From assembly GCA_029268515.1 (NCBI GenBank), contig JAQWNP010000010.1, positions 218,330 to 282,329 on the forward strand: 64,000 nt of DNA, given 5' to 3'. Both the position numbers and the translations under genes were made by a program. Positions 1-64,000 of the stretch are shown here, piece after piece. Origin of the DNA: Phycisphaerales bacterium (GTDB taxonomy: Bacteria > Planctomycetota > Phycisphaerae > Phycisphaerales > SM1A02). Position 1 is the first letter of the stretch. Every line of letters starts with the position of its first letter. Under the pieces are notes generated by a model. It made no database searches, was not told the origin of the DNA, and saw nothing but the letters and a program-made list of their open reading frames with translations.

Positions 1-2847
1 GATGGTGGGCTGCGAGGCGAGATCAATAACCAAATTGCTGCTGGCAACGTTGATGGCTCGAATTTTGCGTTTCCAGGCTATCTGGATTGGCTAGACACCA
101 TTGGCTTTGACGGTGAAGGCGTCATTATGGCCAATGTTGATAGTGGTGTGGATCAGAATCATCCAGACCTTGCCGGACGTTTCTTGTCATGTGTCGGTGA
201 TACTTGCGGCGGAAGTGCCTGTGGTGATCATGGCACACATACCGCTGGAGCGATGGGTGGTACTGGTGCCTCTGGAACCAATGCTGGTGGTTTCTTGCGA
301 TCCTTAGGTATGGCTCCTGGCGCAGACATGATCGAGCAGGTCTATAGCCCAACCTTCACGCAAACTGGTGGCATGTTCAAGCTGATCAAAGAATCAAATG
401 ACAATGATGCAGTTCTTTCGAGTAACAGCTGGGGACCTTCGGGCTCTCCACAGGGTTACGACAGTGACACGATGCAGGTGGACCAAGGCGCCTTGGATGC
501 CGATCCGAATGCGTCAGGCAATCAGGCTTTTCTCTATGTGCTTGCATTTATGAACGGTAATGGAGGAACCAGCTCACAAGGTTCACCCGACGAAGCAAAG
601 AATATCTTCACGATCGGTTCAACAAAGGTATTGCAAGGCGGATCACAAACGCCAAACATCAACGACCTTTCTAGTAACACAGCTCACGGACCAGCACTCG
701 ATGGCCGCCAGCTTCCACACATGGTCACTGGTGGTTGTTCAACAGATGGCCCAACATGTAGTGGTGGTTACTCCAACGGTTATTGTGGAACAAGCATGGC
801 GTGCCCCAACGCTGCAGGTGCCTGTGCACTCTTCTTTCAGTATTACCGAAGTCTAGGGCTTGATAATGCCGTGCCATCACCAGCAATGGTGAAAGCCGCG
901 ATTTGCGCTGTCGCACATGACCTTGACGGGAATGATGATGCTGATGGTAATACGCTAGATCACCGACCAGACAATAAGCAAGGTTATGGCCGGCTTAATG
1001 TGCCAGCGGCACTTCTTCAGCCCGCTGATTCTGTTCGCTACTACGATGAGCCCGTGGTCTTTGATAACTCAGGTGAGTCCTGGGAAGTCACTGTGACACC
1101 GCTGGATCCAAACCAGCCGATGCGCATTATGCTTGCCTGGTCTGACGCGGTTGGGCACGGTTTAGGTGGTTCAACGCCAGCCTGGAACAATGATCTGGAC
1201 CTCGTTGTTGTTGCTGGTTCTTCAACTTACCGCGGCAACCAGATTGGCGGTAGCGGTTGGTCCACACCAAGTAGTTCAAGTGACAGTATCAATAATATGG
1301 AAGGTGTTTACTTAGGACCAAATGCACCTGCGTCAGCGACGATCCGCGTCGATGCAACAAATATCAACTCCGATGCAATCCTCAATTCAGGTGATACAAC
1401 CGATCAGAGCTTTGCATTGGCATGTTACAACTGTGCTGCTGAACCCGGCTTCTCCATTGCAGTCGCACCAAGCTCATCAAGTATCTGTGGTGCGGACACG
1501 AGCGAAGTTGTCTTGAGTGTTGAGGTTGGTTCAGTGCTTGGGTTCTCTGATCCCGTGGCACTGGCAGTAACCGGTGTTCCATCTGGCGCATCTGCCTCGT
1601 TCTCAGACAACCCAGCAACGCCTGGATCAACTTTGAGTCTTACGATTTCTGGACTCAATAGCGTTGCCTCAGGTAGCTACAGCCTCAGCGTCGATGGTGT
1701 GAGTAATGCCATCGTGAAATCGGCAAGTGCTTCATTACAAGTGGAAGCCAGTATACCTAGCGCCGTTGCCTTGCTCTCGCCTTCTGATGGGGAGAGTAGC
1801 GTGTCTGTGGCTCCAAGTTTGACGTGGAGTGCAGAGGCGAGCGCATCCAACTATGACGTGCAGGTATCAGGAAACAGTAGCTTCTCTACACTCCTATTCT
1901 CAGCGACTGTGGAGGAGACTGAGGCCACTGTATTGCCAGCGTTAGAATCGAGTACACGTTATTTCTGGCGCGTCCGCGGTTCCAATGCATGTGGTACGGG
2001 CAGCTGGTCTACAGTCAATGATTTCCACACAGCAGAATTACCTGCAGTCCTCGTCGTCGATGATGATGACAACGACCCAGATGTTCAGAGCTATTACACC
2101 AATGCCCTTGATGCAATGGGAGCAAGCTATGACAAGTGGGATACCGGAAACACAGACAATGAACCCTCTGCATCAGAGTTAGCAGGGTACGACCTAGTCA
2201 TCTGGTTTACGGGTGCTGAGTTCGGTGGCTTTGCCGGACCTGACGCTGCGTCAGAGTCTGAGTTGATGTCCTATCTTGATTCAGGCGGCTGTTTGTTCAT
2301 TAGTTCTCAGGACTACATGTGGGATCGTGGTGGTGATACATCGAATCCTTCTCCAACCACGCTCATGTCTGATTACTTAGGCGTTTCTACTGCAACCAAT
2401 GATGTCAGCCAAAGCAGCGTGACCGGAGCAAACCTGTTCGATGACGCCGGCACGATGACACTGGATTTCCCCTTCAGCAATTGGAGTGATGTGGTAGATC
2501 CAAGCGGTTCTGCAGCACTCGGTTTTTCGGGTAGTGCAGGCAATGCAGCAACGTATATATCCAATGAGACGTTCACTGGTGCATATCTCGGATTCCCATT
2601 AGAAGCACTCGATGATGTTCAAGATCGCATCAATGTCTTACAGGTCATGTTTGACCTCTGTGAGAATGGCGCTGAGCCTTGCCCTGCAGACTTTGATTTA
2701 GATGGTCAGGTCAACATTGGCGATTTCTCACTGTTCCTTGTTGCCTTTGGCGGCAGCGATCCAATGTTCGATCTGGATGGTGATGGTCAGGTGGGCCTTG
2801 GCGATTTCTCTGAGTTCCTCGTGAGTTTTGGAATAGCCTGCCCTTAG
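1..2847 (+). CDS. Secreted subtilisin-like (S8) serine protease, 5'-truncated by the window edge. The C-terminus carries an unknown ~270-aa module plus a dockerin/EF-hand-like double repeat.
   Basis: Frame 1 is open from nt 1; the listed ORF begins at internal Met 127. Catalytic motifs occur in order: VIMANVDSGVD (Asp), HGTHTAG (His), GTSMACP (Ser). C-terminal sequence is CPADFDLDGQVNIGDFSLFLVAFGGSDPMFDLDGDGQVGLGDFSEFLVSFGIACP. Confidence 0.9.
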   Translation, partial: DGGLRGEINNQIAAGNVDGSNFAFPGYLDWLDTIGFDGEGVIMANVDSGVDQNHPDLAGRFLSCVGDTCGGSACGDHGTHTAGAMGGTGASGTNAGGFLRSLGMAPGADMIEQVYSPTFTQTGGMFKLIKESNDNDAVLSSNSWGPSGSPQGYDSDTMQVDQGALDADPNASGNQAFLYVLAFMNGNGGTSSQGSPDEAKNIFTIGSTKVLQGGSQTPNINDLSSNTAHGPALDGRQLPHMVTGGCSTDGPTCSGGYSNGYCGTSMACPNAAGACALFFQYYRSLGLDNAVPSPAMVKAAICAVAHDLDGNDDADGNTLDHRPDNKQGYGRLNVPAALLQPADSVRYYDEPVVFDNSGESWEVTVTPLDPNQPMRIMLAWSDAVGHGLGGSTPAWNNDLDLVVVAGSSTYRGNQIGGSGWSTPSSSSDSINNMEGVYLGPNAPASATIRVDATNINSDAILNSGDTTDQSFALACYNCAAEPGFSIAVAPSSSSICGADTSEVVLSVEVGSVLGFSDPVALAVTGVPSGASASFSDNPATPGSTLSLTISGLNSVASGSYSLSVDGVSNAIVKSASASLQVEASIPSAVALLSPSDGESSVSVAPSLTWSAEASASNYDVQVSGNSSFSTLLFSATVEETEATVLPALESSTRYFWRVRGSNACGTGSWSTVNDFHTAELPAVLVVDDDDNDPDVQSYYTNALDAMGASYDKWDTGNTDNEPSASELAGYDLVIWFTGAEFGGFAGPDAASESELMSYLDSGGCLFISSQDYMWDRGGDTSNPSPTTLMSDYLGVSTATNDVSQSSVTGANLFDDAGTMTLDFPFSNWSDVVDPSGSAALGFSGSAGNAATYISNETFTGAYLGFPLEALDDVQDRINVLQVMFDLCENGAEPCPADFDLDGQVNIGDFSLFLVAFGGSDPMFDLDGDGQVGLGDFSEFLVSFGIACP

Positions 2848-2896
2848 TCGTTGCTGCGACAGTTCGGTACTGGTTGATCTCATTCTTTGATGAAAT

Positions 2897-2930
2897 AGCA
2901 CGGTGGCATAAGCCGCCGTGCTTTATTTTT
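2897..2930 (+). terminator. Rho-independent terminator after the protease gene
   Basis: Hairpin AGCACGGTGGC-ATAA-GCCGCCGTGCT followed by TTTATTTTT, about 50 nt after the stop codon. Coordinates are approximate. Confidence 0.6.
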
Positions 2931-2948
2931 GGAGCGTTGATGCTGTTT

Positions 2949-2986
2949 CAAAAAATAAGGAAGGCCCGCATGAATACGAGCCTTCC
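2949..2986 (-). terminator. Rho-independent terminator for the minus-strand gene 3033..3755
   Basis: On the minus strand, GGAAGGC-(14 nt)-GCCTTCC is followed by TTATTTTTTG, about 45 nt after the stop codon. Confidence 0.55.
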
Positions 2987-3032
2987 CCCACCAACAAATG
3001 CTGTGGTTACAGTGCTTAGGTAATCTTTCTTA

Positions 3033-3755
3033 CTAAGCTGCGGCTGACTGATTGCAGTTCTTACCAACCGTACGTTGATCTGTCGTGGCTCGTCGTTCCG
3101 GCTCTGCAGCGAGGCGAACGAGAAGACTGACAGGATCCTTTGCCCAAAGGTCGGCGCCAATTTCTGCAGCCAGACCTTCAGCACGGTTGAAGACGCCACC
3201 ACCGACCACGATCTGCAAGTTTGGACAGGTTGCAATCTCGCGTACCGTATCGATGACCTCGCGAATGCCTGGAGCATCCTGCGCGGAAGAGCCAAACATC
3301 ATCAGAATGTCTGGGCGATGTGATCCAACTTCAGCAATGATCTCGTCACGAGCGATTCCACCACCGCCGTAATAGACCTCGTAGCCATCTGCTTCTGCTA
3401 AATCTGCCATCATCTGTCCAGCCAATTCTTCAGCCTCACTTGGGCCAGAGAACATGAGCATTTTGCGGCCGCGTCTCTCTTTGATTTCATAACTTAGTTG
3501 TGCTCGGTCAACTAAGCCACGCATGAGACGTGTTGAGTAGTGATATGCCAGTTTGGTGAGTTGATCTGCTCTGTACATTGTCTGGATCATCTCAAGCAGT
3601 GGCCAGTAGGTCTCTTTTGTGAGATCTTCGGCTACATACGACTCGCATTGCTCCTCTTCAAAGAGACTTCTCACGCCACCTCGATCACCTGCGATCAGCA
3701 AAGGAAAGAGTCTTTCTATCATCATTTCATGATTCACTTTGATGCTCCTCATCAT
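3033..3755 (-). CDS. Cobalamin (B12)-binding-domain-like protein lacking the canonical His ligand motif
   Basis: The C-terminal half follows the B12-binding Rossmann pattern (KMLMFSG...RPDILMMFGSS...NLQIVVGGGVF...AAEIGADLWAKDP) after a helical cap. GPSEAEELAG sits where DxHxxG is expected. Confidence 0.55.
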   Translation of the reverse strand: MMRSIKVNHEMMIERLFPLLIAGDRGGVRSLFEEEQCESYVAEDLTKETYWPLLEMIQTMYRADQLTKLAYHYSTRLMRGLVDRAQLSYEIKERRGRKMLMFSGPSEAEELAGQMMADLAEADGYEVYYGGGGIARDEIIAEVGSHRPDILMMFGSSAQDAPGIREVIDTVREIATCPNLQIVVGGGVFNRAEGLAAEIGADLWAKDPVSLLVRLAAEPERRATTDQRTVGKNCNQSAAA

Positions 3756-3900
3756 CTTGCCTTCAGTTCCGACCGAAGGTTACACCTGGTCTTGAGACCC
3801 GCTTCATCGAGCAAGGCTGGGGTGATGCTGAAGAAACAGCGAAGGCCATAAAAAACATGGCTATCGGACCTTAATGAGGTCCTGAATGGAGATGAATGAG

Positions 3901-3938
3901 CAAAAAGTGCGCGAGGCTGCTCAAAGAACAGCCTCGCG
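3901..3938 (-). terminator. Rho-independent terminator for the cupredoxin gene
   Basis: On the minus strand, stem CGCGAGGCTG / CAGCCTCGCG with a 9-nt loop is followed by ACTTTTTG, about 35 nt after the stop at 3974. Confidence 0.55.
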
Positions 3939-3973
3939 GGAAAGCACTTTCGGAATATCGGTCCTGCTCGGTC

Positions 3974-4978
3974 TTACCGATCTGTTGAGCTCAGGGAGCT
4001 TTTTTTGCTGGGCTGCTTACCAGTTGGCTTGATTTCAATGATCTGACTTCGTCTGGAGCAGTCATTTCCATAGTTGATCAGAAACAGACTGAAATCTCCC
4101 AGATCGACCAAGCCACTACCATCCATATCGATGCTTTCATTGGCTGTGCCGAAGGCGACAAGGAAAAGCGAGAAGTCACTGAGGCCGACGATGAGGTCTT
4201 CATCAAAGTCACCTGGACACGCTGTTGGGCAGCTTGTTGTCCCGTCATTGACTTCACCCGTACTTGGATCGATCGTCCACCAAATATTGCCGAGGCCCTG
4301 GCCAGCAGCAGTTGCTGCTGAGTTATCGTTGCGGAATTGATAGATGGGGCGCGGTCCAATGCATGTTTCCACGATGACGTGGCCACTGGCATTGACATAG
4401 TGGGTGACTTCTACGCCTGCGCCAATATTGCCTAGCTCATCAGCAGTCACGAGCGGCCAAGCAGTGCCGTTGTAGCCAGGGTTTTCGTCATTGTCATTGC
4501 CCCACACATAAACAGTGCGTTGGTCGCTGGTGGCATCACCACCTTGCACGGCACCGGAGGTCGCACCAGCGATTTGAAGAACATCCGAGCCGTTGATAGT
4601 CGCCAGATGACTGGTTGCGATATCAGGTGTCTGAATCAAAATTAAGCCTTCCATACCAAAGCCACAATGTGGTTCGCAGAAGTAAGGAATATCGCTGGCC
4701 GCATCATTTGGAACAAGCCATGTGAATTCAGAATTGGAAGCGGAAATTACTTCGTCAAAATAAAGGCCATCAGAGATGCAGTTCGTTCCAGAGGTAATGA
4801 TGTGATTGCCACTGACGTGGTTCCATATGATCGAATCACCTGGAGCCACGACAATGGTGCTCGGTGAAAATGAAAGTTGATTGACATCAACGTGATGGGT
4901 GGTCTGGGCGTTCGCGTTCACAGAAAGTGAAAGAACACTGCAGCTGGCGATTGTTCTTAGTGCTGTAGAAAGACGCAT
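3974..4978 (-). CDS. Secreted type-1 copper (cupredoxin/plastocyanin-like) protein with a dockerin-like C-terminal module and a basic tail
   Basis: Signal peptide MRLSTALRTIASCSVLSLSVNANA. Cu-ligand pattern: WNHVSGNH upstream, then CEPHCGFGM (Cys-x2-His-x4-Met). C-terminal module CPGDFDEDLIVGLSDFSLFLVAFGTANESIDMDGSGLVDLGDFSLFLINYGNDC. Confidence 0.8.
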   Translation of the reverse strand: MRLSTALRTIASCSVLSLSVNANAQTTHHVDVNQLSFSPSTIVVAPGDSIIWNHVSGNHIITSGTNCISDGLYFDEVISASNSEFTWLVPNDAASDIPYFCEPHCGFGMEGLILIQTPDIATSHLATINGSDVLQIAGATSGAVQGGDATSDQRTVYVWGNDNDENPGYNGTAWPLVTADELGNIGAGVEVTHYVNASGHVIVETCIGPRPIYQFRNDNSAATAAGQGLGNIWWTIDPSTGEVNDGTTSCPTACPGDFDEDLIVGLSDFSLFLVAFGTANESIDMDGSGLVDLGDFSLFLINYGNDCSRRSQIIEIKPTGKQPSKKSSLSSTDR

Positions 4979-5208
4979 TTATATTTATTCCTTTTTCCTG
5001 CCCTCTATTTGTGGCAGACTTCAATGGCCTGCTTCTCTTACAAATGTCTTGTTTAGGCCCTTTTCTTGCGGGTATCCAGAGAAATAGTGGGAGATTTAAA
5101 AGTGCGATTCTTTGTTTCGGTTCGGTGTAGGGGTGACAAAGTCCAATCTGGATGCCAGAATGGCCGAGCTCAAATTTCAGTTGACTCACTAAAACACAAG
5201 GAATTGAT

Positions 5209-5922
5209 ATGAAAAAGCAGACTTTGATCTGTTCAGCAATGGGTATTGGGTTGTTGTTTATGTTGGCGTTTGCAGCAAATCAAGACGCGGATACGGCGGC
5301 TGATACGTTGCCTGAGAATGAACAGACTTGGACCGGTGATTCTTGGCCACTCAAAACATGTCCAGTTTCTAAACGAGAAATTGTGAATCCAAAGACCGGC
5401 ACTTATGACGGCCGTGAAGTGCGGTTTTGTTGTGGTGGTTGCAAGAGCAAATTTGAAAAAGACCCGGCGACCTATCTGGGCCCAGCTGACGAAGAGATCA
5501 TGGAGATCTATCGTCCTTCTTATCCAATGAAGACATGTATTGTCATGCATGAGGAGCCGCTGCCAACTGATGCGGAAGAGTTTACTGATGTTGTATACCG
5601 CAATCGGCTTGTGCGTTTATGTTGTGCAAGATGTGAAAAGAAATTCAACAAAGAACCCCTAAAGTACGTGATGGCTCTAAATCAGAAGATCATTGAGCAA
5701 CAAGGTCCTGACTACCCCCTAACGACTTGTGTGATATCAAACAAGAAGCTTGATTCAATGGGGCCAATGGTTGACTATGTCTGGGAGAATCAACTTGTTC
5801 GCTTCTGCTGCGCACCCTGCATTGAGCGTTTTAATGAGGATCCTCAGAAGTACATGAAAAAGATCATGTCAGCTTATGAAGCGAAAGAAAAGACTGGCGA
5901 TGAGACCGCTTCAGGCAACTGA
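5209..5922 (+). CDS. Secreted protein with three tandem YHS/TRASH-like Cys-rich metal-binding repeats
   Basis: Signal peptide, then three repeats of C-x22-27-CC-x2-C-x3-F-x3-P-x2-Y: ...FCCGGCKSKFEKDPATY, ...LCCARCEKKFNKEPLKY, ...FCCAPCIERFNEDPQKY. AGGA lies upstream of the ATG. Confidence 0.65.
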   Translation: MKKQTLICSAMGIGLLFMLAFAANQDADTAADTLPENEQTWTGDSWPLKTCPVSKREIVNPKTGTYDGREVRFCCGGCKSKFEKDPATYLGPADEEIMEIYRPSYPMKTCIVMHEEPLPTDAEEFTDVVYRNRLVRLCCARCEKKFNKEPLKYVMALNQKIIEQQGPDYPLTTCVISNKKLDSMGPMVDYVWENQLVRFCCAPCIERFNEDPQKYMKKIMSAYEAKEKTGDETASGN

Positions 5923-5944
5923 ATCGAAGAGAAGTGCCAAGAAA

Positions 5945-5987
5945 TAAAAACCGCGGCGTCGCCATGAGGCGAGCCGCGGTTTTTTTA
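5945..5987. terminator. Bidirectional hairpin terminator between convergent genes
   Basis: AAAAA-CCGCGGCGTCGCC-ATGA-GGCGAGCCGCGG-TTTTTTT. An A-run and a T-run flank a long GC-rich stem. Confidence 0.7.
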
Positions 5988-6004
5988 TCAGAGATATTGG
6001 CTGC

Positions 6005-9000
6005 TTATGGGCTGCAGGTTATTCCAAATTGGACTAAGAAGACTGAGAAGTCACCGAGACCAACGCTTCCGTCATCGTCCAAGTCGAAAGTTGGATCGGA
6101 GCCTCCGAAAGCAACGAGGAACAAAGAGAAGTCGGATATACCAACCGTCAGATCTCCATCAAAGTCGCCAACACAATCATTGGGTTGTGTTGTTCCACAT
6201 TGATCAATGACGACTTGAAGAATATCAATTCGATCTTGTAGCTCAGAGACTGCTTCAAGAGGAAATCCCATATACACAGCAGTAAAATTACTACCAGTTT
6301 GATTGGTTGCCACATTGGAGCCATTGCTTACAAAGGAAGCCTCTCCATTGGCACTAGGCTCAAGTGTGTCGACATAGTTGCTAAAAGGTACATCGAGCGA
6401 ATAGTCACTCGTTCCCAGAACCTCATAGAGTGAGCCATTGGGCGTCACTGAAGTTTGACCCGTATCGTTACTGCCAGCGGACACGCCGAGGTAGTTTTGC
6501 ATCAAACTTGTGGGGGTTGGACTAGAACTTGAACCACCACGATCCCAAAGATAATCCTGACTTGAGATCAATAAGCAGTTACCCGCGTCCAGGAATGCTC
6601 CTAAAGCAGCTTCACCATCAGGTCCAGGCCCCGCGAAACCACCGAACTCTGCGCCTGTAAACCAAATGACAGTTTTGTAGCCAAGCAATTCAGAACTGGT
6701 TGGCTCATCATCTGAATTGTTTGTATTCCAGATGTCATATGAGACACCCATCGCATCCAGCGCATTGGTGTAGTAACTCTGGACATCTGGATTATTGTCA
6801 TCATCATCCACTAATAAGACGCCAGCTGATCCAACTGTGATAGATATTTCTGCATCACCAGAGTTCGTGGCTCCTTCTCTTACGCTGAAGGTGAACGTAT
6901 CGGTGCCTGAATATTGTGGGTTTGGTGGTTGGTATGTCACCGCATTTGAAACAAGTTCATATGGGACGGTGTTAATCGAGGTGCCTTTGCTCGACAGGCT
7001 GCCATCGATAGGCAGTGTTGTAATGATGTAGTCTAAGTTGCCGCCAGAACCAGTAGCGCCAGTCAGTGCGATCTGTAGTGCAGTTCCTTGCTCAGTGGAG
7101 AGGGTTTGGTCGAATGCAGAGGGTGGACAATTCGTACCAGACGCCGCCACCTTAAGTGTCCAGCTATTGAGTGTTCCTTGATCTGCAGACGCCGAATCGC
7201 TGATTCGCAATATCCAGTTGCCAGCAGATGATTCGCCATTGAAGTCAGCCAGCGTGCCGGGTCCTTGAGGCGGATTCGAATCGTCATCGTATGTGGTTTG
7301 AATATTGTCAGCATCACCACCAGCCCCATCGTGAAGCGTCACCAGCGTTCCTTCAGGACTTTCAAGTTGTACGGTGAGATCACCTATCCATGAGTGGTTG
7401 ATATCAACTTCCAAGTCTACGTCACCGATACAGTAAGCATCTGCAACAACCAGCACGCTCTCAAACGTCTGATTGTCTTCAATCGGGAGCGGTGTGTCAC
7501 TTGAGGCATAACTGAATCGTCCAACATCAAGTTTCACAGTACGTGTCGCCAGCGTTACGCCAGCCGTCGTGTCGGCGAAGGAGACACTCGACTCGGCCAG
7601 ACCGTTTGGTAAGCCATTGGCGTCTGCCCCAATACCAATAGTGACGGTTTGGGTATCACCGATGCCAGAAAGTGTAAAAGTGGTGGGGGAAGAGGAACCG
7701 TTCATGGTGACCCATGAATCGTCGGCCTGAACGCTTACGTTGACTGGTGTGGGCCGTGTGCTCGTAAGCACGTAGTCCAGCGTGGTTGTAAACGGTCCGC
7801 CTATTGGGCCGCCGACGACAAGATCTGTTCCTGGTGCTGTATCAAAGCCAGTTGTTCCAATTTCGAGAACATGCTGACGTGTTTGAATGAGATTTGAGGT
7901 GATATCTTCAAACACGACGGTCGCGGTGTGTGTCCCATTGCCGAGCGAGGCAGCACTGCGTGATAGCGCCGCTTGCAGGTCGAGAGAACCACCAGCACTC
8001 AGCGTCCCAGACAATGGCCTTGTCGAACCATTAATGGTCATCATGTTGTTGGTTTGGTCGAGTCGTACTTCGTAAGCCAACGCGTCACTTGTGGCATTAG
8101 ATAGCGTGTAGGTCGTTGGATCATTTGTAAAGACGGTGTCACCGGACTGGCCGAGATGAAGCACATTTGTGTTTGGTGTCACACTGATACCCAGCTCAGG
8201 TTTTAGTATGAATAGCCCTCGTTCAATATCACTGCAAATGACATTGCCGCTGGGAAGGAACGGGTGGTTGCTCCACATGCCGTTGAAATTAGCACTGTCG
8301 TCATCTGGATACGTATCGAAGTATGCCACCTCGGTTGGATTCAGAGGGTCAGATGCATCGAAGATGCGAAGGCCACTGCGATAATTGGCTTGATAGATAA
8401 AGGTGTCATCGCAGTAGAGATTGTGATCAATAGCACTGTTCGTTGATTGAATCGAGCCCACCTCAGAGAGATTGGTCAAATCACTCATGTCAACGATTCT
8501 AGTCTTCGTTGCATGGTTATTGTTTTGTTCGTCTAACTCATCACCGTGGTAATAGTACTGCTTGTCTGGTGAGCACCATCCTTGATGGGAGTAACCCGGA
8601 GAACTGTATTCATAGTGGGTCAGTACGACGATGTTGCTCTTGTCGGTAACATCAACCATCGAAATACCGGTTGAAGAAAAACCACCATTGAAACCTGCAG
8701 AGCAAACGGCAATCTCTCGGCCTGCATAAGGACCAGATTCCATCACAAAAATCTGAGCATCATGAACGTATTTGTCATTCCACTCGGCAACAAAGACTGG
8801 CGAAGATGGGTCTGCAAGACTATAGATTCGCAGGCCATTGCTGGAGCCGCCGCAGCGATAAAGAAAACCCGTTTCGACACAAAGTGCCACGTTATGAGTC
8901 GCTTCAGTGCCGCCTTCGAGCACGGTATCGACGAGCGTAACATTACCGTTGCCAATGTCTGAGAGGTCCGCGATTTGAATGCCATTGCCGCACTCACTAA

Positions 9001-9424
9001 CCATATAGGCATGGTCTTGATACGTCTTGATGTCGCGCCAGCTGCTGGAACAACTAGAAATCATCTCAATCATGACTGGGTTGTTCGGATCAGTGACTTC
9101 AGCGAAGAGTGTGCCGTTTTGTAAGCCAATAATCGCGTACTCTCTGCCTTCGCCATCCACGTAACCCCAGCAATCATTTGCGGCACCGTGGGTTCCAAAG
9201 CCAGCATTTTGAATATCTGTCAGTGAGATCCAACTCTGGAGTGTTACTTTTTCAGAGTCAAACTGACCTAACCGAGCAATATCATCACCTTGGACATAGC
9301 CAGGGCCTTCGTATCTCAGCTGTTTGTCTTTTGCCTTTGGATCATCTGGATGGCCAATAACGAATGCCGAGATGACACAAACCGTGCTGAGGGTGAGCGC
9401 CAAAGTGAGTGGACGTAAACGCAT
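6005..9424 (-). CDS. Large secreted multidomain protein: LVIVD-repeat/choice-of-anchor-B-like beta-propeller (tentative), Ig-like region, proprotein-convertase P-domain, the unknown ~270-aa module and a dockerin-like tail
   Basis: N-terminal signal peptide. P-domain signature DLEVDINHSWIGDLTVQLESPEGTLVTLHD...GNWILRISDSASADQGTLNSWTLKV. Propeller-like motif HNLYCDDTFIYQANYRSGLRIFDASDPLNP. C-terminus CVGDFDGDLTVGISDFSLFLVAFGGSDPTFDLDDDGSVGLGDFSVFLVQFGITCSP. Confidence 0.8.
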   Translation of the reverse strand: MRLRPLTLALTLSTVCVISAFVIGHPDDPKAKDKQLRYEGPGYVQGDDIARLGQFDSEKVTLQSWISLTDIQNAGFGTHGAANDCWGYVDGEGREYAIIGLQNGTLFAEVTDPNNPVMIEMISSCSSSWRDIKTYQDHAYMVSECGNGIQIADLSDIGNGNVTLVDTVLEGGTEATHNVALCVETGFLYRCGGSSNGLRIYSLADPSSPVFVAEWNDKYVHDAQIFVMESGPYAGREIAVCSAGFNGGFSSTGISMVDVTDKSNIVVLTHYEYSSPGYSHQGWCSPDKQYYYHGDELDEQNNNHATKTRIVDMSDLTNLSEVGSIQSTNSAIDHNLYCDDTFIYQANYRSGLRIFDASDPLNPTEVAYFDTYPDDDSANFNGMWSNHPFLPSGNVICSDIERGLFILKPELGISVTPNTNVLHLGQSGDTVFTNDPTTYTLSNATSDALAYEVRLDQTNNMMTINGSTRPLSGTLSAGGSLDLQAALSRSAASLGNGTHTATVVFEDITSNLIQTRQHVLEIGTTGFDTAPGTDLVVGGPIGGPFTTTLDYVLTSTRPTPVNVSVQADDSWVTMNGSSSPTTFTLSGIGDTQTVTIGIGADANGLPNGLAESSVSFADTTAGVTLATRTVKLDVGRFSYASSDTPLPIEDNQTFESVLVVADAYCIGDVDLEVDINHSWIGDLTVQLESPEGTLVTLHDGAGGDADNIQTTYDDDSNPPQGPGTLADFNGESSAGNWILRISDSASADQGTLNSWTLKVAASGTNCPPSAFDQTLSTEQGTALQIALTGATGSGGNLDYIITTLPIDGSLSSKGTSINTVPYELVSNAVTYQPPNPQYSGTDTFTFSVREGATNSGDAEISITVGSAGVLLVDDDDNNPDVQSYYTNALDAMGVSYDIWNTNNSDDEPTSSELLGYKTVIWFTGAEFGGFAGPGPDGEAALGAFLDAGNCLLISSQDYLWDRGGSSSSPTPTSLMQNYLGVSAGSNDTGQTSVTPNGSLYEVLGTSDYSLDVPFSNYVDTLEPSANGEASFVSNGSNVATNQTGSNFTAVYMGFPLEAVSELQDRIDILQVVIDQCGTTQPNDCVGDFDGDLTVGISDFSLFLVAFGGSDPTFDLDDDGSVGLGDFSVFLVQFGITCSP

Positions 9425-9571
9425 GTTTGCTCTTTCTCTAAATTTGAGGATGGCCTGTGAGCAGTCATATGTCCGCCCAGCAGCCCCCCCCAGGGTTTCT
9501 CTTTCTCTGATAAATGACAGTTTAGAGCATCCAAGGGGTAATTTGGAGTAATAAATCGGCCCAGATTGAGA

Positions 9572-10129
9572 TTAGCCCAATCTGCATCTCCTACGCCTCG
9601 GAAGCCAAATGAGCAAGACGATGGGGAGCCCCATAGGGGCTGGAATGGCCTGTGGAGGTGTTGCTCCATCAGGGTGAAAGGTCCATGCATCCCAGGATCC
9701 ATCTGAGACCATCCATGAATCAGCGCCGACCGGGGCAAAGTCCCAGTTTGGGCTCGTGCCTGGCATAGCAACCCAATAAGCCCAGTAGTCATCAAAGTCA
9801 GGAAAGCCGGCACCCGTACCGAAGGCATAGTCATTCTCAATGCCCAGACCTTGAAGCCAGTGGCCCCAGGAATAGGTCTCATACTCCATCGTGAGAACGT
9901 TGGGAAGATCGCTTGTCATGATCTGGAGAAGATCCCAGCCACTGACGTCACCATCATCTTCGTAGGCCACATCAAAAAGGTAGGTGTTGTCATTGTCGAA
10001 TTCAATCTGGACATAAGACACGGAGTCACCACTACCAACGGAGTAGGTATTCACAAGATCAGCTTGTGACATAGATATAAAAATAAAGGGCAGTACGACA
10101 GCGCACATATGACTCAGACGCAAAAACAT
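9572..10129 (-). CDS. Secreted protein with a degenerate PEP-CTERM-like C-terminal sorting signal
   Basis: I moved the start to the ATG at 10129, which has AGGAG 6 nt upstream and opens a signal peptide MFLRLSHMCAVVLPFIFISMSQA. C-terminus IPAPMGLPIVLLIWLPRRRRCRLG (motif, TM helix, Arg cluster). Confidence 0.6.
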   Translation of the reverse strand: MFLRLSHMCAVVLPFIFISMSQADLVNTYSVGSGDSVSYVQIEFDNDNTYLFDVAYEDDGDVSGWDLLQIMTSDLPNVLTMEYETYSWGHWLQGLGIENDYAFGTGAGFPDFDDYWAYWVAMPGTSPNWDFAPVGADSWMVSDGSWDAWTFHPDGATPPQAIPAPMGLPIVLLIWLPRRRRCRLG

Positions 10130-10453
10130 AGGTATCTCCTCTTCGGGCAGACTATGACGCCGATCGCGCAGCGTCGAAAAAATCAATGGCAGTCATTCGT
10201 TCTGGCTTATTGCAGACATGACTACCAATTCGACACATCCCAGGTTGCCCGACTTCGAGTGGTGCTTTCTGCACAACTCGTCACGGTGACGCGTTCGCAG
10301 CGGAATTTCACCGCTTTTCCCTGGCGCCTATGTCGGTGTCACTGATCTTTGAGATCCGGAACACAAGGTCCACCATAGATAAGTTTCAAATATGCGTCAA
10401 TCAATTCTGACATCTATAATGCTCATCATTGCTTAGCAAGGAGTCATCCGCTT

Positions 10454-11653
10454 ATGAAAAAATTACGGCCCCTCCAGATGACTTTAATGTTGCTTAGCCT
10501 CTTTTTGAGTGTCTTTTTTATAGAACCATGTCACGGTCAAGTGCCGCCACGGGGTATTCTTGGTCGTCCATCACCACCTCTCAATGTCGATTCTTGGGTC
10601 ATGCTCCCTCCCGGGCACACCGTTCCAGAACTCAAAGAAATGAGAGGTAAGGTTGTTTACCTCTACTGTTTTCAATCGTGGTGCCCAGGCTGTCATTCTC
10701 AGGGCTTCCCAACACTTCAGAATCTTATAGAGCAGTTCAACGGCATTGATGACGTTGTGTTCTTGGCGGTGCAAACAGCCTTTGAAGGCCACGGTACAAA
10801 CACGCCAGCGGCAGCGATCTCGACAGCAAAGCGATATTCCTTGGACATTCCAATTGGTCATGATGGTTCAGTAGGCAAACGCAGTAGTGTGATGCAGACA
10901 TATCGCACCGGTGGCACGCCATGGACAATTATCATTGGTAAAGATGGTGTTGTGCGCTACAACGATTTTCATGTCACACCAAAGCGGGGCGCTGAGATTA
11001 TTAAACAACTTCAATCTCAACCTATACCAGAACAAGTGTCAGTCAAAGTGCTTGAGCCCGTTCAGACATTGCCTTTAAGTAGGGGCGGGCAAGATGTGAT
11101 TGGAAAACCGATGATTCCACTTGCATTCGATGGGATTATTGAAACAACGACAGCTCCGAAACGGATACCAGATAAAACAAAGACGCAACCGATTACGGTC
11201 TATCGGTGGTGGACAAATACCTGTCCTCATTGTGAAGCCTCGCTACCGGCATTTGAACAGCTTCGACAAAAGTATGAATCCAAGGGTGTTCGATTTGTGG
11301 CGGTCTATCATCCCAAGCCTCCAAGAGAGATCACAGTGACAGAGGCCGCTACGATGGCCCGAGAAATGGGATTTGAGGGTCCAGTTGCACTGGATCAAGA
11401 CTGGTCATTGTTGCGGCAGGCGTACTTAGATCGTGGCAACCGAGTTGCTACCAGTGTCACGTTTGTGGTCGACGGGCAGGGGCGCATTCGATTCTTGCAC
11501 CCCGGACCAGTCTTTTTTGCTTCTGATGAGCCTCAGCATATCCGTGAGAATGACGACTATCAGCGTCTCGATCAGTCAATAAAGACACTGCTGAGCGAGC
11601 GACCGGATGGCCATTCTCAGCCCCAGCCGGGATCGAATCAGCCAGATTCCTAA
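10454..11653 (+). CDS. Secreted tandem thioredoxin-fold (TlpA/redoxin-like) thiol-disulfide oxidoreductase
   Basis: Signal peptide. Two thioredoxin-like halves, each with a CxxC motif: FQSWCPGCH and WWTNTCPHCE. Confidence 0.75.
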   Translation: MKKLRPLQMTLMLLSLFLSVFFIEPCHGQVPPRGILGRPSPPLNVDSWVMLPPGHTVPELKEMRGKVVYLYCFQSWCPGCHSQGFPTLQNLIEQFNGIDDVVFLAVQTAFEGHGTNTPAAAISTAKRYSLDIPIGHDGSVGKRSSVMQTYRTGGTPWTIIIGKDGVVRYNDFHVTPKRGAEIIKQLQSQPIPEQVSVKVLEPVQTLPLSRGGQDVIGKPMIPLAFDGIIETTTAPKRIPDKTKTQPITVYRWWTNTCPHCEASLPAFEQLRQKYESKGVRFVAVYHPKPPREITVTEAATMAREMGFEGPVALDQDWSLLRQAYLDRGNRVATSVTFVVDGQGRIRFLHPGPVFFASDEPQHIRENDDYQRLDQSIKTLLSERPDGHSQPQPGSNQPDS

Positions 11654-11771
11654 TTTCTGGGAACGCCCGCAAGATAAGAGCCGGATCTAGACATTGGAGA
11701 AAGTCGGAGATTATTCTGGCTCGATGTATCGAATGACGATATATTGAACTTCGAGTGATCTGGAGTCTCCC

Positions 11772-12161
11772 ATGTCTGATACCTCGCCACCACCTGATGC
11801 TTCAACCCGGCAGCTGGCTCGCCAGACCGCTGATTTGCTCGTCCTCTGCGTGCTCTCCGATGGCCCGCAATACGGATACAGCATCATGAAACTCGTAGGT
11901 GCTCGTAGTGATGGTGCGGTGAGATTGACACCAGGCACGCTCTATCCACTGCTACATGAACTGGAGCGGGGCAAGCTTGTGCTAGCCAGCTGGGAGACGG
12001 TTCGCGCCGATGCAGATCGGGTTGGGCGAAAGCGCAAGTGGTATCGACTTTCGGCCAAAGGGCGACGTAAGCTGGAACAGCGTGCTGCGGCTCATCGTGC
12101 GTTTCTGCGCATGTTGGATGCATTTCTGCCATCGAGTGGTGGCCAGAAGGAGACAGCATAA
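11772..12161 (+). CDS. PadR-family transcriptional regulator
   Basis: Winged-helix PadR signature: PQYGYSIMKLV...GTLYPLLHELERGKLV...KRKWYRLSAKGRRKL. Confidence 0.85.
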   Translation: MSDTSPPPDASTRQLARQTADLLVLCVLSDGPQYGYSIMKLVGARSDGAVRLTPGTLYPLLHELERGKLVLASWETVRADADRVGRKRKWYRLSAKGRRKLEQRAAAHRAFLRMLDAFLPSSGGQKETA

Positions 12162-13948
12162 TGCGTCCAGTTCGACAGTTCGTTGATCGTCTTTCCACGA
12201 TGTTGCGGTTACCTGCAAGGCGCCGTCAAGCGATAGCAGATGAGTTAACCTCGCATTTGGAAGATCGTGTGAGAGATCTAGAACTTGAGGGATATTCACA
12301 ATCAGAAGCGCTGAAGTTCGCTATTAGTGAGCTCGGCGAAATGAAAGAATTGGCGCACTGCTTACAACAGGCAAATCGTATGCCGTACAGGAGGATTGCT
12401 ATGAATACACTGATCATCACTGGAACGGTGGGGGCGCTAACCGCTGCGGGTCTTTTTGTTGTTGATGAACCAATGGGTCCGTCGGACGGCATGTCAGGCG
12501 CCGTGGCGCCGGGTTTGAGCGAAAAAATAGAGGAGGATCTGGCTCGCAAGGAGATCGAGTTACCAGTAGATGGAACGGATTTGTTCAACATTGCCGAGTC
12601 ACTAGCCAGATCAGAAGACCTGACACTTTTTATTCACCCCGACATTGGCGAAGACCGGCTCTATCAGCCTATTTTAGCGCTTCGTGAAGGCTCCGTCTCA
12701 GTGCAAGAGGTTGTTGATCGTGCAAGTCTTGACTTATATGGGTCTAGCGAGGTGATCATCTTGGTTGAAAATGAAGGTCGTCTTGAGTTGGGTACCCAAG
12801 AGGGGGTTGACCGTCGCTCAACAAGCTTGATTTGTTACTCGATTGACGACACTCTTAGAGGAATGGTTTTAGGTGAGGATGCGACAACGACCGTACATAG
12901 TCCTCAAGAGGCGGCGCAGAGCTTGACCAGACTGATTCAGGATTTGGTTTATCCAGATTTGTGGCACGGCAATGGTGGCCATATGGCTTCGATTCATGTG
13001 GCAAGCGGCGGGCGTATGTTCATTGATGCGCCGCAACGTGTTCATGATCGTCTCGCATGGGTCATTCGCATGCTGCCCTCGATGACACAGGAAGATGTTA
13101 ACTTACGTTTGAAACGGGGTGGTCGTGGTTGGGGACACGGCGCCAACGGTGCTGACGGTGGCTTTGGTGGCCAGGGCGGTACTGGTGGCGTCGGCTTTGG
13201 TGGTCAGGGCGGCGCTGGCGGTGGCTTTGGTGGCGAGGGCGGCGCTGACGGTGGCTTTGGTGGCGAAGGCGGCGCTGGCGGTGGCTTTGGTGGCGAGGAC
13301 GGCGCTGACGGTGGCTTTGGTGGCGAAGGCGGCGCTGGCGGTGGCTTTGGTGGGGGTGCCGGCGGAACGCTAAGGCCAGATGATCCGGATCAAGGTGACT
13401 GGCAGCGCCACGCAGGCTTGCTCGCCGGGGCTCTGGGTACCATTGAGCCCGAGGGAACCCATGAGGATTATGTGACGGACGAGGACCCGCATGCTCATCA
13501 CGATGCGATGATTGATTCGCGCAACGCGGCGATAGATGCGAGGCAACGTGAGCTGGAAGAGCAGCTGCGCATGAAGATGGAGCAATTCGAACGTGAGGCT
13601 CGTGAGTATGAGAAACAACTTGAGCAGCGGAAGCAAGCGATTGAGAAATACGCGCAGAAGCAAAATGAGGCGATTGAGTTACGCAAAATGGAAGTAGAGC
13701 AAGCAATCGATCAACGACGCGGAGAAATAGAACGTTATATCGAAGGAAAGAAACAGCAAGTCGAAGAAATCATGTCTCAACATGAGCAAGCATTTAGAGC
13801 TACCGAACAAAAACTAAACGAACGTAGGCAAGAGTTAGAGCAATGGGCCGAGAGGCTTCGTTTACAGGAAGAGAACTTTAAAGAGCAGCGCGAGCCTACG
13901 TATGAAGAGCAACACAACTTCGAGAAAGAAGCACGGGGTGCTGAATAG
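12161..13948 (+). CDS. PadR-associated membrane protein with a cytoplasmic helical N-domain, one TM helix, a Gly-rich repeat and a long charged coiled coil
   Basis: Its ATG overlaps the PadR TAA (TAATG). N-terminus ...RRRQAIADELTSHLEDRVRDLELEGYSQSEALKFAISELGE is typical of PadR partner proteins. TM helix MNTLIITGTVGALTAAGLFVV. GGFGG(E/Q)GGA(G/D) occurs about 7 times, followed by an E/Q/K/R-rich C-terminus. Confidence 0.7.
   Translation: MRPVRQFVDRLSTMLRLPARRRQAIADELTSHLEDRVRDLELEGYSQSEALKFAISELGEMKELAHCLQQANRMPYRRIAMNTLIITGTVGALTAAGLFVVDEPMGPSDGMSGAVAPGLSEKIEEDLARKEIELPVDGTDLFNIAESLARSEDLTLFIHPDIGEDRLYQPILALREGSVSVQEVVDRASLDLYGSSEVIILVENEGRLELGTQEGVDRRSTSLICYSIDDTLRGMVLGEDATTTVHSPQEAAQSLTRLIQDLVYPDLWHGNGGHMASIHVASGGRMFIDAPQRVHDRLAWVIRMLPSMTQEDVNLRLKRGGRGWGHGANGADGGFGGQGGTGGVGFGGQGGAGGGFGGEGGADGGFGGEGGAGGGFGGEDGADGGFGGEGGAGGGFGGGAGGTLRPDDPDQGDWQRHAGLLAGALGTIEPEGTHEDYVTDEDPHAHHDAMIDSRNAAIDARQRELEEQLRMKMEQFEREAREYEKQLEQRKQAIEKYAQKQNEAIELRKMEVEQAIDQRRGEIERYIEGKKQQVEEIMSQHEQAFRATEQKLNERRQELEQWAERLRLQEENFKEQREPTYEEQHNFEKEARGAE
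13157..13360 (+). repeat. In-frame tandem repeat: 30-nt unit in about 7 copies, with a near-perfect 60-nt super-unit in 2 copies
   Basis: The unit ggtggctttggtggcga(g/a)ggcggcgct(g/a)(g/a)c repeats head to tail. It encodes GGFGGEGGAD/GGFGGEGGAG inside CDS 12161..13948. Confidence 0.9.
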
Positions 13949-14782
13949 GTGAACTCGATAGGGGGTTGTCAGACCCGTTCCGATGTTGATCTGGTTGCGA
14001 TCATACGGCCAGTCAGTAACACTATTGATCAGTGCCAACTGACCCATCTTCGTCGTGATAAAATCGATCTTGCACGCGCTGAAAAACAGCACGCTGACTA
14101 TGTCGAAGTTCTTCGGGCGTGTGGTTGTCACATTATTCAACTACCGCCGGAACATGAGTGCCCAGATGCAGTCTTTGTTGAAGATACAGCTATCGTAGTC
14201 AACGAAATTGCAGTCATGACTAGGCCAGGCGCGCCATCCAGAAGAGAAGAAGTAGCGAGTGTTCGAAAGGTACTGGTTGGCTACAGAGATATCCGATCCA
14301 TTGATGATGGTGCAACGCTTGATGGGGGAGATGTGGTTCGGGCTGAAAACCGGCTTTGGGTCGGTGTCTCAACACGTACAACTGCGCGAGGCGCCGAATC
14401 ACTGGGTCATTGCTTGTCATCTTTTGGCTATGAGGTGGCGCCAGTACAAGTACATAACTGTCTGCATCTTAAATCGGCGTGTTGTGCACTTGATCAAGAG
14501 ACCTTGCTTTACAATCCGGCCTGGATTGATGCCAGCCATTTTCAAGATATGAGATGCATAGAGGTCGATCCAACAGAGCCAATGGCAGCGAATGTGGTGG
14601 GCGTTGGAGATCGATTGCTTGTTGCGGCGGCGCACCCACGCACCGCAGATCTACTTGATGTCGCTGGATATCAGATTGAGATAATTGAGGCTGATGAACT
14701 AGCCAAGGCAGAAGGTGCACTGACTTGCTGTAGTATTATCTTTAGGACACTCAATAGTGTTTCTAGCCAGATGGATTACTGA
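13949..14782 (+). CDS. Dimethylarginine dimethylaminohydrolase (DDAH)/amidinotransferase-fold enzyme
   Basis: Motifs PDAVFVEDTAIVV, AVMTRPGAPSRREE, LHLKSACC and a C-terminal EGALTCCSI (catalytic Cys context). The GTG start follows directly after the upstream stop. Confidence 0.65.
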   Translation: MNSIGGCQTRSDVDLVAIIRPVSNTIDQCQLTHLRRDKIDLARAEKQHADYVEVLRACGCHIIQLPPEHECPDAVFVEDTAIVVNEIAVMTRPGAPSRREEVASVRKVLVGYRDIRSIDDGATLDGGDVVRAENRLWVGVSTRTTARGAESLGHCLSSFGYEVAPVQVHNCLHLKSACCALDQETLLYNPAWIDASHFQDMRCIEVDPTEPMAANVVGVGDRLLVAAAHPRTADLLDVAGYQIEIIEADELAKAEGALTCCSIIFRTLNSVSSQMDY

Positions 14783-14943
14783 GATCCCAATCACGTATAC
14801 TAGTGAGGGCTCGAGTGGCAACGGTTGTTTCTGATGAGCATTGTCGCTTTTACTATCTAACAACTATTTTTCTCATCGCCTGTTAATAGCCGACAATAGT
14901 TAGCGGTAGCCTAAGATCTTTATTATCCCAAGTGAGAAGCTCA

Positions 14944-16128
14944 ATGGAATCCTCTACAAAAAGCCAAGCGAGCGTAGGTGTAAATGGGTGGCGTCTGATT
15001 ATGGCATTGGCGGGGTTGGTGGTTATTGTCGCTGGTCTGCAGCTCGCGTCTAGTTTGCTTGTGCCAATAGCGGCCGCGGTCTTCTTTGCGGTCTTATGTA
15101 TTCCACCTGTGAATTGGCTGCAGAAACGAAAAGTGCCCCAGTGGTTGGCAGTTATTATCGTTTTTGTGGTCGTCTTAGTCGCCTTTGTGTTTGTTGGTCT
15201 CATTGTGAACCAGTCAATCAGTAGCTTTCTGACGCGTCTTCCAGACTACCAAACAGCGCTCCAGGAAAGACTGAAGCCAATTGATCCCTTTATTGAAAAA
15301 ATTGGACTCGGCGACTACGTCAATCCTTTACTAAGTAAAGCTGACGACACCGTTGATCCGACGACATCGAGCGTCATTGCAACAGATCAGATGGCTCAGG
15401 CAGACGAAGCAGAGACAGGTGGTATAGGTGATCCTTCTAATCTGCTTCCATTTATTACGCGTGCTTTAAGAGCACTGAGTAGCATCATGTCAAACACTGT
15501 GTTTGTCATGCTTATGGTTGTGTTCATACTGGCTGAAGCAGCAGGTTTGCCGCGGAAGTTCTGTGTGGCGGTAACAAACCCAGAAGCAGATCTTGAAGCG
15601 TTTTCAGGGATTGTTGGCGATCTTCAGACGTATATCAAAGTTAAGACCATACTGAGTTTGGCAACCGGCATTCTGGCTGGTGGATTGTGTTGGCTGGTCG
15701 GTACTGACTATCCAGTGCTCTGGGGCTTACTTGCATTTCTATTAAATTTCATTCCAACCTTTGGATCAATATTAGCGGCGATTCCACCAGTACTACTGAC
15801 TTGGGTCATGCTGGATTGGCAATGGGCAGCAGTTATTTTGGCAGGCTACCTGGTTATTAATAACGTGCTTGGCAACATCATTGAGCCACGAATGATGGGT
15901 ACTCGGTTAGGAATGTCAACACTTGTTGTATTCCTGTCAATGGTATTTTGGGGTTGGGTATGGGGGCCAGTTGGGATGATTCTCTCAGTGCCGCTGACCA
16001 TGATTCTCAAGATCATGCTGCAGCACACCCCCGATCTTGCCTGGATTGCTGTTCTGCTTGCGTCAGACGCCGAGGTGCGCGATCGAGAAAAGGAAATGCG
16101 CAGCGAAAATCCCACGCAGTCATGCTAG
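14944..16128 (+). CDS. AI-2E family (PerM/UPF0118) transporter
   Basis: Polytopic membrane protein with NFIPTFGSILAAIPPVLL and NIIEPRMMG motifs. I placed the start at the first ATG (14944) of the ORF that opens with GTG at 14932. Confidence 0.75.
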   Translation: MESSTKSQASVGVNGWRLIMALAGLVVIVAGLQLASSLLVPIAAAVFFAVLCIPPVNWLQKRKVPQWLAVIIVFVVVLVAFVFVGLIVNQSISSFLTRLPDYQTALQERLKPIDPFIEKIGLGDYVNPLLSKADDTVDPTTSSVIATDQMAQADEAETGGIGDPSNLLPFITRALRALSSIMSNTVFVMLMVVFILAEAAGLPRKFCVAVTNPEADLEAFSGIVGDLQTYIKVKTILSLATGILAGGLCWLVGTDYPVLWGLLAFLLNFIPTFGSILAAIPPVLLTWVMLDWQWAAVILAGYLVINNVLGNIIEPRMMGTRLGMSTLVVFLSMVFWGWVWGPVGMILSVPLTMILKIMLQHTPDLAWIAVLLASDAEVRDREKEMRSENPTQSC

Positions 16129-16432
16129 CCGGTCATTTTTTCGTTCTGAAAAGGTCGTGCTCATTTTCGAGACCATTGCTCAAAACGATGTGAATTGACC
16201 CCGTCTGGCCCTCATTTATTGGGTGAGAGGGCCTGATTTCGACTCTGAGAGCTGGGAACTCATTTTTTCTAAGAAATGTTGCCCGTGTAGCGAAAACTCT
16301 ACGCGTCTTTCATTGGAGCCAATGTCGTGAAGGCATTGGTCAAAAATCTCAACCGGTTTCCATGACAGGTGGGCTGAGAGTGGGGCGATGGCAACTCCAC
16401 ACACTTCGGTCTGAAACCATGGAGTTGCTTCG

Positions 16433-17116
16433 ATGAAACGCTCAAACCGATTGATTGCTTTAGCTACGCTTTTCCTTTGTTCTGCCCCTGCTCTTTCTCA
16501 AACTCAAACCTATTTGGCACACAGTAACTACGACCAAGATCTCGATGGATGGAGAGTGAAGGATACGATCAACAATGTATCCAGCTACTACGCACCAACC
16601 TGGTTACCAAATGGTGGTGCACCAGACGGGCACATGGAGTTCCATGATGTGACACCTGGTGGCTATATATTTGAAGCGCCAGACAAATTCCACGGCGACT
16701 TTTCAGCAGCCGTAGGTAATGGAGGTGTGTTTTATGATTGGGGTGCAGATTGGATCATGGATGATCGGAGATCTTCAGTGACATTCTGGAGTGGCGACGT
16801 CCGTCTGTGGGCGAGTAGCAATCAGGGACTTGCCACGAATGTATGGCACCATTTTGATTATGCATTTGATATGGGTGTGGGCTGGAAAGTCGATTATGGC
16901 TTAGGTGCTCAGACAGCAACCATGGCTGATCTCTATACAGTCCTTTCAAATGTGACTGATATGAATATCTCAGGCGAAACGTGGACCGGTATTACTGAAA
17001 CCACTTGGGTCGATAATCCAACAATTTATATGAACGTACCAGCTCCAGGGGCACTTGCTCTGTTCGGCCTTGCAGGGCTCGTAGGTAGACGTCGTCGATC
17101 GAGTCGTCGGGTGTAA
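16433..17116 (+). CDS. PEP-CTERM-anchored secreted protein of unknown function
   Basis: Signal peptide MKRSNRLIALATLFLCSAPALSQ. C-terminus VPAPGALALFGLAGLVGRRRRSSRRV is a classical PEP-CTERM layout. Confidence 0.8.
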   Translation: MKRSNRLIALATLFLCSAPALSQTQTYLAHSNYDQDLDGWRVKDTINNVSSYYAPTWLPNGGAPDGHMEFHDVTPGGYIFEAPDKFHGDFSAAVGNGGVFYDWGADWIMDDRRSSVTFWSGDVRLWASSNQGLATNVWHHFDYAFDMGVGWKVDYGLGAQTATMADLYTVLSNVTDMNISGETWTGITETTWVDNPTIYMNVPAPGALALFGLAGLVGRRRRSSRRV

Positions 17117-17154
17117 AAACCGTAACCAATAGTTCTAATCACGAGTAAAGCGGT

Positions 17155-17190
17155 AGGTGGCTGGTATATCCAGCCACCTTTCGCTTTGCT
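17155..17190 (+). terminator. Rho-independent terminator
   Basis: AGGTGGCTGG-TATAT-CCAGCCACCT followed by TTCGCTTTGCTTTCG. Confidence 0.6.
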
Positions 17191-17239
17191 TTCGAGTACA
17201 GTGCGGCGCCTATTAGAATTCTGCTATATCGGAGTGTGT

Positions 17240-18385
17240 ATGTCAGATACAAATGCCCAGCACCTAAAGTGGCTTCGTGAAATAACAGCTCTGCCTACAG
17301 CCGCAGGTCGTGAACAAAGAGTCATTGCCTGGATTCGTGACTGGGTCAGTGAACGAAAAGATCTGGTGTTGGAAGAAGATGAAGCCGGAAATCTCATTAT
17401 CCATCGTCAGGATATGGTTGATGACCAAGGCGAGCGACCACTCTATGTCACTGCACACTTAGATCATCCAGCATTTGTTGTTGAAGAACGTTTGGACGAA
17501 GGGCGAGTCAGGCTCTCCTTCCGCGGTACCGTTCGTGATCCCTACTTCACTGATGGGCGAATCAACCTCTTTCTTGATGATGGTCAGGTCATACCGGCCA
17601 CCATCATATCGACGCAGAACATTGAGCCACTTCGTCAGTGTGAGGCTCGCCTTGATATGCCTTATGAGGTTCCATTGGGTACGGTTGGTACCTGGGATCT
17701 GCCTGACCAACATATTGATGGTGAAGGCGTCCTTCATACCAATGCGTGTGATGATTTGGCCGCAGTTGCAGCAGCACTTTGTGCAATGGACTCACTTCGT
17801 GAGCAGACCAAGGGGCAGGGGATTCATGTACTGCTGACCCGTGCGGAGGAAGTTGGTTTCATTGGGGCCACTGCAAGTTGCAAGTTAGGCTGGATCCCCA
17901 AAGGTGCGCAGATGCTCACGCTCGAAAACTCTCGGAGCTTTCCAGACTCACCACTTGGAGCAGGGCCGATTGTCCGAGTTGGAGACAAGGTCTCCACCTT
18001 TTCCCCAGAACTCACGGCTGCAGTGGCGCAGGTTGCTGCAGACCTGACGAAATCATGTCAGGGCTTTAAGTATCAAAGGAAACTCATGCCAGGGGGTACC
18101 TGTGAAGCAACCGTGTTCTTTTCGTATGGCTACGATGCGACCTGCGTCTGTCTACCGCTTGGAAACTATCACAATCAGGGTGACCTGACCCGAGTGGAAT
18201 TAGAATCACCGCAGCAAGCAGCGGTGGGCTTGGAATATATTTCGATTGCTGACTTTAATAACTTAGTGAAGCTCTTGGTGAGATGCGGAGAGCATCTCAG
18301 TGAAGCTTCGCCATATATGAAGACGATCGAGATGTACTATGAGCAGGTTGGGTGGGTAGTTGAAAGGCCCGCCTTCGATTCATAG
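17240..18385 (+). CDS. M42/M28-like metallo-aminopeptidase (FrvX/YsdC-like)
   Basis: The start moved to ATG 17240, with GGAG 5 nt upstream. Motifs PTAAGREQRVIAWIRDWV...DEAGNLII...LYVTAHLDHPAFVV and C-terminal GGTCEATVF...CLPLGNYHN. Confidence 0.5.
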   Translation: MSDTNAQHLKWLREITALPTAAGREQRVIAWIRDWVSERKDLVLEEDEAGNLIIHRQDMVDDQGERPLYVTAHLDHPAFVVEERLDEGRVRLSFRGTVRDPYFTDGRINLFLDDGQVIPATIISTQNIEPLRQCEARLDMPYEVPLGTVGTWDLPDQHIDGEGVLHTNACDDLAAVAAALCAMDSLREQTKGQGIHVLLTRAEEVGFIGATASCKLGWIPKGAQMLTLENSRSFPDSPLGAGPIVRVGDKVSTFSPELTAAVAQVAADLTKSCQGFKYQRKLMPGGTCEATVFFSYGYDATCVCLPLGNYHNQGDLTRVELESPQQAAVGLEYISIADFNNLVKLLVRCGEHLSEASPYMKTIEMYYEQVGWVVERPAFDS

Positions 18386-18391
18386 CGCACT

Positions 18392-21097
18392 TTACTTTGC
18401 AATTTCGTGCTCAGGCTCTGGTGTTGGTTGCAGCGGAGCTTCTCGCACTAGGTTGGGAATATCATCGCGGGTAATTTTGTTGGGTTCAGCATGTTCGCGG
18501 AACTTCTCGACCTCTTCTTGGCACATTGAAATATCATCGGCCATGATTGTGACCAAGTCACCAGGATCTGCCATACCAAGTACCTTCTGGACAGCTTCTC
18601 GCTCATTGACTTCAATTTCAACATTGGCGGCATCAAAGCCACTATCAATAATTGACTGTTTAAGTAAGTTGGCAATAGTTCCAGCCTCGCGACCACGTCG
18701 GTATTTTTCTGACTCACGAATCACAATATGAGTGAACATGCCTGAGGCGAGTTTACCCATCTCTTCAATATCAACATCGCGACGATCGCCTACAGCACTA
18801 ATTGTGGCGATTTTTCGTTTTGCTGAAATTCTCTCAATGAGACTTCCAAGTGCTCTGTAGCCAGCAGGATTATGCGCAAAGTCGACAAGAATCTCGATGT
18901 CGTTTATCTGCATTCGGTTCAAGCGGCCAGGTGTCGTTGCAAAGCCAGGAACAAATGTACGCAGTGCATTTCGAATATCTGCCGGCTTTATTTTTCGTAG
19001 GAAAGCAGCCAGTGTCACCGCCAGTACATTCTGAATCATGAATGGAGCTCGGCCCTCCATCGTGAGTGGTACCTCTACAGCTTTGGCAACCCGGATCATC
19101 CAATGTCCATTAAGAATCGTAATAAATCCGCTTTCATAAATGCAGCTGACTTCGCCCTTTTGAGATTGCTCACGGATAATCTCGTTATCAGGATCCATGG
19201 AGAAGTAGGTGACACGCCCCTTGCTGTAGTCGGCCATCGCAGAAACATATGGATCATCCGCATTCAAAATGGCCCATCCTGAAGGTCTTACCACATCCAC
19301 AATGACACGTTTGACGCGGGCTAGATCATCAAGCGTATGAATATCGTTCATGCCCAGATGATCTTCAGCCACATTCAGGACAATGCCAATATCACAAGAG
19401 TTAAAGCCAAGGCCGCGGCGAATCAGGCCTCCACGGGCACATTCCAGGACAGCAAACTCAACCATTGGATCTTTGAGCACTGCCTGCGCCGAGAATGGGC
19501 CAGTCATATCGCCGCTCATCACACATTGATTGTCGATATATACGCCGTCTGAAGTAGTGTAGCCCACGTGATATCCACGAGAGTGAATGACGTGTGACAT
19601 AAGACGGGTTGTGGTTGTCTTTCCATTCGTACCGGTCAATGCAATGATTGGAATTCGGCCATCATTTCCATCAGGAAACAGCATGTCGATAACAGGCTCA
19701 GCGACGTTTCGACCAATGCCATCACTTGGAGCAAGATGCATTCGGAAGCCAGGCGCTGCATTCACTTCAATGACACCACCATTGATGCGATCCATTGGGC
19801 TCTCAAGATTGTCTGCAATGATGTCAATTCCGCAGATATCAAGATCAATAATTCGACTAATTCGTTCAAAGATCGCAACATTGTTGGGGTGCACGCGATC
19901 TGTAACATCAACGGCGGTTCCACCTGTTGAAAGATTCGCTGTCGATTTTAATACGATCATCTGATCAGGTTCAGGGACCGAATCAAGAGAGAGATCTTGA
20001 TGAAGCAGAAGTCGCTCAGTCATCGCGTCTACGGTGAGTTCAGTCAGCACCTTTTCGTGACCAAATCCGCGACGTGGATCCTTATTCACTAAATCAACCA
20101 GTTCTTGAATGGTGTGCTTGCCGTCGCCAATAACGTGAGCTGGAACGCGTTGAGCTGCAGAGATGAATTGGTGATTAATGACCAAAGCACGGAAGTCGTG
20201 TCCCTCTAGTTTCTTCTCAACAATGATGTAGCGTGAATATTCTTTTGCAACATCGAAGGCTCGTTCAAGCGATTCGTCGTCGGTAATACCGATCGTGGCA
20301 CCTTTGCCATGGTTGCCATTACTTGGTTTGACGACAACGGGGAAGCCAACCTCATGTGCCACAGAAAGAGCGCCGCGTAATGACTGTACTTCCTCGCCAA
20401 TTGGAACCGGTACGCCAGAGTCACCAAGAAGCTGCTTAGTTGAGTCTTTGTCACAGGCGATTTCCACACCAATCATGGAAGTTTCGTTGGTGGTGGTTGC
20501 TTGGATACGTTTTTGCTGAGCACCATGCCCAAGCTGAACTAAAGAACGGTTGTTAAGTCGAATCCATGGGATTCCACGACGTACAGCTTCATCTACAAGA
20601 CTTCGAGTCGAAGGTCCAAGTTGATATCGTTCACGTAACTCCTTGAGATGTTGTATTACTTCATCAATGTCAAACTCATCTTCACGAGAGTCGGCTAGAA
20701 GTTCGATGAGCTCAAACGCCTTTTCGCCGGCGTAGATGCCGCAGTTCTCTTCGATGTATCGGTAAACGACGTTATAGACGCCAGGCGTCTTTGTTTCTCG
20801 TGTTCTACCGAATCCTGCATCCATGGAAGCAAGCGTCTGGAGCTCAAGGGCAATGTGCTCCATGATGTGCCCCATCCATGTGCCTTCTTCAACGCGTTGA
20901 AGAAAACCGCCTCGCTCTCCAACGCTGCAGCGATGCTCAATGAGTGATGGGATGATCTTCTCAAGTCGATCACGGAATTTGGGCATGGTATCGCTCGGCC
21001 GTTGTTCCATATCTTCAAGATCAAGTCGCATGATGATGCATGGCTTGTTGTGATAGATGCTGGGGCCACGAAGTGCGTGAATGTCAAGGATTTTCAT
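18392..21097 (-). CDS. cphA: Cyanophycin synthetase
   Basis: N-terminus MKILDIHALRGPSIYHNKPCIIMRLDLED...GGFLQRVEEGTWMGHIMEHIALELQ, then an ATP-grasp region and a Mur-ligase-like region (LTGTNGKTTTTRL). I placed the start at Met66 of the listed ORF; upstream of it the frame overlaps cphB. Confidence 0.9.
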   Translation of the reverse strand: MKILDIHALRGPSIYHNKPCIIMRLDLEDMEQRPSDTMPKFRDRLEKIIPSLIEHRCSVGERGGFLQRVEEGTWMGHIMEHIALELQTLASMDAGFGRTRETKTPGVYNVVYRYIEENCGIYAGEKAFELIELLADSREDEFDIDEVIQHLKELRERYQLGPSTRSLVDEAVRRGIPWIRLNNRSLVQLGHGAQQKRIQATTTNETSMIGVEIACDKDSTKQLLGDSGVPVPIGEEVQSLRGALSVAHEVGFPVVVKPSNGNHGKGATIGITDDESLERAFDVAKEYSRYIIVEKKLEGHDFRALVINHQFISAAQRVPAHVIGDGKHTIQELVDLVNKDPRRGFGHEKVLTELTVDAMTERLLLHQDLSLDSVPEPDQMIVLKSTANLSTGGTAVDVTDRVHPNNVAIFERISRIIDLDICGIDIIADNLESPMDRINGGVIEVNAAPGFRMHLAPSDGIGRNVAEPVIDMLFPDGNDGRIPIIALTGTNGKTTTTRLMSHVIHSRGYHVGYTTSDGVYIDNQCVMSGDMTGPFSAQAVLKDPMVEFAVLECARGGLIRRGLGFNSCDIGIVLNVAEDHLGMNDIHTLDDLARVKRVIVDVVRPSGWAILNADDPYVSAMADYSKGRVTYFSMDPDNEIIREQSQKGEVSCIYESGFITILNGHWMIRVAKAVEVPLTMEGRAPFMIQNVLAVTLAAFLRKIKPADIRNALRTFVPGFATTPGRLNRMQINDIEILVDFAHNPAGYRALGSLIERISAKRKIATISAVGDRRDVDIEEMGKLASGMFTHIVIRESEKYRRGREAGTIANLLKQSIIDSGFDAANVEIEVNEREAVQKVLGMADPGDLVTIMADDISMCQEEVEKFREHAEPNKITRDDIPNLVREAPLQPTPEPEHEIAK

Positions 21098-21110
21098 AGG
21101 GCTCGCTCCG

Positions 21111-22013
21111 TCAGTTGACTGGGCTTTCAGTTTCTTGCGAATTGGGCTTATTGTGTTTTGGTAGGACCACACGTTGATTGCGAATATTAATTCCCCACCC
21201 TTCGGCAAGGATATGTAGCTTGACCCCAGCAAAAGAGATGGGGTCGGATTCTCGGATTTCTGGGATGTTAGAGTGTATAAGATCTGAAGCATCGACTACG
21301 GTCAGTGTGCCTTTTCCGACAATATTGACATTGCCTTTTGGATCCACAATGAACGCGGTATTTTCATCAATACCGAATCCCAGCATGTAGGGATTTCTCA
21401 ACACTGCCGCAATAAGGCGATTAAGTCGATGTCGCTCTTGGAAGTGCTGATCCACGATGACACGATGAAGTATTCCCAAACCAGGGGACAGGCGAACTGA
21501 AGAGAGTCGAGGGGTGCGGCTTGAAGTACCGCGAGCAATCATGACCGTGCTCATCGCTGAGGCGCCGGCGCTGGTTCCACCGATATGCGTGCCTAAGCGA
21601 TGTTGCTCATGAAGAACACGCGTCCAAGCAGTACCACCTAATAGTGTGACAAGCTTGAGTTGATCGCCACCTGTGAAGTAGACGCCGGTTGCATTCTTTA
21701 GGATTTCCAGGCCCTTGGGATTTTCGGCATCCACGCGATGTTCGTGATAGACGAGTTCAAGGTCCTTGACACCAAGGGCTGTGAACGCGGAGCTGTACTC
21801 TTCAAGCAGCTCTTCAGGAACGGTAGATGCAGTTGCAACGACAGCAATACGTGCGTTGTCCCCACCCGAAGTCTGGACAAACCGATGCAGAATTCGTCGG
21901 CTATTTTCCCGATCTTCGGCGCCGCCGACGACAAACAAGGATCCATTACATGATTCACTCAAAGTGATAAGCCCGGCCTTCTTCCTACCAATAGAGCCGC
22001 ATGTTGAATCCAC
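21111..22013 (-). CDS. cphB: Cyanophycinase (S51 peptidase)
   Basis: Motifs VVGGAEDRE, IAVVATAS, GVYFTGGDQLKL and GGTSAGASAMS (nucleophile Ser context). The gene lies 13 nt upstream of cphA. Confidence 0.85.
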   Translation of the reverse strand: MDSTCGSIGRKKAGLITLSESCNGSLFVVGGAEDRENSRRILHRFVQTSGGDNARIAVVATASTVPEELLEEYSSAFTALGVKDLELVYHEHRVDAENPKGLEILKNATGVYFTGGDQLKLVTLLGGTAWTRVLHEQHRLGTHIGGTSAGASAMSTVMIARGTSSRTPRLSSVRLSPGLGILHRVIVDQHFQERHRLNRLIAAVLRNPYMLGFGIDENTAFIVDPKGNVNIVGKGTLTVVDASDLIHSNIPEIRESDPISFAGVKLHILAEGWGINIRNQRVVLPKHNKPNSQETESPVN

Positions 22014-22061
22014 AGGGATTCATCTCCATGGGGCAGTTTTGCATGTCGCAGTGTAATCCAG

Positions 22062-22075
22062 ACTGACCAGTCAGT
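22062..22075. promoter_or_regulatory. Candidate operator in the cphB/TetR divergent region
   Basis: Perfect 14-bp palindrome ACTGAC-CA-GTCAGT. The flanking 9-mer GTAATCCAG (22053-22061) recurs at 22267-22275, again followed by TCAG. Confidence 0.3.
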
Positions 22076-22355
22076 GGGGCGGGATAGCCAACTAGACTGG
22101 CATGAAGCTCCAGCGGCGTGGGCTGACACCAAAATCGACTCATCGAGTTGCCTATCTAGGTCGTTTAGCTCGCTAAAAACGTCGATATTGGAGTCTTTAG
22201 GGCGAGAAACGACAAGTTCGTTCTGGCTGAAGCGAACCCGTCCAAGGAGGCTCCGTATGGAGGGGAGTAATCCAGTCAGATGAAGGGGCCGCCATCATGT
22301 CCCCTCCAAACCAAACCGCTTTCAGTGCTGCGCCGCCTGAATCTCCTGTCCTCAT

Positions 22356-23018
22356 ATGTGGAGCTATTCAATGACCGCAGTACCGAACTACCGCCAAAAA
22401 GAGCATCCTGTAGAGCAGTCCACCAAGGATCGGCTGATCGGGGCCGCCATCGATCTGACCTCTGAGGGGCGGGACCGAAATATCTCAATTCGTGCCATTG
22501 CCCGAAAAGCGGGTGTGACCGAGGGGGCGATTTACCGGCATTTTCCTGGCAAAGATGATCTCCTTCAAGAGTCCTATGAGCGGATCGCAGCAAAATTGTT
22601 AGAGGAAAAGGCAGACCTTCTTGAACGCGGTGGTTCATTTGAGAGTCTGCTTCGTGGTTGGATACGAATCACGCTGAGCTTCTATGATCGAAACTCGGCG
22701 GCGTTTAGCTATTTACTGCTGCGCCCACCTTATCCATACGGTGATGGCACCGGAAACCTCGCAATTCAGCAAGACATGCTGGTCTTTGAACTGATTCGGC
22801 GCGGTCAGTGTCAGAGGGTGGTTCGGAATGAGTCGGCTCAGATTCAACGGGTCATGCTTGATGGGCTACTTGTCAACATTCCTCGTCAGATCCAGATGGG
22901 ACAACTGAAAGGCAGTGCGATGCATTACTACGGTATCGTCGTTGATGCAGCAGAGCGGCTGTTGATGGTAAATAAAGGCAGTCAATCATTGGATGAGAGA
23001 TACCCGTACCCATTTTAG
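22356..23018 (+). CDS. TetR/AcrR-family transcriptional regulator
   Basis: HTH region STKDRLIGAAIDLTSEGRDRNISIRAIARKAGVTEGAIYRHFPGKDDLL. The gene is divergent from cphB-cphA. An alternative ATG lies at 22371. Confidence 0.85.
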   Translation: MWSYSMTAVPNYRQKEHPVEQSTKDRLIGAAIDLTSEGRDRNISIRAIARKAGVTEGAIYRHFPGKDDLLQESYERIAAKLLEEKADLLERGGSFESLLRGWIRITLSFYDRNSAAFSYLLLRPPYPYGDGTGNLAIQQDMLVFELIRRGQCQRVVRNESAQIQRVMLDGLLVNIPRQIQMGQLKGSAMHYYGIVVDAAERLLMVNKGSQSLDERYPYPF

Positions 23019-23051
23019 TACTGATCAGATTCGTTCAGCAAACGAGTTGTC

Positions 23052-23342
23052 TTACTGATTGTAGGGCTGATTTCCATCGCGACTGTTTGTCATGATGGAG
23101 ATGGTATTGACCGAACCATTGCTGGTGCAGAAATTACCGTTTTGATCTACAGGTAAGACGTAGAGTGGATTATCAGCTGTTGCGCCACTACCACTCGGCG
23201 CCATGCGTGATGCACCTAGTGCGGTCCCTAAAATCAACAAGGCGCCAAGCCCAACTACGCCAAATTTCAGCCGTTGATTACTTACCTTGAGTTGATCTAC
23301 TTTGCACTCGAGTTGCGTGATTCGTTCGGTGATGTGATCCAT
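23052..23342 (-). CDS. Small membrane-anchored hypothetical protein with an N-terminal coiled coil and one TM helix
   Basis: 96-aa ORF: ITQLECKVDQLKVSNQRLK, then FGVVGLGALLILGTALGA. It shows no recognisable domain. Confidence 0.45.
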   Translation of the reverse strand: MDHITERITQLECKVDQLKVSNQRLKFGVVGLGALLILGTALGASRMAPSGSGATADNPLYVLPVDQNGNFCTSNGSVNTISIMTNSRDGNQPYNQ

Positions 23343-23403
23343 TTAGAAGCTCCTCATGTCAGAGCAGTGAATGCTAGCAGACCAATTCACCATGCATGTG
23401 AAT

Positions 23404-23883
23404 TTAGCGTTTTGAAGCCGCTCTTGAAACGATGGCTGCTAGCTTACTGAGATGGATCGGCTTGCGAACATAGTGATTACAACCTGCTGCCAGAATTGCC
23501 CTTCGCTCCTGATCTTGTGCGAGGCCAGTGAATGCAATGACAGGGATATCTCGCGTGTGTGCTCGACTCTTGAGAATATTGACGACATCAAACCCAGTCA
23601 TATCACCGAGATTGATGTCGAGGATAATGACATGAATCGGATGCCGGTTGGCTAATTGCAGGCCATCTTCACCGTTGCTGGCCTGCAGCACCGAGTATCC
23701 AAGTGGATGGAGATAGTCGTTTATGAGTTGGCGGAGCAGTGGCTCATCATCAATGACAAGCACCTGCCGCCGCGGTGATTGGAATGGCTTATTCGGAGAT
23801 TCCCGGGGTAGTTGAGGTGCCCGCGGTTGAGGTGAGTCTATATGACGGGAATCGCCCGCACGGCGGTTAGAAAGCTTCGACAT
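23404..23883 (-). CDS. Stand-alone response-regulator receiver (CheY-like) protein
   Basis: REC motifs VLVIDDEP, HVIILDINLGDMTG, IPVIAFTG and YVRKP. I placed the start at ATG 23883, which has AAGGGAG upstream. The listed ORF extends to 24000. Confidence 0.8.
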   Translation of the reverse strand: MSKLSNRRAGDSRHIDSPQPRAPQLPRESPNKPFQSPRRQVLVIDDEPLLRQLINDYLHPLGYSVLQASNGEDGLQLANRHPIHVIILDINLGDMTGFDVVNILKSRAHTRDIPVIAFTGLAQDQERRAILAAGCNHYVRKPIHLSKLAAIVSRAASKR

Positions 23884-24086
23884 GGGGCTGAGCTCCCTTG
23901 TTTCGATGCCAACCGCAAGATATGACGAGGGAGAGGGCGGTGTTGACATCTCTGCTAATGGGTACGTGACATTGAGCCAGTTAGCTTCAGGCCTTGTCAA
24001 AAGTCATTGTTATTAAAAGACCAAGGTGGTCTTAAGGCCGTGAAAAGCACGCTTCCAGCAGGAAATGCCTGATAGAGGAGAGCTGG

Positions 24087-24479
24087 CTATTCCCAGCGGA
24101 ACACACCCTTACGCCATGCATAGATGTATGCAATGACTGACGTTGCGATGAAAAATAGAATTCGCCCCAAGAATAAAGAGGCTTCACCGCTTTGAGGATC
24201 GAGCTGGGTATAGCTCACGGCCCATGGGTAAAGGAAGATGATCTCAACATCGAAGACGAGAAAAGTCATCGCAAGAACATAAAAGCGGATATTGAAACGC
24301 TTTCGAGCCGTATCGATTGGCGTCATGCCGGACTCGTAGGCAGCTTCTTTCTCTTTTCCACGACGACTGGGACCAAGCAGGCTGGTTCCAATCAGGTTGA
24401 TGACGGGAAATGCAACAGCCATCAAAAGCAAAATACCAACTGGTATATAGGCATTAATGTCGCTTGCGAGAAATAGCAT
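24087..24479 (-). CDS. nuoA: NADH-quinone oxidoreductase subunit A
   Basis: Motifs YESGMTPIDTARKRFNIRFYVLAMTFLVFDVEIIFLYPWAV and C-terminal YIYAWRKGVFRWE. I placed the start at ATG 24479; the ORF opens with GTG at 24497. Confidence 0.85.
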   Translation of the reverse strand: MLFLASDINAYIPVGILLLMAVAFPVINLIGTSLLGPSRRGKEKEAAYESGMTPIDTARKRFNIRFYVLAMTFLVFDVEIIFLYPWAVSYTQLDPQSGEASLFLGRILFFIATSVIAYIYAWRKGVFRWE

Positions 24480-24575
24480 TGGGGGTATCCGATCCACCAG
24501 TGGTGTCTTGATGCAGGGGCAGGGTACCTTTGACGGCCTCTTGTCTCAAGGCCAGCTAGGCACCATAATAGAGCG

Positions 24576-24875
24576 ATGCCTTGTCTGGTCGCACTATTTG
24601 CCCTCTTTTTTCCACGCGTGATTCTCTTTATCGCGTGGTTGGTTAAGCCCGTTTGGGTGACAGGCCCATTTGAGAACCTTTTCTCGGGGCAGTTCTATTG
24701 GCTCTTGCCGATCCTAGGTTGGATCTTCCTCCCGCTGACGACACTGGCTTACTGCTGGGCATTCAGCTCATTAGAAAATCCTGGAACACCAGTTGGTGTG
24801 GTGGTGATCCTTATTGCGTTGCTGCTCGACCTTGGACTCTGGGGTGGCAGTGGCCGCTACGGCTATAGCCGATAG
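24576..24875 (+). CDS. Small polytopic membrane protein, hypothetical
   Basis: 99-aa ORF with three hydrophobic helices and no recognisable motif. Confidence 0.4.
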   Translation: MPCLVALFALFFPRVILFIAWLVKPVWVTGPFENLFSGQFYWLLPILGWIFLPLTTLAYCWAFSSLENPGTPVGVVVILIALLLDLGLWGGSGRYGYSR

Positions 24876-24939
24876 TCCAGCTGAAATCGGTGGCCCCTAA
24901 CTAAGTGATTGGTTGTCTTGAACGTTGTACGCAACTTGT

Positions 24940-25347
24940 TCAGTTGACTGACCAGTTGCTTCGACGACTAGGATCCATCCAGATCGCTGCGTTTGTTGGT
25001 TGTAGTAGCTGCATGTTTCCAAACTGATCGAATAAAGCGATGGCTCGGGTGCTACCCTCGCGCGAGATTGGGGCTGCTGCGACAAGAAACGGAGTTCCGG
25101 CATTGGCGGCTGGTTTCTGGGGTTGGGCCTGCTGCTGATTTTGTTGGGCATGAGCTGCCGCTGGGCCTTGTCCAATCATGAAGCCAAGTGCTCCGATTGC
25201 AATACAGGCCACGATCCAGCCTAAATTCTGGGAAATATGGGAGATTTGCTTTGTCACGTGAGGAGCTCCTTTTTGGGGTTCTAATAGCATGCTTCTATCT
25301 TTGACAAGTGTGACCGGACTCATGGCAATGAGCAAGTTTTTTGACAT
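24940..25347 (-). CDS. Membrane-anchored hypothetical protein with a Q-rich linker
   Basis: 135-aa ORF with TM helix LGWIVACIAIGALGFMIG followed by AQQNQQQAQPQKP. It has no recognisable domain. Confidence 0.4.
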   Translation of the reverse strand: MSKNLLIAMSPVTLVKDRSMLLEPQKGAPHVTKQISHISQNLGWIVACIAIGALGFMIGQGPAAAHAQQNQQQAQPQKPAANAGTPFLVAAAPISREGSTRAIALFDQFGNMQLLQPTNAAIWMDPSRRSNWSVN

Positions 25348-25370
25348 CTAGTGGCTCAATACTGATCGCT

Positions 25371-25379
25371 TGTTAGAAT
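25371..25379 (+). promoter_or_regulatory. Candidate extended -10 promoter element for tRNA-Pro
   Basis: TGtTAGAAT ends about 10 nt before the tRNA 5' end. I found no good -35 element at canonical spacing. Confidence 0.3.
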
Positions 25380-25388
25380 CATCCGCCA

Positions 25389-25462
25389 CGGGGCGTAGCT
25401 CAGCTTGGCAGAGCGCCTGCTTTGGGAGCAGGAGGCCGCAGGTTCAAATCCTGTCGCCCCGA
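25389..25462 (+). tRNA. tRNA-Pro (anticodon UGG)
   Basis: Acceptor stem CGGGGCG/CGCCCCG, U8, A14, D-arm GCTC/GAGC, anticodon stem CCTGC/GCAGG with loop TT-TGG-GA, T-arm GCAGG-TTCAAAT-CCTGT, discriminator A. CCA is not encoded. Confidence 0.9.
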
Positions 25463-25470
25463 TTGGTCAA

Positions 25471-25499
25471 AAGCCCACTCAAAAGAGTGGGCTTTTTTT
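25471..25499 (+). terminator. Rho-independent terminator after tRNA-Pro
   Basis: AGCCCACTC-AAAA-GAGTGGGCT followed by TTTTTTT. Confidence 0.75.
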
Positions 25500-25648
25500 A
25501 TCCAGATTTGATCGGTGAGGCATCTGGCTCATCGGCTCTCTCAAAAGAGGCCCTGACAACGTATTTTAGAGCCCGCCAGTGACACAAATGGGTGAAACTA
25601 GAAGTTTCTGGCCATCGTTGGGGGGCCCCCGCGCGATATGATCGACAT

Positions 25649-28600
25649 ATGAGTGTGTTGCTGTGGAGACGAGATCGACTTTGCGGATGGCTATTGCTTG
25701 TATTGCTGTCGGTAAGCAGTGCTGCAGAAAGCTCTACCGATCCCAATGAGGTTCTCTTTGGACGTGATGTCCGACCAATACTCTCGGATCGATGTTATCT
25801 CTGTCATGGACCAGATCGCGCCAATCAGCAGGCAGGTTTGAGACTTGACTCGTTTGAATCTGCAACAGCGCAAGGTAAGAACGGCGCGGCCATCGTTCCA
25901 GGTGACTCTAATGCATCGCTTATGTTTCACCGGATTCGTTCGAAGGATCCTAACTTCCAAATGCCGCCACAAGAAAGTGGCAAACATGCGCTCACCGACG
26001 CGCAGGTCGAGACAATTCGGAGTTGGATAGAACAAGGTGCCACCTATGAATCCCACTGGGCATTTTCACCACCCGAGCATTTGGATCCACCACAAGTAGT
26101 AGAACCAGAGTGGTGTTTAAATCCTATCGATCGTTTTATTATTGCGCGACTCGAAGCTCAGGGAATCAGACCCAATCCACCAGCGGATCAGGCAACTTTG
26201 ATTCGACGTTTATATCTTGATCTAACAGGGCTTCCACCCACGCCTCGGGAAGTGGAGGCGTTCGAGCAGGATGATCGATCTGATGCCTATGAACGCCTTG
26301 TAGATCGACTCTTGAACGAAGAGCCTTATCGAAGCCGCTATGCGGAACGTATGGCAACGCCTTGGATGGATCAGGCACGCTATGCAGATACCAGTGGTAT
26401 TCATATGGATGCAGGGCGATCGATCTGGCTCTGGCGAGACTGGGTACTTGAGGCCTATCGAGATAACCTGCCTTTTGATCAATTCGTCATCGAACAACTT
26501 GCGGGAGATCTGCTTCCTCGTGCAACACCATCTCAGAAAGTGGCCAGTGGTTTCAATCGAAATCATGTGACTAGTGATGAAGGGGGCGCCATTAATGAGG
26601 AATATCTGTTTGAGTATGCGATTGATCGAACGAACACAACGGGCGAGGTCTTTTTAGGATTGACGGTAGGTTGCGCGCAGTGTCATGATCACAAATTTGA
26701 TCCAGTAACTTCAGAAGACTACTACGGTCTTCTCTCTTTCTTTAATAACAATGAAGAGCCAGGCGTTTATTCACAAGTGCCTGATCCATATCGAGCCTTA
26801 GAGCCGGCGATGACAATTGGTAGTGAGGAGTCTCGCCAGAAAATTTCTTCGATAGACGCGTCGCTTCTGCAGCTCCGACAAGAGCAAACGCAGCCAGTAT
26901 CTGAAGAAGCAGACCGTATTGCCACCTTCATTGAAGAATTTAAAGATCAAGGCAATTGGAAGTGGCAACGACCTGGTGTTGTATCTGCCTTTAGTAAATC
27001 CGGTACCACACTTACCCCACAGTCAGATAGTTCTATTCTGTCTTCTGGCGTCAATCCTGACCAAGACCAGCATGAGATAATTATGCAGACTCAAGCCACA
27101 GGATTGCGCGCGATTATGTTGGAGGCAATGGGAGACAAGACATTGCCGCTTGGGCGCGTGGGGCGTGCTGCCAATGGCAACGTTGTCTTGACTGGACTCA
27201 GCGCAGAAGTTGTTTCACTGGCAGATCCCACCATGCGGCGTTCCATTGAATTGGCATGGGCATGGTCGGATATCTCACAGGGTAATGGAGACTACCCAGT
27301 TGTTAATGCATTGAGACCTGAAGATGGTCGAGGTTGGGCGGTTGCGGCTCACCAGATAGACGGAGGTCGTCAGGCGTTGTTCGTGGCAAGTGAGCCTTTC
27401 GGTTATGAGGGTGGTAGCTTGTTGGTAGTTCGTCTTAATTATGATTCAATTTATGCTCAACATAGTTTTGGTCGTGTTCGAATCTGGCTTGGAGAGTTAG
27501 ATGAGTCAGCTTTAGGCGGACTTCCTGCGGCCAGCTCTAATTGGTACATCGTTGGTCCGTATGCAACAGAAAATGGTGCTACCTCTTACAGCACAGCCTT
27601 TGGTCCTGAAGAATCTGGGCCGCTGAACTTTGGGAAGAAGTACAACAAACAATCTTGGCGTTATGCACCTGGTGTGATTGATGAAAGTCTGGTGACTCTG
27701 GCGCAAGGGATTGGCGCTGAATATATTGGGCGAGAGATTTTTGTGGCGAGTGCTCGAACACTAAAGGTTTCATTAGGAAGTGATGATGGCCTTCAGGTGT
27801 ATCTCAATGGCTCTTTGATTCATGAGAACCAGGTCAATCGTGGTGTCACTGCTGATCAAGATCAAGTCACGCTGAACTTGAAGCGAGGGCTTAACACGCT
27901 GGTACTTAAGGTCACCAATACTGGTGGCCCGCGTGGTATGTATTACCGCGCTTTGGATAATGAATCAGAAATTCCAGTAGAGATGGTGGCGCTCGCAATA
28001 CCAGAACAACTTCTCACAGATGCCATGCGGGAAAAAATTGATCATGCTTGGCGATTGAGATACTCGCCCCGCTATAGAGCGTTATCTAAGCAGATAGTAG
28101 AATTAGAAAGCGAGAAGACGGGACTCACCAACGCTATTCCTCAGACAATGATTATGAAAGAGCGATCAATGCCACGTGACACCTATGTCATGAAGCGCGG
28201 GCGCTATGATGCGCCAGATGAGCAGCGAAAAGTGCAACGCAGTGTGCCTTCCTTTCTTGGATCTCTTGATCAGACCAAGCTGGCAACAAGAATTGATCTA
28301 GCGCAATGGCTGGTAGGTGACGAGAATCCACTGACTGCCCGTGTGGCCGTAAACAGATTTTGGGAAATGCTCTTTGGTACCGGCCTGGTTGAAACAACAG
28401 AAGACTTTGGTTTGCAAGGGGCATGGCCATCTCATCCTCAGTTACTCGACTATCTGGCGGTGGAGTTTCGCGGAGGAGGTTGGGATGTACGGTCTCTATT
28501 GAAGCTGATTGTGATGAGCGCCACTTATCGTCAGTCTTCTGCAAGCAATCAGCAAGCGAGAGCGATTGACCCTGACAACCGATTACTGGGTTGGTATCCC

Positions 28601-29233
28601 AGGCAGAGGTTATCTGCCGAGCAGATCAGAGATCAGGCACTTTATATTTCTGGGTTGCTGGTTGAGGAATTTGGTGGCCCGAGTGTAAAGCCATATCAAC
28701 CCACGGGATTGTGGCAAGAAGTTGCCATGCCGCAATCCAATACCCGCACATTTGTACAAGACACTGGTGATGCACTATGGCGGCGATCTTTGTACACCTA
28801 CTGGAAAAGAGCCTCGCCGCCTCCAACGATGCTCACTTTAGATGCCCCGACACGTGAATATTGTGTCACCCGGCGACTGACAACCAACACGCCTCTGCAG
28901 GCCTTAGTTCTTTGGAACGATATTCAATTCGTGGAAGCAGCGCGTGGTCTTGCAGCACGTGTCATAAGCGAGCAAGACCATGACGAGCAAAGACTAGGGT
29001 TGCTCTATCGTTGGATCACATCAGGTCAGCTCAGTCCAGAGCTTCAAGAGGTGCTTCAGTCAGCTTTGGATGAGTACCGTGATCGGTTTGCAAGGGCACC
29101 GGAAGACGCTGAATTATTGGTTTCAACTGGAGAATCTCCAGTTCCTGATAGCATTTCGCCTGTGGATCTTGCATCATGGACACTCATTGCTAATGCAATC
29201 ATGTCGAGTGATGCTGCAATTGTTAAGGACTAA
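25649..29233 (+). CDS. PSCyt1/DUF1549/DUF1553 (planctomycete cytochrome-c-domain, PSD1) protein
   Basis: I placed the start at ATG 25649, which opens a signal-like [28 protein letters not shown]. It carries a heme motif [23 protein letters not shown]1549-like [28 protein letters not shown] and a DUF1553-like C-terminal region. Confidence 0.85.
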
Positions 29234-29243
29234 CAACTAGATC

Positions 29244-30758
29244 ATGTCTTCAAAGCAACGAATTCGACAAGCCTGTGCCGATCCTCTTGAGGAGTACCTT
29301 AGGAATATCACACGCCGTCGCTTCTTTGGAAAAGTTGCGTCCACTATGGGCGCCGGTATTGGAACACTGGCATTGGGGTCACTTCTTCCTCGAGCCTCCG
29401 CTCAAAGCCCATCGGTTGATCCGACCTCCGCGCCGGGGCAGTTGCTGGCAAATCTTCCACATTATGCGCCCAAAGCCAAGCGGGTTATTTATCTGCATAT
29501 GGAAGGAGCGCCCAGTCAACTTGATTTGTTTGACTATAAACCGAATTTGCGAGATCAGTTTGATAGCGATTTGCCCGAGTCGATTCGAGATGGTCAGCGT
29601 ATTACCACGATGACCAGTGGTCAGGACCGACTTCCCGTAGCACCCTCGATGTTTAAATTTAATCGCTACGAAAATAACCAAGATGGGGTGATGCTCTCTG
29701 AGCTCATTCCTCATACGGCAAGTATCGCGAAGGATCTTTGTTTTATTAAGTCAATGCACACGCAGGCTATTAATCATGAGCCTGGTATCACGTTCTTTCA
29801 GACTGGCGCTGAGCAAGTGGGGCGTCCCTGTTTTGGGTCATGGATGAGTTATGGCCTTGGGAGCATGAATGCTGATCTGCCAACTTTTGTGGTGATGATC
29901 ACGCAGGGTAAGGGCAACATGCAAGCGCTGAGTGCTCGATTTTGGGGTAGCGGATTTCTTTCGAGTGAGCATCAGGGATGCAAGCTCCGAACTGGGCGCG
30001 ACAGTGTGCTTTACCTGCGAGATCCTGATGGAGTTTCGAGGGATGATCGTCGACAAATGCTTGATTTGGTTGAACGCATTAATGAAGATGAGTTCCAACA
30101 CAGCCTTGATCCGGATGTGCAAGCAAGGTTAGCTCAGTATGAGATGGCCTATCGAATGCAAATGTCTGTTCCAGAGTTGACTGATATTTCTAATGAGTCA
30201 GAAGCGACCCTTGAAATGTATGGTCCGGATGTCCGAACACCCGGTTCGTTTGCAGCCAACTGTTTACAGGCCAGGCGGCTCGCAGAACGCGGCGTGCGAT
30301 TCGTTCAGCTTTACATGCGTGGATGGGATCAGCACGGTAACTTGCCGACAGAAATTCGTAGTCAGTGTAATGCGGTTGATCAGGCTCAAGCGGCACTCGT
30401 GAAGGATCTTAAGCAACGAGGCTTGCTCGATGACACCCTGGTACTCTGGGCTGGAGAGTTTGGGCGTACGGTTTATTGCCAAGGCGCCCTGTCTGAGACG
30501 AACTATGGTCGGGATCACCACCCACGTTGTTTTTCGATCTGGTTAGCAGGCGGTGGTATTAAGCCTGGCATCTCATATGGTAAGACAGACGACTACTCTT
30601 ACAATATTATTGAGAATCCAGTTGATGTGCACGATCTTCATGCAACGATGCTTCATCTACTTGGGCTTGAACATAAGAAACTGACCTACCGTCATCAAGG
30701 ACGTGACTATCGACTGACAGATGTTCATGGCAATATAGTGAAACCAATCTTATTGTAA
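29244..30758 (+). CDS. DUF1501 (sulfatase-fold) protein with a twin-arginine signal
   Basis: Tat-like ITRRRFFGKVASTMGAGIGTLALGSLLPRASA; GEFGRT and RDHH motifs. The gene starts 10 nt after the DUF1553 gene, the usual pairing. Confidence 0.85.
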   Translation: MSSKQRIRQACADPLEEYLRNITRRRFFGKVASTMGAGIGTLALGSLLPRASAQSPSVDPTSAPGQLLANLPHYAPKAKRVIYLHMEGAPSQLDLFDYKPNLRDQFDSDLPESIRDGQRITTMTSGQDRLPVAPSMFKFNRYENNQDGVMLSELIPHTASIAKDLCFIKSMHTQAINHEPGITFFQTGAEQVGRPCFGSWMSYGLGSMNADLPTFVVMITQGKGNMQALSARFWGSGFLSSEHQGCKLRTGRDSVLYLRDPDGVSRDDRRQMLDLVERINEDEFQHSLDPDVQARLAQYEMAYRMQMSVPELTDISNESEATLEMYGPDVRTPGSFAANCLQARRLAERGVRFVQLYMRGWDQHGNLPTEIRSQCNAVDQAQAALVKDLKQRGLLDDTLVLWAGEFGRTVYCQGALSETNYGRDHHPRCFSIWLAGGGIKPGISYGKTDDYSYNIIENPVDVHDLHATMLHLLGLEHKKLTYRHQGRDYRLTDVHGNIVKPILL

Positions 30759-30776
30759 GAATGTGAGGCAGTAGAA

Positions 30777-33700
30777 GTGTCTAAGAAAATGCTTGTGAGC
30801 GTTCTGCTTGTCGCCCTTAGCAATATGTATTCATTATCTGCGATCGGTCAAGAAGATCAGGTGGTAGAGCCGGCCATACAAACAGAATTGCCCCCAGAGC
30901 CACTTGCCGGTATTGAAGCGGTAGAAGGCGTGAGCGTTCGGATTTGGGCAAGTACGCCGATGGTGATGGATCCAGTTTCTTTCTGTATTGATGAGAAAGG
31001 CCGAGTCCTTGTTGCGGAGTCATTTCGTCAAGAGCACGGTGTTGAGGATAACCGGAGTCAACCATATTGGTTGCTCGACGATCTCGCATCTCAAACAGTT
31101 GAAGATCGGCTTGCAAAATATCACAAGTGGGCGCACAAGCGTGAAAACGGTATGAACTGGTATACCGAAAAAGAAGACCGAATTCGGATCGTCGAAGACA
31201 CGAATCAAGATGGATTCGCAGACAAAGTAACCATCTTCGCGGATCGTTTTGATGAACCGCTGTCTGGGACTGGTGCTGGTTTAATCGCCCGTGATGGAAA
31301 GATCTGGTACGCCTGCATTCCTCACTTGTGGCAATTAGAAGATCAGGACAATGATGGTATTGCTGATCAGCGTACAACGGTCCATTCTGGATTTGGTGTT
31401 CGTGATGCACTTCGGGGGCATGACATGCATGGTCTGGTGTGGGGCCCCGATGGTCGCCTTTATTGGTCAATCGGTGATCGTGGATACAACGTGATTAGTA
31501 AAGAAGGGCGGCGGTTTGCTGACCCACGTGCAGGTGCTGTCTTTCGATGTGAACCAGATGGCTCTGAGTTAGAGGTCTTTTATTACGGACTACGTAACCC
31601 TCAAGAGTTGGCTTTTGATCGTTACGGCTATCTCTTCACAGGTGATAATAATTCAGACGCTGGTGACAAAGCGCGCATGACCTATATTGCTGAAGGGGGC
31701 CAGACTGGTTGGGAGATGAATTACCAATCAGTCGATGGGGAAAACGTTCGTGGGCCATGGGTTCAAGAGGGGCTATGGGAAACTGACCATCCAGAGCGAC
31801 CTGCATGGTCACTTCCACCACTTAAGCATGTGAGCAGCGGACCATCTGGCCTGACTACGTATCCGGGGCAAGGTCTACCCGAGCGTTACAAAGACCATCT
31901 GTTTATGTGTGACTTTACTGGCAGTCCGACAAATAGCAGTGTGCTTGCGATGCAGATGGTTCCAGATGGGGCTGGATTTCGTGTTGAAGATGTGCATCCT
32001 TTTGTGTCAGGGATTCTCTGTACTGATGTTGACTTTAACTGGGATGGATCGATGGTCGTCTCAGATTGGGTTCAAGGTTGGGAGGGTTCGGAAACAGGTA
32101 GACTGATTGTCTTATCATCTGATGATCAAGCAGAAGCTCTGGAATTGCAGAAGACGGCTCAGTTAATTGCTCAAGGCATTAAGCACCGCGAGACCTCTGA
32201 ACTGCTTTCTTTACTTAGTCACCCTGACATGCGCATCCGCCAGCGAGCTCAGTTTGTGCTGGCCGATCGAGGTGAAACCTCTATCCAGCCGCTGGCGGTG
32301 ATTGCTCAGGATGCCAATGCAGAACAAATGGCGAGGATTCACAGTCTTTGGTGCCTTGGAATGATTGCCCGTTACGGCGATTACCAAGTTGGTGATGCAT
32401 CCCATCCATTGGGCGCGGTCATGGAGGTCACTGAGGATCCAGATCCGGAAATTCGAAGTCAAGCAGCCCGAGTGTTGGGAGATGAAGCGTATCAGCCAGC
32501 CTATGAACAACTGATCAGTCTTATATTTGATGAGGAACCACGTGTGGTCTACCACGCGACAATGGGGCTTGGTCGGATCGGTGATCCACTTGCGGTTGAT
32601 GCTATTTTGGAAATGCTTTGGGCCAATGACAATGAAGATCGCTGGTTGCGTCATGCAGGTGTCATGGCTCTCGTTCGTATAGACGATCGCGCCGGACTTG
32701 TTGAGCTACTCGGTGATCCCATGCCATCAGTTCGAATGGCCGCGCTTCTTGCCTTGCGGCGTCTGGAAGATCCCGCTGTCGCTCGACTGCTTCGAGATTC
32801 TGATCCGATGATTGCAGCCGAAGCTGCCAGGGCGATCAATGACAAACCCATTGCCAGTGCAGACATCGCCTTAGCAGATGTGCTTCCATCTTTGGTACGA
32901 ACCTCGATAGATGCATCGCCGGTGTATGAACGCTCGTCGCAACAAGATCTATATACGGTTCAGCTTGAGCGTTTTGATAATGTGCCTTTTGCAACAAGTC
33001 ATGAATTGGAAACACTTGTTGCCTTTGATCGTGAGCCTGATGAGATTCTGTCATTGCAGACATTTGTTGCACCTGACAATCAAAGTGATCAATTTGTCAG
33101 TCAGATGACCGGCCGATTCGTGGTTTCCGACGCGGGCGAGTACCGGTTTGCATTGTGTAGCGATGATAGCGCCGTATTGTCTATATGGCCTGAGGAACAA
33201 CCGGATCAAAAGCAGTTCCTATCAAGGGTTGATGATTGGGTAGATAAAAACACGTGGGATCAACAACCCAATCAGATTTCTGAACCGATCGAATTGACCG
33301 AAGGCACCGCTTATATTCTTGAAGCTCGCCATTGTGATCGCAGCGGTAAGGATCATCTTGCCATTGCTTGGCAGAAACCAGACGGGCGTTGGCAGCGGCC
33401 TATCGGAAACAACATCAGCGACCCAACTGGGACTGCGACAAGAACGGAAATGGCGGTCACACGTCGAGCATTAGCAGCGACATTGCGAACAGGTGATGCC
33501 CATCGAATCAAAACGGTTGCGGCATTGGCGCTCGACCCTACCCAGCCAGCAGTGATTCGTCGCGAGGCGATTGATGTGCTCGCTCAATGGCCAAAGCCCA
33601 GGCCACGCGATCTTGTGCAAGGAAGATATCGGCCTGTTGTCACTGAGCGAAACACTGAGCAGTGGCGTGAAGCAATGACCCAGATCATGCCAGCGCTGAC

Positions 33701-34514
33701 ACAGTCGCATCCGGTGGTTGCAGTACCTGCCCAGCAGATTGCGGCTGCTCATAACATCGCTCTTGATACATCTGTGCTTCAGAAGGCACTGGAGGATACG
33801 CAAGCACCATTTGATCAACGTCAAACGATGCTTCGATTACTCTGCAGAGAGGCGAAAACAAGGCAACCGGCGATCGACACAGCCCTTCTAAGCAGTGATC
33901 CAAACCTAAAAGCAGAAGCAATACGATTACTTGCCCAATATGATCAAGAAGCAGCGCTGCCAATAGTGCTTGAAGCGATCAATGGTTCGCATTTACAGCA
34001 GAAGCGAGCCGCCATCGAAGCTCTTGGCCTGATTGAGAATATTGAAGCGGAGCAAGTGCTGTTGGAGCTGCTTCAGAATATTGAAACAAAACCAAGCTCT
34101 TTGCATCTGGACATTCTCATGGCCAGCCAACAAAAGGGTGGGGCAGCGATAGCGCCACACTTAACTCATTGGCAGAAAGTAATACCTTCAGGATTCGCGG
34201 CTACCTATGGCCTGGCCAGTGAAGGGGGTGATCCAGTTCGTGGTCGAGAGTTGGTGTTCTATCATGCGGGAGCAAGTTGCCTGCGATGTCATCTCGTTGA
34301 GGGTGTCGGCGGAGAATCTGGACCATCATTGGATGGCGTGGCAAGTAGATTGACTCGTGATCAGTTGCTCAGCTCACTACTGATGCCACAAGAGTTGATT
34401 GCTGATGGCTATGGCGCGTCGTCAGCGATGCCCGCCATGCACCAATATCTGTCTCCTATCGAGATGCGTGATGTGATGGCATATCTAATGACTTTAGAAT
34501 CTAACGAAAACTGA
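30777..34514 (+). CDS. Membrane-bound-dehydrogenase-like beta-propeller / HEAT-repeat / PA14 / C-terminal cytochrome c protein
   Basis: N-terminal signal, propeller region and HEAT-like repeats (PDPEIRSQAARVLG, PMPSVRMAALLAL). PA14-like GRFVVSDAGEYRFALCSDDSAVLSIW...EGTAYILEARHCDRSGKDHLAIAWQKPDG. C-terminal heme motif GASCLRCHLVEGVGGESGPSLDGV. The start is GTG 30777; an ATG alternative lies at 30789. Confidence 0.75.
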   Translation: MSKKMLVSVLLVALSNMYSLSAIGQEDQVVEPAIQTELPPEPLAGIEAVEGVSVRIWASTPMVMDPVSFCIDEKGRVLVAESFRQEHGVEDNRSQPYWLLDDLASQTVEDRLAKYHKWAHKRENGMNWYTEKEDRIRIVEDTNQDGFADKVTIFADRFDEPLSGTGAGLIARDGKIWYACIPHLWQLEDQDNDGIADQRTTVHSGFGVRDALRGHDMHGLVWGPDGRLYWSIGDRGYNVISKEGRRFADPRAGAVFRCEPDGSELEVFYYGLRNPQELAFDRYGYLFTGDNNSDAGDKARMTYIAEGGQTGWEMNYQSVDGENVRGPWVQEGLWETDHPERPAWSLPPLKHVSSGPSGLTTYPGQGLPERYKDHLFMCDFTGSPTNSSVLAMQMVPDGAGFRVEDVHPFVSGILCTDVDFNWDGSMVVSDWVQGWEGSETGRLIVLSSDDQAEALELQKTAQLIAQGIKHRETSELLSLLSHPDMRIRQRAQFVLADRGETSIQPLAVIAQDANAEQMARIHSLWCLGMIARYGDYQVGDASHPLGAVMEVTEDPDPEIRSQAARVLGDEAYQPAYEQLISLIFDEEPRVVYHATMGLGRIGDPLAVDAILEMLWANDNEDRWLRHAGVMALVRIDDRAGLVELLGDPMPSVRMAALLALRRLEDPAVARLLRDSDPMIAAEAARAINDKPIASADIALADVLPSLVRTSIDASPVYERSSQQDLYTVQLERFDNVPFATSHELETLVAFDREPDEILSLQTFVAPDNQSDQFVSQMTGRFVVSDAGEYRFALCSDDSAVLSIWPEEQPDQKQFLSRVDDWVDKNTWDQQPNQISEPIELTEGTAYILEARHCDRSGKDHLAIAWQKPDGRWQRPIGNNISDPTGTATRTEMAVTRRALAATLRTGDAHRIKTVAALALDPTQPAVIRREAIDVLAQWPKPRPRDLVQGRYRPVVTERNTEQWREAMTQIMPALTQSHPVVAVPAQQIAAAHNIALDTSVLQKALEDTQAPFDQRQTMLRLLCREAKTRQPAIDTALLSSDPNLKAEAIRLLAQYDQEAALPIVLEAINGSHLQQKRAAIEALGLIENIEAEQVLLELLQNIETKPSSLHLDILMASQQKGGAAIAPHLTHWQKVIPSGFAATYGLASEGGDPVRGRELVFYHAGASCLRCHLVEGVGGESGPSLDGVASRLTRDQLLSSLLMPQELIADGYGASSAMPAMHQYLSPIEMRDVMAYLMTLESNEN

Positions 34515-34614
34515 GACGAAGATCGCTCAGTGCAGTTACTCATGCTCTCAATTGGTGTGGACTTCTGGAGAAATCTTCTTCGAGAACTAACTTGTTGAGG
34601 GAACACAGGCCTAT

Positions 34615-35658
34615 CTAATTTTCGTTTGGCATCTTATGTTCTTCATAGGGCATCCAATCCGAACTCATTGCCGGATAGTGTGGACACGCAGCCTCTTGGG
34701 TTGCTGCGCGAGCTGATTCACCCATAAGCTCGACATCCATTCGATAGGTCTGGTCAAAAACAAGAATCGATAAGACCCGGTCGTTGACAACGCGACCGAG
34801 CAGCATCAGTAGATCATCCTCAGTGACATCGTTCAGAGCCTCTGCCATGATCAATCGATCATTGATGGCATCTCGTCCCATCATTTGAGCCATGATCTGG
34901 AAGTGGACGTTTTGTCTTCTCATCGCCCAGGCTGAGTTGACGACGGCATAAAGACGTGACCATTCTTCTTCACCCATCTCTGCTCGCCACTTCTTGACCA
35001 CAGCTTCAAAGTGATCAACCTGTAGCTTGCCAGCCAAGGCAACAGTTTTCATGACAGTGGGGAGGAGGTCCCTCGCGTACTTCGAATAGTCTTCAGCAGT
35101 AAAGTGACCTTTTGCCAGAGCATTGTCCATAAACGCAATGCCACCCTTGAGAATCGTACGACAGTAGCTCTCAAATTCTGTAGGCATTCCAGCATTGTCT
35201 AAAGTCGCTAATGCTTCCTTCATAGATTGGTTGTAATCCGACAAATCTGCTCGCCAGTTTCCAGACTCAGAGTACTCAAAGTACGGTGAGACGATTTCAA
35301 AGATGCCGACCAATGTATGTGATACCGATTTGATTTGTTCATAGATCGCAGGTACTGGTTCAACGGCAACCTGCTTTCCATCGCGCCGTAAGATGTATTT
35401 GCCGCCATTACCGTTGAACATGGCAAGGATGACAGGTGATTGCATTTGGCCAACTGCATGTTGAGTTTTGGCGTAGTTTGCCTGCATAACCGAGTCGAGT
35501 TTGTACAAGCGATCCGAAGCTTCTGATGCTTGATCTACTTGCATTTGTTTGATGATTTGCTCTTGCGCTGGTGATGGCTGGAAAGCATTGGCGACTGATA
35601 TGCTGAGCACCAAAGTCATCAACGATGACGTGATAAAAAACATGCTATTTATTTTCAT
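34615..35658 (-). CDS. Secreted hypothetical protein, mostly helical, with no recognised domain
   Basis: I placed the start at ATG 35658, which has GGAGGGG upstream and opens a signal peptide MKINSMFFITSSLMTLVLSISVANA. Confidence 0.5.
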   Translation of the reverse strand: MKINSMFFITSSLMTLVLSISVANAFQPSPAQEQIIKQMQVDQASEASDRLYKLDSVMQANYAKTQHAVGQMQSPVILAMFNGNGGKYILRRDGKQVAVEPVPAIYEQIKSVSHTLVGIFEIVSPYFEYSESGNWRADLSDYNQSMKEALATLDNAGMPTEFESYCRTILKGGIAFMDNALAKGHFTAEDYSKYARDLLPTVMKTVALAGKLQVDHFEAVVKKWRAEMGEEEWSRLYAVVNSAWAMRRQNVHFQIMAQMMGRDAINDRLIMAEALNDVTEDDLLMLLGRVVNDRVLSILVFDQTYRMDVELMGESARAATQEAACPHYPAMSSDWMPYEEHKMPNEN

Positions 35659-35853
35659 TTTAATGCACCCCTCCGAGCATTTTGGTGTGTTGAAAGAAAA
35701 CACAAATTGATGAAGTCTGTTGTTACCAAGTTCATCACCTATTCAGTATAAAACAATTATTACACCAGCACTAATGCTTTAGTAATGGGCCTATTCACTT
35801 AGTAGGTACATTGAAGTAGCGATTTGATGCGAGCGTAATCTCAATTGATGCGA

Positions 35854-37077
35854 CTATTTACCAGCCTCTATTGGTGGTTTTGCAGTTCCCTTAAAGAGCT
35901 TGTAGCGAAGTAAACGGCATTCAACGCCACCGTTTTCAAAGGGCACACGGCGAGCTGTCTTAAGGCCGATTGTGCCAGCAAGATCATGCGAGGTAAATAC
36001 AAATCCATCCCAGCCTGGGCAACTCTGTTTAAGGAAGTCGCCGACGCGTTTATAGACATCCTTGAGCTTCAGTAGATCTCCGAGTCGCTCTCCGTATTCG
36101 CCGTGCAAAATGATCGTTCCTGGCGTTTCTGGCATTGGTGTTTCTGCAAAGTCACAAACATGAAACTCAATAAGGTGCTCAACGCCGGCGGTGGCGGCAT
36201 TTTTCTTGGCGGCCATAACAGCATGAGGATCGATGTCTGTTGCAATAATTGGAGCAGGTGCATTTTTGAGTGTGGCCTTGCGTGCATTGACTCGCTCTTG
36301 CTTCCATTGCATTTCATCGAAGGTTAGGAGATGTTGCATGCCAAAATTGCTTCGCAATAGACCTGGCGCCCGCTGCGTTGCCAGTAGTGCGCCCTCGATC
36401 GCAAGCGTGCCACTGCCACACATTGGAATGACCAGTGGGCGACTGCCGTCGTAGCCTGTTTCGAGTAAGACGGCAGCAGCAATAGTCTCACGCATTGGTG
36501 CAAGAAATGGAATTCGTCGGTAACCACGATCGGAGAGTTTTTGGCCGGCCAAGTCGAGGGAAATCCGTGCCTGGTCATCCTTCCAGTAAAGATGGATGAC
36601 ACTCTGTGTTCGATCAGACCCAGCATTGGGGCGTCGGCCATGGACCTCTTGAATTCGATCGACGATGGCATCTTTGAGTCTCATGTTCGGAAACATTGAG
36701 TTATCGATTGTGCTGTTTTGGACCGCCGAAATGACTGACACGTAGCCATCTGGCGAGATAATTCGTTCCCAAGGTAATCGAACCGATTCTTGGTAGAGCA
36801 TTTCAGCATCAACCGCTTGAATATCAGCAAATCGTTGTAGCACGTGATAGGCCGTACGAAGACGTAGGCACATACGCATTGCATCGGTCCATGTGCCAGT
36901 GGTGGTGACGCCAGTGTGGTCGGTGCCAGAAACCTTCAAGCCAAGTGATTCAATTTCACGAGAGAGCCATGGAGAGAGTCCAGGTGCGCAGCTGACACGG
37001 TATATCCGTGATGGATCAGGTAATGGTGGGTTTCGTTTTCTTGGGTTTTGATCTGGTCGGGGCACTGGCTTATTCAC
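35854..37077 (-). CDS. THUMP-domain class I SAM-dependent RNA methyltransferase (RlmL/RlmK N-half-like)
   Basis: Motifs VIPMCGSGTLAIEGAL, ATDIDPHAVMAAKKNAATAGV and ILHGEYGERLG (a variant of NPPYGERL). The GTG start overlaps the upstream gene by 8 nt. Confidence 0.7.
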   Translation of the reverse strand: MNKPVPRPDQNPRKRNPPLPDPSRIYRVSCAPGLSPWLSREIESLGLKVSGTDHTGVTTTGTWTDAMRMCLRLRTAYHVLQRFADIQAVDAEMLYQESVRLPWERIISPDGYVSVISAVQNSTIDNSMFPNMRLKDAIVDRIQEVHGRRPNAGSDRTQSVIHLYWKDDQARISLDLAGQKLSDRGYRRIPFLAPMRETIAAAVLLETGYDGSRPLVIPMCGSGTLAIEGALLATQRAPGLLRSNFGMQHLLTFDEMQWKQERVNARKATLKNAPAPIIATDIDPHAVMAAKKNAATAGVEHLIEFHVCDFAETPMPETPGTIILHGEYGERLGDLLKLKDVYKRVGDFLKQSCPGWDGFVFTSHDLAGTIGLKTARRVPFENGGVECRLLRYKLFKGTAKPPIEAGK

Positions 37078-38926
37078 TAATGGGCATCAGGGTGCGCCCA
37101 TCCCTTTTGTCTAGGGTCATCACGTCAAAGAGCTGACCATTCTCATCTATTGCTTGAAATTCAAGGATGCCACCATGGATAGCCACATAGACGAGGTGAT
37201 GTCGTTGTGCTTTTCGGTGCCCGAAAAAAGTATTCGCAGGGTCAAAGTTCTCAAGTGTGCCACCGCCACCGGCACAAGTGACGTAAATCACACCGCCTTC
37301 ATCCCAGGGCACCACTGATTGTCCAGAAAGTGGGAAAGTACGTTCGTAATCATGAACATGTCCACTAAAGCAAATATCAACACCATATTGATCAAGTAAT
37401 TTCGTGATGTTTCGCGCATTGAGATCACCACGGTTTGATGTGGTTTCAAAGGTGTCACCATAATCATCGCTGTCGCTGGTCCATGGTGGTTGGTGAAGGA
37501 CAGCAAACTTCCACTGAGCATCGCTTTCGCGTAGTGCACGATTGAGCCATGCGAGTTGCTCAGATTGATCTGCAAGATCACGATTGCCGTCGATCATAAA
37601 GAAATCAGCGTCACCATATGAGAACGTGTACCAACGCTCTGGCTCTGGCAGGCTCATATAGTCGTAATAGTATTGAGCATCTTGTTCATGATTGCCAAGC
37701 ACCGGCATCATAGGTACACGGGAAATCAGTGGCTGCATATTGGGGAAGAAGTGACCAGTCCAATGGCTCTTATCTGAACCCGTGGTCACAAGATCGCCCG
37801 CGTGAATCAGTAAGTTTGGACGGGTTTCATAGGCCAGATCTGAGACGCGCTTAACGACGTTTGGTTGGGCTTGAGTATCACCGATGGCTACAAATGTGAA
37901 GGCATCGCCTCTCTGCGCAGCAGTTCGAAAGCTCAATAGGGGACTTTCAATGGTCTGTGTTCCGTGCGCATCAGTCACGTCAGCATAGACCTGGTAGAAG
38001 TATTTACTGTGGGGTCTGAGGCCTTGAAGGCGGAACTCATGGAGTTCGGCAGGCTCTTCCTGCGTCATTTGTGACCACGAGCCATCTTCAGGTTTGAACT
38101 TCACCCACATCTTGGCAGGCCTGGTGGTCTCTGCGATCACGCTGACTGCGTCAGATGTTGGCCAGGTCAAAAACGGAGAGACCATCCAATCAAGCTTTGT
38201 GTCGACTTTGGGGGCAAGCTTGGTGAGCCTGGAGCTCTTTTTGAATTCGCGTTCGATCTGAACTTGGTTGAGGGCGGCGTCTTGTATTTGCACAGACTTG
38301 ATTCTGCCATCAAGGCCCTGATCTTCATTGCGATCAAGATAGCCACCAATAGCCAATGGTGCTGTCGGGTCGTAAAGTACTGGGCCTGTTTGTTCTTTAG
38401 AAACACCAACTAATTGGCCATCCATATACAGACGCATTTCTTGGCCGTCATAGGTGCCGGCTACATGATGCCAACGCCCAATTTCAAATGGTCGATCAGA
38501 TTTCAGATACGTCATTCTTCCATCACCATCATCAGTGCCTTCGCTGGCCAAACCAAAGGTAAAGGCTGTCTGGTCATACCCTAAGACCCATCCTTTTTCG
38601 GCATCGGCATTGTCTTGTACAGCGCCGATAAATCCGCCCCAGGTGGTTGGCATGTCAATAGAAACCCAGGCCTCAACAGTAAGAGCATCTGTCGGTAGGG
38701 GTGTGTCTAGGTCAGAGATCTGAGGAGCGATCAAAAAGGGCACAGATCGTCCTGGCAAGATGATTCCGTTTGGATCGGCTTCAACCTTGATGTCGCCTCT
38801 TCGTATGACCGAGGGCGTATCAGCAGTTGGTATGAGTTCGGTGCCACTGGCGTGCCAATGCCATTGGTCAATGAGAGTTGAGTGTAGGCAAGTAATCGAT
38901 AGCAATGCAGTGAGAATTAATGACAT
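37070..38926 (-). CDS. Secreted LamG-like / purple-acid-phosphatase-type metallophosphoesterase
   Basis: LamG-like LTVEAWVSID...WHHVAGTYDGQEMRLYMDGQLVG. Phosphoesterase motifs in order: FVAIGDTQ, LIHAGDLV, LGNHE, FAVLHQPP, FSGHVHDYER. Confidence 0.8.
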   Translation of the reverse strand: MSLILTALLSITCLHSTLIDQWHWHASGTELIPTADTPSVIRRGDIKVEADPNGIILPGRSVPFLIAPQISDLDTPLPTDALTVEAWVSIDMPTTWGGFIGAVQDNADAEKGWVLGYDQTAFTFGLASEGTDDGDGRMTYLKSDRPFEIGRWHHVAGTYDGQEMRLYMDGQLVGVSKEQTGPVLYDPTAPLAIGGYLDRNEDQGLDGRIKSVQIQDAALNQVQIEREFKKSSRLTKLAPKVDTKLDWMVSPFLTWPTSDAVSVIAETTRPAKMWVKFKPEDGSWSQMTQEEPAELHEFRLQGLRPHSKYFYQVYADVTDAHGTQTIESPLLSFRTAAQRGDAFTFVAIGDTQAQPNVVKRVSDLAYETRPNLLIHAGDLVTTGSDKSHWTGHFFPNMQPLISRVPMMPVLGNHEQDAQYYYDYMSLPEPERWYTFSYGDADFFMIDGNRDLADQSEQLAWLNRALRESDAQWKFAVLHQPPWTSDSDDYGDTFETTSNRGDLNARNITKLLDQYGVDICFSGHVHDYERTFPLSGQSVVPWDEGGVIYVTCAGGGGTLENFDPANTFFGHRKAQRHHLVYVAIHGGILEFQAIDENGQLFDVMTLDKRDGRTLMPISE

Positions 38927-39396
38927 GCCCTGTAGTGTAACTACATGGCGGCAAACGAGGCTTTTATAAAGAATCCCCCCGAAGCGGTGGTGGGACCACT
39001 TCGGGGGGGAGGGAAGAATGGAAGCTCAGGGTCCAAGCCGGGGTCGAAGGTCCGACGAGGTGAGCTTCCCCAGGTGCCATGGTCTTCCGGTGACCTTTGG
39101 CAACCGGAACAAGCGGTGAGATGTGGAGGATGCGAAGTATCCGCCGATCTTTCTCCACTGCCAAGAATGCAGCTTTGTAAGCACTTGAACCCCTCGTGTT
39201 AAATTAAGAGAGGATCAGAGAAGATTACGGGTTTCACGCGATTCCCTGTTTCACCCATCCCAACACAAGAGGACTCCTTCCTCTTGTATTGATTGTGCGG
39301 TTTCTCCTTCCATCATCCGCTCTCACCCTTGATCCATCTTCTTCGCCAACTCCCGGAGCGAACAGAGTCGACGAAGCTTATAAACAGTAGAAATTC
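38927..39396 (-). other. ORF-free, hairpin-dense spacer: candidate nrdJ 3' structures and/or a cis-regulatory leader of the downstream operon
   Basis: Five strong stems lie at about 39341-39376, 39265-39287, 39123-39158, 39020-39069 and 38975-39008. The first and last gain G-U pairs only on the minus strand. On the minus strand the last stem is followed by AUUCUUUAUAAAAG. Confidence 0.4.
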
Positions 39397-42300
39397 TTAG
39401 CTGCAGCCCATTGAGTTGCCGCAGTTCATGCATTTGTAACAACTGCCATTTCTTACAGTGATTGAGCCGCAGCCGTCACATGCGGGTGCATCTCCCATCA
39501 TTGATGCATTGGAATGATCAATCGCTCGCGAGGCAGGCAGTGTCTCTGCGTAGTCGCTTGTCTGTTCGATTGTTTCTGATCGAACAGCAATGGTCTCGTG
39601 TTTCACAACTGTGGTTAGTGACGCTGAGGCTCCGCCGGTCTTCACCTCGCCTGATGGCGTGCCGGATGGTCCAGTGTCGCCAGGAAGAGTCACTCGTGAA
39701 GTGGTCCCACCATCGGCGCTGGTCTGAGTCGATAGATTGCTCGGCGTCTGGTTTTCCAATCCAAGTCGATGTGCACCAGCTGTTGTCCCACTGGTCTGAC
39801 CTGACTCGCTCTGGCATGGTGTGCCCTCCTTGGCATCTCTGGTCGTCATTTGATTTTCTTCTGCCCCTTTGACACCAATGGCTTCCTGCCGTGAGGTCTC
39901 AGAACGTGGGGTTTCTTTTTCTGTTCGTTGTGGTGCATTGGCTTCTCGATATCCAGCAATGAACTGCATACCCAGCCACCGGAAAATGTAATCAACCAAG
40001 CTTTTTGCAAAGGGAATGTCTCGGTTCGTGGTCATGCCCATTGGTTCAAATCGTTGGTGGGCAAATTTGGTGACCAGGCTTTCGACAGGCACACCATACT
40101 GAAGCGCGACACTGATGGCGGTTCCAAGTGAATCCATTAGTCCGCCGATAGTCGAACCTTCTTTAGACATCGTGATAAACAACTCGCCAGGAGATCCGTC
40201 TTCGTATTGTCCGACGGTGAGGTATCCCTCGTGTCCAGCCACGTTGAAGTGATGGGTGATGCTATGTCGCGTATCCGGTAAACGGCGACGCATGGGTCTT
40301 TCAATAATTCGTTCTACGATTCGTTCTACAAACGCAGGTGATTGAGCTTGATCTTTCGAGGCATCGGTATCATTTTCTTCTGTGATTGAAACCTGTGTGG
40401 CGGCCTCAATAACTTCAATGGCAACCTCATTGATGGCCTCGTTGACATCATCTTCGTCCTCTTCATCTTCGAGAGAGACATCGCTTTTGGTATTGAGTGG
40501 TTGGCTCAGTTTGCACCCGTCGCGATACAACGCATTTGCCTTGAGCCCGAGTTCCCAGCTCAGCCGATAGGCACTTGAGATGTCTTCGATGCTCGCGTCA
40601 TTTGGAAGATTGATCGTCTTTGAAATTGCTCCAGAGATGAAAGGCTGAGCGGCAGCCATCATATGAATATGGCCAGTTGGAGCAATAAAGCGTTGCCCGA
40701 TCTTGCCGCATTTATTAGCACAATCAAATACTGGTAGGTGTTCATCCTGGATATGTGGTGCACCTTCAATAGTCTGGGTGCCGCAGATGGTGACATTGAG
40801 TGATTCAATTTGCGCTGCGCTCAGACCAAGTGTCTTGAGGCCATCAAAGGTTGGATTATTTCGAGCATCTTCCAACGAAACATTAAGGTGTTCGAGAACA
40901 TGGGCTGGCATTGACCAAGCTGAAAATGCGAAGCCAAGTTCAAAGACAGTGGGAAGTGCGTTTTCAACTTCAACGAGATCTTCAGATTTGTATCCAAACT
41001 CCAATAGATGCTCGCGAAGCGTCAGTTTAGTTTGTGGAATTGGTGTATCTAGGCTGAGTGTGCCCATTACATAGGTCAGCATTGCATCTACTTGATCAGG
41101 GGCATAGCCAAGTGTATTGAGTGCCGGTCGAAGTGACTGATTAGCAATCTTGAAGTAGCCACCGCCAGCAAGTTTCTTGAATTTTGTTAGGGCAAAGTCT
41201 GGTTCAACCCCAGTGGTATCGCAATCCATGAGTAGACCGATCGTACCAGTAGGTGCGATGACGGTTGTTTGTGCATTTCGGAATCCAAAACGTTTTCCAA
41301 GGGTCAGCGCATCATCCCATGCTTTTGTTGCTCGTACAGATAGCTGTGTTGCATTACCGAGACGACTTTGTTCGGTTGTAAGTAGTTCATGTTCGATTGG
41401 AACCGGCGTAATTGTAAGAGATTCATATGCATCTGAACTACGTGGTGTGCCATAAGCGGCACGGCGATGGTTACGCATCACTCTTAGCATCGACTCACGG
41501 TTCTCTTCGAAACCAGGGAAGGCGCCTTGTTCAGAAGCCATTGTGGCGCTTGTTGCATAAGAGCGGCCAGTCAGAATTGCTGAGAGAGCGCCGCAAATGG
41601 CCCGGCCTTCCTCAGAGTCATATGGAATTCCTGCTTGCATCAGCATGGCGCCAAGATTGGCATATCCCAGACCCAAAGTTCGGTAATGGTAGCTCTGAGA
41701 AGCAATAATCTCAGATGGATAAGCGGCCATGAGTACTGAGATCTCAAGGACTATTGTCCATAGGTTGACGGCGTGTTCGAAACCCTCTGTATCAAAGGTG
41801 CAGCCATTGATGTCAAAGAGCTGCATGAGGTTGATTGATGCGAGGTTGCATGCGGTGTCATCAAGGAACATGTATTCGCTGCACGGATTGGAAGCGTTGA
41901 TGCGACCACTGTCAGGACAGGTGTGCCATGAATTAATGGTCGAATCGAACTGAATACCCGGATCAGCACACCGCCATGCTGCGGTGCAGATCTGATCCCA
42001 TAATTCGATCGCCTCTAGTGTCTTGGTCACTTCGCCGTCAATGCGAGAGGTGAGCGACCAGTCTTTTGATTGATCAACAGCCTCGAAAAACTCATCGCTG
42101 ATTCGAACAGAGTTATTCGAATTTTGGCCAGAGACAGTGAGATAGGCTTCGCCATTGAAGTCGTAGTCGAGCTGAAGGCCTAGTTTGTCGGCAAGTTCAC
42201 GCTGATCTTCGGAAAGTACCCGCAGACCTTCAACCATGGCCGCAACTTTTATCTCTTCACGGACCTTCCAGTTTACGAATTCCTCAATATCAGGATGATC

Positions 42301-43215
42301 GACATCAAGACAGACCATCTTTGCAGCGCGACGTGTTGTTCCGCCAGACTTGATCGCACTTGCGGCACGATCTCCGATCTTGAGGAAACTCATCAATCCA
42401 GAGCTCTTGCCGCCTCCAGAGAGCGCTTCACCATCGCCACGAATTGTTGAAAAGTTGGTACCCGTACCAGATCCATACTTAAAAAGACGAGCCTCACGGG
42501 TCCAAAGATCCATGATGCCACCATCACCCACCAGATCATCACGAACAGACTGAATGAAACAGGCATGAGGTTGTGGATGTGTGTAAGCATCATTGGCTTG
42601 AGTGACTTCACCGGTATCAGGGTTCGGTACAAAGTGACCTTGCGCTGGCCCAGTAATGCCATAGGCCCAGTTCAGTCCGGTATTGAACCACTGGGGGGAG
42701 TTTGGAGCTGCAACTTGGTTTAGGAGCATCCAAGCGAGTTCGTCATAGAAGGCATCGGCATCTTCAGTGGTCTCGAAGTATCCATGGGTTTGTCCCCAGG
42801 CTCTCCAGCAGCCGCAGAGGCGGTGGACCACTTGTTTTACAGATCGCTCCGGGCCAGTGATCGCCTTGCCTTCACTGTCTGTTTTGGGTGTCCCCTCAGC
42901 AGTCATTTGTGGAACGCCTGCTTTTCGGAAGTACTTGCTGACCATGATATCAGTGGCCAGTTGACTCCAATTTGCAGGGACCTCAGCATCATTCATCTCA
43001 AAGACGAGTGATCCATCCGTATTACTAATTCGACTTGAGCGGTGGGTCCACTCCACTGTTGAAAAAACGTCCTGTCCCTTAGTCGTAAATCGTCTTTGAA
43101 TTTTCATGCCAATGGACTCTTCGAGATGAGGTTTTTGATTGGTTGTGTCTTGCGTCTTTTTTTCGGCACGTCGTGCCGAAGCTGGTTGCGGATTAGGAAC
43201 CATCGTCTCCGTCAA
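39397..43215 (-). CDS. nrdJ: Adenosylcobalamin-dependent (class II) ribonucleoside-diphosphate reductase
   Basis: N-terminus [27 protein letters not shown]...[23 protein letters not shown]. Core motifs SNPCSEY and [14 protein letters not shown]-terminal Cys cluster [27 protein letters not shown]. The start is uncertain: ATG 43215 overlaps dcd, while ATG 43107 is the homology-supported Met. Confidence 0.9.
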
Positions 43216-43777
43216 CCATGGGCAGCGTTAGGCCTTTTTGGTCTTGATATTTACCACCTTTATCTGCATAGCTTGTTTCGCAGATAGAACTGGCCTTGAG
43301 GAAGATGAGTTGAGCAATTCCTTCGTTGGAATAGACTTTGGCTGGAAGTGGTGTCGTATTACTGATTTCTAGTGTGACACGACCTCGCCATTCGGGCTCA
43401 AGGGGCGTGACATTCACTATGAGACCACAACGAGCGTAGGTGCTCTTGCCAACGCAGATGGCCAATATGTCACGGGGGATAGAGAACCACTCGACCGTTT
43501 CAGCCAATGCAAAGCTATTGGGTGGAATCACAACATGATCACGTTTTGTTTCATCAGTATTGATGGTTATGAATAATTCATCATCGAATTTCTTTGGGTC
43601 CACAATGGTGGCACCGCCACAAGTCGCATTGGTAAAGATCTTGAAGCTTGTCCCAACACGAACGTCGTAGCCATAGCTGGAGACGCCCCATGAGACGCGT
43701 CCTGCACGGCGAGCTAAATTAGAAAATGGTTCGATCTCGATTTGTTCACGGATTTGTGTGTCACTCAATACGGTCAT
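43193..43777 (-). CDS. dcd: dCTP deaminase
   Basis: I placed the start at [17 protein letters not shown] (ATG 43777). Motifs GYDVRVG and [53 protein letters not shown]. Confidence 0.85.
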
Positions 43778-44049
43778 AGTTGTCTGACATTCCTTCCCGG
43801 TCGCCTGCGATACATCAATTCGGCACGCATTTGGTTCTTGGTTGGTGGTCTGGGCTGTACCCAAATCAATTTTGCGGTCAGCTTCCAGGCTGGGGTTCCA
43901 GGAAGCGGGTGCGACAGCAATCAACCAATCGCCTGAAGCGGCAAATTCGTACGAGTTACTAACAAAGTCCTAACATAGATCGTGTTTCCCCTCACACGAC
44001 ATTGAGAAATGCAAATGATCGGTTTTCTTTCCATAAAAGACGTATCGTA

Positions 44050-44097
44050 ATACTACATCTTGTACCTTCAAGAAAGCCAACCCCACAATATAGTTTT
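44050..44097 (-). promoter_or_regulatory. Candidate tandem NrdR boxes upstream of dcd-nrdJ
   Basis: Two 16-mers, ATACTACATCTTGTAC (44050-65) and CCACAATATAGTTTTT (44082-97), match about 10/16 and 12/16 of the acaCwAtATaTwgtgt-type palindrome. Their centres are 32 bp apart. Confidence 0.35.
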
Positions 44098-44215
44098 TTA
44101 GATGCAAAATCCACCACTGCAATTCAACCTCTATCAGTGGACATCTTATCGAACCTGCATTGGGAGGCCAAAACCACTACAAATCGAGTGGAGAAGCTGT
44201 CATAACCTGTCTGAT

Positions 44216-44231
44216 ACCCTACATATTGTGT
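44216..44231. promoter_or_regulatory. Isolated NrdR-box-like palindrome
   Basis: ACCCTACATATTGTGT matches about 14/16 of the same consensus. I saw no clear partner box at +/-32 bp. Confidence 0.3.
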
Positions 44232-44436
44232 TTGGAGGTGGATTGGAGCGGACATCACACTTATCCCCCTGGAGCCACGCTCAGTGGGCATTGTTGGTCG
44301 GTGGGGCTTTTAGTGAAGGTCTCTTTCTAGGCTGAGGAGAACTTCAAGGGGCCTTTTTGTATGAGGATTGTCGGATTGTGGAGCCCGGATAGACTTCTTC
44401 AGCGGTCTCGATTTGAATTGGAGCGTGTTTACAGTC

Positions 44437-46683
44437 ATGGAAGATGTGTTTCTTAAGGGCTTAACTCAGTCACAACAGACTGCTGCGCAGCACGTTGATG
44501 GGCCAGCATTGGTTCTGGCGGGGCCAGGCTCGGGAAAGACGATGGTGGTGACACGTCGTGTCGCGCGCCTGGTCAACCTCGGTATTGCGCCTTGGCAAAT
44601 ATTGGCTTTAACATTTACGAATAAAGCAGCCAATGAGATGCGTCAGCGCATTGACACACTGCTTGATCAGTCAAGCCTCAACGGTTCTGGTCTGACTGTT
44701 GCAACGTTCCATAGTTTTTGTGCGCGCTTACTGCGTCGTTATGCATCGCATTTGGGTTTGCGCGAAACATTTTCAATCTATGCTTCAACTGATCAGCGGG
44801 AAGCGGCAAAGCAAGCCGTCGTACGAGCGGGGCTGGATCTATCTAATTGGACTCCGATGTCAGCGCTCAATGCGATCAGTAACGCTAAAAATGAAATGAA
44901 GGATGCGACTGACTATGCGGCCTCAGCTGGCGATTTTTACACACGCACGATTGCTCGTATCTATGCGGGCTATGAAGACATTCTTAAAGCTGCTGGCGCC
45001 GTCGACTTTGATGACCTCTTGCTATTGACAGCTAAGTTATTGAAAAGTCATATAGATGTGCGTCAAGAGCTACAAGATCGATTCCAATACGTTCTGATTG
45101 ACGAGTATCAGGATACAAATCACGCACAGTTTGTGATCGCACAAACACTCGTTGAGAAGCACCGTAATCTCTTTGTTGTTGGTGATCCTGATCAGTCAAT
45201 TTATGCTTGGCGCGGTGCAGACATCGGCAATATTCTTGAATTTACAGAACATCACTCGGCAGCAGTCACAGTCGAACTTGGTCAGAACTTTCGCAGCACG
45301 GGGCACATTGTAGAAGCGGCAGCAGGCCTAATATCTCGCAACAGCAGCCACTTACATAAAGAGCTTTACACTGAACTCGGTCCAGGAGAGCGGCCCCAGT
45401 TGATTGCGGCCATCGATGAAGAGTCTGAGGCTCGCCGTGTTGTTGACTTGTTTCGCTCTCGTCACTCAGAGCAGGGCACTCCCTGGAGTGAAATGGCGGT
45501 TCTCTACCGTGTCAATGCATTAACTCGTGTTCTCGAGACCGCATTTCGGGAAGCACAGATTCCCTATGTGATTGCCCGTGGAACAGCATTCTATGAGCGC
45601 AAGGAAGTGAAAGATGCGCTGGCATATCTACGGATACTGGCGAACCCGGACGATGATCTCGCGTTAAAGAGAATCATCAATACGCCACCTCGAGGAATTG
45701 GTGCCACCACCCTTAATCGAGTGGAGCAGTTTTCGCTTGATTCTGGTTGCTCGCTCTTAGAAGGTATGCAACGTGTTGCTGAAGTCACTGACGTATCAGC
45801 GCGTAGTCGTGGCGCCGTAAAACGTTTTATAGATCTTTTGGGTAAATGGAGATCGCTACTCGTTGAGGAGGGGCAGTCGTCATTATTAGAAAGTATAGAT
45901 TTAGCAGATCTTGTCGAGCAGGTTGTTCGTGAAAGTGGTCTCTATGATCTTTTTCGAAGTGCCCGTACCGAGGAAGATGTGCAGCGTTTGGCAAATCTCG
46001 AGGAACTGGTGTCTGCAGCAGCTAGTTTCATTCGTCCCCAAGTGGTGGTTTGGTCACCTGATTCTTCAGAAAGTGAAGATGAAGAAGAAGATCACAGTCT
46101 TATAGGTATGCTCGGCTCGTTCCTTGAATCAGTCGCTCTGGTGAGTGATCAGGATCTCATTGATCCAGAGCTTGGCGCTGTGACACTGATGACACTCCAT
46201 GCTGCCAAAGGGCTTGAGTTTGACACGGTTGCGATGGTGGGTGTTGAACAAGGATTACTGCCACACATCAGGGCCAGTGGAGATGACAATGCGATGGAGG
46301 AGGAGCGACGGCTGTGTTATGTGGGTATGACGCGTGCCCGAAAACACTTGATCATGACGCGTGCTCAGCAGCGAACGGTACGTGGCATGCGGCAGCAATC
46401 CTCGAGCAGTCAATTTCTCGAAGAGATTCCCTCTGGTTCATTAGATCAAGAGGTGATCGATGATCCATGGGCACAAGAGTATGAACCTGATATTGGTCGT
46501 TCTTTGAGCCAGTCCAGCCTGTCGGCTGGTCAGCGGGTCGTTCATCCAACCTTCGGGCGTGGTCGAATTCGCAACGTCAATCATCAACATCGTGGTGGTA
46601 AGGCAGTTGTTGAGTTTGATACAGGTATCACTCGTACACTCATCTTGGAATATGCGAATCTACGCCCAATTGGAAGCCAATAG
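44437..46683 (+). CDS. uvrD: UvrD/PcrA/Rep-family ATP-dependent DNA helicase
   Basis: I placed the start at MEDVFLKGLTQSQQTAAQHVDGPALVLAGPGSGKT. Helicase motifs LTFTNKAANEM, DEYQDTN, VGDPDQSIYAWRGA, LGQNFRS, MTLHAAKGLEF and CYVGMTRAR. Confidence 0.9.
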   Translation: MEDVFLKGLTQSQQTAAQHVDGPALVLAGPGSGKTMVVTRRVARLVNLGIAPWQILALTFTNKAANEMRQRIDTLLDQSSLNGSGLTVATFHSFCARLLRRYASHLGLRETFSIYASTDQREAAKQAVVRAGLDLSNWTPMSALNAISNAKNEMKDATDYAASAGDFYTRTIARIYAGYEDILKAAGAVDFDDLLLLTAKLLKSHIDVRQELQDRFQYVLIDEYQDTNHAQFVIAQTLVEKHRNLFVVGDPDQSIYAWRGADIGNILEFTEHHSAAVTVELGQNFRSTGHIVEAAAGLISRNSSHLHKELYTELGPGERPQLIAAIDEESEARRVVDLFRSRHSEQGTPWSEMAVLYRVNALTRVLETAFREAQIPYVIARGTAFYERKEVKDALAYLRILANPDDDLALKRIINTPPRGIGATTLNRVEQFSLDSGCSLLEGMQRVAEVTDVSARSRGAVKRFIDLLGKWRSLLVEEGQSSLLESIDLADLVEQVVRESGLYDLFRSARTEEDVQRLANLEELVSAAASFIRPQVVVWSPDSSESEDEEEDHSLIGMLGSFLESVALVSDQDLIDPELGAVTLMTLHAAKGLEFDTVAMVGVEQGLLPHIRASGDDNAMEEERRLCYVGMTRARKHLIMTRAQQRTVRGMRQQSSSSQFLEEIPSGSLDQEVIDDPWAQEYEPDIGRSLSQSSLSAGQRVVHPTFGRGRIRNVNHQHRGGKAVVEFDTGITRTLILEYANLRPIGSQ

Positions 46684-46716
46684 GTCGATGATGAATCAGA
46701 GACAGAAGGGGTCTTG

Positions 46717-47781
46717 ATGCCGCAGCCCGATCGTGATGAAATCCTCGAATTCATCAGTGACCTCGACTTTGTTGCGGCCGGGATAGCGCCAGCTGCGCCG
46801 ACAGATTATGAGTCGTCATATCGGAGCTGGGTGGCACAAGGTCAGCATGGTGAGATGGGCTACCTCGAGCGCAACATTGAGGTACGCATGGATCCTCAGC
46901 AACTACTTCCAGGCGCCAAATCGATTATCTGTGTAGCGGATCGGCACACGCGCCATGCGCGACCAACCCAGGGCGGGTATGAGGGTCAATCAGGACCGGC
47001 AAATGTCGGTCGAATTGCACGTTATGCGCAAGGTCGCGATTACCACAAAGTCATTAAACGTCGTCTCTTCAAGTTGGTGGATTGGTTGAAGAAATACTGC
47101 CCAGATGCAGAATTCAAGGTTTGCGTTGATACGGCGCCATTACTAGAACGAGAGCACGCACAGCGAGCGGGCTTGGGAACGGTTGGTAAAAACACACTTC
47201 TACTGCGACCAGGTGAGGGGAGCTACCTGCTGCTGGGCGCCGTCGTTACAACGCTCGCAATCAAGCCCACGGAGATTGAGCAGCAGGATCCATGTGGTTC
47301 TTGCACAAGGTGTATAGACGCATGTCCAACGACAGCCATCAAGCCATGGTCCGTCGATGCATCTCGGTGCATTAGTTATCTCACAATTGAACACCGTTCC
47401 GCCATAGATGAGGCCTTTCATCCATCAATAGGGGCGTGGTTGTTTGGGTGTGATGTTTGCCAGGAAGTGTGTCCACACAATCAGCCGACGCTTCGGAGTG
47501 GTCGTCTTGACTGCCATGAAGCTTATGAACCAATCAACACCGAGTTCGACCTGCTGACGGTCTTGGGATGGGATGAATCTGATCGCCGCGCAGCCTTTGA
47601 GCGATCGTCGATGAAGCGTGCTCGTCTAGAAATGATGCGTCGAAATGCCGCTATTGTTGCAGGTAATATTGAAGCTCGACCAGAGCTGGTACAGCGTGTC
47701 AGCGCTCTGAGCAGCGACTCTCAAGAAGATGACTTAGTTAAAGAGGCTTCGCGTGCAACAGTCAGTCGTGCAAGTTGGTAG
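46717..47781 (+). CDS. queG: Epoxyqueuosine reductase
   Basis: Motif WVAQGQHGEMGYLERN and two 4Fe-4S motifs, CGSCTRCIDACPTTAI and CDVCQEVCPHN. The ATG at 46717 has GAAGGGG upstream. Confidence 0.85.
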   Translation: MPQPDRDEILEFISDLDFVAAGIAPAAPTDYESSYRSWVAQGQHGEMGYLERNIEVRMDPQQLLPGAKSIICVADRHTRHARPTQGGYEGQSGPANVGRIARYAQGRDYHKVIKRRLFKLVDWLKKYCPDAEFKVCVDTAPLLEREHAQRAGLGTVGKNTLLLRPGEGSYLLLGAVVTTLAIKPTEIEQQDPCGSCTRCIDACPTTAIKPWSVDASRCISYLTIEHRSAIDEAFHPSIGAWLFGCDVCQEVCPHNQPTLRSGRLDCHEAYEPINTEFDLLTVLGWDESDRRAAFERSSMKRARLEMMRRNAAIVAGNIEARPELVQRVSALSSDSQEDDLVKEASRATVSRASW

Positions 47782-47806
47782 GTCAGGCCATCAAAAAAAC
47801 AGGCTA

Positions 47807-49849
47807 TTATCCGGCACCTAGGATGGTGCCAATTGACTGCATGATCGCCATCTCGGCTTCTTGGGATGTCTGAAATTTGCCTTCGCGAACTTGGTCTTTG
47901 ATCGCATTTAGGGCGCTAATGAGTTGAGGCGCTTTTTGAATCATTCCCAGCATTTGCTGGGAACCAGCTTTGCCGAATTCAGCATCACCATTGAGCATCC
48001 AAGAGCCATTAATGCGAATAAGTTCGGACGTTTCAGGCATGCCAAACGGTCCAGGGTAAGCAAGCTTTGCGTTATCTGCTCCCTGTAGAGTGACGGTTGC
48101 ATTGTCCAGTGGCGGAATTGGCTCGATTGCTGCCGTCATCATTTCATTGAGGCCCTTGCCCCAGCGTTCCTCCATTGCCTTATTGGTCTCATAGAGGGCA
48201 AGAATGATCTCTGAAAATTGACTAATTTGATTGGCAAGCGAGGTATTGTTGAAGTGGGTTACCTTGAGCAGATCGTTGAATTGCTGCGATGGACTTTCAG
48301 TCATCTCTATTGATTGAATGTGTGCAATCAGCGCTTCTGGTGTCGGATAGGATGGATCGCTGCCGCCAGTTGTCAACTGTAGTTGCAGGCCGCCACCACC
48401 CATGTTTGGTGTTGTCGCTGTGTTTGGTGAGGAGCCCGTATTCGGTGCTGTCAGTGATTGTGTTGAAGGGCCTCCAATCAAGACCATCATGTCATCAATG
48501 TTGCGAACAATCGCCTCAGCATCGGGCAGTTGAGTCGCGAGCGTCTTGGCGCGGGTAAGTGCCTCAGAGGCTTGCTTCCGAGCCTCGGCAGCTTGTTGGT
48601 CATATTGGATTCCAGAAGTGCTTGCTATATTACTTCCCAATAGTCCAACACGGATCGCCTCTTTGATTGAATCGACCATGATCGCTTGGGATTCAAGGCT
48701 GCGAGCACGCGAGGCAGCAAGCTGAGCTTTTCGCTCCTCACAGCCTAATACAACTTGCATTAACAGCGTTCGATCTCGGCCACTTCGCATGCCCATTGCT
48801 CGGTTTTCAGTATTGATCGCATCAGAAAGATAGCGATCGGCTTTCTCGTAAGCAGGTGCGAGTGATTGGGTCTCACGTGAATTGATTGAATCAATGGTTG
48901 TGCGCAGTTGAGCCGCAGATTTGTTGTAGTCGGCTAATGCTTTTTCAGCATTGGCATCAGCTGTCGCAGCGAATTGTTCAAGATCAATATGAGCTTTACC
49001 AAGGTCACTGACGAGCTCAGCGAGTGCTTGTGCCTGGCTATCAAAGAAGTTGTGCTCTGCCTCGAGGTTGTAGCGGAGCTCTAGCTCATTCTCAGTGACC
49101 GTTTGGTCAAGTTGGTGAGTTTGCCGGCGAGCGTGCATTGCGCGTTCGAATAGTTCTAGACTTTCTAAGCCTCGCTTCATCGCTGCAGATTGGGCATGTT
49201 GGTTAAAGGTCGATTCCAGTTGCGAGATTTTCTCTCTCGTCAATCCGATCGTTTCTTGTCTTCTGGCAATTGGTTCGTTTAAAGAACTCTTACTTGCTTC
49301 AAACTGGGATTGGTAACGCGAAGCTTCGTCACGCGCTGTTGCAATTGCTTCTGCGCTTATAGCGTCGTAAAGCAGTTGAGAAGAATCGGCCACCGATTTT
49401 AAGAGAATGGTTTTTTCAAGATGCTGTTGTGCAACAAATCGGTCATCTCGTTGTAGTACTTCCAATCGACTTATCTCTGAGCTGGCAAGCTGAAAAAGGT
49501 CACGTAGTGTCTGTGATTCGAGTTGTAAGGCTGCTGCTTTCTGGCCTTTGGCGCCAATCGTAGTGAGCGGCTTCACGCGGTTACGAATCGCAATAAGTTT
49601 TTGTTCTATTTGCACATCTGCATCAGCGGTGCCACGCTCCATGGTATGGCGAGCCTTCTTGAGTTCTGCTGATGCCTCAATCAGATTCTTGTGCGCGTCA
49701 GCTCGTTCACGCGTACTTGCATCTTCACACCCAAAGAAGGGTGCCAGGAGCATGATGATCAAAGCGGTGAATGCCAGCACATCAGCCCGGGACAGGTTCC
49801 AATAGCTGAGGGAGGCATTTCGGGATCTAAAAAGGACAAGATTTTTCAT
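47807..49849 (-). CDS. Coiled-coil lipoprotein, hypothetical (third gene of the DUF4139 operon)
   Basis: Lipobox-like LLAPFFGC after an N-terminal TM helix. The rest is long heptad-like A/E/Q/R-rich sequence with no recognised domain. Confidence 0.5.
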   Translation of the reverse strand: MKNLVLFRSRNASLSYWNLSRADVLAFTALIIMLLAPFFGCEDASTRERADAHKNLIEASAELKKARHTMERGTADADVQIEQKLIAIRNRVKPLTTIGAKGQKAAALQLESQTLRDLFQLASSEISRLEVLQRDDRFVAQQHLEKTILLKSVADSSQLLYDAISAEAIATARDEASRYQSQFEASKSSLNEPIARRQETIGLTREKISQLESTFNQHAQSAAMKRGLESLELFERAMHARRQTHQLDQTVTENELELRYNLEAEHNFFDSQAQALAELVSDLGKAHIDLEQFAATADANAEKALADYNKSAAQLRTTIDSINSRETQSLAPAYEKADRYLSDAINTENRAMGMRSGRDRTLLMQVVLGCEERKAQLAASRARSLESQAIMVDSIKEAIRVGLLGSNIASTSGIQYDQQAAEARKQASEALTRAKTLATQLPDAEAIVRNIDDMMVLIGGPSTQSLTAPNTGSSPNTATTPNMGGGGLQLQLTTGGSDPSYPTPEALIAHIQSIEMTESPSQQFNDLLKVTHFNNTSLANQISQFSEIILALYETNKAMEERWGKGLNEMMTAAIEPIPPLDNATVTLQGADNAKLAYPGPFGMPETSELIRINGSWMLNGDAEFGKAGSQQMLGMIQKAPQLISALNAIKDQVREGKFQTSQEAEMAIMQSIGTILGAG

Positions 49850-49966
49850 CGAGTGGGGTCCAGCATGGCTTCTTGGTTTGTTGCAGCTTGCTCACATTCA
49901 ACTTAGCGTCGGCTTGCATGCCGATCTGATCGGATTAGTGTAGCAATGCACAGGATGTGCCTGGGG

Positions 49967-51370
49967 CTATGGCGTGGTTTGGTCTGTAGATTGCGGTTGG
50001 CTGGGCTTCGGCGACCGACTTTCAGACGCTTCAGGGGGGTAGGTAATAGGGTAGTTATGCCAGGGGCGTTTTCCCATGGCATCAATCCAATTGAGTGCTG
50101 GTGCATAAGTTTGGCGATTGCTGGTATTCAGGCTGGGTTTCCACCCTCGGACAGCTGGATGCTGCTTTTGGCTTTGGTTGCGTGGTAACGCATATTGAAG
50201 CAGGAGGGAATTTTCTGGCGTATCTAAATTGAGAATGGGCCATTGTTCATTCGATGCTGCTTGTCTGAGAATGATGTAGTTGGTGTATCGGGCGGCGACA
50301 TCGTCGGGATTGGTGGGAATCACCAGTCGGAAGTCACCAACACCAGGGCCACCATGGCAGGTTGCGGTTCCACAAGATCGTGTCAGAAATCGCTCATGAA
50401 TACGCTCTTTAAATAAGAGCATTGATCGGGGATCTTCCTGTACTTGAATGCCATCAATGAGATCAGAGGCTTCGAGTCGCCTCATGAAACGAGCCACTTC
50501 AATAGGTTCTGCTTCGAATAATTGTCTCTGTTCAGCCACATCACTAGGCATCAGCGGGTGATCACTATAAGCTTCGATCAAAGCATGGATAATGTTGGGG
50601 TCTACTCTGACATTCGGTGGTTTACTGAAGTCAATTTCGTAAATACGAATACGATTGATGTCTTGCTCACTCAGCCGTGGTATTTTTTCCGATTCGGCAT
50701 TTGTTTGTGGTGAAGTATTGGTAGTTGTTTGTTCGCCATCCATGTTCTCTGTTGGATTGTCGGAAAGCAACAGTCGAGCACGAGCAATTCGAATGAGATT
50801 GCGTACCTCCGGTGTGTCGTGGCCTCGCTCAATAACACTCAGTTCTTCTAAGGCTAAAGTTGGCTCGTTTTCCTTAAGAAGCCAGCGTGCAAACAATACA
50901 TGTCGAGCCCAAGCGCCATCAACTAATGCGTTTTTGTATTGGTTGTACTGGGCTTGAAAGGTGGGCTCTAGTTCAACAAAGTGAACGTCTTCCCTCATCC
51001 ATGAGATTTCAATGCCCTGTATTTCTATCACAACTCGATGGAAGTCATCGCTTTTGACAATTCCAAGATGGGATTGGCCACTGCGTAAATAAACGCGGCC
51101 TCTTTGTCCTTCGACTGGGTCTACAAGTCGAACAATTTCCATGACTTCTTCGGGGCGCAATATTTTGATTTGCCCATCAGTCGTTCTAATTTCAAATTGT
51201 TCATCCGAGCGTGAGAGTAGTGTTCCTTGGACTGTATTCTTGCCCCCGAGTCCTAGTATGACCCGAGATGTATTGACCGTCTGCGTTGGCGGTTCTTGAG
51301 TGGCATCATCGCTAACAGCAGGTTGGCAGGCGACGAGAAGTAATGCAAGAGAGAGTGCTTGAATAGTCAT
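49967..51370 (-). CDS. Lipoprotein, hypothetical, with a C-terminal CX4CH motif region
   Basis: I placed the start at ATG 51370, 8 nt after the upstream stop. Lipobox LLLVAC. C-terminal region FLTRSCGTATCHGGPGVGDFRLV. Confidence 0.5.
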   Translation of the reverse strand: MTIQALSLALLLVACQPAVSDDATQEPPTQTVNTSRVILGLGGKNTVQGTLLSRSDEQFEIRTTDGQIKILRPEEVMEIVRLVDPVEGQRGRVYLRSGQSHLGIVKSDDFHRVVIEIQGIEISWMREDVHFVELEPTFQAQYNQYKNALVDGAWARHVLFARWLLKENEPTLALEELSVIERGHDTPEVRNLIRIARARLLLSDNPTENMDGEQTTTNTSPQTNAESEKIPRLSEQDINRIRIYEIDFSKPPNVRVDPNIIHALIEAYSDHPLMPSDVAEQRQLFEAEPIEVARFMRRLEASDLIDGIQVQEDPRSMLLFKERIHERFLTRSCGTATCHGGPGVGDFRLVIPTNPDDVAARYTNYIILRQAASNEQWPILNLDTPENSLLLQYALPRNQSQKQHPAVRGWKPSLNTSNRQTYAPALNWIDAMGKRPWHNYPITYPPEASESRSPKPSQPQSTDQTTP

Positions 51371-51378
51371 AATTGCGA

Positions 51379-53055
51379 TCAAGGAAGCGGTGTGGTTTCA
51401 ATATCTTTGCCGCGGTTAATTGAGTAGCTGTAGTTTACTATTTTTGCTTTGTCGCCAGTTGAATAGGCAGGGATCATGATGTCCCAGCGAAGGAGTCCTT
51501 GTTTTTTCTGATTGTTGACGTACTGTACATCAGTAGAGAGTGGGGGACTGACTTCAGACATACTAATCGTGATGTCGCTTGATCTTGAGACGGGCCAGCG
51601 ATCCCAAAGTTCCAGGTCAATGGGGTGGTCAGCACCATTATCAATATCGATACGAACGTTATAGATTGTTTCACGGCCCCCACTAAACAAGCCAGTGTTA
51701 TCAGTCCGCTTCTCGAGCACAATTCTTTTGGCGCGGATTGATGGGTCTACGCCAAAGTAAAACTGGTAGGAGGCCGAGGGTGCGACAGAATCAATTTGGG
51801 ACTGGCCTACATAATCATTTCCAACAAAGATAGAGGCCGTGCCAGGCAGGAACTGGTAATTGCTGGTGTTTTCTATTTTGCCTTTGATGTAAACCTCTTC
51901 AGTCAACAACGGAATGGCGATGTTGATGTAAGAGACATTGTTCTGAAACGTTGCTATTCGGGTGCGTTGTTGCTGGTCGTTCCCTGATGCGATGGTCATC
52001 GTTCGAGGTAGTGTGAAAGTGACGGCCGAGCCCGAGCCATCGACGGTTGCTTTGCTAGCAAATTGTTCTAAGGCAGCTTCTCGCGTGTCGTAATAAGAGC
52101 TTTCTGAATCCGCAGCGACAGCTCGAGAGCGCACGTCCCCACGTGCGGCGGAGGGCATGGGCGGTGGCGGAGTGTAAATGTCTACGAAATATGGGTTGAT
52201 GGTGGGTGGCTCTGCAGCTTGGCTGGGTTGAGCGGTCGAGAGCACCATATTGACATTGTTCCAGTTCTCGCCCGTCGTTTGCATCACGATTGCATCGTAT
52301 TCAATGTTGATTGTTGATTCCTGAAAATCGGCTCGGACAGCATATGTTGGAACCCAGGCTGCACGGTTAACCAGATAGGTCAGCTGAAGTGTTGCTTTGG
52401 TTGGTTTTGTGGCAACAAAGGTGACCACAACCTGGCTTGTTTGGCCTCTTTGGGAACCAATATTCTTAATCTTTCGCTCCAAGACTTCGGCTTGCTCAGT
52501 CAGTTTTCGAAGCAGTTGTTTTTCAAGAAGCTGGTTTTCCAAAAGGGTTGCCAATTGTTTGCCAAGAAAATCGAGCTGGTTTTCAATGACACTCGTGTCC
52601 AAAGCTGACGTGCCAATGTCAAGGGCTGCCTCTTCACTTCCACGAGAAGCCATGCTGTTAAGGAAGACTATTTGTGAATTAATAACTTCGACGCTATTTT
52701 TTTTGTGACTGATTTGCTCTCTTACATCATCCAATTCAGCAATAAGTTTTTGTGCCTGCTCACTGTTTGATTCGGTGGAAGGAATAACCTGGTATTCAAG
52801 ATCAACAACTTTTAAATCGCCCAACGACTTTGCTTGTATTGAGTCTTTGAGGATCGTCGATGGCATCTTTGCAAAGGTGAGATTCCAGAGACCGGGCTGG
52901 ACCTCCAATTCAGCGGATCGTGTCACTGATGCTCGCTCTCTAAAAACAGTCACGTCAGTGATGCTGTCTTTTGCTTTGAGAGGGACTGACACCGGTTGGT
53001 CTTGTGCGAAGGTTGGAGCAGTGAGAGTCAATAGGACTAGTAGGTACAAACGCAT
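51379..53055 (-). CDS. DUF4140/DUF4139 (MuiA-like) family protein
   Basis: Signal peptide, N-terminal VTVFRERASVTRSAELEVQPGLWNLTF, a central coiled coil, then LQLTYLVNRAAWVPTYAVRA. This layout is typical of the family. The call is made from memory, not from an HMM. Confidence 0.6.
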   Translation of the reverse strand: MRLYLLVLLTLTAPTFAQDQPVSVPLKAKDSITDVTVFRERASVTRSAELEVQPGLWNLTFAKMPSTILKDSIQAKSLGDLKVVDLEYQVIPSTESNSEQAQKLIAELDDVREQISHKKNSVEVINSQIVFLNSMASRGSEEAALDIGTSALDTSVIENQLDFLGKQLATLLENQLLEKQLLRKLTEQAEVLERKIKNIGSQRGQTSQVVVTFVATKPTKATLQLTYLVNRAAWVPTYAVRADFQESTINIEYDAIVMQTTGENWNNVNMVLSTAQPSQAAEPPTINPYFVDIYTPPPPMPSAARGDVRSRAVAADSESSYYDTREAALEQFASKATVDGSGSAVTFTLPRTMTIASGNDQQQRTRIATFQNNVSYINIAIPLLTEEVYIKGKIENTSNYQFLPGTASIFVGNDYVGQSQIDSVAPSASYQFYFGVDPSIRAKRIVLEKRTDNTGLFSGGRETIYNVRIDIDNGADHPIDLELWDRWPVSRSSDITISMSEVSPPLSTDVQYVNNQKKQGLLRWDIMIPAYSTGDKAKIVNYSYSINRGKDIETTPLP

Positions 53056-53266
53056 ATGAGGGCTCCAATGATTGATGAGATGAGCAGACTGTCCATAATA
53101 CGAGTTGGGTTCAATTCCGGTTGTGGCATGGCCTTGAATGACATCTGAAAGTGGCTTTGAACTATTGAATTACGCTCAGGCGATCCATAACAGTCAACGT
53201 GGTAAATCGGAACATGTTGCGAGAACATATCCTGATTCTAGTTTTTATGACAAGACGGCTAAGTGG

Positions 53267-56248
53267 CTATTCGGTCTGCTCGTCACGCTCTGGTTCGACA
53301 AAGTCCTGCGAAATGGTGCTGATGATGCCTGCGGAATCAAGGATCTCAGCAATTCTCTGGCGATCAGGAAGGTCAGAGTTGGCGACTTCCGAAGCCAGTT
53401 GCTTGCGTTCTAGCTCAAGGCCTAGGTACTGGACGGCAAGGCTGGCAATCTCACTCGCTGGCATTGTTTCCAAGTAATCAATGCCATCACGATAAGCAAT
53501 GCGTGCAGCAAGACTCTTTGCCATCACCCAGTTGAGATAGGTCTGAGGCAGTCTTGTCCAGATTTCATCACCAACCATGTCAACGAGGACTTCTGGCAGA
53601 TGTTCTTGCACAAGTTTTTGAAGCAGATGTATCTGTGACACAGGCACCTGCTCGATAGCGGCTTCAATCGCATCAGCAGTTCGAATCATGACTCGGCTTA
53701 ATCGAATACTGAGATCTGGTACTGGTACCTGAGGTTGCTGCCTATGCAGCCGGGTCAGTAGTTCAACTTCTCTTCTTGCAAGATCACGTAATTTGTCAAT
53801 GACCTGGGCAACAAATACTGGCTTGATTGATAGGAACTGCTCTTCGGAGAGGAGCATGCATGCCGCGATCTCATAACTGGAACAGATGACGCCACACTTA
53901 TTGGCAGACGAGTCTTTAAGAATCAGAGTGCCGTGTTCTGAAAGGTATTGACGGGCATCTGGTGTCAGAAACAAATTAGCGCCTTCAACAATAAGTTTGC
54001 TGGAAGGTTGTCCATCTGCGTCCAAGAATTCGTGGGCATTCTTTTCATGGATTGAGTTAGGCCGACCACCACAAGGAACAAAGGCATCCGCCTTCACACG
54101 ATTATGTAATGAGTTACGTAGATGGACACCGTCTGGCTCATCGATTGCAACGGTCCTTCCATTGTCCCCCAATTGGCTTTGATCGAAGCTGGCAATTGGA
54201 AGGGCTGCCCGGAAAAGGCGCAATAATTCATGGTGATTAAGGCCATCTGGATCTTCAGCGCAACCACTGCCATCAGCAATGCCGACGATTTTGCAACGAT
54301 CGCCATAGTTCGTATCAAGAATCTGAATGAGATTGCCAGCAACATCGCCGTCAGGACCACCGGTAATCTTGATGGAGAAGGTGTCTTTTTCAGGATCAAT
54401 GCCGATGGTCTCAAGTCCAACGCGAAGGAAGACATGAACGCCTTCACTGGTGACACCGTATTCCTTGTGGTTAATGCCAGCGCCTGGCTTTGAACTCATC
54501 AGAGCTGTTGGAAGTGGATAACCACGTCGCTCAGCACGATCAACAATCCAGTCAATGTGTGCTGGTGTGATTCCCTCATCAGGCCCGAAGTAGAGTAGCT
54601 CGTCTTGTCCGAAGCGATCGTAAACTTGAGACCTTATTTCTGGATCGGGTGTGATGAGATCAAGTATGGAATCAACGAATGCTTTCACCGAACGGGTGAT
54701 GCGTGACTTGGGTGAAATCAGAAGTGTTGCTTTGGCGCCACCTTCAGGAATGTCCTTGTTCTTGAGTTGTTGGGCACTGGCAAGGTTGAATGCCTCGTCA
54801 TAGAGGCGTTCTGATTCCCTTGCAAATTGGTCTGCACTTCGAGGGTGCACGGCTCTGACCCCGCCACGAGCAATGTCACGAAAGCGTACATGGAAGCCAT
54901 TGAAGCCCCGGCCATGAACGAAGAAGACCCCAAACGGGATGACTGGACGGTCGCTTGTGGCGAGAAACTGTGGTTCAACACGCATGGATAAGGCGTATCG
55001 ATCGGGAAGGTAGATGTTGGTACGAAGAACAGCCCCAACGGCTTCAAGCATTTTTCGCAGGGCCAACCGAGAGTCTTCAAGATCAACATTGCTGCTTAGA
55101 TGCTGATCGAGTTGGTTTCGCTTTTCTTCAAATTCAGCATCACTCAGAGGATGATCTGGGTGGAAACGATCCAGAAAGAGATTTGCAATAGCCAAAGAAA
55201 TTTCAAGATTTCGCTCAGCCAACGTCGTGAGGCGAATGGGTGTAAAAGCGTAAGGGTTTTCTTTCACAAGTACCTGGTAAGACAAATCAACCAGCGCAGT
55301 AATGATCTCGGCTCGAGTGAGATCGAGCTCTGGATGCCGGTAGGCAAGTGAGAGCGTGCGCAGGTCGAGCCACTTGATTCGCAGGAGGTCGCTATAAACC
55401 GTTTTCCACAGTTCGCTCTCAGGGTCAATCGCATTGCCATCAGGGCCTTGCACCACAAAACCCAGCATGCTGATTGATCCATTCGTACCATCGTCAATCG
55501 TGTCTAAGTAGGCGCGCCGAATATTGATGCCGGAACGACTCATGCGTTCTGCAATACGTTCAAGCATAGAACGTCGGGTTGAATTACCCACAGTGATGAC
55601 AATTCTAGAGAGGCATGGATCTGCTTCATCTTCAAGTTGTACAGCAGTTCCATCAGTTCCTGAGACACGCTTGAAAAGAGCCCAGTGGGCGCTCATTCGA
55701 AGCGGCGTAACTGTCATGACATAGTCGGCATTGCAGCGTCTGAAGAAGTCAATGACTTCTTGGTCAGGCCATTCAGCTAACTGCTTTTTGGCATAAGCAA
55801 GTGTGGACTTAAGTTTGGCCGCTTGCTCTGGGTCATTTTCATCGAAGAGGGGGGTGTCGCCAAATTCAAATGTGTCAAGAACAAGTTGACCATCAGTGGC
55901 GGTATGGATCTTGGCGGCGCGAAGGGGGGAGTCGATGGGGAGTTCTTTAGCGAGTTCCGCCAAGACGCCGGGGTAATCGAGTGGGCGCATACTCGTCCAT
56001 TGGGATCCATCCTCACTGCGCAATGTCAGCTCGATGGGTCGGCCAGATGCTCGTGAAGCGATGATTGCCCGAAGGTGGACCAGCTGGGTTGCATGGTCCG
56101 TGTCTTGGAAATACACCTGAGGCATGTTCTTTAGGAACCAAGGGGTGACAGCCTCTGCGGTTTCTCGCAGGCTGGAGGCGACCTCATCCACAAGTCTGGA
56201 ACCATCCATTCGCTGTCCTCTAGTCTCTATTGCTGGTTTTGGAGCCAT
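53267..56248 (-). CDS. Large NAD-specific glutamate dehydrogenase (about 115-kDa, GDH2-like class)
   Basis: Motifs FRDIARGGVRAVHPRS...AQQLKNKDIPEGGAKATLLI, YFGPDEGITPAHIDWI and ITGGPDGDVAGN. Confidence 0.7.
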   Translation of the reverse strand: MAPKPAIETRGQRMDGSRLVDEVASSLRETAEAVTPWFLKNMPQVYFQDTDHATQLVHLRAIIASRASGRPIELTLRSEDGSQWTSMRPLDYPGVLAELAKELPIDSPLRAAKIHTATDGQLVLDTFEFGDTPLFDENDPEQAAKLKSTLAYAKKQLAEWPDQEVIDFFRRCNADYVMTVTPLRMSAHWALFKRVSGTDGTAVQLEDEADPCLSRIVITVGNSTRRSMLERIAERMSRSGINIRRAYLDTIDDGTNGSISMLGFVVQGPDGNAIDPESELWKTVYSDLLRIKWLDLRTLSLAYRHPELDLTRAEIITALVDLSYQVLVKENPYAFTPIRLTTLAERNLEISLAIANLFLDRFHPDHPLSDAEFEEKRNQLDQHLSSNVDLEDSRLALRKMLEAVGAVLRTNIYLPDRYALSMRVEPQFLATSDRPVIPFGVFFVHGRGFNGFHVRFRDIARGGVRAVHPRSADQFARESERLYDEAFNLASAQQLKNKDIPEGGAKATLLISPKSRITRSVKAFVDSILDLITPDPEIRSQVYDRFGQDELLYFGPDEGITPAHIDWIVDRAERRGYPLPTALMSSKPGAGINHKEYGVTSEGVHVFLRVGLETIGIDPEKDTFSIKITGGPDGDVAGNLIQILDTNYGDRCKIVGIADGSGCAEDPDGLNHHELLRLFRAALPIASFDQSQLGDNGRTVAIDEPDGVHLRNSLHNRVKADAFVPCGGRPNSIHEKNAHEFLDADGQPSSKLIVEGANLFLTPDARQYLSEHGTLILKDSSANKCGVICSSYEIAACMLLSEEQFLSIKPVFVAQVIDKLRDLARREVELLTRLHRQQPQVPVPDLSIRLSRVMIRTADAIEAAIEQVPVSQIHLLQKLVQEHLPEVLVDMVGDEIWTRLPQTYLNWVMAKSLAARIAYRDGIDYLETMPASEIASLAVQYLGLELERKQLASEVANSDLPDRQRIAEILDSAGIISTISQDFVEPERDEQTE

Positions 56249-56301
56249 GGGTCATTGATAACGCCCCTTCCTCATTCAATCAAGCGGAGATTGAGTGAGT
56301 C

Positions 56302-57270
56302 ATGCAGATAACTTGGCGGTCGGACGTTGGGCGCCTATGGTGGTGGCTTATGCGAAAGCCCGTAGCCATCTCCATAGGTAACTTCGACGGGGTGCATGCT
56401 GGGCACCAGGCACTGATAGAAAAGGCCCATCAAGCGGTCTCTGGTGGTGGTTCACAGGGTCAGATTGTCTTCCTGGCCTTTGATCCGCACCCGGCAAGTG
56501 TTCTCCGTCCAGAGCAGCAACCTGATCTGCTGACTCCATTTAGCCAACGTGCAGATCTTTTGAGGGCGGCTGGCGTAAATGAGGTCCATCGCCTAGTTCC
56601 CACACCAGATCTACTCGGAATGAGCCCAAAATCTTTCATTGAGTCGGTGGTAGCGGCTCATCAGCCCTCATTCTTTATTGAGGGGCCTGATTTTCGATTT
56701 GGTAAAGGGCGTGCTGGTTCAATAGAGACCTTGGAATTGCTCGGCCAGCAGCATGACTTCGAGGTTGAGGTTGTGAGCACGGCTGAAGTGGTCTTAAGTG
56801 ACCACAAAATCGTGCCAGCCCGAAGTTCGTTGATCCGCTGGCTGCTATCCCACGGCCGTGTGGCGGATGCGGCACTGGTTTTAGGCCGACCCTACCAGCT
56901 CACTGGAACCGTTCAGCCTGGTGAGAAGCAAGGCCGTCTACTGGGATGTCCAACTGCAAATTGTGGCCAAGTCCAGGTGATGCTGCCAGCTGACGGTGTC
57001 TACACAGGATTGGCCAATGATCCATCTGGAAACCTACAGCCTGCAGCGATCAGTGTTGGATCGAAACCAACATTTGGCGGGCACGAAAGATTATGCGAAG
57101 TACATCTGATTGACTATGAAGGCGATCCCGATGTCTACGACTGGCCGATTCAGGTGCAGTTTAAGAGTTGGATACGTGAGCAACTGGCATTCGGATCAGA
57201 ACAGCAGCTTATCGAGCAGATGGAACGCGATGTTGATTGTGCACGGTCAAGACTGGAGAGCATGGTATGA
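56302..57270 (+). CDS. ribF: Bifunctional riboflavin kinase / FAD synthetase
   Basis: Motif AISIGNFDGVHAGHQALI plus the C-terminal kinase part GRLLGCPTAN...SVGSKPTF. An alternative start ATG lies at 56350. Confidence 0.85.
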   Translation: MQITWRSDVGRLWWWLMRKPVAISIGNFDGVHAGHQALIEKAHQAVSGGGSQGQIVFLAFDPHPASVLRPEQQPDLLTPFSQRADLLRAAGVNEVHRLVPTPDLLGMSPKSFIESVVAAHQPSFFIEGPDFRFGKGRAGSIETLELLGQQHDFEVEVVSTAEVVLSDHKIVPARSSLIRWLLSHGRVADAALVLGRPYQLTGTVQPGEKQGRLLGCPTANCGQVQVMLPADGVYTGLANDPSGNLQPAAISVGSKPTFGGHERLCEVHLIDYEGDPDVYDWPIQVQFKSWIREQLAFGSEQQLIEQMERDVDCARSRLESMV

Positions 57271-58358
57271 CAACTGGTTCATTTAAATACGAGACCAATA
57301 CCTCTGTAAGTGAGATCGCTACACGCCTCAAGAATGCAAAGCGAGTTCTGATCACAACGCACACAAAACCTGATGGCGATGCCATGGGTTGTTCGGTGGC
57401 CATGAAAAGAGCACTGGAGCAACTCGGTATTACTGCAGATTTATGGTTAGCAGGACCAGTTGAGCGCGGAATACACGCCTTGTCTTCGGGGACACCCTAC
57501 CACTTGATTGAAGAGGAACTTCCGACTGAGGAATATGACGTGATTGTGGTGGTGGATACAGGCGCCTGGACACAGTTAGAGCCAATTCGACCATGGCTTG
57601 AACCTCAAATTCAACGTGTCATCTGCATCGACCACCATCGCCGTGGTGATGAAATCAGTGCGATGAGATTAATCGATCCCACTGCTGCTGCTTGCAGTGA
57701 AGTCCTCGTTCGAGTGCTTGACGCAATGGGTTGCAAGCTGACCGGTGGTGATGCTGGAATTGCTGAAGCGCTCTTTGCTGGACTTGCGACTGACACCGGT
57801 TGGTTTAAGTTTTCGAGTGCTGGCGCGTCAACATTTGCGCTTGCCTCACGTCTCATGGAGACAGGCATTGATAAACCTCGCTTGTTCCGAATGCTTGAAG
57901 AAAACAGCCGGCCTCAACGCTTAGCGCTGGAGGCTCGGGCATTAAGTTCGGTACGCTACGGTTTTGAGGGAAAAATTGCTGTCATGGTTTTGCGGCCAGA
58001 GGACTTTGAAGAGACGGGCGCTGAAACAACGGATCTGACAGGTATGGTCAATGCACCAATGGTGGTGGGTCGCGTGAGTGTTTCTATCATCTTGACTGAA
58101 GCGGTACCGGGTAAGACCAAAATTAGTTTCCGTTCCAAGCCACCAGCGGGGGCTGAGCAAGAGATGTGGTTTGTGGATGTCAACAGCCTTGCAGCGCGTT
58201 TTGGGGGCGGGGGGCATCGACATGCGGCGGGTTGTCAAATCAATGATTCGATTGACGCATCCATTGGCCAACTGATGGAGGTTCTAGAAATCAGTGAATT
58301 CCAAAAGAACCCAGAGCGAGCATCTGTATTGCCGGGTGAGAAGAGCCAGAAATCCTAG
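57267..58358 (+). CDS. nrnA: DHH/DHHA1 phosphoesterase (NrnA-like oligoribonuclease/pAp phosphatase)
   Basis: The ATG overlaps the ribF TGA (ATGA). Motifs ITTHTKPDGDAMGC, VVVDTG, CIDHHRRGD and GGGHRHAAGCQ. Confidence 0.8.
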   Translation: MTTGSFKYETNTSVSEIATRLKNAKRVLITTHTKPDGDAMGCSVAMKRALEQLGITADLWLAGPVERGIHALSSGTPYHLIEEELPTEEYDVIVVVDTGAWTQLEPIRPWLEPQIQRVICIDHHRRGDEISAMRLIDPTAAACSEVLVRVLDAMGCKLTGGDAGIAEALFAGLATDTGWFKFSSAGASTFALASRLMETGIDKPRLFRMLEENSRPQRLALEARALSSVRYGFEGKIAVMVLRPEDFEETGAETTDLTGMVNAPMVVGRVSVSIILTEAVPGKTKISFRSKPPAGAEQEMWFVDVNSLAARFGGGGHRHAAGCQINDSIDASIGQLMEVLEISEFQKNPERASVLPGEKSQKS

Positions 58359-59371
58359 TTCGAATCATCAGTGGTCATAGGCAATGATGGGCTTGTTTCA
58401 CTATTGGGCTCAACCGTGGGTTGCGCCGGCGCGGTTGTCACTGGCGCGGTCGCGGCCGATGGGTAGATTCGAGTCGGCTGAAAGAAGTAATAGAAGCTCG
58501 CGTAGGGGCCAATGACAGGTGGTCTTTCTGGATGGATCACTGTTGTTTTGAGTCGGGCAACTTCTGGAAGGACCCGGGTGTCGAACTGAGCAGCTGGAAT
58601 GAGCGCGCCTTCGATCTGCGCTCGGTCTGTTTTGTTACGAGTCAAGATGGTATTTAAACGGCTATCTTGTGAAGCGCTCAGTCTCGTCCAGAAGGGATGG
58701 CCGAGTGGAGCCAGTGTTTCTTTGTCTAGTGATTGAACTTTGATCTCAACATGACGGCCAAGCGTTGTGCGTTGTTCAATACGTACCGTCCAAGTGACAT
58801 GGGCGCGGTATGCGTGATTCACTTGTCTGAGCCAAAGACGAACCGACCTGAGATAGCTCATGTTTTCTGGGGACCCTGGTTCACCAATTGGGGTTTTGCC
58901 CAAAGTCTGTTGGTAATTTTCTTTGAGAGCAAAGAACAGGGCGGTCGGGCTGGCTTCAAAACCAGCAGCGTTCATCACTGATTCATCGCTTATTTCTGGT
59001 GCATTGACTTGTTGTGGGATTGTATCGGATGGCGTTTCTTGATCTGTCGGTACTGTTTGAATGTCATCGTTGTCTGAATCATCATTGCGAGTGACTTCTG
59101 ACTGTGATGCGGCTTCCTGATTCATTTGTTCGATGCGATCAAGCAGTTCGCTCATCTGAGTACTGGCCATTACAAGTTGGGCAGTGAGATCTCGAATTTG
59201 ATCTTTGAGTCGTTGGTTTTCGATGCGAAGGTCCTGTAGGGTCTGCGCCTGTCCAGTCCCAGGGGTACACAAGATGAGCGCCATGCAGACAGAGAGGAGC
59301 TGGCCGATATGGCATGCCAGAGAGACTGGCTGAGACGTTGGTGGTTTGATACTGCAAAACCCAGCATTCAT
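58355..59371 (-). CDS. Membrane-anchored coiled-coil hypothetical protein
   Basis: I placed the start at ATG 59371; the ORF opens with GTG at 59386. It has a TM helix LLSVCMALILCTPG, a coiled coil LQDLRIENQRLKDQIRDLTAQL and an acidic linker. Its 3' end overlaps nrnA by 4 nt (convergent). Confidence 0.45.
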   Translation of the reverse strand: MNAGFCSIKPPTSQPVSLACHIGQLLSVCMALILCTPGTGQAQTLQDLRIENQRLKDQIRDLTAQLVMASTQMSELLDRIEQMNQEAASQSEVTRNDDSDNDDIQTVPTDQETPSDTIPQQVNAPEISDESVMNAAGFEASPTALFFALKENYQQTLGKTPIGEPGSPENMSYLRSVRLWLRQVNHAYRAHVTWTVRIEQRTTLGRHVEIKVQSLDKETLAPLGHPFWTRLSASQDSRLNTILTRNKTDRAQIEGALIPAAQFDTRVLPEVARLKTTVIHPERPPVIGPYASFYYFFQPTRIYPSAATAPVTTAPAQPTVEPNSETSPSLPMTTDDSN

Positions 59372-59527
59372 GGTGGTGCCCTTCACTTTTTATATGGAGT
59401 GCCAAAGTATTGTTTTTTAGCGCTGCCTTCGATACGGGACCATTAATACAGCTCCTAAGCACTGTATCAAGCCAAACAGGCGTTTTTATACCTGTTTGAG
59501 CCGATGTTATGAGATAAGGTTGTCTTC

Positions 59528-61405
59528 TTGAGGTTGGCGCCGACTTGTCTGATGCAATATGGCGCGTACTATTCAAGAGATGGGCGGCGTATTCTTTACT
59601 TGATCGTGCGAGGCCGAAGGGCCTGGAGGCTCATTTTGGAACATATACACGCCATCATTCGACTTGCCAGTCGCCGAATTGCTTTGACCGATTTTCTTCG
59701 CTGGCTCCGTGATCTTTTGATCTTGGCACTGGGTGTTATTTGTATCTATCTCGCACTTGAACGATTGGCAATGGTGCCACAGGCGCCCTGGTTTTGGTGG
59801 ATTCCTCCGGTACTCATTGCGGCCATTCTGGTGGCAGTGATGTTATGGTCGCGCCATCGCCTAAAACAAGTGAATGTCGCTATTGCAGTTGACCAGCAAC
59901 TGGGTCTTGATGAGAGACTTTCATCGGCAATGATGCTGTCAGACTCTGATGATCCATTCGCCAGAGCAGCGATTGATGATGCGATTCGTACGGCTCGCTT
60001 ACCACAGACCCGTGAACAAGTTGGAAGGGCTTTTAAAGTAAGAGCACCACGTGGTTGGTGGGTTCCAATTCTGTTGATCGCTCTTGCAGTTGGAATATTT
60101 TTTACGCCGACAATAGCGGCAAAGCAGGTTGATCAAACGCAACAGTCCGAGGTATTGATTGTTGACTCAGCTGAGCAAGCTAAAGAAGAAGTAACGGCTT
60201 CCGTATCAGCACTTGAAGAGGCTGTTGCAAAGGATGAGTCACTTGCGATTGCGATGCAAGAGACTTTGGACAAAATGAAACCAGAAGCCCTTCAAGTCAG
60301 TGAAGATGCTTCTGCGACTGAGATTCGACAGGATGCGATTAAGAAAGTGACCGAGCTCAATCGCCGGCTCGAGGAATTGCTGGATAGTGAACAAGTTCAG
60401 GCATCTGAAATGTTAGAGGAGATGCTGAGTAAGATTTCTGCAGACGCTGAGCAATCAAATGCAACGAGTGAACTGATGAAGGCCATGGCCCGTGGTGACT
60501 TTAAGGCAGCGCAGGAAGCAATCAAAAACCTTCAGGAAGAGATCAAACAGGCAGGTGAGGGTGGCCAGGCATTGGCGGAAGAGATTGCGGACCTCGCAGC
60601 CCAGCTTAACGCTCTTTCTCAGCAGCGCGAACAGTTGGCCGAAGCACTCGAACGCGCAGGTCTCGACGGTCAATTAGCAGAGAATATGGCGGCGCTTGAA
60701 CAGGCGCTGAAGCAGAATCAGAATCTCACTCAGCAGCAAAAGGATGAGCTGCGTAAGTTGGCAGAATCCCAGATGGGTGCATGTAAGCAATGTAATAACA
60801 TGGGCCAATCGATGCAGCAGATGGCTCAGGCATGTAAGCAAGGTGGTCAGCAATCCACGAGTAAAGCCGGCAATGAAATGTCCGAGCAATTGTCGCGTAT
60901 GGAAATGATGCAGCAGATGTTGCAGCAGGCCAAGGTGACTCAGAAAATGTGTGTCAGTGAATGCCAGTCGATGGGGCAGTGCAATGGCAACCAAGGCCAA
61001 GGAGGCGGTGGTTCTGGCGATAGCGGAGCAGGCAGTAGTGGAACAGGCGGTTCGGGTCAGGGCAATGGTGGAAAAAACAGCGTCGAGGAGACATCGGTCT
61101 CCATGACCGAGGTGAAGGCGAACATTTTCACAGAGCAGGGAGATGTTATTGCACGTGAGTTGTTTGATGGTGAGATTGAAGCAGGGGTGTCATCAGCGTC
61201 TGTAAAAGAAGTGATAAGGACAGCGGTAGAAGGTTTTGAGGATGGCGTGAGCGAAGACCCACTGCCGCCCTATTATGATGAAGTCCAAAAGCACTACTTC
61301 GGGGAACTTGCGGAGCTGATTAAGGCCCTTGATGCGGCAAATCAGGACAACACATCAGTCGATCAACCCGAGCCATCCCAGGATGAAGATTCGAGCAACC
61401 AGTGA
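59528..61405 (+). CDS. Two-TM membrane protein with a long Q/E/A-rich coiled coil and a Gly-rich patch, hypothetical
   Basis: Two TM helices (LLILALGVICIYLAL, WWIPPVLIAAILVAVMLW), then DQQLGLDERLSSAMML, a coiled coil and GQGGGGSGDSGAGSSGTGGSGQGNGG. The start is uncertain: TTG 59528 or ATG 59552. Confidence 0.5.
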   Translation: MRLAPTCLMQYGAYYSRDGRRILYLIVRGRRAWRLILEHIHAIIRLASRRIALTDFLRWLRDLLILALGVICIYLALERLAMVPQAPWFWWIPPVLIAAILVAVMLWSRHRLKQVNVAIAVDQQLGLDERLSSAMMLSDSDDPFARAAIDDAIRTARLPQTREQVGRAFKVRAPRGWWVPILLIALAVGIFFTPTIAAKQVDQTQQSEVLIVDSAEQAKEEVTASVSALEEAVAKDESLAIAMQETLDKMKPEALQVSEDASATEIRQDAIKKVTELNRRLEELLDSEQVQASEMLEEMLSKISADAEQSNATSELMKAMARGDFKAAQEAIKNLQEEIKQAGEGGQALAEEIADLAAQLNALSQQREQLAEALERAGLDGQLAENMAALEQALKQNQNLTQQQKDELRKLAESQMGACKQCNNMGQSMQQMAQACKQGGQQSTSKAGNEMSEQLSRMEMMQQMLQQAKVTQKMCVSECQSMGQCNGNQGQGGGGSGDSGAGSSGTGGSGQGNGGKNSVEETSVSMTEVKANIFTEQGDVIARELFDGEIEAGVSSASVKEVIRTAVEGFEDGVSEDPLPPYYDEVQKHYFGELAELIKALDAANQDNTSVDQPEPSQDEDSSNQ

Positions 61406-61454
61406 GACCAGTAGCGATTGCGTAAGGCCATTGGCAAGGCTTTGTCGCTGTGCT

Positions 61455-62480
61455 ATGCGCGTCCAGGTCGTATGGCTGGCTGTCATGATGATTTCATGCA
61501 ATGACAGGCCGTCGCCTGAGCGCGTTATACTTTACGTTTCGGCTGATGAGCATGTTGCTCGTCAGGTCATCGAACGTTTCGAAGTTGCCACGGGTATTGA
61601 GGTTCAGGTCGTTGGGGACACAGAATTAAAGAAGACCACTGGCCTCGTAGAACGCATTCGTAGAGAAGCTGAGCGGCCAAGAGCTGATGTCTTCTGGAAT
61701 TCTGAAGCTTTCATGACCGAGGCATTGGCAGCCGAGGGGCTGCTCACCCCACATACCTCTGAGGTCGCCAAGGCGTGGCCAACTGTGCATCGGCACCCAG
61801 GCCATCTATGGCATGGATTTGCGGGGCGGGCGAGGGCGCTGGTTTATAACCCAAGCCATCTCATGGCTGAAGACATTCCTGAGCAATGGGCGGATCTGGT
61901 ATCCGAAAAATACAAGGGTCAGATTGTGATGGCTGATCCGCGTTTTGGAACAACCGGTGGTCACTTGGCGGTCATTCAATGGCTTTTTGATGAAACACTG
62001 CCGGGTAGTTATGACCAATTTGTCGATGGTTTAGCGGCCAATGATGTCAGGCTGCTTCCCAGCGGGAATGCTGGTGTTGTTGATGCGGTTGAGCGAGGTG
62101 AGGCTGTACTTGGATTAACAGATACGGATGACATATGGGCGGTGCTGGATCGTGGTGGCAAAGTGGATTGGGTATTACCTGGCCACAGTATGGGTGAAGA
62201 TGCAACGCCTCATGGCCCACTGGTCATACCAAATACAGTGGCGTTAGTTCGTGGTGGGCCTCACCCAAAGCAGGCAGCGTTGTTGGCTGATTTTTTGTTG
62301 TCCGCAGAGGTGGAGTCTTTGTTGGCTCAATCCTCATCACGAAACATCCCCTTAGGATCAGATGCCGTCATCAATGCTGACATTATTGTTCACAATCCTG
62401 TTGATGTGGATTACGCGGTAGTGGCAGCAGGACGATCAGCGGCTGTTCAAAGTGCGGTCAAACGTCTCGGAGGTCGCTGA
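61455..62480 (+). CDS. ABC-transporter periplasmic substrate-binding lipoprotein (iron(III)/FbpA-AfuA-like)
   Basis: I placed the start at ATG 61455, which opens MRVQVVWLAVMMISC (lipobox). Motifs VILYVSADEHVARQVIERFEVATGIEVQVV and RADVFWNSEAF. Confidence 0.7.
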   Translation: MRVQVVWLAVMMISCNDRPSPERVILYVSADEHVARQVIERFEVATGIEVQVVGDTELKKTTGLVERIRREAERPRADVFWNSEAFMTEALAAEGLLTPHTSEVAKAWPTVHRHPGHLWHGFAGRARALVYNPSHLMAEDIPEQWADLVSEKYKGQIVMADPRFGTTGGHLAVIQWLFDETLPGSYDQFVDGLAANDVRLLPSGNAGVVDAVERGEAVLGLTDTDDIWAVLDRGGKVDWVLPGHSMGEDATPHGPLVIPNTVALVRGGPHPKQAALLADFLLSAEVESLLAQSSSRNIPLGSDAVINADIIVHNPVDVDYAVVAAGRSAAVQSAVKRLGGR

Positions 62481-62484
62481 ACTG

Positions 62485-64000
62485 ATGCGCAGTAGTGGCT
62501 GGATCTTAGTTGCCATCGCGACCTGCCTCTGGATTGCTGTGGGCGTATTGCCGCTTGTCAGTGGCTTCATGTCATTTGATAATTCAGAGACCACAAATGT
62601 ACCTATGATTCGGCCGCTTGGTGAGTTGCTTCTCACAACAGCAGGGTGGTCAGTGGCGGTGGCTGGTGGCGCCATGTTGCTGGGACTTGGTCCAGGCATC
62701 TACTTATCAAGAATTGCAAGAAGTCATCAGAATTTCCGACGCTATGGAAGGTCTGTTTGGGCCATTGTGATTCTGTTTTTGCTATTGGTGCCTTTATTTC
62801 TGCCGCCTTACCTCATCTTCTTTGCATGGTGGCAACTCTGGCCACCAAATAGCGGTGTGTACGCATGGGCAGTTGACCATGGCATGGTTGGGCAACTTCG
62901 ATCGGCGACCTTGTATGTTGGTTTCGTAGCATGGTCATGGCCGTTGGTCGCATTATGTGTTGCTGGAATGCAGCGTGGTACACCAGATCGCGATCAGGAA
63001 CTTGTAGAAATTGATGGAGCGCCACTGCTCATGCGACTGAGGCTCACTGTCAGTCGCAGTATTGGTGGCCTTGCCTTAGGAGGATTGGTTGTATTCCTAC
63101 TGACATGGAGTAATACAACTTGTTTTGACTTGGCTCAGATCTTTTCGCTGGCCAATGAAGCCAGAGCTTTAGAAGCATTAGGTGCGCCGGCATCTCAGCT
63201 CATTTCCGTGAGTGGGCCAGCCGTCCTTATTAGTTGCGTCGGCGCAATCGTGGTGTGGTGGCTTATTACCAGTCGCCATGGAGATCGCCGTTCGGATTCA
63301 CTTGTGACAGCGCAAGCTGAAGTGGTGAGAGGGCAGTTTGCGAACATCTATAGATGGCTGGGTGTTTTTATGATCGCGGGTCTGTGGATACTGACAGTTG
63401 GTATTCCAGTGACAGCATTTGTTTGGTCGCTCACAAATATGTTGCGAGATGGTTCCATCTTGACTGGCCTGGGCGGATTCATGGATGTCTATGGCACTTC
63501 AGTGTTCTCTGGAGTCTTCTTGTCATTGCTCACGGCAAGCGCTGGCGGGATTGTGACGCTCGGCCTAGCGCTGATGTGGATCCATCCCTCAAGCTGGGTG
63601 CGCCTATTAGCGCATATCCAGGCGGTCCTGTGGTTGATCATTGGCGCGGTTCCCGCTGCGTCCTATGCCGTTGGCTTGCGTGGTGCATGGGATCATCTGA
63701 TTGGTGACATGCCCCTGGTTCTGGCAGCAGCACACTTGGGACGTTATGGATTTGTTGCAGCATTGGTTGGTTGGTGGATTGCGCGTTCAGAGGGGCGTCA
63801 GCAGCGAGATGTTCGTCTCTTAGACGGCGGCCGCTCAGGGCTCCTCGGAGGCATTGGATTAGGAGGTGCATTTACGGCACTCGCACCGGCATTGATTGGG
63901 GGTGTTGTTGCAGCCTTCGCCCTTATTGCAATCGCCTCGTTTGGTGAAATTCCGATGACGCAGCAAGTCGCGCCACCGGCGCGATCAGTGCCACTTCAGG
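62485..64000 (+). CDS. ABC-transporter permease (double-domain, FbpB-like), 3'-truncated by the window edge
   Basis: This gene is absent from the supplied ORF track because no stop codon falls inside the window. The frame from ATG 62485 stays open to nt 64000 and is highly hydrophobic. It carries the permease loop DRDQELVEIDGAPLLMRLRLTV and starts 4 nt after the binding-protein gene. Confidence 0.7.
   Translation, partial: MRSSGWILVAIATCLWIAVGVLPLVSGFMSFDNSETTNVPMIRPLGELLLTTAGWSVAVAGGAMLLGLGPGIYLSRIARSHQNFRRYGRSVWAIVILFLLLVPLFLPPYLIFFAWWQLWPPNSGVYAWAVDHGMVGQLRSATLYVGFVAWSWPLVALCVAGMQRGTPDRDQELVEIDGAPLLMRLRLTVSRSIGGLALGGLVVFLLTWSNTTCFDLAQIFSLANEARALEALGAPASQLISVSGPAVLISCVGAIVVWWLITSRHGDRRSDSLVTAQAEVVRGQFANIYRWLGVFMIAGLWILTVGIPVTAFVWSLTNMLRDGSILTGLGGFMDVYGTSVFSGVFLSLLTASAGGIVTLGLALMWIHPSSWVRLLAHIQAVLWLIIGAVPAASYAVGLRGAWDHLIGDMPLVLAAAHLGRYGFVAALVGWWIARSEGRQQRDVRLLDGGRSGLLGGIGLGGAFTALAPALIGGVVAAFALIAIASFGEIPMTQQVAPPARSVPLQ

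Follow-up and report, generated by a model that had tools for sequence, protein, structure and literature searches.

Three genes lie in a 9.5 kb part of the window (the whole stretch of DNA analysed here, 64 kb long), and they encode an S8 subtilase, a secreted plastocyanin-like cupredoxin and a choice-of-anchor-B protein with propeller, P-domain and Big_9 parts. All three products carry the same Cys-bracketed module of 54-56 aa with two D-x-D-x-D-G...D loops, as an earlier sequence-only reading of this DNA had described, with coordinates that proved exact in every case (Table 1). The module is CPADFDLDGQVNIGDFSLFLVAFGGSDPMFDLDGDGQVGLGDFSEFLVSFGIACP in the S8 protease, where a half-repeat can be recognized inside it (2701-2750 and 2782-2831) and the stop codon comes next; CPGDFDEDLIVGLSDFSLFLVAFGTANESIDMDGSGLVDLGDFSLFLINYGNDC in the cupredoxin, where a 27 aa extension follows; and CVGDFDGDLTVGISDFSLFLVAFGGSDPTFDLDDDGSVGLGDFSVFLVQFGITCSP in the choice-of-anchor-B protein, again with the stop codon next. 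The final Cys is thus 0-2 aa from the stop in two copies and 27 aa from it in the cupredoxin. The S8 protease has a full-length copy in a near-identical strain (1186 aa, with an N-terminal signal peptide), and the N-terminus of the cupredoxin resembles a signal peptide.

Table 1. Genes, modules and neighboring domains of the three carriers (window coordinates)
Feature	Position	Strand	Details
S8 subtilase gene	1..2847	+	Pfam Peptidase_S8 E 3e-26; frame open from base 1; 5' end lost at window edge
Pre-tail domain, S8 protease	2032..2679	+	~215 aa, unannotated (VLVVDDDDN...); shared with propeller protein
GC-type dockerin module, S8 protease	2680..2844	+	55 aa, Cys1...Cys54; NF041540 35.5 bits; AF2; fold matches
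Secreted cupredoxin (plastocyanin-like) gene	3974..4978	-	Pfam Copper-bind E 1.5e-6; TIGR02656 plastocyanin E 1.2e-6
K/S/R-rich extension, 3' of cupredoxin module	3977..4057	-	27 aa; sequence
GC-type dockerin module, cupredoxin	4058..4219	-	54 aa; NF041540 26.5 bits, E 6.5e-6; whole profile covered
Choice-of-anchor-B propeller / P-domain / Big_9 protein gene	6005..9424	-	TIGR04312 choice_anch_B E 6e-97; P_proprotein E 2e-19; Big_9
GC-type dockerin module, choice-of-anchor-B protein	6008..6175	-	56 aa; NF041540 25.0 bits, E 1.8e-5; whole profile covered
Pre-tail domain, second copy, choice-of-anchor-B protein	6176..6835	-	~215 aa; similarity to S8 copy

The cupredoxin tail is 57% and the choice-of-anchor-B tail 76% identical to the S8 tail, and 29 columns are invariant across the three, both Cys residues (C1 and C54) among them. 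The three copies were made into an HMM, which, run against the six-frame translation of the 64 kb window, recovered these copies (E 2e-32 to 5e-31) and no fourth, the next match having an E-value of 0.77. Since an independent, curated family (NCBIfam NF041540) also matches all three tails, the resemblance goes far beyond chance.

That family, NF041540 ("dockerin_GC," GC-type dockerin domain-anchored protein), is covered by each tail over the entire profile (1-67/67). Its curated cut-off is 29 bits; the S8 protease scores above it (29.1 bits for the whole protein and 35.5 for the tail alone, E 1e-8), and the cupredoxin (21.4 and 26.5 bits) and the choice-of-anchor-B protein (16.8 and 25.0 bits) score under it. 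Among modules aligned with the window copies, 58/58 match the profile (best E 1.1e-18). Judged by sequence, the three tails belong to NF041540 as a divergent, Phe-rich sub-type (DFSxFLVxFG), in a planctomycete host that is probably one of the Phycisphaerae. They share with the family the opening motif C-P-x-D-F-D-G-D-G, a pair of Asp loops, G-x(0-2)-C at the end, a place at the C-terminus and a host in the Planctomycetota/Phycisphaerae; they differ in being shorter than the 67-position profile and Phe-rich, in the sub-cut-off scores of two copies, in the Leu that two copies have for Gly at loop-1 position 6, and in the extension on the cupredoxin copy. The module family is therefore already catalogued and less novel than the sequence-only reading implied, although a literature search for "GC-type dockerin" found no publication on it.

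The comparison with Pfam models that had been suggested gave sub-cut-off scores for both candidate families, while NF041540 matched end to end: the S8 tail reaches 15.8 bits with Dockerin_1 (PF00404; gathering score 22.9), the cupredoxin and choice-of-anchor-B tails have no Dockerin_1 match, and EF-hand_1 reaches 21.1 bits against a cut-off of 25.4 (E 2e-4). Dockerin_1 is matched at E<=1e-3 by 17/86 relatives. Searches of PDB sequences with the module profile matched nothing beyond EF-hand loops and, weakly, dockerins, and such searches cannot tell a dockerin from an EF-hand fold, so a fold search was used. The AF2 model from the three window copies alone (pLDDT 72, fold matches non-significant) was dropped for one from a 45-sequence alignment (pLDDT 96, pTM 0.78), in which helices are predicted at residues 13-22 and 40-49 and residues 1-12 are non-helical, leaving loop 1 with no entering helix. 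The best 16 Foldseek matches of this model in the PDB are all dockerins, headed by 2y3n_B (TM 0.87, rmsd 1.1 Å, 52 columns, probability 1.00); calmodulin-type structures give a TM of 0.25-0.27. With so small a domain, the Foldseek E-values are no better than 3e-3, which is weak. As modeled, the module superposes on solved dockerins as two antiparallel loop-helix units, and the structure prediction that the sequence-only reading had proposed as a check thus yields a dockerin fold.

The loops point the same way. Neither loop varies at D1 or D12 in any of 123 modules, of which 119 have G6 in loop 1 and 121 have it in loop 2. All window copies have the putative Ca ligand positions D1, D/N3, D/N/S5 and D12, but two of them carry Leu at loop-1 position 6, so that this site may bind Ca poorly. 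A canonical calmodulin-like EF-hand pair was rejected on the sub-cut-off EF-hand_1 score, the Asp (not Glu) at position 12 in 123/123 modules, the lack of an entering helix and the low TM to calmodulin-type structures. Of the earlier description, then, the dockerin-like double Ca loop stands (by NF041540 and predicted fold) and the canonical EF-hand does not, the loops being of dockerin type. The likeness to cellulosomal dockerins (type I/II; 2Y3N_B, 2VN5/2VN6, 2OZN_B; PF00404) extends to the duplicated 12-residue Ca loop and helix, the antiparallel two-helix fold (predicted here), the internal near-symmetry and the C-terminal place on secreted enzymes. The window copies differ from them in falling below the Pfam cut-off, in their Gram-negative-type planctomycete host, in carriers that are not cellulases, in having a Cys-Cys bracket in place of a non-covalent clasp, and in that no cohesin partner was found in the ORFs scanned or the listed carrier-neighbor families.

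Because a 55 aa query is too short for a word-indexed search, the library-wide search was carried out as an exhaustive HMM search and a genome scan. The HMM found 5,850 protein clusters at E<=1e-3, and the scan confirmed no fewer than 128 loci; both clusters and loci come mostly from Phycisphaerae/Planctomycetota (MAGs, for the loci), and one MAG has at least 20 of the loci. With unrelated carriers among these clusters, the module is not confined to the three contexts seen in the window, a case that the sequence-only reading had raised against itself. In 114/120 related copies (95%) it is C-terminal. The closest relative, by contrast with these, is N-terminal, directly after the signal peptide, in two GH9 proteins, and further copies are internal or form tandem arrays of 6-15. 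The 86 carriers from other genomes have FG-GAP, M12B, S8, GH9, lectin, nuclease and other domains, a diversity that supports the idea of a tag that can be exchanged among different secreted proteins. In the helix region, the mean identity is 0.84 within and 0.31 between genomes, values dominated by one MAG and by hits chosen for likeness to the query. Cohesin-dockerin pairs of cellulosomes have a similar species specificity.

The Cys bracket, which had been described as conserved, is borne out in both sets of relatives that we examined: both Cys are kept in 114/120 related copies, and across 237 modules they occur together (both in 110, neither in 78, the N-terminal one only in 16 and the C-terminal one only in 33; odds ratio 16, p 2e-20). 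From this conservation and co-occurrence alone we infer a Cys-Cys disulfide in the window modules. Every intact dockerin structure has a contact between the C-terminus and the residues that directly precede loop 1 (Slutzki et al., 2013; PMC3821032): residues at -3 to -1 relative to the first Ca loop form with a C-terminal residue an "intramolecular clasp" that stabilizes the Ca-bound fold. The placement in the window modules is similar, with one Cys 3 residues ahead of the first Asp and the other as the last structured residue. That paper describes clasps by aromatic stacking and by electrostatic or hydrophobic contact, and none by a disulfide (the word "disulfide" occurs 0 times).

The three carriers had been called unrelated. 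This is true of the cupredoxin, which has only the tail in common with the other two, but not of the S8 protease and the propeller protein, which are alike over 257 aa at 59% identity (tail included) and so also share the ~215 aa domain that precedes the tail. The pre-tail domain has no match in Pfam, NCBIfam or PDB sequences, and its 61 homologues are followed by different C-terminal anchors; elsewhere, in other phyla, SLH domains, the T9SS C-terminal domain or short conserved tails come after it. The slot that the module occupies in the window is therefore probably an anchor position, the same one that is filled by the SLH and T9SS domains and the short tails. The propeller protein itself belongs to a choice-of-anchor family (TIGR04312, choice-of-anchor B). 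The pre-tail domain was also considered as a general companion of the tail and rejected as such, since it is absent from the loci of 80 relatives and, the window's own proteins aside, from the 150 best hits of the module.

The sequence-only reading had named no receptor, and our searches for a cohesin agree with it: Cohesin (PF00963) has no match in the three carriers, in the other small ORFs that were scanned among them, or in the 33 ORFs of at least 150 aa beyond position 9500. Three window ORFs that lack annotation (12161-13948, 47807-49849 and 59528-61405) are candidate partners. The enriched neighbors (cohesin-like and others) that it had proposed to look for did not appear: 115 genes flanking carriers in other genomes match 192 Pfam families, none of which is found in more than 3 members, and there is no cohesin among the 25 commonest families listed, nor among those that 2 or more of the genes share.

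We think it probable, as the best reading of these data, that the module serves as a docking tag, dependent on Ca and clasped by a disulfide, for a receptor that all carriers of one genome share and that is specific to that genome. Each carrier would be exported by Sec, after which the 55 aa module would fold round two Ca2+ held in its two 12-residue loops (D1, D/N3, D/N/S5, D12) and so take the dockerin form of two loop-helix units packed antiparallel; the Cys residues at its two ends would join as a disulfide, a covalent form of the N-/C-terminal clasp that stabilizes cellulosomal dockerins. The near-symmetrical helix faces would bind one shared receptor, specific to the genome, on the cell envelope (a cohesin-like protein, perhaps, or something else), and the protease, the copper protein and the propeller/P-domain protein would thereby be held at the surface or joined in one complex.

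Some of the same observations could be read differently. The tail might be a C-terminal sorting signal like PEP-CTERM or the T9SS CTD, read and possibly cleaved by dedicated export or attachment machinery rather than docking reversibly, and its position at the extreme C-terminus in 95% of copies, the T9SS CTD, SLH and short conserved tails that fill the same slot in other phyla, the choice-of-anchor-B identity of the propeller carrier and the PEP-CTERM-like tails elsewhere in the window would all fit. These last had been noted earlier and hold weakly: the ORF at 16433-17116 ends in VPAPGALALFGLAGLVGRRRR and scores 19.6 bits with Pfam PEP-CTERM, under the cut-off of 20.7. The module itself is of another kind, with neither the TM helix and basic tail of PEP-CTERM nor the beta-sandwich of the T9SS CTD, and it can, unlike C-terminal anchors, also be N-terminal (as in the two GH9 proteins), internal or tandem. 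The tails were rejected as PEP-CTERM or T9SS sorting domains on the lack of a hydrophobic span and an Arg cluster and on the confidently predicted all-alpha, 55 aa dockerin model; they have no Pfam or NCBIfam match to either sorting family, and no conserved machinery gene is seen among the listed families of the 115 carrier neighbors. A sorting signal of this kind therefore seems to us quite improbable.

The module might instead work without a partner, as a stabilizing or Ca-sensing EF-hand-like domain or as a Ca-mediated binder of polysaccharide in the envelope or substrate. Sequence profiles do match EF-hand proteins (E about 1e-10 summed over several loops, weaker in another search), as does Pfam EF-hand_1, and a partner-less unit would agree with the lack of a cohesin in the ORFs scanned and the listed neighbor families; only dockerins rank high in the fold search, however, Asp12 and the predicted absence of an entering helix before loop 1 depart from the canonical EF-hand, and the genome-specific conservation of the exposed helices better fits a co-evolving protein partner. 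We regard this explanation as unlikely. That neighboring genes were recently duplicated or underwent gene conversion, and that the likeness is a trivial result of this with no common function, might be supposed from the closeness of the three carriers and the 215 aa that two of them also share. No DNA repeat connects the copies, though, DNA identity among the three tails is 59-66% and their identical residues use different codons in 48-68% of cases; since they differ at most synonymous sites, they are alike through (purifying) selection and not recent copying. Recent duplication or gene conversion is ruled out on these grounds, and with the module present on unrelated carriers in thousands of clusters, a likeness with no common function is extremely improbable.

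The preferred docking model comes close to the cohesin/dockerin/P-domain/peptidase "planctosome" proposed for freshwater Phycisphaerae, in which dockerin-bearing M12B peptidases and P-domain proteins would come together on the outer membrane (Andrei et al., 2019; PMC6461901). The carriers in the window and in its relatives include S8, M12B and P-domain proteins as well; the "planctosome" proposal rests on detected cohesin modules, whereas none were found in the window ORFs scanned or the listed neighbors. It is possible, if somewhat doubtful, that GC-type dockerins are the enzyme-side half of a Planctomycetota-wide surface display of this type, with a receptor that is no recognizable cohesin, a dockerin "dialect" in each genome that co-evolved with it, and a terminal disulfide replacing the non-covalent clasp of clostridia. 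Were this true, Gram-negative-type bacteria would have elaborated, independently, a redox-dependent system of the cohesin-dockerin kind whose recruits are proteases, copper proteins and adhesins and not cellulases.

Phycisphaerae are abundant aquatic polymer degraders, and we know of no account of the way in which their exo-enzymes are kept on the cell. One 55 aa tag on thousands of secreted proteins therefore offers a practical handle on exo-enzyme retention: used as bait, the module could lead to the receptor and put the "planctosome" idea to the test, and with it a surface proteome could be defined from no more than sequence. Designer enzyme scaffolds might also profit from a disulfide-clasped dockerin as a compact, stable module.

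The K/S/R-rich tail that had been reported on the cupredoxin copy is present. It is atypical of the family, in which 114/120 relatives end no more than 5 aa past the module, and it is unchanged in a near-identical strain.

The module that ends three secreted proteins in this window is, by its predicted fold and its sequence, a dockerin-fold domain and a low-scoring member of the GC-type dockerin family. ORF listing and translation reproduced exactly the three tails described by the sequence-only reading, and the curated NCBIfam model NF041540 (“dockerin_GC, GC-type dockerin domain-anchored protein”) aligns full length to all of them (35.5, 26.5, and 25.0 bits for the isolated tails; cut-off 29) and matched 58 of 58 related modules tested. 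Pfam Dockerin_1 and EF-hand models gave only sub-threshold matches on the tails; it was the fold search that ranked dockerins first. An AlphaFold2 model, built from the window copies aligned with modules excised from the best matches of a library-wide HMM search, has helices at residues 13-22 and 40-49 (pLDDT 96, pTM 0.78), and its first 16 Foldseek matches in the PDB were dockerins, led by 2Y3N_B (TM 0.87, rmsd 1.1 Å over 52 columns, probability 1.00), whereas calmodulin-type EF-hand domains reached a TM of only 0.25-0.27. Asp occupies loop positions 1 and 12 in 123 of 123 modules, D/N positions 3 and 5, and Gly position 6; Asp instead of Glu at position 12 and the lack of an entering helix are both dockerin traits, not EF-hand traits. 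Together, the alignment, the predicted fold, and the loop residues back the dockerin-like double calcium-loop module proposed earlier. We found no paper naming a “GC-type dockerin,” but the family is already curated, and the window copies are new, divergent members of it.

Aligned, the three tails have 29 columns without variation, the Cys at either end included, and each tail is internally duplicated (11-15 of 21 residues identical between halves, by eye), with a 50 nt direct repeat of 76% identity in the S8 tail. An HMM of the three tails, run on all six translated frames of the 64 kb window, found no fourth copy (next match E 0.77). DNA identity among the tails is just 59-66%, 48-68% of their identical residues are encoded by different codons, and no DNA repeat linking them was found; their protein similarity is thus maintained by selection. 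Their Phe-rich DFSxFLVxFG helices are a peculiarity, a sub-type to which 15 modules from the top 150 matches belong. Loop-1 position 6, Gly in 119 of 123 related modules, is Leu in the cupredoxin and choice-of-anchor B (CoA-B) tails, and other Phe-rich modules show similar D-L, D-W, and D-H variants; the first Ca site of these two tails may be weakened or altered.

All three carriers look exported: signal-peptide-like N-termini are seen in the cupredoxin and the propeller protein, and the S8 protease, cut by the window edge, is 1186 aa with a signal peptide on a near-identical strain’s contig. The earlier description of the carriers as unrelated holds for the cupredoxin, which has only the tail in common with the others, but not for the protease and the propeller protein, which share 257 aa at 59% identity, comprising the tail and a highly conserved domain of ~215 aa before it (LLVDDDDNxPDVRSYYTxALDALG...SSQDY...). 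This domain had no match in Pfam, NCBIfam, or PDB sequences. In its 61 homologues it is followed by differing C-terminal anchors: a GC-dockerin (14 by HMM and 1 more by eye), a DGFExGD..W tail (about 12), a short (Y/F)LPL(V/I)xR tail such as YLPLVxR (about 10), SLH domains (4), or a T9SS C-terminal domain (2). It thus behaves like an undescribed “choice-of-anchor” domain and, with the “choice-of-anchor B” identity of the propeller protein, places the module in the slot used by other lineages for envelope anchoring.

Features of the carriers, their neighbors, and the closest relative
Feature	Position	Strand	Remarks
S8 subtilase	1-2847	+	Frame open from base 1; Pfam Peptidase_S8 E 3e-26
~215 aa domain, S8	2032-2679	+	Precedes tail
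Module, S8	2680-2844	+	
Plastocyanin-like cupredoxin	3974-4978	-	
27 aa K/S/R-rich (basic) extension	3977-4057	-	After cupredoxin module
Module, cupredoxin	4058-4219	-	
Loop-1 Leu, cupredoxin	4196-4198	-	
Secreted YHS/TRASH-type protein	5209-5922	+	Pfam YHS E 1e-12
CoA-B protein	6005-9424	-	1139 aa; TIGR04312 “choice-of-anchor B” propeller E 6e-97; proprotein-convertase P-domain; Big_9
Module, CoA-B	6008-6175	-	
Loop-1 Leu, CoA-B	6152-6154	-	
~215 aa domain, CoA-B	6176-6835	-	Precedes tail
Small exported protein, IPAPMGLPIVLLIWLPRRRR	9572-10129	-	PEP-CTERM-like end
Exported thioredoxin-fold protein	10454-11653	+	Two TlpA/ResA-like domains
Small exported protein, VPAPGALALFGLAGLVGRRRR	16433-17116	+	PEP-CTERM-like end
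Cyanophycin synthetase and Peptidase_S51 genes	18392-22013	-	ORFs overlap ~180 nt as listed
PSCyt1/PSCyt2/PSD1 gene, then DUF1501 gene	25592-30758	+	DUF1549/DUF1553
GH9 glycoside hydrolases, locus L001	562-3402; 3852-6623		Adjacent; N-terminal module

The module is far from limited to three paralogues. Searched exhaustively with the profile, 1.84 billion representative proteins yielded 5,850 clusters at E<=1e-3, and scanning a single genome from each species gave at least 128 confirmed loci, overwhelmingly in Phycisphaerae/Planctomycetota MAGs, of which a single MAG supplies at least 20. The best match in that scan was just 64% identical, so the window’s own genome is absent from the scanned representatives. 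Carriers tend to lie close together, the 80 loci fetched holding 120 modules, up to 3 of them in tandem genes; 114 of 120 end within 5 residues of a stop codon, which makes the cupredoxin’s confirmed extension atypical (it is identical in the near-identical strain, a comparison uninformative given strain closeness). The interchangeable tag on diverse secreted proteins is borne out by 86 complete carriers matching 68 Pfam families, including FG-GAP, M12B reprolysin, S8, GH9, C-type lectin, peptidyl-arginine deiminase, endonuclease I, and M1. A few copies lie away from the termini, and tandem arrays occur in some proteins, an architecture very different from a single C-terminal tag. Three such proteins are among the top matches: P0001 has no Cys bracket, P0002 occasional Cys only, and P0007 keeps Cys around several modules; one of the three is 2148 aa with a phage-like N-terminal region.

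Conservation of the Cys bracket was likewise upheld. Both Cys are present in 114 of the 120 modules, and the top 150 matches yielded 237 near-complete modules, of which 110 have both, 78 neither, 16 the N-terminal one only, and 33 the C-terminal one only (odds ratio 16, Fisher p 2e-20, counting modules regardless of phylogeny). In all intact dockerin structures, residues before the first Ca loop touch the C-terminus, forming an “intramolecular clasp” that stabilizes the Ca-bound, cohesin-competent fold; the clasps described are aromatic, electrostatic, or hydrophobic, with disulfides unmentioned (Slutzki et al., PMC3821032). The module’s bracket occupies the same positions but is a Cys pair, and we infer from this analogy that it would be a covalent clasp. 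Four-Cys variants also occur (P0021, P0025, P0027, P0032, and loci such as L031 and L036), in which an extra C-x(1-4)-C pair in the linker leaves each half-repeat Cys-bracketed, e.g., ...FGTPCPGCPEDLDGDG...; such an arrangement points to two disulfides or to a CxxC redox motif.

Mean identity over the helix region is 0.84 for modules of one genome (individual genomes average 0.41-0.95) and 0.31 for modules of different genomes, a statistic biased by one MAG and by the ascertainment of matches. Modules thus come in genome-specific “dialects,” as in loci L015-L078 of MAG CAYHQQ01 and others (e.g., DFFDYDAFVVAFE, TIFDFLAFQNAFDAG, and SDLSLLLAAWG). One co-evolving receptor, which every copy in the cell would have to fit, would be expected to produce such similarity, and it recalls cellulosome cohesin-dockerin pairs, which are species-specific.

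We consider it moderately probable, and the most likely mechanism, that diverse secreted proteins are docked Ca-dependently, by a disulfide-clasped module, to a shared surface receptor. If the tail were instead a sorting signal, a strictly C-terminal one would be at odds with the closest relative (L001, an uncultured Phycisphaerae MAG; 64% identity), where the module of the GH9 proteins directly follows the signal peptide, as well as with the internal copies and the arrays of 6-15 tandem copies; the module behaves as an autonomous folded domain. It could also be a partner-less Ca- or polysaccharide-binding unit: Pfam Cohesin had no match in the 33 window ORFs of at least 150 aa beyond position 9500, in the three carriers, or in the scanned small ORFs lying among these, and in other genomes the 115 genes next to carriers showed no enriched family and no cohesin among the families listed. 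Cohesin and dockerin modules have nevertheless been reported in freshwater Phycisphaerae, together with the proposal of a peptide-degrading “planctosome” with P-domain proteins and M12B/M14 peptidases (Andrei et al., PMC6461901). The carrier classes found here fit that hypothesis; receptor docking and the planctosome are both proposals. The earlier reading of the module was essentially right, and the interest of the module lies in the biology of a very widespread tag rather than in the discovery of a new element type.

Several neighboring genes deserve mention. The secreted protein divergent to the cupredoxin gene has repeated YHS/TRASH-type Cys metal-binding motifs, and the two may be a small copper-handling pair. 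The thioredoxin-fold protein, 1 kb from the carriers, is by its domains a thiol:disulfide oxidoreductase; it might have a part in oxidizing the Cys bracket, or might lie there by coincidence. The PEP-CTERM tails noted earlier proved to be two PEP-CTERM-like ends, one (16433-17116) at 19.6 bits, short of the Pfam cut-off of 20.7, and the other (9572-10129) without a Pfam PEP-CTERM match; beside the module, they indicate that two kinds of C-terminal tag coexist in this genome. Several ORFs had no Pfam match at all, including 12161-13948, 34615-35703, 47807-49849, 49967-51382, and 59528-61405. A cyanophycin synthetase gene (Cyanophycin_syn and Mur ligase domains) adjoins a cyanophycinase-like Peptidase_S51 gene, and the typical planctomycete PSCyt1/PSCyt2/PSD1 and DUF1501 genes encode signature proteins that support the phylum assignment.
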